Sequence record: SRR31156797_135
Length of the DNA: 41,421 nt
Direction: 5' to 3' (one strand)
Below are positions 1 to 41,421 of this stretch, piece after piece; the first letter of the stretch is position 1, and the number at the start of each line of letters is the position of its first letter. The notes under the pieces were generated by a model, which made no database searches, was not told where the DNA came from, and saw nothing but the letters and a program-made list of their open reading frames with translations. Made by a program: the position numbers and the translations under genes.

Positions 1-37
1 TTCGACTTCGCTCAAGGACCTCTTCGCTCAAGGACCT
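1..37. repeat. REP-like repeat TTCGACTTCGCTCAAGGACCT with a tandem 16-bp unit (CTTCGCTCAAGGACCT x2)
   Basis: 16-mer at 6-21 and 22-37; bases 1-22 are identical to 41400-41421. Confidence 0.85.
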
Positions 38-81
38 AGATCTAATATCTAAGATCAATCTAATTAATAACCATAAGCTAG

Positions 82-267
82 CTAAATTGTTTTCTTAACT
101 ACAACCAATAGAAAATCAACCCTGGCGGTAGCTCCCATCAATTGAAATGTTGGTTTCACATTGGGAATAATGGAGATAACTTCTCCCTTTACATCTTGTA
201 GAAATAGCTCTAATTTTTCCTGGATATTTGAACTTCTCACATCAATTCGGTGAACTTTGTAATTCAT
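82..267 (-). CDS. small hypothetical protein (61 aa)
   Basis: ATG-started ORF with protein-like composition, co-oriented with neighbours; no family recognised. Confidence 0.7.
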   Translation of the reverse strand: MNYKVHRIDVRSSNIQEKLELFLQDVKGEVISIIPNVKPTFQLMGATARVDFLLVVVKKTI

Positions 268-428
268 GGTTTTAGAGTTTTAATAAGTATAATAGAGATA
301 AATGATTTATGAATTAGAAATGGCAGTAACCATTCTGAGAAAGACGTCACGATCACACCTCCATCAAAGCAGTAAGATGCTCAATATCAGCCAAATAAGA
401 TTATCAGATCAACTCTAAATTCAATTAA

Positions 429-1418
429 TCAAAATTCAAAGTATTCAAAAGCATCAATTAGATCAAGATAAACGCCATTGAAACCAGCATCTAAGATTTT
501 TTTCAAATACGAATTATCATTTCCATAAATGATACTTTGCCACTCCGGATCCCAATATTTTACTTTGTAATTACCTTCCCAATCAGGGTTTTCAGCAGCC
601 AACCATGCAGGATTTCCAACTTCCCAGCTACTTTGCCAATAATATCTGTAATCTTCAGCTTCGCCAATACTCATATAACAAACCACTAATCTGGAACTTC
701 CATTTTGCTTGGTTTTTAATTGCTCAATTTCTGAAAAAGTGTATTGTTCTTCATTATGGAACAGATCCATAATAATTAAATCATAATTGGTCTGAGAAAC
801 CGCATTGATAAAATCAGATTTAGTTGCAAAGTTTTCACTGTTAATTAGATAAAGGAAATTTTTCACTTGAGAGAGAGTTGTAATATCTTCTGAATTAACA
901 TTATAGGGAGTAACAGGATAATCCGGTATATTATTTAATTCGCGCTCGTCAGCTGCAAAAGAGATATAGCCGTATGTTTCGTTCGTTTGATATGATAAAT
1001 CCATTTTGCTATGTGTCCAGCAATAATCAGTAACTAAAACAGAAAGACTATTTTGCAAAAACAAATCACAAAGTCCTTTCATGTATTCTGTTTCCACAGC
1101 TGGAGTTGCTTCATCATCATTATCATAACCGAATAGAAAGTCTTCTCTACCAGTACCATCTATTGCATCGATATAGGCTGATTGAAGCACTCCATCCTCC
1201 TCACCATTATTTGTGATTAACTCCTGCCCATTTTGTGGAATTATTACAAAAGAATTATCTATATTCTTAGCGTAATCACTCAATCCAATCACAAAATCTC
1301 GCATCGACTGACGATAATTTACATTACCATCAACAGGGGTGGTATTATCATCATCATCGTCCTCACAGCTTGTAAAAAGAATTATGGGAACTATTAATAG
1401 AGAAAGAAGCTTTTTCAT
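429..1418 (-). CDS. TM1410/MJ1477-like (GH114-related endo-alpha-1,4-polygalactosaminidase-like) lipoprotein, circularly permuted
   Basis: Lipobox FTSC; motifs YMSIGEAEDYRYYW, ENPDWEGNYKVKYW, GFNGVYLD, IIPQNG. Confidence 0.85.
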   Translation of the reverse strand: MKKLLSLLIVPIILFTSCEDDDDDNTTPVDGNVNYRQSMRDFVIGLSDYAKNIDNSFVIIPQNGQELITNNGEEDGVLQSAYIDAIDGTGREDFLFGYDNDDEATPAVETEYMKGLCDLFLQNSLSVLVTDYCWTHSKMDLSYQTNETYGYISFAADERELNNIPDYPVTPYNVNSEDITTLSQVKNFLYLINSENFATKSDFINAVSQTNYDLIIMDLFHNEEQYTFSEIEQLKTKQNGSSRLVVCYMSIGEAEDYRYYWQSSWEVGNPAWLAAENPDWEGNYKVKYWDPEWQSIIYGNDNSYLKKILDAGFNGVYLDLIDAFEYFEF

Positions 1419-1516
1419 AATCTTATTAATTAGTTAGTTAGACTATAAAGTTACACATATCTGTCTAAAAAAGAGCAAAATATAATTAAAAAAGAACAAT
1501 CATCTGATTTAAACTA

Positions 1517-1948
1517 TTAAATGCCAAGCAGCTCAAGCTTTTTTACTTTATGGTACATTAAAGTAGCTTTAATACAGGCTTTAAGTTCTTCTTTAGGAAC
1601 GGATTGATTGAGTTGAAAGACTATAGCACGATTACCTTCATATTGAAAAGTAGTGTCAAATCTCATTCGGAAAGTTTCTACTAAACGACTGGTACATTTA
1701 AAATACATAGCATACTGCTCAGGAGTTTTCTCTTTCCAATCCATCCTCAGTGTGCTGCCATGTTTGTTAATATAGCTTGGTTCTCCCCATTTAAGGGTCT
1801 CTTCTAGTTCTTCTATTTCATCTATTTCTTTCGCAGTTTCAAATACCAAATCTCGCAATGAACGCATTTGACTTTGCACAAAATCAGGATAAGAAGCAAA
1901 TTTTAATTCAACCGCTGGGTCAGATTTTATTTTTAGATTACTTTGCAT
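1517..1948 (-). CDS. DUF1801 (YdhG-like) protein
   Basis: LRDLVFETA...EETLKWGEPSY motif; ATG at 1948 preferred over the TTG at 1966 because it gives a shorter overlap with msrB. Confidence 0.8.
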   Translation of the reverse strand: MQSNLKIKSDPAVELKFASYPDFVQSQMRSLRDLVFETAKEIDEIEELEETLKWGEPSYINKHGSTLRMDWKEKTPEQYAMYFKCTSRLVETFRMRFDTTFQYEGNRAIVFQLNQSVPKEELKACIKATLMYHKVKKLELLGI

Positions 1949-2456
1949 CCTTTTCATCCGGTTCAAAGTCCAATATAATTGAATTCATGCAATAACGTTT
2001 TCCAGTTGGTTTAGGACCGTCGTTGAAAATATGTCCAAGATGTGAGTCGCAACGGGCACACTCCACCTCTATCCTATTCATTCCCAGCGAATAATCGGGT
2101 TTGTAATTTACTGCATCAGGTCTTTCAGCTTCAAAAAAGCTTGGCCAGCCACATGTGCTGGCAAACTTAGCTGTGGAGCGGAAAAGTTTGTTTCCGCATA
2201 CAGCACAGTAATAAGTTCCTTTAGCTTCACTATTCCAGTATTCCCCAGTAAAAGCACGCTCTGTACCTTCTTCACGAGCCACACGATACACATCTTTTGG
2301 CAAAATTTTCTTCCATTCAGCATCACTCACATTCAAATGAGTAGTGTCTGTTCTTGAGTAATATGGGTTATTCTTAGATTTCATTGTTGATTCCTCTGAT
2401 TGCGGTTTACATTCGGTTACTGCAAACATTAATAAAACTAAAACAAATATTCTCAT
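1938..2456 (-). CDS. msrB: peptide-methionine (R)-S-oxide reductase MsrB with N-terminal signal peptide
   Basis: GTERAFTG, CAVC and CARC zinc ligands, GWPSF, HLGHIF, RYCMNS. Confidence 0.95.
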   Translation of the reverse strand: MRIFVLVLLMFAVTECKPQSEESTMKSKNNPYYSRTDTTHLNVSDAEWKKILPKDVYRVAREEGTERAFTGEYWNSEAKGTYYCAVCGNKLFRSTAKFASTCGWPSFFEAERPDAVNYKPDYSLGMNRIEVECARCDSHLGHIFNDGPKPTGKRYCMNSIILDFEPDEKDAK

Positions 2457-2638
2457 AATAGTTGGTTTTCCCTTAATAACTGGTATTTAGAATACAATTG
2501 ATGAAAGAAAATGTTCGTTTCGATTCCCTACTTCTAGCGTCCGCCAGTTGGGGATAAAGGAATCTACTCTATTATGCATGCTACTTCAAGTAAAGGTATA
2601 TACATTGACAAGCATGACGCTCCTGTCTAGAAAAGTTA

Positions 2639-2668
2639 CTGGCTACCACGCATTAAAATGATAGCCAG
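2639..2668 (-). terminator. possible intrinsic terminator downstream of the 2696-3274 gene
   Basis: CTGGCTA...TAGCCAG inverted repeat; minus-strand tail TAACTTTT is only weakly U-rich. Confidence 0.4.
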
Positions 2669-2695
2669 CTTTATAAATGATTAGTCTTTTTCTAA

Positions 2696-3274
2696 TTAAA
2701 AGTCAAACCCGATAGCTAACCGAAGACCACCTGGTGTCATCCTATCCATAACTTCTTCTGATTCCGAGGTTATTTCTATATCCTCTTGTAATTCATATGC
2801 ATTTTGAGTAAGATTTACTGCAAATCCACTCTCAACAAAGAATCGCGATTTTTTTCCTAATTTGAAGTTGTATCCAAAAATAACATTAAAGTTATACACT
2901 TGTTTTAAATCAATATCCACTTCCTGAACACCATGATGTTCAGTAGCCATATCAAGTTCTAATCCTTTCATACCGGCTGCCAAGGATACACCACTTTTAA
3001 AATAGTAAGAATAAAAACCTTTAGGATGATATTGAAGGTTTACACCAGTTTTAAATCCCCACATCCCCAACCCTGCACCAACACCAAGCATTACTTTATT
3101 AGATAAGGCAAAGTTTCCATGCATACCAATAACTCCTGAAATATTATTTATACCGGTACTAAAACCAATAAATTGCCTTTTGTATAATGATGGATCATCT
3201 TGATTTTGATCCTGAGCATGAAGGCTTCCAAAAATAATTATACTGAATAAAAAAATAGATAAAATCTTTTTCAT
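2696..3274 (-). CDS. putative outer-membrane beta-barrel protein
   Basis: Signal peptide, Gly/aromatic alternating strands, C-terminal Phe (IGFDF). Confidence 0.7.
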   Translation of the reverse strand: MKKILSIFLFSIIIFGSLHAQDQNQDDPSLYKRQFIGFSTGINNISGVIGMHGNFALSNKVMLGVGAGLGMWGFKTGVNLQYHPKGFYSYYFKSGVSLAAGMKGLELDMATEHHGVQEVDIDLKQVYNFNVIFGYNFKLGKKSRFFVESGFAVNLTQNAYELQEDIEITSESEEVMDRMTPGGLRLAIGFDF

Positions 3275-3450
3275 ATTGTTTCATTTTAGTGTAGTAAAAA
3301 AATCCGATGCAAATAAAGCGAAAATTTTTAGTTAATAAAACATTGTTATACCTATCCGGATTCAAATTGAATAGGATAATTGTAATGAATTAAATGCAAA
3401 ATGATTTGACAAATTTTCACAATATGTCGTTCATTTCGGGCGACCTTTTT

Positions 3451-3867
3451 TTATTCCCAATCTTTATTTCTTCTTCGATCTTTCTTTTCCGATGTCTTGC
3501 GTTTATTATCAATTCGCTTTCTTATTGCTGCTTTAGAAGGTTTTGTAGGAATACGCTTTTTCTTTCTTTTAAGTGCTGAGCTTAATAATTCATAAAACTT
3601 TTGAACACAAATCTCTTTGTTTTTAACTTGTGAGCGGGTTTCTTCTGAATGAATAAGTAATTCGCCTTCAGAATTGATTTGCCCTGACAATTTATTCAAA
3701 ATCCGATCCTTTTGATCAGGACTTAAATACTTTGATTCCAATACATTGAAGCGAAGGGTAACCCGAGTCTCCGTTTTATTCACGTGCTGACCACCCGGTC
3801 CACTGCTGCGTGAAGTTTTAAATTCAAACTCGTCAGAAAAATCAATATGTTCAATATTAGCATTCAT
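3451..3867 (-). CDS. arfB: alternative ribosome rescue peptidyl-tRNA hydrolase ArfB (YaeJ)
   Basis: RSSGPGGQHVNKT with GGQ motif; basic C-terminal tail KKRIPTKPSK. Confidence 0.95.
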   Translation of the reverse strand: MNANIEHIDFSDEFEFKTSRSSGPGGQHVNKTETRVTLRFNVLESKYLSPDQKDRILNKLSGQINSEGELLIHSEETRSQVKNKEICVQKFYELLSSALKRKKKRIPTKPSKAAIRKRIDNKRKTSEKKDRRRNKDWE

Positions 3868-4370
3868 TAATACTCAATTCCTTTTCGAGCTTCTGTACCA
3901 TTAGTATAGTAATGCTTCACCTCCTTGATTTCTGACACCAAATCAGCCAGTTCGATGAGCTCATCAGGAGCATACCTCCCGGTAGAAACTATTTCGCATT
4001 TTTCTTTGAACTTCCGGATTAGATCAACTACCAATTTTTGGTCAAATAATTTGTAATACAAAGCAATATGTAACTCATCCAAAATAACCATTTGAAAATT
4101 ACTTTCTTCAAGTATTCGGGATACTTCATTTAAGCCATTTATTGCTGCTTCATAATCTTCTTTTTCAGGATCTTTTTCAATAAAACAGGTACGACCAAAC
4201 ATCTTTAAGTCAATATTTGGAATGGATGCTATAACAGAATGTTCTGCATATACTTTACCTTTCACAAACTGACCAATAAAAACCCTTAAACCAGCTCCTG
4301 CAGCCCGAACAGACATCCCTAGTGCAGCAGTTGTTTTACCTTTCCCGTTTCCTGTAATTACATGGTACAT
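3867..4370 (-). CDS. cobO: cob(I)yrinic acid a,c-diamide adenosyltransferase (CobO/BtuR family)
   Basis: TGNGKGKTTAALG, QFVKG, ILDE, TGRYAP, KHYY..G..ARKGIEY. Confidence 0.93.
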   Translation of the reverse strand: MYHVITGNGKGKTTAALGMSVRAAGAGLRVFIGQFVKGKVYAEHSVIASIPNIDLKMFGRTCFIEKDPEKEDYEAAINGLNEVSRILEESNFQMVILDELHIALYYKLFDQKLVVDLIRKFKEKCEIVSTGRYAPDELIELADLVSEIKEVKHYYTNGTEARKGIEY

Positions 4371-4376
4371 ATCTAA

Positions 4377-5099
4377 TTACTTATTGATTCTCAACTCACT
4401 ATCTCTTAGCAACGGAACGATATCAGTATAATCCTTTTGCATAGCCCAGGCCATATCATCCTTTAATATTTCATACTTGCCCTTTAGTCGTGGAGAAGCT
4501 TCCAAAATATAGGAAATCCAATCATCACCAGCTGCATGCAGCATAGCGTTAGTAATAGATATAGAATCAGAGGTACTATAAAACTCATCCATTTGCAATA
4601 AATCATTTGCAAAAGCTCCTGCTAGCAAAGAATCTTCAATATTTACCTTCATTGTCCAACCAGAACAAAGTAATATCACATCTTTGTCAGACTTCAGAAT
4701 ATGATCTAATACAGCTGAGTAATTTAATATAGCAGCAACAATTGTTTCCTCTCCATTGGTTGCAGCAAAAGCTTGCGTACCATTAGTAGTAGTCATGGCT
4801 ATTTTCTGGTCTTTTACATTTTCAGGCTGAAATTCAAGTGGTGAATTTCCAAAATCAAAATCCTCAATTGGATCGCCATTTCGCTCTCCTGCAATTAAAT
4901 ATCCATGTTCACGATATGATTCGGCCAATTCAACATTTGAAACAGGAGTAATAGAAGCAGCGCCATTATTGAGAGCCGTCACAATTACTGTTGTAGCTCT
5001 AAACAAATCAATTACTACAACCAAATTATCCTCCTGCTTATAAGAATTATATAGCGCCGGGGAGAAACATATATCTACATGTCGCTTATTTACTTCCAT
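4377..5099 (-). CDS. comB: 2-phosphosulfolactate phosphatase (ComB family)
   Basis: VVIDLFRATT, GERNG, DFGNSP, TTTNGT, EDSLLAG motifs. Confidence 0.9.
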   Translation of the reverse strand: MEVNKRHVDICFSPALYNSYKQEDNLVVVIDLFRATTVIVTALNNGAASITPVSNVELAESYREHGYLIAGERNGDPIEDFDFGNSPLEFQPENVKDQKIAMTTTNGTQAFAATNGEETIVAAILNYSAVLDHILKSDKDVILLCSGWTMKVNIEDSLLAGAFANDLLQMDEFYSTSDSISITNAMLHAAGDDWISYILEASPRLKGKYEILKDDMAWAMQKDYTDIVPLLRDSELRINK

Positions 5100-5107
5100 C
5101 TTCTTAT

Positions 5108-5887
5108 TTATATTTTTATTTCAAAATCATCGGCATCATCAAACACCGGGAATTTCTTTCTAAAATCGTTCAGTTCATCCAGATCAATCTGAAAAGTTAG
5201 CATTTCATCTTTCTCATTTGTAAAATTACTTATAATCTCTCCACGTGGATTAATCATTAAAGAATTTCCATCATAAAATAAATTCCGGCCATCATTTCCT
5301 ACCCTGTTTACACCAGCCACATAACACTGATTCTCAATAGCTCTTGCCATTAACAACTTTTCCCATACCTGGGAGCGCGCAGCAGGCCAATTGGCCACAT
5401 AAATAGCTAAATCGTAATTATCTCTATTTCTACTCCAAACTGGAAATCTAAGATCGTAACACACAAATGGAGCTATTCTCCATCCTTTATAGTTTATTAT
5501 CTTTTGTGTTTTGCCAGCCTGAAAAACTTCATGTTCTCCTCCCATTTGAAACAAATGGCGTTTATCATAATATTCCACATTACCCAGTTCATCAACCCAT
5601 ACGAATCTATTCAGGAATTCATTGTCAATCTTTACCATAATGCTTCCACATATTGCGCACTGTTTTTGGATAGCCATATCTTTCATCCAACCTATAGTTT
5701 CACCTGGCCATTCTTCAGCAATATGTTGAGGCTCCATAGAAAATCCGGTGGTAAACATTTCCGGTAGAATTATAATATCTGTATCATTTGGAAGCAATTC
5801 GAATCGACTTTCAAATGCTTTCATATTAGCTTTTGGGTCTTCCCAGATCAAATCTGATTGAAATAATGCAAGATGTAATTTATTCAT
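5108..5887 (-). CDS. nitrilase-family amidohydrolase (YafV-like omega-amidase)
   Basis: Glu-Lys-Cys triad motifs LPEMFTTGF, YDKRHLF, VCYDLRFP; ARAIENQ. Confidence 0.9.
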   Translation of the reverse strand: MNKLHLALFQSDLIWEDPKANMKAFESRFELLPNDTDIIILPEMFTTGFSMEPQHIAEEWPGETIGWMKDMAIQKQCAICGSIMVKIDNEFLNRFVWVDELGNVEYYDKRHLFQMGGEHEVFQAGKTQKIINYKGWRIAPFVCYDLRFPVWSRNRDNYDLAIYVANWPAARSQVWEKLLMARAIENQCYVAGVNRVGNDGRNLFYDGNSLMINPRGEIISNFTNEKDEMLTFQIDLDELNDFRKKFPVFDDADDFEIKI

Positions 5888-5896
5888 TGTTCCGTT

Positions 5897-6448
5897 TTAA
5901 AATGGATATTCAAATTGCTCCGGCTTTTTAGCTTTAGGATCTACTGATTTAATTGATAAGACTAACTTTCTGAAATCACCTTCTTGATCATTAGAAGGAT
6001 GTATTAATTCCAATAGTGTAATCTCTTTCTTCTCAAAATCAATAGCAGCAGGGAGAATTGGAATTTTCGCTTTTTTAGCAATATAGTAAAAACCCTTCTT
6101 CCAACTTTTTACCTTTTTTCTGGTGCCTTCAGGTGTTACAACTAAAACAAACTTTTTAGACTTATTAATTCTATTTACAACATCAGTAATCATTTGTTTA
6201 GGAACTTTCCGATTTACCGGTATTGCTTTTAGAGCTCTTAGCAGAATTCCATAAGGAAAAAAGAATAGTTCTTTTTTGATTAAAAAATGCACATTTACTC
6301 GCATTGAAGTAGCAACCAGCCTACCAATTACAAAATCTTTGCTTGAAGTATGTGGAACCACAGCAATGATATATTTTGTTTGTTCAGGCTGCTTTCCAAG
6401 TATCTTCCAACCCATTAGTTTTAATAGAATACGAGCTAAATAATGCAT
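5897..6448 (-). CDS. 1-acyl-sn-glycerol-3-phosphate acyltransferase family protein
   Basis: HxxxxD motif PHTSSKD and PEGTR. Confidence 0.85.
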   Translation of the reverse strand: MHYLARILLKLMGWKILGKQPEQTKYIIAVVPHTSSKDFVIGRLVATSMRVNVHFLIKKELFFFPYGILLRALKAIPVNRKVPKQMITDVVNRINKSKKFVLVVTPEGTRKKVKSWKKGFYYIAKKAKIPILPAAIDFEKKEITLLELIHPSNDQEGDFRKLVLSIKSVDPKAKKPEQFEYPF

Positions 6449-6519
6449 TACAAAATTTTAATTGCTTACAAAAAAACAAAAAAGATTTAACAATGGAAAA
6501 GAAAAGAAAGTAGCAATGA

Positions 6520-8088
6520 TTAGTAAAATACTACCTTTCTTTTAATGATTTTATTAGCAGTTTCGAGTCTCATATAATGCAATCCTAGAACATGAACAGG
6601 AACATTCACAAATAACACTCTGCTAGTAGCTGTCAATTCATTCTCCCAAATTAGAATACCTTTTGTATCAAAAAGTTCAATCTTAACATCCCCATCTAAA
6701 GTTGGACTATACACTTGAAATTTTGCATGGGCAGGGTTTGGATAAACATAAACCTCCAAAGAATCAGCAACTTCATCTTCTGGTATTCCAAACCAGCTTC
6801 TCACATCATATCCGGCAGGATCTAACCAATATTTTAATTGTTGAGAGGAATCGCTATACTTATCAAAAGCTAAATCAAAACGTGAATAAAAATCATTAAA
6901 CGGATAATCGCAACTTGCCTCCCCTCCAGTTAAATCTCCCAAAACTTGTTTTCCTTCATTAAATATCGCACTGCCACTTGAACCTCCTTCTGTAACACCA
7001 ACATCCCATCTTAAAATACGCCAAAAAGAGTCGCTATCAAATTCCTGGCTAAATGAACCAATGAGCAAGTCGTCGTAATCAATAGAAATTTTCTTCACAT
7101 CACCTCCAGGATGATGTATACCTGCAACGAATTGTGGACTTTGAGATGATGCATTCCAGCCTGCAAAATGTGTATTAAAGTCCTCAGGTATTTCATCATT
7201 CAACTCCAATAATGTAAAGTCAAGTTTACCCTCGGCATCATCTTTAGTTGCTTTGAGAGTAGCTCCAACTAATCTATTTGAACTAACACCTGGATATTCA
7301 TATGAAGGCGCATCACAATATGGAGCTTCATAATTAAATGCAAAAATAGCATTTGCTGCCGACTGAGGAGTTGAAATACAATGATTTGCAGTTAAAAGGT
7401 AAGGCGTTTGATCATTCAAAGTATTATTTAAAATTGTACCGGTGCATAAATAAATATTGTCATATTGGATTCTTACTACTGCTTGTTTCACATCCTGCCA
7501 GTTTGCTCCTTCATCACAATTTATATCAACCTGACACTCACCTGACTTCAAAAGCTTCTGGTCATATACAATTCCTAACCTATAAAGGGTTATTTCATGT
7601 TCTTTTTGCTTTCGTTTACTTATAAGCTCAATTGTAAGTTTGTTAGAATAATAATTTGGAAATGCACTTAAATCGAAATCATTTTGATCAGGTTTATAAG
7701 GCCCGTCAATATTTTTATTTGAATTCACATAAACAGCTTCCACATCAGCCTCTTTAAGCCCTTTCAAAGTAAAGTTAATTGCATATGCATCCGTTGCATT
7801 CACTTCAAGGAAATAATGGTAGTAACCATCAATACTACGATCTCCATCAGTTATATAGATTGATTTATCAGTATTAAAAGGAATAGCAAATTGATATGGC
7901 GTCCCTTTGTTTTCTATTACTCTACCAGACTTCGGCATATCAATACTAAACTCATCAACCATGTAATTTTGGCGCCATTCATCTTGCTCAAAATAGGTTA
8001 TTTGACATATACCTGATAATGGAATAAATATCAAATTGAAAATTAAAACTAACTGAATGGATGATCTTTTATATTTTAAACTTTTCAT
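6520..8088 (-). CDS. secreted trypsin-like (lysyl endopeptidase-like) serine protease with T9SS C-terminal domain
   Basis: LTANHC (His), DFTLLEL (Asp), GSSGS (Ser); C-terminal YPNP...KRKVVFY. Confidence 0.88.
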   Translation of the reverse strand: MKSLKYKRSSIQLVLIFNLIFIPLSGICQITYFEQDEWRQNYMVDEFSIDMPKSGRVIENKGTPYQFAIPFNTDKSIYITDGDRSIDGYYHYFLEVNATDAYAINFTLKGLKEADVEAVYVNSNKNIDGPYKPDQNDFDLSAFPNYYSNKLTIELISKRKQKEHEITLYRLGIVYDQKLLKSGECQVDINCDEGANWQDVKQAVVRIQYDNIYLCTGTILNNTLNDQTPYLLTANHCISTPQSAANAIFAFNYEAPYCDAPSYEYPGVSSNRLVGATLKATKDDAEGKLDFTLLELNDEIPEDFNTHFAGWNASSQSPQFVAGIHHPGGDVKKISIDYDDLLIGSFSQEFDSDSFWRILRWDVGVTEGGSSGSAIFNEGKQVLGDLTGGEASCDYPFNDFYSRFDLAFDKYSDSSQQLKYWLDPAGYDVRSWFGIPEDEVADSLEVYVYPNPAHAKFQVYSPTLDGDVKIELFDTKGILIWENELTATSRVLFVNVPVHVLGLHYMRLETANKIIKRKVVFY

Positions 8089-8196
8089 ATGTTCAGATTA
8101 ATTAACTTGTATAATCAAAATTAAATAAAAATAAGTAGAGGCCTGTGTAATTTAACATTTAAGTATTATTTTTATAGATTAAAGATCAAGAAATAA

Positions 8197-10980
8197 ATGC
8201 GTCTACAAGTCTTTTTTGTAATTATATTATCGCTTATACTGACCACTGCCAAAGCAGAAGACTATATTTTAAAAGTTGGAGTTCGAACTGACTACCCTCC
8301 CTTTGAATTCAAATCGAACAATAAAATAATTGGTTTTAATATAGATATTATCAATCAGCTATCAGATGTTTTTAGCTTCGACGTTGAATTTGTTGAAGGA
8401 GAAAAAGAAAGATTATACCAATTGCTTGATAGTGGCGATATTGACATGGTGAGCTTTTGTTTTCAATCCACAGATTTTAAAGAAAGCTACAATCTTTCCA
8501 TACCTTATAACATGGTAGCTTTTGGTATTTACATTCCTTATCAATCGACCATTTCGCAGCCGCAAGATATTATGCCTTATAAAGTTAGCATGCAAAACGA
8601 GCTACTTTATGAGATGATGCTAAGTAATAAACATTTTGCAGGTGACCTGGTACTTCGTCGTTCACAAAACCAAAGTTTACAAGATATTATCAAAGGTGAT
8701 GCTGAAGCAGCTATTATTTCAAGCCTTACGGGAAAATATTTGATCGAGAAACATAATTACACGATGATCAAAGTACCTCCCATCAATTTTAAAAACCTTC
8801 AATATTCATTTGCATTTGAAAAAAATAACGACAGTTTACTTGTTCAGATTAATGAAGGTTTAAATATTCTCAGAGAAACCGGTACGTACGACCGTGTTTA
8901 TCAAAAATGGTTTGGAGAGGTTCACCCAAAACAAATCGCTGAACAAGTCAATGTGGTATATTGGCCATACTACGTTTTAGGTGTAGTTATCCTATTACTT
9001 CTGTTTCTTTTTGTTAATCAACGTAAAAACTACCTTCATCTAAAAGCACTTAATCAAAAAGAAATTGATATCAGGCTTAATGCTGAAAGATCCTTATATG
9101 AATTGGAAACACTGAGTCAAAATGTTATTGACAGACTACCTCATATTTTTTTAATAAGAGACAGTGAGAAAAGATATACATTTCTCAATCAAACAGTTGC
9201 TGATTTAATTGGCGTCAAAAAAGAAGAAATATTACATTCTATTGCCGGTGACCATAAAATACAGGGAAGTAACATTTTGGATATAATTGACCCTACAGAA
9301 ACAAATGAAGAATTTAAAAATCATAAAATAAGACTCATTGATAAAGACTCCCAGCTACGCATTTTTGAAGTTACACGTACAAAAATCAGACGCGCTGTAA
9401 CAAAAGAGGAACTCTTTGTGATTGTTGGTATTGATGAGTCAAAACGGGAGAAATACGAAAGACTGCTCAGCAGGGAAAAAGCGCTTTTAAACAGTCTTAT
9501 CAACTCAATCCCTGACCTTATTTTCTACAAAAACAAAAACTTACAATATATTGGTGGTAATGAGGCATTTAAAAAATTTAACGGATTTAAAACTGATAAA
9601 GATTTTGTAGGAAAAACAGATAGAGACATATATTCTAAAAACATATCAGAAAAGTTTCTTAAATCAGATGAAAAACTTTTAGAAACCCGTAAAATTGAAG
9701 AGCTTAATGGCTGGGAGACTGGAACTAATGGTGAGCGAATTTTATACTATACTGTAAAAGTTCCAATTATTGACGACATTGGAGATGTTATTGGTCTGGT
9801 TGGCATTAGCCGTGATATAACCAAGCAGGCAGAAGTACAGGATGAATTGCAAAAAGCCAAAATTAAGGCAGAAGAAAGCGATAAATTAAAAACAACTTTT
9901 CTCAATAACCTCTCTCATGAAATCAGAACTCCACTTAACTCAATTATTGGTTTTTCAGATCTATTGACTGATCCTGATATTACAGACGACCAACAAGAAG
10001 AGTTTACAGAATTGATTAGTAAAAGTGGAAGCTCCTTACTTACATTAGTTGATGATATTATTGACTTATCAAAGATTGAAGCTAATCAAGTGCAGATAAA
10101 CCTTTTGGAATTTGATGTAAATAAAATGATTATTGACTTGCATGAAGTCATTGAGGATACACGGGATCAAATTCACAAACAAGCTGTAACAGTTGATTAT
10201 TTTATTCCTGAAGAAGATGCTGAAGTATTGGTGAAGAGTGACGAATTTAGAGTAAGACAAATTATTTCTAACTTAATTAAGAATGCACTAAAATACACCT
10301 CAAAAGGAGAAGTGAAATTTGGCTATCGCTTAGAGGATGAAGAAATAATCTTTTTTGTACAAGATTCCGGTTTAGGAATTCCTGAAGATCAAAAGGCACA
10401 TATTTTTGAAAGATATAATCATAGCACATCAATTGAATCCTTTGGAGGTTCAGGTTTAGGATTATCCATTTCGAAAAAACTGGTTGAATTACTTGGAGGT
10501 AAAATTGACTTTATTACTGATGAATTAAAAGGCTCTGAGTTTTTCTTTTCATTACCCTATCAAAAATCAGAAAGTCAAAGAATGCGGTCCAATCTAGAGT
10601 TATATGAAAAATATAACTGGTCCGATTATCATATCCTTGTAGCTGAAGATGAACAAAATAATTTCTTATTTATTGAAGAAGCATTAAAAAGAACCGGGGC
10701 AAATATTATCTGGGCTAAAGATGGGGCTATTGCACTTGAACATGTAAGAACAAATCCTAAAATTGACCTGGTTTTGATGGATATTAAAATGCCAAATATG
10801 GATGGATATGAAGCAACCAGGGAAATCAAAAAGATAAGAGAAAATTTACCTGTAATTGCTCAAACCGCTTATGCCATGAGTAATGAAAGAAACCTAAGTA
10901 TTCAGGCCGGTTGTGATGAATATCTTACAAAGCCCATCAGACCAAAAAAATTACTAAAAAAAATCAATGATTTGATTTGA
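8197..10980 (+). CDS. hybrid sensor histidine kinase (family-3 substrate-binding domain, TM, 2 PAS, HisKA, HATPase, receiver)
   Basis: DYPPFEF, HEIRTPLN H-box, NLIKNALKYT, DSGLGI, GSGLGL, DLVLMDIKMP. Confidence 0.93.
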   Translation: MRLQVFFVIILSLILTTAKAEDYILKVGVRTDYPPFEFKSNNKIIGFNIDIINQLSDVFSFDVEFVEGEKERLYQLLDSGDIDMVSFCFQSTDFKESYNLSIPYNMVAFGIYIPYQSTISQPQDIMPYKVSMQNELLYEMMLSNKHFAGDLVLRRSQNQSLQDIIKGDAEAAIISSLTGKYLIEKHNYTMIKVPPINFKNLQYSFAFEKNNDSLLVQINEGLNILRETGTYDRVYQKWFGEVHPKQIAEQVNVVYWPYYVLGVVILLLLFLFVNQRKNYLHLKALNQKEIDIRLNAERSLYELETLSQNVIDRLPHIFLIRDSEKRYTFLNQTVADLIGVKKEEILHSIAGDHKIQGSNILDIIDPTETNEEFKNHKIRLIDKDSQLRIFEVTRTKIRRAVTKEELFVIVGIDESKREKYERLLSREKALLNSLINSIPDLIFYKNKNLQYIGGNEAFKKFNGFKTDKDFVGKTDRDIYSKNISEKFLKSDEKLLETRKIEELNGWETGTNGERILYYTVKVPIIDDIGDVIGLVGISRDITKQAEVQDELQKAKIKAEESDKLKTTFLNNLSHEIRTPLNSIIGFSDLLTDPDITDDQQEEFTELISKSGSSLLTLVDDIIDLSKIEANQVQINLLEFDVNKMIIDLHEVIEDTRDQIHKQAVTVDYFIPEEDAEVLVKSDEFRVRQIISNLIKNALKYTSKGEVKFGYRLEDEEIIFFVQDSGLGIPEDQKAHIFERYNHSTSIESFGGSGLGLSISKKLVELLGGKIDFITDELKGSEFFFSLPYQKSESQRMRSNLELYEKYNWSDYHILVAEDEQNNFLFIEEALKRTGANIIWAKDGAIALEHVRTNPKIDLVLMDIKMPNMDGYEATREIKKIRENLPVIAQTAYAMSNERNLSIQAGCDEYLTKPIRPKKLLKKINDLI

Positions 10981-10981
10981 T

Positions 10982-11656
10982 ATGCTTTCACTCAACGCAA
11001 GGTTATTTTTAACCACATTATACGAACATACAAAAAAGAACGAGCGGCTTCGAACTACCTATTTAGCGCAAAAACTAAATATTTCAAAAGCTGCAATAAC
11101 AGATATATCCAGAAGTCTAAAGGAAGAAGGATACATTGAATACGAACCATATCAACCTTACAAACTCACACCACAAGGCGAAAACTATGCTTTAAAAACC
11201 TATACTCGGTTTTGCACATTGGAGAAATACTATTTTGTAAAATTTAAACTAAATCCGTTCAGAGCCCGAAATGAGGCCATCCAAAGTGAATCATGTATTT
11301 CCGACCAACTTATTGATTTAATGCAAAATGAAATTCCAGCACCGGAAATATCGTTGTTTGGACATCCTTTGAAAACCCCTTTGCCCTATCAATTAAAATC
11401 ATTACGTAAATGTGATGATGGCCTTATTGTTAGGCCAGTTGCAATATTGGCCCAAACAGAAGATTACAATCAAAACTTTTGGCAAGAAATAGCGACATTC
11501 CTGGGTAAACCTATGTTAATTAGCAACATAGAAGAAGAAATTGAAGCTATACAGGTTGTAATAGAAAATGAACCGAGGAATATTAGCTTCAAGCTTGGAG
11601 AAAAGATTTTAGTTGCGACCCAAAAAGACACTACTGAATTTGAAATAAATCCATAA
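10982..11656 (+). CDS. DtxR/MntR-family transcriptional regulator with degenerate metal sites
   Basis: wHTH LAQKLNISKAAITD...GYIEYEPY...LTPQG; dimerisation region, GHP motif and FeoA-like tail. Confidence 0.8.
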   Translation: MLSLNARLFLTTLYEHTKKNERLRTTYLAQKLNISKAAITDISRSLKEEGYIEYEPYQPYKLTPQGENYALKTYTRFCTLEKYYFVKFKLNPFRARNEAIQSESCISDQLIDLMQNEIPAPEISLFGHPLKTPLPYQLKSLRKCDDGLIVRPVAILAQTEDYNQNFWQEIATFLGKPMLISNIEEEIEAIQVVIENEPRNISFKLGEKILVATQKDTTEFEINP

Positions 11657-12229
11657 TTATTCCGCAAAATTATAATTCATTTCAGTATGTTTAAACCCTC
11701 TTGGTAAAAAGAAAACAAACTCCGGGAAAGATTCATTTTCATTTATTTCATTTACCCGATAGGCTACTTTCTTATACTTATCAATCAAATAAAGGAGTAA
11801 ATTACCATAGTAAATTGCATGAATACTGTCTTTGCCATCATTATAATATGTAGCCTCGTAATTCAAATAAGTTGTATCAGATATTCGAAACAATTGAGAA
11901 GTGTCAAAAGCTAAGATTCTTTCTTTAATCGGAACTTTCAAAACTTCTTTTTTGGGGTGGATGATATAAAATAAAAATCCGTCTTTTCTCAAAATAGATT
12001 TAAACACATCCGTGTCTTCTTTTGATTCTTTTAAATCAGCTGTATACCGTTCACCATAGTTGTCAAAATGTATATCACAATATATACTTTTCCCTGATTT
12101 TAGATACTGCGCAGTCATTACACCCGAACTAAAAGGGGCTGATTTAAAATAATCTTCCTGACCCAACAAATTGGCAGCAGGCAAAATACACATTCCAAGA
12201 ACGAGCAAAATCAATTTTCTTCTCATCAT
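11657..12229 (-). CDS. secreted hypothetical protein (possibly LolA/DUF4412-like fold)
   Basis: Signal peptide; beta-rich; C-terminal F.LP.G motif; starts 6 bp after the upstream fusion gene. Confidence 0.65.
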   Translation of the reverse strand: MMRRKLILLVLGMCILPAANLLGQEDYFKSAPFSSGVMTAQYLKSGKSIYCDIHFDNYGERYTADLKESKEDTDVFKSILRKDGFLFYIIHPKKEVLKVPIKERILAFDTSQLFRISDTTYLNYEATYYNDGKDSIHAIYYGNLLLYLIDKYKKVAYRVNEINENESFPEFVFFLPRGFKHTEMNYNFAE

Positions 12230-12235
12230 TCTAAT

Positions 12236-14095
12236 CTACTTTCTAAACGCACAAGCGTCTTTTCTATAAATCATTGGACCCTGGAAAATATCTTTTGTTT
12301 GAGGAACTTTCAAATAGAATAAAGAACGTACCACACGATCAGCCAATACATTTAAATCCGTCCATATAGTTTCCTGTCGCATGCCTTTCATAGCCATAAT
12401 ACGAGCTTTATTTCCCATATAAGCAGTATTCTCAGCATACACAGCAGGTGTATACCAAATAGTTCGCACTCCTTTTGAAATAGCCTCTCCCGACATACTT
12501 CCGGCTAATCCATGCCAGCCTGATACAGCAGCGGCCAATGGTGATGATTCACTTAAATTAGCTTCCTCCAAAGGATGTCCTAATATCACAGTTGCTTCTT
12601 TGGTAAAGGCCAGAAGCTCTCGTGTAAGCCTGTCCATTGGTTTTTGCAATCTATAAATTGCCGACTCTAAATTTTCGTATGCATAAATGGTCTCTGATGC
12701 TAAATTCAGATTTATAACATAATCAAACTCTTTTGCATTAAGGCTCTGAACAAACGATAATACATCCTCCTCGCTTTCTATGTGGTACTCTAATACCGAA
12801 GCTTTACAATTTGGAAGATCTGATATTGTATTTAGCTGAGCTGAGTAATCATTAATTTGATTCACCTGAATTAAAAATTCAGCATCGCTGTGCATCATTT
12901 GCTCAAGAAGTGCAACACCAAAGTTATTGTCAGCACCTAGCATTAGTACTTTCTTACCTTTTAACAAACGATACTTTTTATTATAATCAGAAGGTGCTAC
13001 CCGTTGCTCCTTTGGAACCTGGTAAGTCCAGGCACCATACTCTCCACCAACCCCAGCAGTAGGACAAAGCAATCTCATACCCGGCTTTAATCTCCCCTCA
13101 TAATGTAACTCTGATAATGAAATAGGAATGGTTGTCCCAGATACATTCCCGTATTTTGCCTGAGTTTCCTGATACATTTTTTCACGGGGCAACCCTATTT
13201 CATCAGCTACAGTATGTAATATAGCATTCCCGGTTTGATGTGGCACAACCAAATCAATATCCTCCAATTTCCAGCCTTGCATTTTTAGAACCTCTTTGGA
13301 AGAGTTTATTAAATTGGGAACAGCTCTGCGCTTTACAGCAGCTCCATCCATATATAAATTCCAATCTTTGTCAACACCCACAAAATCAATCATACGTAAA
13401 TCATGATAATTTTTTGTGTAACCCACACCTTCAAATCCATTGGTTTGCTCAACCTTAGAAATAATAGCAGCCGCAGCAGCATCACCAAAGGTTGAATGAT
13501 ATACAAAATCACGTTTGTGATTTAGAAAGTGTGACATGGTTTCGGTGTTCGCAATCAAAATATTTTTTGCTTTTTCATCAGACTTGAAATAATCCAATGA
13601 GCGACGTAAAGCAATATTAAATCCGGCACATCCTGACGTAAGGGTCATTGCAGAAGTGTTATTTTCCGGATGCGTAAAATATGTTTTTAAAGTTGCTGCG
13701 ATACCCGGTGCTTGCTCCTGTGGAGACACAGTACTGACTATCCAACCATCAATATCTTCAGCATCTAAACCGCTATCTTCTAACGCCTTATCAACAGCTT
13801 CAACTAACAAATCAAGGCTATTTTCAGCTACATCCTGATTTTGCTTAATAGGTGGCCAGGGTGTTACATGATAACGGGTTTCAAACCCCATTTTATAACC
13901 CACAAAATATTCAAATGGTGTAGCGTCCGGATGATCCTTTAAGTATGCCTGATAGTTTTTACTATGCTTAATCAATTCTGGATTAAAACCATCTAGTTTA
14001 TCGCGGTTGGCTCCATCTTCAAGTAAACGGTTACTTACTTCGTATTTTCCGGCAGCATGTCCAAACCCGCTCAGTATATAGTTGTATTCTGTCAT
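12236..14095 (-). CDS. FabH/KAS III-like condensing domain fused to a degenerate SDR (pseudo-ketoreductase)
   Basis: SGCAGF, PHQTG, GNVSG triad; C-terminal Rossmann-like LGADNNFG lacking S-Y-K. Confidence 0.88.
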   Translation of the reverse strand: MTEYNYILSGFGHAAGKYEVSNRLLEDGANRDKLDGFNPELIKHSKNYQAYLKDHPDATPFEYFVGYKMGFETRYHVTPWPPIKQNQDVAENSLDLLVEAVDKALEDSGLDAEDIDGWIVSTVSPQEQAPGIAATLKTYFTHPENNTSAMTLTSGCAGFNIALRRSLDYFKSDEKAKNILIANTETMSHFLNHKRDFVYHSTFGDAAAAAIISKVEQTNGFEGVGYTKNYHDLRMIDFVGVDKDWNLYMDGAAVKRRAVPNLINSSKEVLKMQGWKLEDIDLVVPHQTGNAILHTVADEIGLPREKMYQETQAKYGNVSGTTIPISLSELHYEGRLKPGMRLLCPTAGVGGEYGAWTYQVPKEQRVAPSDYNKKYRLLKGKKVLMLGADNNFGVALLEQMMHSDAEFLIQVNQINDYSAQLNTISDLPNCKASVLEYHIESEEDVLSFVQSLNAKEFDYVINLNLASETIYAYENLESAIYRLQKPMDRLTRELLAFTKEATVILGHPLEEANLSESSPLAAAVSGWHGLAGSMSGEAISKGVRTIWYTPAVYAENTAYMGNKARIMAMKGMRQETIWTDLNVLADRVVRSLFYLKVPQTKDIFQGPMIYRKDACAFRK

Positions 14096-14102
14096 AATTC
14101 AA

Positions 14103-15962
14103 TTATTTATTCCATTTATAACCATCGCGACGCACAATTAAATCGCCTTCCCATGAATGGTGTACATTAGTTACTTTGGGTCGATAAAGCGACCTAACAA
14201 TTCGATCTGCCACCTCACTTGCAGGTAGTAGTCGCTGCTGATTGATACTCATCATAGCTGCCAATTGTTGCTTTGGATTAAGCTTTTCGACCATTCCGGC
14301 ACTGAGTAGACCAAGCATATAATAAATAGTCTTAACTTTCTGCTTATGAAATGGTCTGGCTACGCCAGCCACATAACTATGTAATGCTCTCTTTGAAGCC
14401 ACATAGGTTGATGAACCGCTAAATAGTGCATCTTCAGCAACTGAACCGACTACTAAAACAGTGTCTTTCACTTTCGCAGCCAATTGGTCTGTGATATTAC
14501 TAATTGCCAACGTGTTAATTTGCATGCCTTTGGCTAACTCCTTGGCAGAAACATCAGTAGCTCTACTTAAACTTCCTGTAATAGCTGAGGTATGAACTAA
14601 ATAATTAATTTCATTGTAATCAGCATTAACCTGTTTTATAAATGCTTCAACTTCACCTTTCTGACTGAAATTACAGCGAATAATCCGATATTTTACACCG
14701 GTTTTCTTCACATATTTCTCAAGCTCGGTAGCTTTATTTACATTGGAATTATATTGCAAAATAAGCTCACATCCTTCATCAGCCAATAATTTTACAACCT
14801 CCTGTCCTAATCCACCTGTTGCTCCTGTCACCAATGCCAATTTACCACTTAAGGATTTTTTTCTTTGCGGTTTTTTAATCTTCTTAGGAACGATATAAGT
14901 AAATCCGCCAAACTCTCCTCCAAGTCCACAGACAGCGGTAACGATTTTCATTCCGGGATTCAATCTATTTTCATCTTCCAATAAGCCTAGTGAAAATGGC
15001 ACGCTAGCTCCACTTAAATTACCATATTCAAGCTGCACTTCCTGATATAATTTTTCAGGTGGCACTTTCAAATAATGAGCAGAACCCTGAACAATAGCAT
15101 GCCCTGTTTGGTGCGGAACCAACATATCCATTGTATCTACTGTCCATTGATTATCATTCAATAGTTTTTGAGTTGTTTCGATGATATTTTTCGTAGCACG
15201 TTCTTTAACTCTTGTTGGTCCCATATAGAGATCACCTTGCTTATTGGCACCTAAAAAGTCAATCATATGAAGATCTTCGCCATTTCTTACAAAAGTAATC
15301 CCTTCCTTTTTATCGGATTTTGATCTTGAAAGCACAACAGCAGCAGCTGCATCAGCAAATGTAACATATGGTACGAAAGATGGCTCGTGCATTAATAAAC
15401 CAGACATCACTTCAGTATGCACAATCACAATGTGTTTGGCTTCCGGATTAGTCTTGAAATAATCAATGGCACGTTCAATATTAATATTAAAACCAACGCA
15501 AGCTGAATTAACTGTAGCTGAAGGTTTTGCATTATCCCATGCTGCAAAATGGGCTTTTATCGTAGCTCCAATACCAGGGGCTTGTTCAAATGGTGTAGCA
15601 GTACCTGCAAGCCAATAATCAATCTCTTCAGGATGTATTCCACTTTTCTCTAAAGCATTTTCAATGGCTCTAACACCTAATTCAAGGGTTGTTTCAGCAT
15701 GACGAAAAGCATCCTCAACCGGTGGAAAAGGAACCACATGATAGCGACTATGAAATCCCATTTTTTGCCAGGCAAAATATTCAAGTGGAGAAATATCCCC
15801 ATTCTTTTCCACATACTCCTTATAATCTGGAAGTTGGGTGATACGTTCAGGATCAAAATCACCAATCCAGCCATCCTTAATAGCTTGTTCTATCTGTTGA
15901 TTAGTTACCTTGTATTTTCCATGGGCATATCCAATTCCGGAAAAAATATAATTTTCGTGCAT
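14103..15962 (-). CDS. FabH/KAS III-like condensing domain fused to a FabG-like SDR ketoreductase
   Basis: SACVGF, PHQTG, GNLSG triad; TGATGGLG, VGS and YVASK SDR motifs. Confidence 0.9.
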   Translation of the reverse strand: MHENYIFSGIGYAHGKYKVTNQQIEQAIKDGWIGDFDPERITQLPDYKEYVEKNGDISPLEYFAWQKMGFHSRYHVVPFPPVEDAFRHAETTLELGVRAIENALEKSGIHPEEIDYWLAGTATPFEQAPGIGATIKAHFAAWDNAKPSATVNSACVGFNINIERAIDYFKTNPEAKHIVIVHTEVMSGLLMHEPSFVPYVTFADAAAAVVLSRSKSDKKEGITFVRNGEDLHMIDFLGANKQGDLYMGPTRVKERATKNIIETTQKLLNDNQWTVDTMDMLVPHQTGHAIVQGSAHYLKVPPEKLYQEVQLEYGNLSGASVPFSLGLLEDENRLNPGMKIVTAVCGLGGEFGGFTYIVPKKIKKPQRKKSLSGKLALVTGATGGLGQEVVKLLADEGCELILQYNSNVNKATELEKYVKKTGVKYRIIRCNFSQKGEVEAFIKQVNADYNEINYLVHTSAITGSLSRATDVSAKELAKGMQINTLAISNITDQLAAKVKDTVLVVGSVAEDALFSGSSTYVASKRALHSYVAGVARPFHKQKVKTIYYMLGLLSAGMVEKLNPKQQLAAMMSINQQRLLPASEVADRIVRSLYRPKVTNVHHSWEGDLIVRRDGYKWNK

Positions 15963-16032
15963 CTATATCTTTATTAGTAGTTTAGTTAAATCCTTTTTTA
16001 TTTTTTATTTACTATTTATTCTATTTATTGTC

Positions 16033-16179
16033 TTCCGTATTTTCTCTTCTGAATTCTGTATTCTATATTCTCTCTTCTGTATTCTGCATTCTATATTCTA
16101 TCTTCTGTCTTCTATCTTCTGTCTTCTGTATTCTGTATTCTGTCTTCTGTATTCTAAATTCTATATTCTGTCTTCCGTC
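16033..16179. repeat. degenerate 7-bp tandem array, 21 units, consensus TTCT(G/A)T(A/C)
   Basis: Unbroken 7-nt register TTCCGTA TTTTCTC TTCTGAA TTCTGTA ... TTCCGTC ending 1 nt from the hydratase stop codon. Confidence 0.95.
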
Positions 16180-16180
16180 T

Positions 16181-16930
16181 TCACTTCTTCTTATTCATAA
16201 ACTTTTCAATATGGCTTTTAGCTTTGGTTGTTAGCAATTTAGCAAACCCCTTAGATTCAATATCATAACCCACCTCTGTACCTGCATTCCTAATGGCATT
16301 TTTAAGAATTGTAATGGCTTCTCCATCTTTATTTGCCACCAATTTCTCAACTTTTGATAGTACATCAGGTATAAAGTTCTGTTCGTCTAAAATCAACTGA
16401 ACAATCCCATAATCCTTACATTTTAAAGCCGAAATTGTCTCTCCTGAAAGTATATAATAGAAGGCATCAGCTCTACCCAGTTTTCTGGTTAATCGTTGTG
16501 TTGCTCCACCACCCGGAATCATATCATAATTTAACTCTGGTAAGCTGAAAAAACTCTCTCTTGAAGCGAAGATCATATCTGCTGCAAGGGCCAACTCAAA
16601 TCCTCCACCTATTGCATAACCATGAACAGCAGCAATTACCGGCACAGGAAAATTTCCAACTTTTTGCAATAATTTGTGCAGCGATACTGATGTTTCAATA
16701 GCTTTCTGCTCTGTAACGTTATACATCTCTTTTAAATCTGCACCTGCAGCAAAGCAATCTCCTCTTCCGGCAATTACAATAAATTGATAATCAAAGTGCT
16801 TTTGACTGAAAAAATCATGTAACTCTTCTATTACAAGCTCTGAAATAGCATTTTTAATTTGTGGTCGATTTAGCCACAGGACAGCCCCGTTTTTTATGGG
16901 TTCTATTTGAATGGTTTTATAATTGGGCAT
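16181..16930 (-). CDS. enoyl-CoA hydratase/isomerase (crotonase) family protein
   Basis: LNRP..KNA, FAAGADL, GGGFELAL and LPE: both catalytic glutamates present. Confidence 0.92.
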   Translation of the reverse strand: MPNYKTIQIEPIKNGAVLWLNRPQIKNAISELVIEELHDFFSQKHFDYQFIVIAGRGDCFAAGADLKEMYNVTEQKAIETSVSLHKLLQKVGNFPVPVIAAVHGYAIGGGFELALAADMIFASRESFFSLPELNYDMIPGGGATQRLTRKLGRADAFYYILSGETISALKCKDYGIVQLILDEQNFIPDVLSKVEKLVANKDGEAITILKNAIRNAGTEVGYDIESKGFAKLLTTKAKSHIEKFMNKKK

Positions 16931-16991
16931 AACGGTTCAAAAATAACAAATGTATAACGATGTGTAAACAAAATATATTAACTAATGTAGC

Positions 16992-17789
16992 TTATTTTTT
17001 AAGTTTCTCTCCACATTTTTTACAATATATAGCATCTCCTTCGTGATTAACCTCATCACAAGAATGGCACTTCATTTTTATTGTTTGATTGGCTTTCACC
17101 AATTCAGCACTTACAATTCCTGTAGGAACAGCAATTATTGCGTAACCCAGGATCATGATTAAACTTGCAATGAATTGTCCTAAACTTGTCCCCGGACTAA
17201 TATCACCATAACCTACTGTGGTTAAAGTAACTATAGCCCAATATATTGATCTTGGAATAGATGTGTAACCATGTTCCGGTCCTTCGATTAAATACATTAA
17301 AGATCCTATGACGATCACGATGATCAATACAGCATAGATAAAAACGCCTATTCTTCTCCTACTTTGCTTTAAAGCCACAGCAATAGCCGAACCAGCATCA
17401 AGGTATTGTGATAATTTCAAAATACGGAAAACTCTTAGCAATCTTAAGGCACGGATTACTGCTAAATAATGTGTGCCAGCAATCATTAATGAAATATAAG
17501 TTGGTATAGCTGCCAGAAAATCTATTATTCCATAAAAACTAAAAATATATTTCCTTGGTTTCGGATGAACTAAAATGCGCAAAATATATTCAAGTGAGAA
17601 CACAATAGTAATAATCCATTCTACTGTATGCAGCAATACGATATAATCTTTACGAATCTCTGATACACTATCCAACATCACAACCAATACCCCAACTAGT
17701 ATCGCAATTAATAAAACTACATCAAATAGTTTACCTGTCTTAGTATCTGTAAAGAAAATAATATTGTATATGCGCTTTTTTAATGACAT
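16992..17789 (-). CDS. voltage-gated-type potassium channel (ion transporter) with C-terminal zinc ribbon
   Basis: S4 RALRLLRVFRILKL; filter TTVGYGD; CHSC...CKKC. Confidence 0.93.
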   Translation of the reverse strand: MSLKKRIYNIIFFTDTKTGKLFDVVLLIAILVGVLVVMLDSVSEIRKDYIVLLHTVEWIITIVFSLEYILRILVHPKPRKYIFSFYGIIDFLAAIPTYISLMIAGTHYLAVIRALRLLRVFRILKLSQYLDAGSAIAVALKQSRRRIGVFIYAVLIIVIVIGSLMYLIEGPEHGYTSIPRSIYWAIVTLTTVGYGDISPGTSLGQFIASLIMILGYAIIAVPTGIVSAELVKANQTIKMKCHSCDEVNHEGDAIYCKKCGEKLKK

Positions 17790-17874
17790 TCACTTTAATT
17801 TTTCACTATGCCTAAATAACAAAAGTAATAAATAGTTTTTAGTTAAAAGGAAAGATATCAAAAGCAAAAAAAGC

Positions 17875-20283
17875 TTATTCGTATTTCAAAAAATATGCAG
17901 GTTCTATTCTAAGGGCTTTAATGGTGTGGTAACTTACAGTTATTACTACGATACCTAAAATAAGTATAGACCCAAATAAATATGGAATTACACCAGGAGA
18001 AACTGAAGCTACAAAAGTTGCAAGCCATTGATTAGCAAAGACAAATGATCCCAGCCAGGCTAACAAAGTTGCCAAAGCAAAAATTTGCATATAATCAAGG
18101 TATAGCATCTGAATAATGTGTTTGCGACCTGCTCCAAGTATTTTTCTAATGCTTATATCCTTGCTTCTTTTTTGAGCAGAAAATGCACTTAAGGCAAAAA
18201 GTCCAAGGCTACTTATAATTATTGACAAACCAGAAAAATATGCAAAAATTGACAACAACCGGTGCTCTCTTGCATACTGACTATTAAAGGCTACTTTTAA
18301 TTGCTGTACTTTTGCTGCTTCATATGGAAAGAAACTATTCCAAATTCTTTCCAAGCCCTCTGAACGCATCAAACTACCTGGATTTGGTGAGTTAATGACA
18401 AGATATTGGCTCGGGAAAATTTGAGGTAAAATAACCAAAGGAGTCACTTCTTGATGCAAGCTGTAGTAATTGAAATCCTTTATTACTCCAACAACACGAT
18501 GATCAGATATAAAACCTGAACCAAATTCTTTTCCCAATGGTCGCTCCCATCCCATTTCTTTCACAAAAGCTTCATTAACCAATACTTCTCTTGCCAGGTT
18601 TTCTTCTATGGCATCTGGATCGAACCAACGTCCTGAAACAATATCGCAACCCAGAGTTTCCAGATAATCAGGTTTTCCACTGTAAAAGTCTATAGCATTC
18701 TGGTAAATTCCAGTATCGGCAGGTATATAAAACAAAAGCCTTCCAGTTCTCATACCTGGAACTCTGTTAGCCAAAGTTGCTTTTTGGACATCTTCCAGTT
18801 CCAGCACTGCTGATAAAAGTCTTTCATATTGTACTTCTCTTGAGCTATCTCGTTCAAGTTCCATTATGACCAAATTATCGAGGTCAAAACCAAGATCCTT
18901 ATCAGTCAAATATCTGGTTTGCAATTGTATAATAATGGTAGAAATAATGATGGTACCAGCTACTAAATATTGAGCTACTAACATCGCTTTTCTGACTTTG
19001 GTTGATGATACAAAATAACTTCTTACATTACGATATAACATCAAATCAGCACCACTCCTAAAAATTGTAATGGGTTGAAAGAGAGACAAAACAAATGCTG
19101 GATAAAACCCACTGATGAATCCCAAAAGAATCCAAATTATAAGAAGGAACCCAAACATTCTGCTTAGGATCACCCATTCAAAAATATGAAAATCAAAACC
19201 TGTTATTTCGTTAAAAGCCGGGAAGAGCATTTCAGAGAATATAATAGAAATGAGAATGGCCAGAAATGTAATAGCAATAGACTCTCCTAAAAATTGTATG
19301 ATTACATTCTTTCGCGATGCTCCCATAGTTTTGCGAATGGCAATTTCTCTGGCTCGTATACCCCCCTGCGCAATAGCCATATTTATGTAATTGATACTTG
19401 CAATGGTTAATATCAGAAACCCTATTACACTAAATAACCAAACTATCTGTTTATCGCTATTCGTCAAACTATCATATTGATACGTGTTGCTAAAATGGAT
19501 ATCCTTTACAGGTATGAATGGAAATTTAATATCCATATTCATTTTGTAGTAATTTGTAAAAGTATCCACCTCTGTTCTAAATGCACTATCCACCTTTGCC
19601 TCAAGCATATCCATAGGCAAATTACTTTGCACATACACTGAACTATTAAGTCTTGTCCAATCATACGTGTGGGTTCTTTCATTGATCATAGCTGTGTCAA
19701 ATGGAATAACTACATCAACATCTAAATGCGAATGATATCCACTCTTTGAAAAAACACCGGTAATTTGATAAAGCTTTTCTCCGTATTTGAACAAATCATA
19801 TTTATAAGGTTCAAAATAGGTTTCATAAAGCTTCTCAGATATCCATGCATTTGGTAAAGTATCTGTTTCTTGAAGTATGAAATCTCTTGGGTATGTAAAA
19901 AACTTAAAAAAGTTATCGTCAGTATGCACTATAGTGCCGGGATTAATCCATTTATCATCAATAAAAATATTCTTTCCATATACTCCTCTTTCAACCCTAC
20001 ACACCTGTATATCAGGAAATTCCTCAACAAGCCTCTGTCCCAACCTATTCGAAGCAAGTGCATACGGAGTGGCTTCACGATTATGATAATCAAAAACTTC
20101 ATTCACCCTGTACATCTGATCTGCATTCTCCCAATACTTATCGAAATTCAATTCTGTATACACATACAAGTAGATCAATGTACCTGCTGATATACCGGCG
20201 GCAAGACCAATAATATTGACAAAAGTGTTTAACTTTTGACGTAAGATATTACGATATATAACTGACAGATAATTTTTCCACAT
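17875..20283 (-). CDS. MacB/FtsX-family ABC transporter permease (duplicated architecture)
   Basis: NIIGLAAG, ASINYIN...EIAIRKTMGA, GVIKDFNY, SIRKILGA. Confidence 0.92.
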   Translation of the reverse strand: MWKNYLSVIYRNILRQKLNTFVNIIGLAAGISAGTLIYLYVYTELNFDKYWENADQMYRVNEVFDYHNREATPYALASNRLGQRLVEEFPDIQVCRVERGVYGKNIFIDDKWINPGTIVHTDDNFFKFFTYPRDFILQETDTLPNAWISEKLYETYFEPYKYDLFKYGEKLYQITGVFSKSGYHSHLDVDVVIPFDTAMINERTHTYDWTRLNSSVYVQSNLPMDMLEAKVDSAFRTEVDTFTNYYKMNMDIKFPFIPVKDIHFSNTYQYDSLTNSDKQIVWLFSVIGFLILTIASINYINMAIAQGGIRAREIAIRKTMGASRKNVIIQFLGESIAITFLAILISIIFSEMLFPAFNEITGFDFHIFEWVILSRMFGFLLIIWILLGFISGFYPAFVLSLFQPITIFRSGADLMLYRNVRSYFVSSTKVRKAMLVAQYLVAGTIIISTIIIQLQTRYLTDKDLGFDLDNLVIMELERDSSREVQYERLLSAVLELEDVQKATLANRVPGMRTGRLLFYIPADTGIYQNAIDFYSGKPDYLETLGCDIVSGRWFDPDAIEENLAREVLVNEAFVKEMGWERPLGKEFGSGFISDHRVVGVIKDFNYYSLHQEVTPLVILPQIFPSQYLVINSPNPGSLMRSEGLERIWNSFFPYEAAKVQQLKVAFNSQYAREHRLLSIFAYFSGLSIIISSLGLFALSAFSAQKRSKDISIRKILGAGRKHIIQMLYLDYMQIFALATLLAWLGSFVFANQWLATFVASVSPGVIPYLFGSILILGIVVITVSYHTIKALRIEPAYFLKYE

Positions 20284-20285
20284 GA

Positions 20286-22697
20286 CTACTCATATTTAAG
20301 TGTCTTTGCAGGATTAACACCTGCTGCCTGTTGTGTGTGAAGCAATGATACAATAATAATCATAAACGCCACAAGAATTGATGAAATTATGAAATTTACA
20401 AATGAGAAACCAATATGACTGGCAAAATTGCTTAACCACAATTCACTTAAATACCACGCCAACGGAATGGCAAATACCAATACAATCAGATATATTCGTA
20501 TAAATTCACCGGCAATCAGCATTAAAATTGAATTATTTGAAGCGCCATGAACTTTTCTAATGCTAATCTCTTTGCTTTTTTGTAAAATTAAAAACGAAAT
20601 AAGCCCAAGCATACCAACAGCAGAAATAACAATACTTAATATGGACATTAAACCAGCCAGTTTATTAAATAGTTTTTCCTCTTTATATTGTTGATAATAA
20701 ATATCTTCATAAGGTGTAATTTGAATATTATTAGGCCCAAGATAGTTTTTAATGGCTAACTTAATAACTTCAAGAGCTTGCTCCTCCTGCTCCTGATCAT
20801 ACCTTACTGCCATGTAGGCTTTCCCATAGGAATATTGATCACTCTCGTAAATTAAATCAATTATAAAAGGTTCTGGTTCATTATGCAATGCTTGAGGGAA
20901 AAAGCCTTCAAAAACGCCCACCACTCGCTCTTTTCCGTTATAGGTATACAAACTATGTCCGATAGCAAACTCAGGTTTTTCATATCCAAGGTATTTCACC
21001 ATTTTCATGTTAATGAGGACCTCTTTCACATGGGCTAAACTATCTTTGGAAAAGTTATTGCCTGCCACCAGATTAAAACCATAAGTTTCCAGAAAATCAT
21101 CCATAACCTTCAATGAAGGTAAAAACGCAACGTCTTCATTGTTTTTTTTCATTTTCAAATGATATGGATGTCTGTTGTGATCAATTCCCGGTATATAGTC
21201 AGATGCAGATACGTTATAAATAAATGGTGCTCTTTCAAGTCGTGTTTTTAATGCCGAATAATGCTGATATAATTCACTAAACCTGGCATTAATAATAAAA
21301 AGATTATCCCGATTAATGCCATTTTCTGATTTCAGCATAAACTTATACTGACCATTAATAGTAAGGGCAGCAAATATCATCAAAGTACTGATTAAGAGCT
21401 GACTAACAACTAAGACCTTTCTACTAAATCCACTTTTCGATGCTCTTCTTAGGTTACCTTTTAAAATATTTGAAGGTTTTAATCCTGAAATAAAAAAAGC
21501 TGGATATAAACCACCCAATAAGGTTACAAAAAGGGTAAGAATTATTATCAGTATGAGGTTCTTGGTTTGAAATAAATCAGTAAAAACAAAATTCTTGAGT
21601 GTAATCCCGTTAAACCAGGGTAATAATAGCTCAGTAAACATTACAGAAATAATAACAGCTATTATTGTAATAATAAATGCTTCACTTATCAGTTGATATC
21701 TTAATCTCAGTACCGAAGCACCAATCACTTTTTTAATAGCAATGGCTCGGGCTCTGTAAGCAAAAGTTGCGGTGGTAAGATTCACATAATTAATTACAGC
21801 CATCATGATTAGAAACAGGGCAATACCTCCAAAAATATAGATATAAACCATATTGCCATTTTGTCTTATTTCGTATTCAAGATTTGATGTAAGGTGGATA
21901 TCCTGCAATGGCTGCAAATACAAGGTATTATTATCACGCACAGCCTCATTAAAATTTTCATAAACAAACTCAGGTAACCTTTTACTGACTTTGTTAGTAG
22001 CATCAGGTCCATTTAGTTTTACATACGTCCAATAAGGATTGGTAACCCAATCGTTTAAACCTCTTTTCCCTCGCATTTCCAATAGTGTTTCCATACTGAC
22101 CAGCACAGAAAAATGAAAATGTGAATTCACGGGCCAATCTTTTACAACTGATTCAATTTCAACCTGAAACCTATCTTCAATGGTAAGTTTTTTACCAAGT
22201 ACATCTGTATGGCCGAAATATCTTTTTGCTGCTTTTTCAGTAATAACAGCTTTGAAAGGTTTTTCAAGTAGGTTTTGATTGTTTCCATAAACCTGTTCAA
22301 CAGTAAAAACTTTGAAAAAGCCTGCATCAGCAAAGAAAAAACCACTATCATTATGTGTATAACTTCTGTATGAAATCTTATTAGAAGGCGACTGAAAATT
22401 GTATAATCGCGTATAAGCTAACACCTCGTCATCAAAATACTTGGCAAAAGAAGGACCCAAAGGTAATGGACAACTGGAAGAACGCTCAATAATACCGCCA
22501 TAATTACCATGCTGAACTACCCTATAAATATCATCAGCATCCTCATGAAAACTATCAAAATTCAACTCATCGTTAAGATAAAGCCCAATTAAAAATGCTG
22601 ACGTAAAGCCCAGTATCAGTCCAAATAAATTAACCGATAAAAACGTGCGATTGTGAAACGCATGTCTGAAGGCTATATGTAAACATTTAAAAAACAC
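20286..22697 (-). CDS. MacB/FtsX-family ABC transporter permease (GTG start)
   Basis: NLFGLILG, LQPLQDIHL, INYVNL, EISIRKVHGAS, NPAKTLKYE. Confidence 0.92.
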   Translation of the reverse strand: MFFKCLHIAFRHAFHNRTFLSVNLFGLILGFTSAFLIGLYLNDELNFDSFHEDADDIYRVVQHGNYGGIIERSSSCPLPLGPSFAKYFDDEVLAYTRLYNFQSPSNKISYRSYTHNDSGFFFADAGFFKVFTVEQVYGNNQNLLEKPFKAVITEKAAKRYFGHTDVLGKKLTIEDRFQVEIESVVKDWPVNSHFHFSVLVSMETLLEMRGKRGLNDWVTNPYWTYVKLNGPDATNKVSKRLPEFVYENFNEAVRDNNTLYLQPLQDIHLTSNLEYEIRQNGNMVYIYIFGGIALFLIMMAVINYVNLTTATFAYRARAIAIKKVIGASVLRLRYQLISEAFIITIIAVIISVMFTELLLPWFNGITLKNFVFTDLFQTKNLILIIILTLFVTLLGGLYPAFFISGLKPSNILKGNLRRASKSGFSRKVLVVSQLLISTLMIFAALTINGQYKFMLKSENGINRDNLFIINARFSELYQHYSALKTRLERAPFIYNVSASDYIPGIDHNRHPYHLKMKKNNEDVAFLPSLKVMDDFLETYGFNLVAGNNFSKDSLAHVKEVLINMKMVKYLGYEKPEFAIGHSLYTYNGKERVVGVFEGFFPQALHNEPEPFIIDLIYESDQYSYGKAYMAVRYDQEQEEQALEVIKLAIKNYLGPNNIQITPYEDIYYQQYKEEKLFNKLAGLMSILSIVISAVGMLGLISFLILQKSKEISIRKVHGASNNSILMLIAGEFIRIYLIVLVFAIPLAWYLSELWLSNFASHIGFSFVNFIISSILVAFMIIIVSLLHTQQAAGVNPAKTLKYE

Positions 22698-22700
22698 CCT

Positions 22701-22749
22701 TAATGGTTAATGATTAATTATCAATTATTAATGTTTAATGATTAATTAT
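22701..22749. repeat. 7-bp tandem array, 7 units, consensus TAAT(G/T)AT
   Basis: TAATGGT TAATGAT TAATTAT CAATTAT TAATGTT TAATGAT TAATTAT. Confidence 0.75.
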
Positions 22750-22792
22750 AATGTGATTAGGATTAACTGGCTTCAAATGATATTTCAGCTAG

Positions 22793-23488
22793 TTATAGTT
22801 GCTTATCAAATCCTTCACTTACGTTTTCATGGATCACTTTCCCATCGAACAAGCGAATTATTCGACGGGCATAATCAGCATCACGTTGAGAGTGCGTTAC
22901 CATAATAATCGTTGATCCTGCACTGTTTAACTGATTCAATAGCTGCATTACTTCATCACCATGCGCCGAATCCAAATTTCCGGTTGGTTCATCAGCTAAA
23001 ATAAGCGGTGGATTGGCTACTACTGCTCTTGCTACAGCAACTCTTTGCTGCTGACCACCTGATAATTGCATAGGAAAGTAGCGGTGCCTGTGCGTAATTT
23101 GAACCTTATCCAACGCTTCTAATACTTTGCGCTTTCGCTCACGGGATGAAACACCCATGTAGATTAAAGGAAGCTCAACATTCTCAAACACATTAAGCTC
23201 TTCAATGAGGTTAAAATTCTGGAAAATAAAGCCAATACTTCCCTTGCGCATCTTGGCCCTATACTTTTCCTTTAATTTGCTTACCTCTTTATCAAGGAAG
23301 TAATATTCTCCTTGGGTAGGTGTATCAATGAGACCAAGTATATTCAAAAGTGTTGTTTTCCCACAACCGGAAGGTCCCATTACTGCTGTAAACTCCCCTT
23401 CCTGTATCTCCAAAGTAACATTGTTCAGCGCGATAGTTTCAATCTCGTCAGTACGAAAAATTTTACTTAAGTTATTGATTTTTAACAT
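22793..23488 (-). CDS. ABC transporter ATP-binding protein (LolD/MacB type)
   Basis: Walker A GPSGCGKT, LSGGQQQR, ILADEPTGNLD. Confidence 0.96.
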   Translation of the reverse strand: MLKINNLSKIFRTDEIETIALNNVTLEIQEGEFTAVMGPSGCGKTTLLNILGLIDTPTQGEYYFLDKEVSKLKEKYRAKMRKGSIGFIFQNFNLIEELNVFENVELPLIYMGVSSRERKRKVLEALDKVQITHRHRYFPMQLSGGQQQRVAVARAVVANPPLILADEPTGNLDSAHGDEVMQLLNQLNSAGSTIIMVTHSQRDADYARRIIRLFDGKVIHENVSEGFDKQL

Positions 23489-23489
23489 A

Positions 23490-24602
23490 TCATTCTTTTA
23501 TTTCCAAATGACTTATATGCCAAATCGGTTTGGATGAAGATACAATAATTTGATCATTTGGTTGCAATCCCTCCAATATTTCGATCATAGAACCCTGACT
23601 TTCACCAACTTCAACTTTCACCGATTTGAAAAATTCGTTACGTTTAACAAATACATAATAATCACCGCCACGATGAAAAACGGCTGAACGTTTTACAAGT
23701 AACTTTTCATCTGGTTCTGATTCAAAACTTATTCTGACATTACTGTCTAAGCTTTGTATCTTTTTCAAAACATCGCCCGTAATGCGCACAATACGTTTAT
23801 TTTCCTCAAAACTATCCAAATTTAAAGTTACAATATCATTATCAATCTTTAATTTCACGTCAAACTGAAGCTCTTTATTAGGAATTTGATCGAGCTTTAT
23901 AACCACAGGATCATGTATTTGAGATTGCACATAAAAAAGTGGGTCTCCGGGATTAACGCGTTCATTATTTTCAACTTTGAATTTGATATCCCCATCGCAT
24001 TTACTTACAACATACATGTAACCGGAATTACTCTGGTTACTTTTCATTTTTTGCTCTAGAAATGTTATCTCCTTTTGAAGTTTTTTTATTTTGGATCGAA
24101 TACCTTTGCTAATCAATTCAAAATCAACATCTTTGTTTAAATCATTATAATTCACTCCTGTATTTTCAAGAGATACAATTAATTGTTCCACATCAGACTC
24201 ACTCAGATTTTTGTTTTTCGAATATTCTTCTTTCAGCTGATTCATACGCTTTAAGGTATTTTTTAGCAACCGTGTTTTCTCTTTTAGTGACTGTATAGCG
24301 CTATGATCAACCCATTTCTGTCTGTGCTCACTTATGCGATTTTCAGATTGAATATATAAAACAGTATCACCGGCCTTAACTCCTTTTTCTTCTGAAATAT
24401 AATATTTTACTTGCCCAGACATTAATGCTTTTGTAGTATCTCGCCATGAAAGTAATTTACCCTTAACTGTTTTATGTTTAGTTATTTTATGAAACTTCAA
24501 TGTATCAACCTGGATATCATTAACCGAAACAGTAATATTTCTATCGCAATTAAAAAGGATAAATTGAGAAAAAGCCAGTATAATAAGTAAATATACCTTC
24601 AT
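23490..24602 (-). CDS. efflux periplasmic adaptor (membrane-fusion protein), divergent
   Basis: Lipoyl-like half motifs VKAGDTV and VNPGDPLF around a coiled coil; C-terminal EILEGLQPNDQII; first gene of the ABC operon. Confidence 0.8.
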   Translation of the reverse strand: MKVYLLIILAFSQFILFNCDRNITVSVNDIQVDTLKFHKITKHKTVKGKLLSWRDTTKALMSGQVKYYISEEKGVKAGDTVLYIQSENRISEHRQKWVDHSAIQSLKEKTRLLKNTLKRMNQLKEEYSKNKNLSESDVEQLIVSLENTGVNYNDLNKDVDFELISKGIRSKIKKLQKEITFLEQKMKSNQSNSGYMYVVSKCDGDIKFKVENNERVNPGDPLFYVQSQIHDPVVIKLDQIPNKELQFDVKLKIDNDIVTLNLDSFEENKRIVRITGDVLKKIQSLDSNVRISFESEPDEKLLVKRSAVFHRGGDYYVFVKRNEFFKSVKVEVGESQGSMIEILEGLQPNDQIIVSSSKPIWHISHLEIKE

Positions 24603-24623
24603 ATCATTTTTTTTAATACTAGC

Positions 24624-24638
24624 ACCAAGATTATACCA
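24624..24638 (-). promoter_or_regulatory. candidate sigma54 -24/-12 promoter of the ABC exporter operon
   Basis: Minus-strand TGGTATAATCTTGGT (GG-N10-GT, imperfect -12) just upstream of the adaptor start codon. Confidence 0.4.
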
Positions 24639-24695
24639 CTTAAAATAACGTACTTATTAGCAATAGCTTAAGGCATTCAGACATATTCAAATAAG

Positions 24696-24731
24696 TGTGC
24701 AAATCCAAGCAATAATGTTCAATTCCGTACA
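24696..24731. promoter_or_regulatory. two tandem candidate enhancer (UAS) sites for the sigma54 activator
   Basis: TGTGCAAATCCAAGCA (24696-24711) and TGTTCAATTCCGTACA (24716-24731): TGT-N10-(G/A)CA, 20-bp period. Confidence 0.5.
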
Positions 24732-24793
24732 TTTTTGGTTTAGTTCCGAAATTTGATGTAATTTGGTTGTTGCAAATTATTCAACTTATCATT

Positions 24794-26167
24794 ATGAGCA
24801 GGCACGGAAATATCTTAATTGTAGACGATAACGAGGATATTTTATTTTCGTTAAAGTTACTCCTTAAACATCATGTAAATCATGTCGAAATTGAACCAAA
24901 TCCGGACAATATTCCTGATTTAATGAAGGAACGTGAATATGATGTTATTTTACTGGACATGAATTTCACCCAGGACGCCAGCAGTGGCCAGGAAGGATTT
25001 TACTGGTTGGAAAAAATATTAAGTATAGATCCTGACGCTGTAGTTGTTTTTATTACAGCTTATGGCAATACAGATAAAGCAGTAACAGCAATTAAAAGTG
25101 GAGCTACTGATTTTATTCTTAAACCATTCCAAAACGAAAAAATCATTGCTACTGTGAATTCTTGTCTGCGCTTGCGCTACAGCAAAGAAGAGGTTAACAC
25201 AGAAAAGAACCGAACCAGACAATTAAGTGCCGTAACAGACCAACCTTTTAAAGATTTTATTGGTGTGGCTCCTAAAATGAAGGAAGTATTCAACACTATC
25301 CATAAAGTTGCCGGAACAGATGCCAGTGTTCTCATTACTGGTGAAAATGGGACTGGGAAAGAAGTTGTAGCGAGAGCTTTACATCGAAACTCTAATCGAA
25401 ACGATGATATTTTTGTAAATGTTGACCTGGGTGCTATTCCAGATACCCTTTTCGAAAGCGAGCTATTTGGTCATGAAAAAGGTGCATTTACCGATGCTAA
25501 AGCTACCAAACCAGGGCGCTTTGAGTTGGCGAATAAAGGCACACTATTTTTAGATGAAATTGGAAATATTCCATTGCCTTTGCAAGCAAAACTATTAACA
25601 GTTATTGAACGCAGACAAGTAAATCGACTGGGAGCAAAAACAACAAAAGATATTGACATCCGCCTGATTTGTGCAACGAATGCATCAATATATGAAATGG
25701 TTGAATCCGGGGAGTTTCGTCAGGATTTGCTTTACCGTATCAATACCGTAGAAATTGAGTTACCTCCACTTCGTGAAAGAGTTGAAGATATACCTTTACT
25801 TGCTGAGCATTACCTCAGAATTTATGGCAAAAAATACAAGAAACGAATCCGTAAAGTATCTGCAGCTGCCATGAAGGAACTTGAATTGTATGCATGGCCA
25901 GGCAATATCAGAGAACTACAACATGCCATTGAGCGCGCAGTAATTATGAGTGAAGGATCAATGCTTGAACCTGATGATTTTGTATTGTACAACAAAAACA
26001 AGGGTAAGAGCGATATCGATTTGGAAACTTATGATCTTGATCAGGTTGAGAAAACAGTAATTAAAAAGGTACTGGATAAAACTCATGGTAATATTAGTCA
26101 TGCTGCCCGTGAATTGGGTTTAACCCGAACTTCACTATATCGAAGAATGGAAAAACATGGACTATAA
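24794..26167 (+). CDS. sigma54-dependent NtrC-family response regulator
   Basis: Receiver ILIVDD...LLDMN; GENGTGKE, ESELFGHEKGAFTDA, WPGNIREL, Fis-type HTH; ATG at 24794 preferred over TTG at 24767. Confidence 0.95.
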   Translation: MSRHGNILIVDDNEDILFSLKLLLKHHVNHVEIEPNPDNIPDLMKEREYDVILLDMNFTQDASSGQEGFYWLEKILSIDPDAVVVFITAYGNTDKAVTAIKSGATDFILKPFQNEKIIATVNSCLRLRYSKEEVNTEKNRTRQLSAVTDQPFKDFIGVAPKMKEVFNTIHKVAGTDASVLITGENGTGKEVVARALHRNSNRNDDIFVNVDLGAIPDTLFESELFGHEKGAFTDAKATKPGRFELANKGTLFLDEIGNIPLPLQAKLLTVIERRQVNRLGAKTTKDIDIRLICATNASIYEMVESGEFRQDLLYRINTVEIELPPLRERVEDIPLLAEHYLRIYGKKYKKRIRKVSAAAMKELELYAWPGNIRELQHAIERAVIMSEGSMLEPDDFVLYNKNKGKSDIDLETYDLDQVEKTVIKKVLDKTHGNISHAARELGLTRTSLYRRMEKHGL

Positions 26168-27506
26168 AAGGTTTTCGGTACAAATCATATTAAGGGTACT
26201 GGCCATTCTTATCACTACAATGGCCGCCAGTTACCTTTTCTTTAAAACAACCTTTTATTTCACTGCTGCATTTGGTCTGATATTTAGTTTATTGCAAGGA
26301 TATTGGCTCATTCAGTTTGCAGCAAAAACCAATCGTCAGCTTTCGATTTTTTTGGATTCAATCCGACATGCTGAGTTTAACCGTTCATTTGAACCTACAG
26401 GACTTGGAGAAGCATTTGACGGATTATCATCTTCTTTCAACCAGGTGATGTCTGATTTTCACAACATTCGAAAAGAGAAAGAAGAGCAGTTCTATTTTTA
26501 CCAAAATGTGGTGCAACATATTGGAATCAGTATGATGGCCTATGATGGAAATGGACGTATTATTATGCTGAATAACGCGGCTAATAAGCTTTTCCAAACC
26601 AAAAAAATTAACAACATCAATGAGCTCACTTCATTCAACATTGAGTTAGTTGAAGTTTTAAAAACCATTAAGCACAATCAACGAAAACTCATAAAAGTAC
26701 AGGTTAAAGATGATTTATTACAGCTGTCTTTATTTGCTAAACAGTTCAAACAAGAAAATATAGAGATCACTATAGTTTCTGTTCAAAATATTGAAACGGA
26801 ACTGGAGCAAAACGAGATGGAAGCCTGGCAAAAACTGATTCGTGTGCTTACTCATGAGATTATGAACAGTATCACCCCCATTACTTCTTTATCAACAACT
26901 GTTAACCTCATGGTTGATGACTGGCACCTATCTAATTTAGCCGGAGAAGATACAGACGAAGTAACCAATGATATAAAACAAGCTATTCAAACCATTCATA
27001 AACGCAGCGAAGGACTATTGCAGTTTGTGCAGACATACAGAAGCCTCACAAAAATTCCAAAACCAAACTTTGGACTCCTTAAGGTGAATGATTTTTTTAA
27101 TAATATGGCTCAGCTTCATCGTAAAGATTTAGAAGCTGCCAATGTATCGCTAAGTATTGAAATTGATCCTCCAAACCTTGAAATTACAGTTGATGAAACC
27201 ATGATAGAACAAGTATTCATCAACCTCATACGAAATGCGAAACAAGCTATTTCTAAAGCAGAAAACCCACAAATTAAGTTAAAGGCTGGTTATGGCAATT
27301 ATGGCAACGTGATGCTGCAGGTAATTGACAACGGACAAGGTATTTTGCCTGAGGTATTGGAGAAAATATTTATACCATTCTTCACCACTAAAGCCAGCGG
27401 TTCAGGAATTGGGCTTTCGCTTAGCCGTCAATTAATTAGAGCACAAGGCGGAAATATTACTGCCACCTCTGAACCGGGAAAGACTGTTTTTACGGTTAGA
27501 TTTTAA
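26157..27506 (+). CDS. sensor histidine kinase (NtrY-like, PAS)
   Basis: Two N-terminal TMs; LTHEIMNS H-box, NLIRNA, DNGQG, PFFTTK, GSGIGL; overlaps the regulator. Confidence 0.93.
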   Translation: MDYKRFSVQIILRVLAILITTMAASYLFFKTTFYFTAAFGLIFSLLQGYWLIQFAAKTNRQLSIFLDSIRHAEFNRSFEPTGLGEAFDGLSSSFNQVMSDFHNIRKEKEEQFYFYQNVVQHIGISMMAYDGNGRIIMLNNAANKLFQTKKINNINELTSFNIELVEVLKTIKHNQRKLIKVQVKDDLLQLSLFAKQFKQENIEITIVSVQNIETELEQNEMEAWQKLIRVLTHEIMNSITPITSLSTTVNLMVDDWHLSNLAGEDTDEVTNDIKQAIQTIHKRSEGLLQFVQTYRSLTKIPKPNFGLLKVNDFFNNMAQLHRKDLEAANVSLSIEIDPPNLEITVDETMIEQVFINLIRNAKQAISKAENPQIKLKAGYGNYGNVMLQVIDNGQGILPEVLEKIFIPFFTTKASGSGIGLSLSRQLIRAQGGNITATSEPGKTVFTVRF

Positions 27507-27529
27507 TCAACACAATTTTCTTTCATGTT

Positions 27530-27581
27530 AATAAATCGATTTAGTAAAATTTGTTTTTCTTACTAAAACGATTTAGTTTAG
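27530..27581 (+). promoter_or_regulatory. two LacI-type operators overlapping a Bacteroidota -33/-7 promoter
   Basis: AATAAATCGATTTAGT (27530-27545) and ACTAAAACGATTTAGT (27562-27577), CG-centred palindromes 32 bp apart; TTTG at 27550-27553 and TAGTTTAG at 27574-27581 with a 20-nt spacer. Confidence 0.75.
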
Positions 27582-27643
27582 CCCCAGGTTTTAGATTTCA
27601 AAACTACAATTGAAAACCAAGATTACAGGTCAAATCATTTGAG

Positions 27644-28660
27644 ATGAAAAAAAGAAGAGTCACAATAAACGATATAGCTCAAGAGCTCAATGTATCCAAA
27701 ACATTGGTTTCCATGGTATTGAATGGAAAAGGAAATGCCAATGCTATTAATAAGGAGACGCAAAAAAAGGTGCTTGACAAAGCCAAAGAACTGAACTACA
27801 AACCCAACCAGGTAGCTCGTGGATTAAGAATGGGTACTACTAAAACCATTGGTTTGATTGTGGCTGATATCTCTAACCCGTTTTTTGCCAGAATTACCCG
27901 CACCATAGAGCATTTTGCTGAAAAAGAGGGATACAATATCATAGTTTGCAGCTCAGATGAAAATGACGACAAGGAGAACGACTTACTCAGGACGCTCATC
28001 AACAGACAGGTTGATGGCATTATCATGAGTTCAACACAAAAAGACACATCCAAAATTGAGCAAATTGTGTCTGAAAGAATGCCTATAGTGCTATTCGACC
28101 GTAAATTTGAAAAATCCAATTATAGTTCTGTAACTGTTGATAACCGTGAAGCTAGTCGGGAAGCAATAGAATATTTTGTCCAAAAAGGTCATAAGAACAT
28201 TGGATTTATCACCTTAGCTCCCAGTCATATTAGTCCACTTATCGATCGTAAAAAAGGTTTCCTTGAAGCCATGGAAGAGAATAATCTGTCGGTTGATACA
28301 AACAATATATTGGAACTTGGTTTTTACGACCTAAAAGACAAACAATATGATCAAATCAGGGATTATTTAGAGCAAAACAAGGATTTAACGGCTGTTTTTA
28401 CTACCAACAATAGCATTGTAGTTGGTTGTATGGAAGCTATGAATAGCCTTAGCAGAAGCATTCCGGAGGATCTATCGATTATTACATTTGATGACGTTGA
28501 ACTTTTCAAGTATACTAATCCCCCACTATCTTCTATTGCACAACCTTTAGAAGAGATTGGTCAGCATACTGTTTCAATCTTGTTGGATCAAATTAAAAAC
28601 GGAAATGAAGAGATCCAACATAAAGTATTACACACAACCCTCAATATCCGCCGATCATGA
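27644..28660 (+). CDS. LacI-family transcriptional regulator
   Basis: VTINDIAQELNVSKTLVSMVLNG HTH, YKPNQVARGL hinge, sugar-binding domain (IPEDLSIITFDD). Confidence 0.96.
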   Translation: MKKRRVTINDIAQELNVSKTLVSMVLNGKGNANAINKETQKKVLDKAKELNYKPNQVARGLRMGTTKTIGLIVADISNPFFARITRTIEHFAEKEGYNIIVCSSDENDDKENDLLRTLINRQVDGIIMSSTQKDTSKIEQIVSERMPIVLFDRKFEKSNYSSVTVDNREASREAIEYFVQKGHKNIGFITLAPSHISPLIDRKKGFLEAMEENNLSVDTNNILELGFYDLKDKQYDQIRDYLEQNKDLTAVFTTNNSIVVGCMEAMNSLSRSIPEDLSIITFDDVELFKYTNPPLSSIAQPLEEIGQHTVSILLDQIKNGNEEIQHKVLHTTLNIRRS

Positions 28661-31600
28661 AGAACTGCCCGTTACTCATACTCATCTTTATCTTTGGCTT
28701 TACAAATTCCGTATTGGCACAGCAGAATATTTCGGGAAAAGTCACCTCTGCAGATACCAACGAACCTATACCTTTTGTCAATATTGTTGCGCTGAAATCA
28801 AAACAGGGCACAACTTCCGGCATTGATGGAGCATTCAGCATTTCGTTACCAGCCAACGAAACGCATTTAATCTTTTCTGCAATTGGTTTTAAACAAGACA
28901 CTATTCCTGTCCTAACTCAAATGAATGTGGAAATGCAACCCATTACTATGCAATTGGATGAATATGTTGTAACTGCATTGGGTATTAAGCGAGAGAAAAA
29001 ATCATTGGGTTATGCTATGACCGAACTTCAAGGTGATGAACTTCAGAAAAATAGTGAGTTTAGCGTAATTGATAAGCTGGCCGGACGTGTGGCCGGACTT
29101 GACATAAGTGCAACCAATGGAGGTGCAGGTGCATCGAGCAGAATTGTTCTGCGCGGTAATAATTCGATTACAGGTGATAATCAGGCTTTAATCGTAGTTG
29201 ATGGTGTTCCTATCAATAACTATACAAGCAGTAATTCAGGCGATGAATGGGGTGGTCGCGATTTCGGTAACTCCGTGTCAGATATTAATCCAGACGATAT
29301 TGAAAGCATCTCGGTACTAAAAGGTGCCAGTGCATCGGCCCTTTATGGCTCACAAGCCATGGATGGTGTAATTTTAATTACGACCAAGTCCGGAACTGCT
29401 CGCAAAGGGGTTGGAATCAATTTTAGCTCAAGCACCTCATTTGAAACACCTTACATTCATTACGACCTGCAAAATACATATGGTGCCGGGCGCAATGGCC
29501 AATTTGAGGGTGCATGGGACATGGTTAATGGTATTCCTGTTTTCAACACCGGGTATGATTTTGCCAAAGGTAGCTGGGGACCACGCATGGAAGGGCAAAC
29601 CATTATTGACTGGGATGGCCAGGAACGATCATTTTCTCCTCAACCAGATAATTATCGGGACTATTTCAGAACAGGGATCACATCCAATAACGCAATCGGA
29701 ATTGATGGAGGCAATAAAAAACTTACTTACCGATTATCTGCTTCCAATATTCTCATTAAAGATATTGTACCTGAATCAGATATTGACCGTACCAATGTAG
29801 GTCTAAATTTGAATTGGAACATACGCTCGAACCTGAAGCTCAAAACCTATATCAACTATGCGCGTCAAAAAGCAGAAAATCGCCCGGGATTATCTGACGC
29901 ACATGATAATGTAAACCGCAACTACATACACATGCCGCGAAATATCAGTACGGAATCACTACGAAATTATTATCAGGATGCTGACCGTAACGAAGTGACA
30001 TGGTATGAAAACTGGAGCTGGATGACTAATCCATTCTGGAACATCGAATATCAGAAAAATGAAGATACACGGAATCGCTATTTTGGCAATGCTTCGCTTA
30101 TTTGGGATGCTACGGATAAAATCAAATTGCTGATACGTTCAGCACCTGACTATTACAAAACCGACGCCTGGTACATTGATGCTCAGGGAGGTAAAATTTA
30201 TGGCTTGGGGCGTTATGGTGAATCGGTTGATGAGCATTTTTTAATCAACAACGACTTTCTGGCTACCTACTCCGATTCCATTAATCAAAATTGGGTGTAC
30301 AATGTAAACATTGGTGGTAATAGTATGTATTACAAACACTTCAACAGAGTTTCCAATACCGATGGTGGGTTAATAAAGCCATACGTATATGAATTAAGCA
30401 ACTCCGTCAATCCGATTTATACCAGGCCGTATAAAATGGAAGCTGCGAAAAACTCTTTATATGCATTCGGTCAAATAGCCTACAAAAACTACATCTTTTT
30501 AGATATTACAGGTCGCAACGATTGGTCATCTACCCTGCCTGAGAATAAAAATTCATTCTTTTATCCATCCACAAGCTTGAGTTTTGTTTACTCTGAGTTG
30601 ATTAACCGCAAATGGGGTGAAGATCATTTTTTCTCTTTCGGTAAGTTCAGAATTTCATACGCCGGAGTTGGAAACGATGCGGAACCTTATCAACTGGAAA
30701 CTACCTACGAAATAGTTGACAATGAAGGTTATGGTCAAATGGCATTCATCGATAAAACAGTGTCAAACCTGGGATTAAAACCCGAACTGGTAAATTCTTT
30801 TGAGATTGGCTCAGAGATGAAACTTTTCATGAATCGTCTTGGCATTGATGTAACCTATTACGACACACGTACGCACAATCAAATATCCATCATGCCGGTT
30901 TCGGCCACATCAGGTTACAGCCATGCTATTATTAACTCAGGGATAATCAAAAACAATGGTTGGGAGTTACAATTGAATGCTACGCCTATTGACACCAAAT
31001 CGTTTAAATGGGATATCAATATTGGTTATGCCAAAAACCATTCAGAAGTATTGAAACTAGCACCAAATGTAGAGAGCGCCATTCTTTATAGCCACTGGCG
31101 GTTGAATATTGAAGCTCGACCCGGGCATGCCTATGGTGATATTGTGGGATATGGTTTCCAACGCGATGCTAATGGCAACATCCTGGTTGATGCCAATGGA
31201 ATGGTACTCAGAGATGAAAATCCTAAAGTATTGGGTAATATCACCCCGGATTTCACCTTAACCTATGGTAACACATTCACTTATAAAAACCTGTCTCTTT
31301 ATTTTATGATACAGGGTAAAATTGGTGGGGACATGTTTTCCGGCACCAACATGTATGGTAATGGATATGCCGGAAATTTCGTTGAATCACTGGAAGGCAG
31401 AGAAGGATGGTATCAATCTGAACAAGAACGAATTGATGCAGGTATAAGCACTGAAGACTGGGTTCCTACAGGAGGATATTTAGTAAATGGCGTTTATGCT
31501 GAAGGAACCATTATCAATGGTATTAATGTGAGCGGTCAACCCAATGTAACCTATGTAAATCCATATGATTACTATTACAAAGTTTCGCTGTGGCAGGAAG

Positions 31601-31869
31601 AAATACACGAACCATTTATTTATGATGCCAGTTTTGTAAAGCTTCGTGAAGTATCACTGACTTATCAACTACCGAAAAAGTTGATAAACAGATTCAAACT
31701 AAAAGGAGCTTCCTTTGGCGTATATGGCACAAACCTGTGGCTCATTTACAGCAAAGTGCCCAATATTGATCCTGAAACCATGCTTACAAACGGCAACGGG
31801 CAAGGATATGAATTGTATTCTTATCCTAATCCAAGAAGTATTGGATTCCGGTTAACTGTGAACATTTAA
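28657..31869 (+). CDS. SusC/RagA-family TonB-dependent transporter
   Basis: VVTALGIKRE, VDGVP, DINPDDIESISVLKGASASALYGS plug motif, RNDWSSTLP, FVKLREVSLTY; ATGA overlap with the LacI gene. Confidence 0.97.
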   Translation: MKNCPLLILIFIFGFTNSVLAQQNISGKVTSADTNEPIPFVNIVALKSKQGTTSGIDGAFSISLPANETHLIFSAIGFKQDTIPVLTQMNVEMQPITMQLDEYVVTALGIKREKKSLGYAMTELQGDELQKNSEFSVIDKLAGRVAGLDISATNGGAGASSRIVLRGNNSITGDNQALIVVDGVPINNYTSSNSGDEWGGRDFGNSVSDINPDDIESISVLKGASASALYGSQAMDGVILITTKSGTARKGVGINFSSSTSFETPYIHYDLQNTYGAGRNGQFEGAWDMVNGIPVFNTGYDFAKGSWGPRMEGQTIIDWDGQERSFSPQPDNYRDYFRTGITSNNAIGIDGGNKKLTYRLSASNILIKDIVPESDIDRTNVGLNLNWNIRSNLKLKTYINYARQKAENRPGLSDAHDNVNRNYIHMPRNISTESLRNYYQDADRNEVTWYENWSWMTNPFWNIEYQKNEDTRNRYFGNASLIWDATDKIKLLIRSAPDYYKTDAWYIDAQGGKIYGLGRYGESVDEHFLINNDFLATYSDSINQNWVYNVNIGGNSMYYKHFNRVSNTDGGLIKPYVYELSNSVNPIYTRPYKMEAAKNSLYAFGQIAYKNYIFLDITGRNDWSSTLPENKNSFFYPSTSLSFVYSELINRKWGEDHFFSFGKFRISYAGVGNDAEPYQLETTYEIVDNEGYGQMAFIDKTVSNLGLKPELVNSFEIGSEMKLFMNRLGIDVTYYDTRTHNQISIMPVSATSGYSHAIINSGIIKNNGWELQLNATPIDTKSFKWDINIGYAKNHSEVLKLAPNVESAILYSHWRLNIEARPGHAYGDIVGYGFQRDANGNILVDANGMVLRDENPKVLGNITPDFTLTYGNTFTYKNLSLYFMIQGKIGGDMFSGTNMYGNGYAGNFVESLEGREGWYQSEQERIDAGISTEDWVPTGGYLVNGVYAEGTIINGINVSGQPNVTYVNPYDYYYKVSLWQEEIHEPFIYDASFVKLREVSLTYQLPKKLINRFKLKGASFGVYGTNLWLIYSKVPNIDPETMLTNGNGQGYELYSYPNPRSIGFRLTVNI

Positions 31870-31871
31870 AA

Positions 31872-33461
31872 ATGTGTCTAATGATCATACAAGAAAGAAC
31901 ACATAAATTTGATTTGATTCAAGTAGCCAAAAAGCTACTTCATCTGGCTCTATTTGCAGTCCTATTGATCTATATTTCAGGTTGTACCGACATTACAGAT
32001 TTAAACGAGGACCCCAATCAATCGCAAGAAGTAGATCCCGACTTATTATTCAAATATGCCGTGAAGCGCGGAATGGGAAACTATATCACCCAATCATTTT
32101 TAGAATACAATGGCATTCAGCAATGGATAATGTACATGGCCACACGCGGTGGGGTGGAAACCGGAAACGAATATGTGCAGCCTTCCACGGCAGAGAGTTT
32201 CTGGAATGAAAGCTACATTGACGCCATGAATAATGCCCAAAAGGTTATTGATTTTACAGAAGGAAATACTGACTTAAGTAATAAAAAAGCTGCTGCACTC
32301 ATATGGAAAACATTCATTATAAGTCGCGTAACAGATTTGTGGGGAGCAGCTCCATACTCACACGCATTACAAGGAAATCCTGAATTAGATTTCACACCTG
32401 AATACGATACACAGCAGGAGATTTACGAGAAAATGATGGCTGATTTACAAACAGCCCTTGAACTTCTTGATCCCTCTAAACCATTTTTTGACGCTGAAAG
32501 CGATCTGATTTATGGCGGAAACGTCGACAACTGGATCAGTTTTGCCAATTCATTACGTCTACGTTTTGCAGTTCGCATCCACCATATATATCCCGAGTTA
32601 GCCTCTACTGCTTTTGATGACATAAGCAACTACCCGTTGATTGAGTCCAATAGCGCTAATGCTACTTTTTTGTACAACACTGTGTTTAACAAGCCACTTT
32701 ATGAAGCAGGCAGCATCCGTTATGAAGAGGGGGCATCGTACATCAATCCATCAAAGTTTTTAGTTGATTTATTGGTGAATACAAACGATCCAAGAACACG
32801 CTTTTTATTTGAAAAAGCACAATTGTCTGAGATCTTTCCTTTTTTGGATGAATACCGTGGGGTACCCAACCTATTAAGCTATATCAGCGAGGAATGGGAA
32901 AACTATAATCTGGATGCACAACTGGGTGATCCAAATGGTGAATGGGGTGATGTTTCCCGTATCGGAAACTGGTACATGAACAATGACCGCCCCTTCCCCA
33001 TTATCACTTGTAGCGAAGTAGCATTTCTGAAAGCTGAAGCTGTATTGAACGGTAACTGGGCCGGAAATGCGCAAAATCTATTTGAAGAAGGGATAAACAA
33101 CCATGTGGATTATATCAATCAATATGCATTTGACATTAATGCTATTTCACAAATTGAATTGGGCAACTATTTAAATCAATTTAGTTCAGTAGAATTAGAA
33201 GACATTATCACACAGAAATACATTCTGTTTGCCTATGAAAATGTATTTGAGGCTTATAACGATTACCGCCGAACTGGCTACCCTGTGTTGTTAGATTTTT
33301 ATGAAAACCCTATTGACCTGACAAATTTCCCTCAGCGATTGGTTTATCCATTTACTGAGTACACGTATAATCGCGAAAACTATCTGAATGCCATCGAGTT
33401 GCAAGGGCCAGACGAGCTTACAACAAGGTTTTGGTGGAATGTGAATAGAGGAAAACGGTAA
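31872..33461 (+). CDS. SusD/RagB-family nutrient-binding lipoprotein
   Basis: Lipobox ISGC then NEDPN; TDLWGAAPYS, FANSLRLR, DPR, IITQKY, YRRTGYP; exact start uncertain. Confidence 0.95.
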   Translation: MCLMIIQERTHKFDLIQVAKKLLHLALFAVLLIYISGCTDITDLNEDPNQSQEVDPDLLFKYAVKRGMGNYITQSFLEYNGIQQWIMYMATRGGVETGNEYVQPSTAESFWNESYIDAMNNAQKVIDFTEGNTDLSNKKAAALIWKTFIISRVTDLWGAAPYSHALQGNPELDFTPEYDTQQEIYEKMMADLQTALELLDPSKPFFDAESDLIYGGNVDNWISFANSLRLRFAVRIHHIYPELASTAFDDISNYPLIESNSANATFLYNTVFNKPLYEAGSIRYEEGASYINPSKFLVDLLVNTNDPRTRFLFEKAQLSEIFPFLDEYRGVPNLLSYISEEWENYNLDAQLGDPNGEWGDVSRIGNWYMNNDRPFPIITCSEVAFLKAEAVLNGNWAGNAQNLFEEGINNHVDYINQYAFDINAISQIELGNYLNQFSSVELEDIITQKYILFAYENVFEAYNDYRRTGYPVLLDFYENPIDLTNFPQRLVYPFTEYTYNRENYLNAIELQGPDELTTRFWWNVNRGKR

Positions 33462-33469
33462 AGGCTTAG

Positions 33470-33566
33470 AAAGATAAAAGATTAAAGATGAAAGTAAAAA
33501 GATAAAAAAAAGCTACGAGCTGAGAGCAAAGGGCGAAGGGCTAAGGCTAAAAGCAAAGAACTAAAA
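33470..33566. repeat. degenerate purine-rich 7-bp arrays (AAAGATA-type then AGCTAAG-type)
   Basis: AAAGATA AAAGATT AAAGATG AAAGTAA AAAGATA ... AGCTACG AGCTGAG AGCAAAG GGCGAAG GGCTAAG right after the SusD-family stop codon. Confidence 0.7.
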
Positions 33567-33689
33567 ATAGCATTGAAATAAAAGAAAGAAATTATAATAC
33601 AAACAGATAAAAAATGACGATTTAACTTGAAATTAATTAAAAAAGATCGAGAAGTGAATCTGGAAAACAGAATTGATAATCGCTAATAA

Positions 33690-33714
33690 TTCTGTATTCT
33701 GTATTCTGACTTCT
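33690..33714. repeat. short TTCTGTA heptamer array
   Basis: TTCTGTA TTCTGTA TTCTGAC TTCT, same unit as the 16.0-kb array. Confidence 0.65.
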
Positions 33715-33788
33715 TAGTAAAACTAGAGTATAAAAACATATATATAAAGAAGTGATATAACTATTGAAATAAAATAATAACTCAAACT

Positions 33789-35285
33789 ATGAATAAACTT
33801 CTACTTTTGATTTCCCTATTTATTTTGACCTTGTCGGGTTTTGCTCAGCAGAACCTGGCCTGGTCTATTGATTATGAAACATGGGACAATAACGGTCAAC
33901 CATCCTTATTCATCAACTGTGGCAATGATAACCTGTTTAATGCCGGTGATGAAATTACCATCGAAATGTGGATAAGGGCCTATACTTTTGCCGAAAACCG
34001 TAAAGTGTTAGGTAAAATCGTATATCATGATCCCATAGATAATGGTTATGTGGTTGGATTTGAAAACCTGCATGTGTATGCTGAATATTTTAACCCAACA
34101 CTGCAGCAAGTTCCCAGACCGGGCGATGGTCCAATGCCATCTGATTCATCATATGTGCACATGGTGACAACCTATTCTGCCAACACAGGAGATATTAAAA
34201 ACTATGTAAATGGTGTGCTGGCTGGTGAAACAACTATGTTTCCATCAGATCCTGTTACAGACAATGAAGCTCCTTTCATAATAGGTAATGCACCATGGGA
34301 TACGCTTTCATTCCAGTTTTATGGTGATTTAGATGAAGTTCGAATCTGGGATCAGGCCAAATCTCAAACTGAAATCCTTGAAATGATGCACTACGAGCTT
34401 GAAGGTACGGAAACAGGGCTTGTAGCCTACTACAATTTTAACGAAGCCAGTGATGCCAATGTACCGGACAAATCGCCCAATGCATTTCATGGCACATTAT
34501 CAAACTATGATCATATCAGTACATCCTTTGCCACCAGCGGAGCACCTGTAGGAGATCGAATCATGGCCACGATGCAGGATGTCGGTGCTATCTGGTATCG
34601 CAATGTGGAGAATTTCCATCGGCTGGTTACTGATAACGGAGTTACCATAATAAGCGATCTGCAAGCCAAAGAATTTAAAAAATACCTGGTCATAGGACAC
34701 AATGGAGCTACCGGAGTTACGGCTGATGATATGCCAACTATAAATCCTGCAGGATTCCAACGTACGGCGCGCGAATGGTACGTGAACAGCAGTAGCAATT
34801 TTTGGGGCGGTCTCACCGTAACCCTCAATGATGCAGCATTTAACGATGGTTTCCCCGATGATGCGCCCTTGGAAAACTATGCATTACTTTATCGCACCAG
34901 CGATTCAGAACCTTACAAAACAGTATTGCATCCCACATCTCCATTTACAGGCATTTTGCAATTCAATACAACCTATTTTGAAAAAGGATATTATGCCATA
35001 GGATATTCAACAGTAGCTATGGAAATACAAGATCCTAATGCCATTGAAGAAAGCTTATTTAACCATGTAAAATTGGCCCCAAACCCTGTGCAATCTCAAC
35101 TTCAAATCACAGGTATTCCGCCATATACAAAAGTATCTGTGTTTAATATTTGTGGCAAGCAAATAATCAATCAACAACTTGAAAGCAACACACTGAATTT
35201 AAGCGAATTAAAGGACGGAATCTACATTCTAAAACTACAATACGGAAATCAAATTTCTACCTATAAAATAATTAAAAATAACTAA
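33789..35285 (+). CDS. secreted LamG/ConA-like domain protein with T9SS C-terminal domain
   Basis: Signal peptide; TIEMWIR, YVNG, GDLDEVRIW, GLVAYYNFNE; C-terminal APNP...GIYILK...KIIKN. Confidence 0.88.
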   Translation: MNKLLLLISLFILTLSGFAQQNLAWSIDYETWDNNGQPSLFINCGNDNLFNAGDEITIEMWIRAYTFAENRKVLGKIVYHDPIDNGYVVGFENLHVYAEYFNPTLQQVPRPGDGPMPSDSSYVHMVTTYSANTGDIKNYVNGVLAGETTMFPSDPVTDNEAPFIIGNAPWDTLSFQFYGDLDEVRIWDQAKSQTEILEMMHYELEGTETGLVAYYNFNEASDANVPDKSPNAFHGTLSNYDHISTSFATSGAPVGDRIMATMQDVGAIWYRNVENFHRLVTDNGVTIISDLQAKEFKKYLVIGHNGATGVTADDMPTINPAGFQRTAREWYVNSSSNFWGGLTVTLNDAAFNDGFPDDAPLENYALLYRTSDSEPYKTVLHPTSPFTGILQFNTTYFEKGYYAIGYSTVAMEIQDPNAIEESLFNHVKLAPNPVQSQLQITGIPPYTKVSVFNICGKQIINQQLESNTLNLSELKDGIYILKLQYGNQISTYKIIKNN

Positions 35286-35296
35286 AGCAAAATACT

Positions 35297-37489
35297 ATGA
35301 AACCTAATGTACTACTAATTACTATCATTTTGCTGGCATTCTCATGGAATGCTATGGCACAAAATTATGCCCTCCAAATGGATGGTACTGATAATAAAGT
35401 CGGGATACTCGACAGCGAAGAACTGAATCCAACTGATGCGCTGACCATTGAAGCATGGATTAAAGCCAACGAATGGCCAAGCAGCGTATGGGCCGGTGTA
35501 ATTCTTGGAAAGCAAGGCACCAACCCAGACAAAGGATACTGTTTTACGGGTGGTGAAAACGGAAAAGTAGAATTCACTGTATCCATTGACGAAGCATGGA
35601 GCGCTGTTTCCACACCAGCCATTCTGGGAACCGATGCCTGGTATCATGTGGCAGGAGTTTTTGATGGCTCTGAAATGAGAATTTATGTCAATGGTATTTT
35701 ACAAAACACAGCTACAGTAAGCGGTAACCCCACCCCAGGTACCGGTGTGGTAATGAATATTGGTGACAACCCTACATGGCCCGGCCGTTTTTGGAACGGT
35801 GTTATTGACGAGGTACGTATATGGAATGTAGCCCGCACTGAACAGGAAATTCAAGAAAATTTAGCTACTGAATTAGTTGGTAACGAAACCGGATTAGTGG
35901 CTTATTACCCTATGAATGAAGGAGAAGGTGACACCATCGCAGATATTTCTGGCAATGAAAATACCGGGACATTGATTAATATGGAAGAATCAGATTGGGT
36001 AGCAGGTTTTGAACCTACCACTTCTGATGTAGGTGTTTTAGGTATTGCTTCTCCATCTATTGTTGGCGATGGATTTTCGGGCACTGAAACAGTTAAAGTT
36101 GAAGTGAAAAACTTTGCCAATAGTCCGGTAAATACTTTCGAATTATCATATGTGGTAAATGGTGGTGATACTATCACTGAAACAGTTTCCACAGAAATTG
36201 CAGCTTTTGAAACTTACATCCACACTTTTGACGGCGCGCTGGATTTAAGCGGAGTAAGTGAAGTTGAAATTACTGCATTCACCACCCTTAATGGTGATTC
36301 AAATATGGAAAATGATACTTTAGCAGAGGTTATTGCCCCTGCACTTAATATTTTAGTCTTCGACGAAGAGCGTCACAACTATGGCAGCTACGGCCAAACA
36401 CAAACACATGTGATGTATATGCCTGAGAATCTGGACGACTACAGTCAAATATTAATGCATATCGATTTAACCTGTCCTGATGGCGGCTGCGATCCATGGG
36501 ATCAACCTGCAAAAGTAAACATCCTTAAAGATGCCGAAACATGGGAAATAGCCCGTTACATTACACCTTATGGTATTGCTTGCGGCGACTGGACATGGGA
36601 TATCTCAGATTTCAGGGAGATACTTACAGAAAGAGTTGAATTGGAAAGCTACATACAAGTTTGGGGTGCATCAGGTTGGCTTTTGACCTTAGAACTTGAA
36701 TTTATAGAAGGTGAAATGCCATACGATGCTGCACATATCTCAAAACTCTGGTGTACAGACAATTGGGTGTATGGAGATCCGGAAGTTTCATACGACTTTG
36801 ATGAAATGATTGTACCTATTGGTGCCAATACAAATGCAGCTAAAATCCGCATGACCATGACCGGTCACGGACAAGGTAACACAGACAATGCAGCTGAGTT
36901 TTCAGAATTCACACACCACATTCATGTGGACGGTGTTGAAACATTTGAACAGCACCTTTGGAAAACAGATTGTAATGTGAACACCTGTAGTCCTCAAAAC
37001 GGAACATGGCAATATTCACGTGCAGGATGGTGTCCCGGACAGGATGTACAACCATGGGAATGGGATATGGAAGGACACTTCACACCGGGCGAACCTGTTA
37101 CATTAGACTTTGTATTGGCTGAGTACACCAATCTGAACAATACAGGTTACAACGGCGGATCACATACCGAACCACATTACCGTTGTCACACTTACTTTGT
37201 GCAATATGAAGGCGCCAACATTGGTACAGATGATGTATTTACAGCCACCAACCAATTTAGCGGCTATCCGAATCCAACCAGCGGCACATTCACAGTGGAA
37301 GGAAAAATAGAACCAATCAAAGAGATTTCGGTTTACAGCATCGATGGTAAATTATTACACACGTACCCTGTAAATCAACAATCACAATACAGCATAGACT
37401 TATCAGTATATTCTTATGGTATTTATATGATTCAGGCCAAATCTGAAAATCACATTGGTACCATCAGAGCTATTGTACAAGGAAAATAA
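35297..37489 (+). CDS. secreted LamG + Ig-like + peptide-N-glycosidase F-like protein with T9SS C-terminal domain
   Basis: LamG (GVIDEVRIW); CDPWD, EIARYITPYG, TGHG, AEF, SRAGWCPG PNGase F motifs; YPNP C-terminal domain. Confidence 0.88.
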   Translation: MKPNVLLITIILLAFSWNAMAQNYALQMDGTDNKVGILDSEELNPTDALTIEAWIKANEWPSSVWAGVILGKQGTNPDKGYCFTGGENGKVEFTVSIDEAWSAVSTPAILGTDAWYHVAGVFDGSEMRIYVNGILQNTATVSGNPTPGTGVVMNIGDNPTWPGRFWNGVIDEVRIWNVARTEQEIQENLATELVGNETGLVAYYPMNEGEGDTIADISGNENTGTLINMEESDWVAGFEPTTSDVGVLGIASPSIVGDGFSGTETVKVEVKNFANSPVNTFELSYVVNGGDTITETVSTEIAAFETYIHTFDGALDLSGVSEVEITAFTTLNGDSNMENDTLAEVIAPALNILVFDEERHNYGSYGQTQTHVMYMPENLDDYSQILMHIDLTCPDGGCDPWDQPAKVNILKDAETWEIARYITPYGIACGDWTWDISDFREILTERVELESYIQVWGASGWLLTLELEFIEGEMPYDAAHISKLWCTDNWVYGDPEVSYDFDEMIVPIGANTNAAKIRMTMTGHGQGNTDNAAEFSEFTHHIHVDGVETFEQHLWKTDCNVNTCSPQNGTWQYSRAGWCPGQDVQPWEWDMEGHFTPGEPVTLDFVLAEYTNLNNTGYNGGSHTEPHYRCHTYFVQYEGANIGTDDVFTATNQFSGYPNPTSGTFTVEGKIEPIKEISVYSIDGKLLHTYPVNQQSQYSIDLSVYSYGIYMIQAKSENHIGTIRAIVQGK

Positions 37490-37522
37490 AAAATCCCGGA
37501 AATAACTAGAAAGTAACTTTTC

Positions 37523-37556
37523 GAACCCTGTTGCAGCAATGTAGCGGGGTTCTTTT
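37523..37556 (+). terminator. intrinsic terminator of the SusC/SusD locus
   Basis: 13-bp stem GAACCCTGTTGCA / TGTAGCGGGGTTC (3 G-U pairs), GCAA tetraloop, followed by TTTT. Confidence 0.85.
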
Positions 37557-37687
37557 ATGTTTCATGTCTCATGTTATAAAGTTTCAAGTTAGCAATGAAC
37601 TACTTAGCCTTTAAAATGAGACTTAAAAAATGTCCTACAAAAAATATTGTATATTTAGTTATAGAAAATCAATAAACTAAAAAGAAA

Positions 37688-38074
37688 ATGAACTATTTAA
37701 TTTTTACCGCAGCAATTCTTGCACTGATCGCATTTATTACACATGTTACAATGGGTCAAAAAAAATACCTTAAACCGGTAATGAATTCAGAAGCAGATGC
37801 AGTATCCAAAAAATTTGTACAAAGTCTATTTCATTGCATGACAGTTTTCATACTATTCTCCACCATCATTTTACTTGCCGGAAGTCATAGCTCATGCCCA
37901 CTTTACGCCTATGTAATGCATATGGTTCGATTTATAGCTGTTGTATTTGGATTATTTGCAGTAACATCACTTGTTATTGCATTAACTTCTAAAATTGAAG
38001 GTGGCTTGCTAAAACTATATCAATGGGTATTGTGGACAGCAATTTCAGCTCTGGCTGTGTTTGGTTCTATATAA
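37688..38074 (+). CDS. small integral membrane protein (about 4 TM)
   Basis: Four hydrophobic segments; His residues in the first two helices. Confidence 0.75.
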   Translation: MNYLIFTAAILALIAFITHVTMGQKKYLKPVMNSEADAVSKKFVQSLFHCMTVFILFSTIILLAGSHSSCPLYAYVMHMVRFIAVVFGLFAVTSLVIALTSKIEGGLLKLYQWVLWTAISALAVFGSI

Positions 38075-38078
38075 TAAG

Positions 38079-38138
38079 GTTTCAAGTTTCAGGTTTCAGG
38101 TTGGAACATGGAACTTGAAACTTGAAACTTGGAACTTG
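38079..38138. repeat. inverted pair of 7-bp arrays (GTTTCAR x3 / RAACTTG x5) able to form a hairpin
   Basis: GTTTCAA GTTTCAG GTTTCAG GTTG GAACATG GAACTTG AAACTTG AAACTTG GAACTTG. Confidence 0.85.
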
Positions 38139-38193
38139 TTCCATAAATCTTTCGAAAATAAAACTCTACATTTACATTCTAAAAATTAAAAAT

Positions 38194-38406
38194 ATGGAAG
38201 GACAAAAGCGTGCAAATATACAAGCTGGAATTGAGGTAGGAATTGTCCTCAAAGAAGATCAACGATCAGGAAAAATAACCAAAGGAACTGTAAAACAAAT
38301 TCTAACAAATAGCTCCCATCATCCACATGGTATTAAAGTCAGGTTGACTTCAGGGCAGGTTGGCAGAGTGAAAGAGATTTACAAAACGCCAGAGAAAGAG
38401 GCTTAA
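38194..38406 (+). CDS. YwbE-family protein (DUF2196)
   Basis: IVLKEDQRSG..T.G.V..ILTNS..HPHGIKVRL..GQVGRV; ATG at 38194 because the longer ORF starts inside a repeat. Confidence 0.9.
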   Translation: MEGQKRANIQAGIEVGIVLKEDQRSGKITKGTVKQILTNSSHHPHGIKVRLTSGQVGRVKEIYKTPEKEA

Positions 38407-38805
38407 CAAACTTACTACGTTGTTGCCTTATAAACTATTTCTATTAATAAAAAATAGAAATTAAAGTCTTCCTAAAACAATATAAGCGCTAAAAAATCAT
38501 ATAGACAGTGACTTTCAACTTAAAAACTTACTCCATATCATTCCTCAAATTACCGTCAAATTTAACTACTCGTTATTTGACTCCCTTATTCCCCATCAAA
38601 AACTACCCTGCCAAAACAAAGAAAAATTCTCTATATTTATAATTTCAAGTCGGTTATCTTTAAAGCTTATACATAAAAACCTTAAGATAGGGACAAGTAT
38701 TACCGTTTTAGATTTTGCAAAGATTATTATTAATAATTTAATGAGCTATCAATGAGCAGGCAGATTAATTTGAAACATTTATATTAACTTAAAAACAAGT
38801 GAATT

Positions 38806-39033
38806 ATGGGCTTATTTAATTTTTCAAAGAAAAAGAATGTAATAGCTTATTGCTATGGATGTGACAAAAAAATATATGAAGGCGAAAAGTACGGTCACGA
38901 CAATGAACCGGGAAGCATACAACTAGGTGGTTATTACTTTTGCGGAAAATGTATTGACAGTCAGGATTTTGGCAATGATATTTGCATGTTTACAGACGGC
39001 CAGCAAAGGTATCGCCTGAAAGTTTACAGATAA
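38806..39033 (+). CDS. small putative zinc-binding protein (75 aa)
   Basis: MGLFNFSKKK N-terminus; CYGC and CGKC motifs. Confidence 0.65.
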   Translation: MGLFNFSKKKNVIAYCYGCDKKIYEGEKYGHDNEPGSIQLGGYYFCGKCIDSQDFGNDICMFTDGQQRYRLKVYR

Positions 39034-39518
39034 AAAAAACATATCTCTTCTGAAAATAAATACATTGTTGATGGAACTATTCGCTATAGTTACCATTTGC
39101 TATGTTATACCCATTTAAATAGTGTTAAATCCCCTTGCATTTGGACAACGTTGAAAGGTAAAGCCTAAAACCTCTGCGTTGTCCATTCGATTGAACCTGC
39201 AAATTTATTATCAAAATATGATAACAGATGCCTTATTTGGAGTCTGCTAACGATTCAGTCTGCTATGAAAGAAATACACATAAATTCGAGACATTGCAAT
39301 TCCCACAACCCAATAAACTTATTACTAAATGTGATACCAAGGTGCTAAAAGACTTTTAAAATATGTAATCTGAGTAAATTCATCGCTTTTTATTTATCTG
39401 TCAATATCTTATCACACTTTTTTGAAAAAACATTACCACAATACATTCAGATTACAATTCATGATTTCCTTCCTTTTCTAACTAAGAATTAGTATCTTGA
39501 TCAAATTATAATAAACTC

Positions 39519-41234
39519 GTGAATCCAAAACCAACACATATCAAGTCTAAACTAGAAAAATCTCTATATAACAAAGATTTGAAACTTGAACGACTGCTAG
39601 CCTTATTCAACAATTCAACCGTAGGCATGGCTATTTGTACCCTTGAAGGCCAATATCTTAGTGTCAATGAGCAATTCACAAAAATTTGTGGCTATTCGGA
39701 AAATGAACTAGTCAATATGACAATTAAGGAACTAACTCACCCCGATGATATTGATTCAGAACTAGAGGAACTAGCTAGTTTATTTGCTGGAAAGCAAAAC
39801 AGCTTTCAAATGGAGAAACGTTACATTACCAAGACAAAACAAATCATTTGGGTGAACATCATGATTTCAATTGTATTGGATGATGATAATAATCCTGACG
39901 TTATCATTGGCACAGTTGAGGATATTACAGATAAAAAGAAAACATTTGATGAGCTGGAGAAAAGCAAATCTGATTATAAAAATGCACTAAAACTATTACA
40001 GTCTATTCAGGATGCGATACCTGATGTCATTGGTGTACAAGACACCGAGCATAGAATGATTCAATACAACCGTGCCGGGTACGAAATGCTAAATAAAACG
40101 CATAAAGAAATTGTAGGGGAAAAATGCTATGAACTAATTGGCCGTAAAGAACAATGCGAAGTATGCTCCACTGCTGAAGCCATTAGAACCAGAAAACGAG
40201 CCGGACATGTACAGTATTTTCCCGAAATGAATACCTGGCTAGATACCAGATCATATCCCATTTTTAATGATGATGGAGAAATAATTTACATTGTAGAGCA
40301 TCTCAGAGATATAACCGACTACAAAAAACTCGAATTAGAACTTAAGAATACAAATAAGGAGCTTACCAAGCATAAGGATAACCTGGAACTACTTGTTAAA
40401 GAACGAACTAAAGATTTAGAAGAGGCAAATCACCAACTACAAGAAATAAATGAAGAGATAAAAACTAAAAATGCTATTATCAACGAAAGAAACGAAGAAC
40501 TCAACCAAACTTTAACTAATCTCAAAGAAACACAAGCTCAATTGTTTCAGGCTGAAAAAATGGCCACCCTTGGTACCCTTACTGCAGGCGTAGCACACGA
40601 AATAAACAACCCGCTTAATTATTTAATGGGATCATATGTGGGACTGTTAAGATATTTTGAAGAGAATAAAAGTGTAGATTCTAAAAAAACAAATTTATTA
40701 CTTCAAAGCATTAAACTTGGCATTGAAAGAATTTCAAATATTACAAAAAGCTTAAATCAATTTAGCAGGAACAATGAATCCCTGGATGAAAGCTGCAATA
40801 TTCATTCTATTTTGGATAATTGCTTTGAGATGCTTCAAAACAAAATAAAAGGAAATATTGAAGTCAATAAAATTTATGCTAAAACTCCGGTTTTAGTAAA
40901 AGGAAACGTTGGTAAGCTACACCAGGCATTTCTAAATATCATTACAAACGCCGTACAGGCCATTATTGAAAAAGGAAACATTGATGCAACTACAGAAGTA
41001 AGTGGCACCAAAGCTATCATCACCATTGCAGACAACGGAAAAGGTATTGATAAAGAACATATTAACCAAATTACTGACCCATTTTTCACCACTAAAAACC
41101 CTGGTGAAGGCACAGGCTTAGGCCTATCTATAACCGAAACCATTATAAGAGAGCATTCAGGTAAAATAATCTTTGATTCAGAGTTGAATAAAGGAACTAA
41201 TGTGATAATTACGCTACCCCTGAAACAGAAGTAA
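39519..41234 (+). CDS. cytoplasmic two-PAS sensor histidine kinase (NtrB-like)
   Basis: THPDD...EKRY PAS, second PAS with CYEL...CEVC, coiled coil, AHEINNPL, DNGKG, PFFTTK, GTGLGL; GTG start. Confidence 0.92.
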   Translation: MNPKPTHIKSKLEKSLYNKDLKLERLLALFNNSTVGMAICTLEGQYLSVNEQFTKICGYSENELVNMTIKELTHPDDIDSELEELASLFAGKQNSFQMEKRYITKTKQIIWVNIMISIVLDDDNNPDVIIGTVEDITDKKKTFDELEKSKSDYKNALKLLQSIQDAIPDVIGVQDTEHRMIQYNRAGYEMLNKTHKEIVGEKCYELIGRKEQCEVCSTAEAIRTRKRAGHVQYFPEMNTWLDTRSYPIFNDDGEIIYIVEHLRDITDYKKLELELKNTNKELTKHKDNLELLVKERTKDLEEANHQLQEINEEIKTKNAIINERNEELNQTLTNLKETQAQLFQAEKMATLGTLTAGVAHEINNPLNYLMGSYVGLLRYFEENKSVDSKKTNLLLQSIKLGIERISNITKSLNQFSRNNESLDESCNIHSILDNCFEMLQNKIKGNIEVNKIYAKTPVLVKGNVGKLHQAFLNIITNAVQAIIEKGNIDATTEVSGTKAIITIADNGKGIDKEHINQITDPFFTTKNPGEGTGLGLSITETIIREHSGKIIFDSELNKGTNVIITLPLKQK

Positions 41235-41349
41235 CACACTGAAAAGAAAACTGGAAACTATCAGCAATGATCTCAAGCAATCTTTTGTGTTATAAATCGA
41301 AGACTTTACAAACCTAAGTCCTATATTTATTGATAGTAGATAACAAATT

Positions 41350-41421
41350 TCCAATATCTAATATCAAACATCCAAGATCTAATATCCACCCTTCGACCTT
41401 TCGACTTCGCTCAAGGACCTC
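41350..41421. repeat. TCTAATA-type heptamer array followed by a REP-like repeat identical to the window start
   Basis: TCCAATA TCTAATA TCAAACA TCCAAGA TCTAATA then CCTTCGACCT TTCGACTTCGCTCAAGGACCTC. Confidence 0.85.

What the first reader, a model, noticed from the sequence alone, without database searches (positions are those of the whole stretch)
11657..16930. Candidate new lipid/polyketide system: crotonase + two tandem KAS III-ketoreductase fusion proteins + secreted protein
Seen: four co-oriented genes; gaps of 7 bp between the fusions and 6 bp to the secreted protein. Each fusion joins a FabH-type condensing domain (Cys-His-Asn intact) to an SDR domain, and the crotonase retains both catalytic glutamates. 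Established: FabH, FabG and enoyl-CoA hydratase catalyse condensation, ketoreduction and (de)hydration; FabH and FabG are normally separate proteins. Inference: three of the four steps of an acyl-elongation cycle are present, with no ACP, enoyl reductase or acyl-CoA ligase in the cluster. This suggests a compact CoA-based synthase making a 3-hydroxy, enoyl or head-to-head condensed lipid. It does not match the OleABCD, DarAB, PqsBCD or aryl-polyene layouts as I know them.
Basis: partly seen in the sequence, partly recalled or inferred. Interest (0 to 1): 0.85.

Follow-up and report, generated by a model that had tools for sequence, protein, structure and literature searches.

The report
Paired ketosynthase-reductase fusions with a crotonase
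A conserved, uncharacterised three-gene set in anaerobic Bacteroidales joins a crotonase to two paralogous FabH-type ketosynthase-reductase fusion proteins, one with a dead reductase, and it probably builds an unknown hydroxy or unsaturated acyl compound.

Summary
The genes exist as described, with one correction. Only the first fusion (14103-15962) has an intact SDR reductase. The second (12236-14095) keeps the Cys-His-Asn ketosynthase triad but has lost the glycine motif and the Ser-Tyr-Lys residues, although its C-terminal domain still models as an SDR fold.

In 92 loci the recurrent core is crotonase, then fusion A (reductase active), then an optional ALDH-like gene, then fusion B. The secreted protein occurs in only 5 loci, all close Salinivirga-type relatives, so it is not part of the core.

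All 112 full-length fusions keep Cys-His-Asn. Clade A keeps Asn-Ser-Tyr-Lys in 58 of 58, and clade B lost it in 38 of 54, apparently more than once. Of 17 genomes with a hit, 15 carry one A and one B. I therefore read them as a heteromer with a structural pseudo-reductase.

The family was found in 12 of 13 Salinivirgaceae genomes but is rare elsewhere. Relatives keep a housekeeping fabH and acpP. Only eight short proteins, apparently fragments, come close to an unfused form. No chain in the PDB library searched covers both domains, and five literature searches found no paper.

The ACP-docking arginine of FabH is absent and no ACP gene is linked, so a CoA-based route is my favoured but unproven reading. 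This scan found the same family earlier in a rumen genome.

Verdict: a new variant of a known kind, of moderate to high interest.

The parts
16181..16930 (-). Crotonase / enoyl-CoA hydratase (249 aa, P0004), first gene of the module
   Evidence: ECH_1 scores 156.9 bits against a cut-off of 27. The best PDB matches by sequence are 3-hydroxypropionyl-CoA dehydratase and mitochondrial enoyl-CoA hydratase, at E 1e-33 to 1e-36. E112 and E132 are present; across 45 module-linked ECH proteins these columns are Glu in 41 and 43. An ECH lies immediately upstream of fusion A in 23 of 35 assessable lineages.
14877..15962 (-). Fusion A, KAS III (FabH-type) ketosynthase domain, residues 1-362, with a roughly 35-residue N-terminal insert that is absent from E. 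coli FabH
   Evidence: ACP_syn_III and ACP_syn_III_C hits. C155, H284 and N315 are present. Foldseek's best matches are FabH chains with TMt 0.84-0.93. The insert is visible in the alignment to E. coli FabH.
14103..14876 (-). Fusion A, active classical SDR ketoreductase domain, residues 363-619 plus the stop codon
   Evidence: adh_short 2.3e-26 and KR 1.2e-13. TGATGGLG and N483-S507-Y520-K524 are present, and this tetrad is kept in 58 of 58 clade A proteins. The full-length model has pLDDT 93.2 and pTM 0.92.
13001..14095 (-). Fusion B, KAS III ketosynthase domain, residues 1-365, catalytic triad intact
   Evidence: ACP_syn_III_C 1.1e-21 and ACP_syn_III 3.1e-11. C156, H286 and N317 are present. 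The triad is kept in 54 of 54 clade B proteins. Fusion B is 35% identical to fusion A over its full length.
12236..13000 (-). Fusion B, pseudo-SDR domain, residues 366-619 plus the stop codon: SDR fold kept, catalytic and glycine motifs lost
   Evidence: No SDR hit at E <= 0.001, and adh_short E = 0.11 for the domain alone. It reads LGADNNFG, with L-H-L-V at the N-S-Y-K positions. The model has pLDDT 92.0 and pTM 0.90 with a Rossmann-type strand-helix pattern. Foldseek's best matches are SDR enzymes, E about 1e-10 and TMq 0.60-0.65. dN against the closest relative is 0.132 with synonymous sites saturated.
11657..12229 (-). Small protein with a signal peptide (190 aa, P0003): a lineage-specific neighbour, probably not part of the conserved module
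   Evidence: No Pfam or NCBIfam hit. A profile built from its 5 homologues finds nothing else among 869 ORFs of 92 loci. The ESM Atlas points to DUF4412-like clusters at 0.92-0.94, which is a lead only. It is 56% identical in the closest relative, whereas the fusions are 89-91% identical.

Best explanation
Crotonase, fusion A and fusion B form a conserved operon-like module. It encodes an uncharacterised, self-contained acyl-chain-building enzyme set found in anaerobic Bacteroidales.

Fusion A (KAS III plus an active ketoreductase) and fusion B (KAS III plus a catalytically dead reductase-fold domain) most likely assemble as an A/B heteromer. Both ketosynthase sites work. Only A's reductase works, and B's dead domain serves as its structural partner.

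Proposed chemistry, all inferred:
1. An acyl-CoA primer is loaded on the active-site cysteine.
2. It is condensed decarboxylatively with a malonyl thioester. I favour malonyl-CoA over malonyl-ACP.
3. A's reductase reduces the 3-oxoacyl product to 3-hydroxyacyl.
4. The crotonase dehydrates it to a 2-enoyl-CoA.
5. The second ketosynthase site can extend this once more.

The output would be a 3-hydroxy, enoyl or dienoyl acyl-CoA that is about two C2 units longer than the primer. Where the ALDH-like gene sits between A and B, the thioester is probably interconverted with an aldehyde.

What is shown: the domain content, the catalytic residues, the co-conservation and the A/B pairing. What is inferred: the heteromer, the carrier, the order of steps and the product.
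For: Module conservation:
- Of 92 loci (the window, 11 genome loci and 80 metagenome loci), 85 hold a fusion ORF and 44 hold a linked ECH. Eleven hold the ALDH-like gene, and no other neighbour cluster exceeds 7 loci.
- Wherever the genes are linked, the order is ECH, A, optional ALDH, B.
- Among 40 clade A lineages at 90% identity, ECH is immediately upstream in 23, absent in 12 and not assessable in 5. A second fusion follows within 3 genes in 22, does not in 12, and is not assessable in 6. Both occur in 16 of 31.
- Gaps are short. Most ECH-to-A gaps lie between -4 and +42 bp (n = 35), and most A-to-B gaps between 3 and 9 bp (n = 29).

Catalytic residues:
- Cys-His-Asn is present in 112 of 112 full-length fusions. 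Asn-Ser-Tyr-Lys is intact in 74 and lost in 38.

A/B pairing:
- A midpoint-rooted tree gives clade A (58 proteins, all active, first position) and clade B (54 proteins, 38 dead, all the second-position copies). The dead forms sit in separate sub-clades.
- Of 17 genomes with any hit, 15 carry one A and one B, sometimes on different contigs.
- The pseudo-SDR domain keeps its fold and has clade-B-specific invariant residues. It is under constraint: dN is 0.132, against 0.227 for ECH and 0.378 for the small protein.

CoA rather than ACP:
- The crotonase is of the canonical CoA-hydratase type.
- The position of E. coli FabH R249 is Ala in 58 of 58 clade A proteins and Ala or Val in 54 of 54 clade B proteins.
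- FabG R129 falls in a deletion and R172 is not conserved. The roles of these residues are recalled from the literature, not from any call.
- No ACP-like sequence scored better than E 4.9 in the window or 91 loci.

Not housekeeping:
- Relatives G600 and G001 have a fabH above the curated cut-off, and G600, G001 and G002 all have acpP.
Against: No experiment, expression data or product is known.

The heteromer is not shown. A quarter to a third of assessable A lineages have no linked ECH or B. One genome has only A and one has only B, though both may simply be incomplete.

Absence of ACP-docking residues rests on a sequence alignment and on residue roles I recall. Other docking modes exist, and all three relatives tested have AcpP.

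No enoyl reductase, thioesterase or acyltransferase is linked, so the cycle and the off-loading step are incomplete.

FabG-type reductases usually give (R)-3-hydroxyacyl products, while canonical crotonases prefer (S) (recalled). The reductase-crotonase pairing is therefore not straightforward.

Several clade B proteins keep a glycine-rich loop, and 16 of 54 keep the full tetrad. A dead structural partner therefore does not describe the whole clade.
Confidence: 0.45

Rival explanations
1. An ACP-dependent side branch of type II fatty-acid synthesis. The fusions take a special acyl-CoA primer, condense it with malonyl-ACP and deliver a 3-hydroxyacyl-ACP to the ordinary FAS or to lipid acyltransferases. 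The crotonase prepares or edits the CoA primer.
For: The ketosynthase domains resemble genuine FabH most closely (NCBIfam best hits, PDB, Foldseek). All three relatives tested have AcpP. The module is almost universal in one family (12 of 13). In loci with solo copies it sits among housekeeping genes such as PriA, UvrC and MTHFR, which looks like primary lipid metabolism. E. coli F87 is replaced by Ala in 110 of 112. By recalled analogy with long-chain FabH enzymes, that suggests a longer primer.
Against: The FabH R249 equivalent is never basic, in 112 of 112. FabG R129 and R172 equivalents are missing. No ACP gene is linked in 92 loci. The dehydratase partner is a CoA-type crotonase, not a hotdog FabZ.
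Confidence: 0.25
2. A synthase for a cis-2-unsaturated (DSF-like) fatty-acid signal. An (R)-specific reductase gives (R)-3-hydroxyacyl thioester, and the crotonase dehydrates this to the cis-2-enoyl form, as RpfF does.
For: The crotonase keeps both glutamates, which RpfF also needs (recalled). The FabG-like reductase is intact. The stereochemical logic (recalled) fits a reductase-crotonase pair better than it fits ordinary elongation. In the window, two-component sensor genes lie beside the module.
Against: The crotonase's best matches are ordinary hydratases, and no RpfF family appears among its 25 best NCBIfam hits. No thioesterase, ligase or conserved sensor is linked outside the close relatives. 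Two ketosynthases are not needed for such a product.
Confidence: 0.1
3. One reading: a four-gene system that includes the secreted protein and makes a head-to-head (OleA-like) condensed or exported lipid.
For: The four genes are co-oriented with gaps of 6-7 bp in the window and in its closest relatives. A MacB-type exporter set lies upstream on the same strand.
Against: The small protein occurs in 5 of 92 loci. The exporter occurs only in close relatives. No OleB, OleC or OleD-type neighbours were found. The triad is that of a decarboxylating FabH, and the best family matches are FabH.
Confidence: 0.05
4. A catabolic, beta-oxidation-like set: hydratase, dehydrogenase and thiolase-fold enzyme run in the degradative direction.
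For: The three chemistries are the same as in beta-oxidation, and the crotonase is of the degradative CoA type.
Against: All 112 ketosynthase domains carry the Cys-His-Asn triad of decarboxylating condensing enzymes, not the Cys-His-Cys triad of thiolases (the distinction is recalled). The reductase is of the FabG type.
Confidence: 0.05
5. A BioZ-like route to the pimeloyl precursor of biotin.
For: In one locus (L033), a BioA equivalog (684 bits against a cut-off of 625) lies between the fusion and the ECH. BioZ structures appear among the Foldseek matches, at ranks 27-32.
Against: This is the only such locus among 92. BioB is above its cut-off in only 2 of 5 module-bearing genomes and is missing from the complete genome G600. 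Of the two genomes with BioB, G098 has BioC above its cut-off (208.2 bits) and G027 scores just below it (182.7 against 184.95).
Confidence: 0.02

Closest known systems
FabH, FabG and FabZ, the initiation steps of bacterial type II fatty-acid synthesis
   Same: The module has the same condensing fold and Cys-His-Asn triad, the same classical SDR ketoreductase tetrad, and the same sequence of condensation, ketoreduction and dehydration.
   Different: The ketosynthase and reductase are fused in one 619-aa chain. There are two paralogous chains, one with a dead reductase. The dehydratase is a crotonase, not a hotdog enzyme. The ACP-docking arginine positions are not conserved, and scores fall far below the FabH and FabG cut-offs (104 and 136 against 292; 81 against 298).
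NphT7-type KAS III enzymes that use malonyl-CoA, and the engineered CoA-based elongation cycles built on them (recalled, from no call)
   Same: These would work the same way: KAS III condensation on CoA thioesters followed by a reductase and a crotonase, without ACP.
   Different: No sequence test against NphT7 was run. Here the enzymes are natural fusions, they come as a pair, and no enoyl reductase is linked.
PqsBC / PqsD of Pseudomonas quinolone synthesis
   Same: They are FabH-fold enzymes that act on CoA substrates. PqsD is among the best structural matches (rank 10). PqsBC is a heterodimer of two FabH-like paralogues (recalled).
   Different: In PqsBC one ketosynthase subunit is inactive (recalled). 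Here both keep the triad, and it is the reductase of one chain that is dead. There are no anthranilate-related neighbours.
Ketoreductase of modular polyketide synthases, with its catalytic and structural Rossmann subdomains (recalled)
   Same: An active SDR is paired with a degenerate SDR-fold partner that is kept for structure.
   Different: There the two halves lie in one chain of a KAS I/II-type megasynthase that has ACP and AT domains. Here they lie on two separate KAS III fusions.
DpgA-D of dihydroxyphenylglycine synthesis (recalled)
   Same: A CoA-based condensing enzyme works with crotonase-fold dehydratases. DpgD and DpgA families appear among the weak NCBIfam hits.
   Different: DpgA is a type III PKS. 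The scores here are far below the cut-offs (113.5 against 400; 28.6 against 425), and there is no DpgC or aminotransferase context.

Membership tests
FabH (beta-ketoacyl-ACP synthase III, TIGR00747) | Score above the curated family cut-off (292.1 bits) | tested here: not met
   104.1 bits for fusion A and 136.5 bits for fusion B.
FabH (beta-ketoacyl-ACP synthase III, TIGR00747) | Cys-His-Asn catalytic triad | tested here: met
   C155/H284/N315 in A and C156/H286/N317 in B; present in 112 of 112 family members.
FabH (beta-ketoacyl-ACP synthase III, TIGR00747) | Basic ACP-docking residue at the position of E. coli R249 (role recalled) | tested here: not met
   Ala in 58 of 58 clade A and Ala or Val in 54 of 54 clade B, from an alignment with E. 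coli FabH.
FabH (beta-ketoacyl-ACP synthase III, TIGR00747) | Stand-alone protein of about 320 aa | tested here: not met
   The proteins are 619-aa fusions. The only short relatives at 41-81% identity are 8 apparent fragments, and the next short proteins are ordinary FabH at 30% identity or less.
FabG (3-oxoacyl-ACP reductase, TIGR01830) | Score above the curated cut-off (297.75 bits) | tested here: not met
   81 bits for fusion A and no hit for fusion B.
FabG (3-oxoacyl-ACP reductase, TIGR01830) | Asn-Ser-Tyr-Lys tetrad and TGxxxGxG motif | tested here: inconclusive
   Met in fusion A (58 of 58 in clade A). Not met in the window's fusion B, and lost in 38 of 54 clade B proteins.
Crotonase / enoyl-CoA hydratase (PF00378) | Pfam gathering score and the two catalytic glutamates | tested here: met
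   156.9 bits against 27; E112 and E132 are present. No NCBIfam equivalog cut-off is reached; the best is 153.9 against 355.
OleABCD olefin / beta-lactone pathway | OleA with linked OleB (hydrolase), OleC (AMP ligase) and OleD (extended SDR) | tested here: not met
   None of these was found in the window or among the conserved neighbours. The reductase is a classical, FabG-like SDR.
DarAB dialkylresorcinol pathway | DarB family score (cut-off 550 bits) | tested here: not met
   24.7 bits for fusion B, covering only residues 261-343.
BioZ-type pimeloyl synthesis | Presence of the rest of the biotin pathway in genomes that carry the module | tested here: not met
   BioB is above its cut-off in 2 of 5 module-bearing genomes.
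Type I FAS / modular PKS KS-KR | KAS I/II-type ketosynthase with AT and ACP domains in the same chain | tested here: not met
   The ketosynthase is of the KAS III type and there is no AT or PP-binding domain. The only protein over 1084 aa found is an unrelated Streptomyces PKS at E 2.9e-4.
RpfF-type DSF synthase | Crotonase with dehydratase plus thioesterase activity on 3-hydroxyacyl-ACP | not testable with these tools
   Both glutamates are present, but the activity cannot be read from the sequence. No RpfF family appears among the 25 best NCBIfam hits.

The most novel reading that the evidence does not exclude
The module is a natural, ACP-free mini-synthase. A heteromer of two KAS III-reductase fusions, one reductase active and one turned into a structural or regulatory partner, works with a crotonase entirely on CoA thioesters. 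It carries out two or more rounds of condensation, reduction and dehydration without enoyl reduction. The product would be a conjugated dienoyl or polyenoyl, or a cis-2-enoyl, compound specific to anaerobic Bacteroidales. This would be a fourth way of organising fatty-acid or polyketide chain building, alongside the type I, II and III systems.
Probability: 0.2. Interest if true: 0.8.

Novelty: new variant of a known kind. Interest (0 to 1): 0.6.

Why it matters
If the reading holds, it shows how chain-building chemistry can run without a carrier protein, using a compact pair of fusion enzymes. Metabolic engineers have had to assemble such a design by hand.

It would also give a clean natural case of an enzyme domain kept as a dead structural partner, with the loss of catalysis apparently repeated within one clade.

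Finally, it points to an unknown lipid or small acyl metabolite that is nearly universal in Salinivirgaceae and scattered through Bacteroidales from digesters, sediments and the rumen. A cultured member, Salinivirga cyanobacteriivorans, has a 79% identical homologue, so the question can be tested directly.

Tried and rejected
Own genome: none is held for this window, so I worked through relatives.

RNA evidence for co-transcription: no RNA holder was listed for 11657-16930.

Predicted complex: I submitted fusion A's SDR domain (363-619) with fusion B's pseudo-SDR domain (366-619). The tool's verdict was 'weak support', with a median score of 0.56 (runs 0.45, 0.76, 0.56) and a best control of 0.00. 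The runs agreed in at least 77% of contacts, and the partner's pLDDT was at least 72. At this mark 51 of 78 solved complexes and 2 of 108 mismatched pairs passed. At 0.60 or under, only 5 of those 78 solved complexes passed, as did all 4 passing mismatches. SDR dimers are common in the PDB, so the pass may be from memory. I do not count this as evidence.

Biotin / pimelate hypothesis: it was raised by a BioA next to a fusion in L033. I rejected it because BioB is above its cut-off in only 2 of 5 module genomes. Of those two, G098 has BioC above its cut-off and G027 scores just below it.

Exporter link: the roughly 800-aa neighbours of solo copies are not MacB permeases. They are TPR-SpoIIE, an outer-membrane barrel protein and PriA.

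ACP candidates: the small ORFs upstream of solo copies are the ATP-synthase epsilon subunit or have no Pfam hit.

Longer fused forms (A-B or ECH-A in one chain): none was found above 1084 aa. The tool itself calls this weak evidence.

First genome-contig scan: I used a single protein instead of an alignment and obtained only 2 loci. The metagenome scan with alignment A1 made up for this.

dN/dS: synonymous sites are saturated between the window and its closest relative, so only dN values are usable.

mafft --keeplength shifted the E. coli numbering. I discarded that residue table and redid it.

Literature: five full-text searches returned no paper on a FabH-SDR fusion. I saw search listings and abstract openings only and read no paper. 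Subscription journals and supplements are not covered.

Full report
**What is in the window**

Four minus-strand ORFs lie at 16181-16930 (249 aa), 14103-15962 (619 aa, "fusion A"), 12236-14095 (619 aa, "fusion B") and 11657-12229 (190 aa). The crotonase-A gap is 218 bp and is filled by 21 copies of a heptamer repeat.

Pfam calls the first ORF a crotonase (ECH_1, 7.8e-46). Fusion A is ACP_syn_III plus ACP_syn_III_C plus adh_short (2.3e-26). Fusion B is ACP_syn_III plus ACP_syn_III_C only. The small ORF matches nothing. NCBIfam places both ketosynthase parts nearest to FabH and A's C-terminus nearest to FabG-like reductases, all far below the curated cut-offs.

A and B are paralogues, 35% identical over their whole length. 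Both keep the Cys-His-Asn triad. A has TGATGGLG and N483-S507-Y520-K524. At the same positions B reads LGADNNFG and L-H-L-V. B's C-terminal 254 residues alone score adh_short E = 0.11. Even so, with an alignment of 31 clade B domains they model confidently (pLDDT 92.0, pTM 0.90) as a Rossmann-type domain. The best structural matches of that model are SDR enzymes (E about 1e-10, TMq 0.60-0.65).

The crotonase has both catalytic glutamates. It is most similar to ordinary CoA hydratases.

**Surroundings**

The 34 window ORFs of 100 aa or more that I scanned with Pfam include:
- a cation channel, two MacB/FtsX permeases, an ABC ATPase and a HlyD-like protein upstream on the same strand;
- a hybrid sensor kinase and a DtxR-like regulator converging from the other side;
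- further away, two-component genes and a SusC/SusD locus.

None is an ACP, an enoyl reductase or an acyl-CoA ligase. A tblastn search with AcpP of a relative and of E. coli found no match in the window and only chance-level matches (E 4.9 or above) in three of the 91 related loci.

**Relatives and distribution**

The 'near'-length search of the protein collection found 244 proteins (120 listed). All those with names come from Bacteroidales, Bacteroidia or Salinivirgaceae assemblies, and they carry only generic names. Salinivirga cyanobacteriivorans has a 79% identical copy.

Among shorter proteins, only 8 apparent fragments are close. The next are ordinary FabH at 30% identity or less. No longer fused form was found, which is weak evidence.

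No genome is held for the window. In genome samples centred on a relative, the counts were:
- 12 of 13 genomes of its family had a match;
- 7 of 201 genomes of its order had one;
- 1 of 401 genomes of its class had one, and that one was the relative itself.

Relatives G600 and G001 have a fabH above the curated cut-off, and all three relatives tested have acpP. The fusions therefore do not stand in for housekeeping genes there.

**Neighbourhood conservation**

I compared the window with 11 genome loci and 80 metagenome loci, giving 869 ORFs after overlap filtering. All-against-all clustering gave these groups:
- the fusions: 122 ORFs in 85 loci;
- a linked crotonase: 45 ORFs in 44 loci;
- an ALDH-like protein of about 411 aa: 11 loci;
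- nothing else in more than 7 loci.

Wherever the genes are linked, the order is crotonase, A, optional ALDH-like gene, B. The complete string is visible in 24 loci, and many other loci are cut by contig ends.

After merging clade A proteins at 90% identity into 40 lineages:
- the crotonase is immediately upstream in 23, absent in 12 and not assessable in 5;
- a second fusion follows within three genes in 22, does not in 12, and is not assessable in 6;
- both hold in 16 of 31.

Intergenic gaps are mostly a few bases.

The small secreted protein occurs in 5 loci, all close relatives, and a profile built from it finds nothing else. The channel and MacB genes are likewise confined to close relatives. 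Flanks of solo copies are housekeeping genes. The cyclophilins, M64 and tricorn-like peptidases and DUF4831 found near some copies are each confined to a few loci.

**Two clades and repeated loss of the reductase**

I analysed 112 of the 122 fusion ORFs, dropping 10 partial ones under 560 aa. All 112 keep Cys-His-Asn. Asn-Ser-Tyr-Lys is intact in 74 and lost in 38.

A FastTree phylogeny, midpoint-rooted, splits them into two clades:
- Clade A has 58 proteins. All have an active reductase and all sit in first position.
- Clade B has 54 proteins. It holds every second-position copy plus some solo copies behind DUF4831.

In clade B the tetrad is intact in 16 and lost in 38. The dead forms fall in separate sub-clades with different replacements (LHLV/IHIA, NTWN, NNWK, NAFK and others), which suggests more than one loss.

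Pfam still recognises adh_short in 38 of the 44 clade B proteins that I scanned, out of the 54. Clade B also has its own invariant residues in this domain.

Between the window and its closest relative, the pseudo-domain's dN is 0.132. That compares with 0.227 for the crotonase and 0.378 for the small protein. Synonymous sites are saturated. The domain is therefore constrained, not decaying.

**A and B travel together**

Seventeen genomes have any hit. Fifteen carry exactly one A and one B, in several cases on different contigs. One has only A and one has only B. Classification came from the tree and from best BLAST matches. Where A and B are unlinked in Salinivirgaceae, the crotonase stays with A in four of the five genomes (G594, G596, G598 and G143). 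No ECH was seen in the short locus around A in G595.

**Structure**

Fusion A models as one compact two-domain protein (pLDDT 93.2, pTM 0.92). The best PDB matches cover only the FabH part (TMq 0.48 or less). No chain covers both domains.

**Carrier and pocket**

I aligned the family with E. coli FabH and FabG, taken from the K-12 record. The roles of the E. coli residues are recalled from the literature and come from no call.
- FabH R249, the ACP-docking arginine, is Ala in 58 of 58 clade A proteins and Ala or Val in 54 of 54 clade B proteins.
- F87, which caps the acyl pocket, is Ala in 110 of 112.
- R151 is Phe or Tyr.
- FabG R129 lies in a deletion and R172 is not conserved.

Add the CoA-type crotonase and the absence of any linked ACP, and I read the substrates as CoA thioesters with a primer longer than acetyl. 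This is an inference from alignment, not a demonstration.

**Most likely mechanism**

A and B form a heteromer, and both condensing sites are active. A's reductase serves the complex, and B's dead domain is its structural partner. This parallels the catalytic and structural halves of polyketide ketoreductases (recalled).

The inferred steps are: acyl-CoA priming; decarboxylative condensation with malonyl-CoA; reduction to 3-hydroxyacyl-CoA; dehydration by the crotonase; and a second extension at the other site.

The ALDH-like protein keeps the catalytic cysteine, while its general-base glutamate varies. Where it is present, it would link the thioester to an aldehyde.

I give this reading 0.45 overall. 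The conserved three-gene module itself is close to certain. The heteromer is perhaps 0.6, and the CoA-based chemistry about 0.4.

**Rivals**

- An ACP-dependent branch of fatty-acid synthesis (0.25).
- A cis-2-enoyl, DSF-like signal synthase (0.1). This is attractive because an (R)-specific reductase plus a crotonase would give the cis isomer (recalled).
- A degradative set (0.05).
- A BioZ-like biotin route (0.02), tested and nearly excluded.

**Comparison with known systems**

The parts are FabH-like, FabG-like and crotonase-like. However, the proteins fail the curated FabH and FabG cut-offs, lack the docking residues, and are fused and paired. I do not file them as FabH or FabG. The module works like the first three steps of fatty-acid synthesis, or like the engineered NphT7-based CoA cycles (recalled). 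OleABCD, DarAB, BioZ and type I KS-KR membership tests all failed.

**Novelty**

Five full-text searches found no paper on such a fusion. I saw listings only, and subscription journals and supplements are not covered.

It reported the dead second reductase and dismissed the adjacent cyclophilin as a local accident. My data agree. They add the crotonase link, the ALDH-like variant, the A/B clade structure, the genome-level pairing and the missing docking residues.

I rate this a new variant of a known kind, with interest 0.6.

Noticed in passing
window 16029-16175 (also 33688-33708); L034 5780-5830: There are 21 tandem copies of a heptamer (GAATACA/GAAGACA on the gene strand, 77% matches) in the 218-bp spacer between the crotonase and fusion A. 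A two-copy echo lies in another intergenic region. The pattern matches 14 times, against 0.07 expected. The closest relative has related AGAATT(C/T) repeats arranged as an inverted repeat at the same place. The function is unknown; it may be a regulatory or mobile intergenic repeat.
   Followed up: partly
window 16992-24602, minus strand: A cation-channel gene, two roughly 800-aa MacB/FtsX permeases, an ABC ATPase and a HlyD-like protein lie directly upstream of the crotonase on the same strand. They are conserved only in the close Salinivirga-type relatives, so they are probably unrelated to the module.
   Followed up: partly
L027 5654-6904; L056 9883-11112, and 9 other loci: A divergent, N-terminally short ALDH-like protein (about 411 aa) is inserted between fusions A and B in 11 loci. 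The catalytic Cys motif GQAAVC is kept. The general-base Glu is present in some (YEG) and replaced in others (YFG).
   Followed up: partly
L033 7731-9014: A BioA equivalog (684 bits against a cut-off of 625) sits between a clade B fusion and a crotonase in one genome. It is the only biotin gene seen next to the module.
   Followed up: yes
G600:C1:4131738-4139985; G002:C144:15909-24153: Relatives carry a separate cluster with a 423-aa ketosynthase-like ORF, an SDR and two further FabH-like ORFs (334-363 aa). This may be another lipid or pigment pathway. It was not examined.
   Followed up: no
G598:C17:30857-32689; G599:C2:198098-199924: The clade A copies of two Salinivirgaceae genomes each show one in-frame TAA in the tblastn match. 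In G599 no clade B copy was found. These may be decaying copies or assembly errors.
   Followed up: no
L033, L089, L095, L109 (upstream of clade B solo copies): A DUF4831 protein (about 370-380 aa) lies immediately upstream of a sub-clade of clade B fusions, three of which keep an intact reductase tetrad.
   Followed up: partly
window 4377-6448: A ComB-like 2-phosphosulfolactate phosphatase, a CN-hydrolase and a PlsC-type acyltransferase lie in a row on the minus strand. This is a possible small sulfonate or lipid-related set. It was not examined.
   Followed up: no
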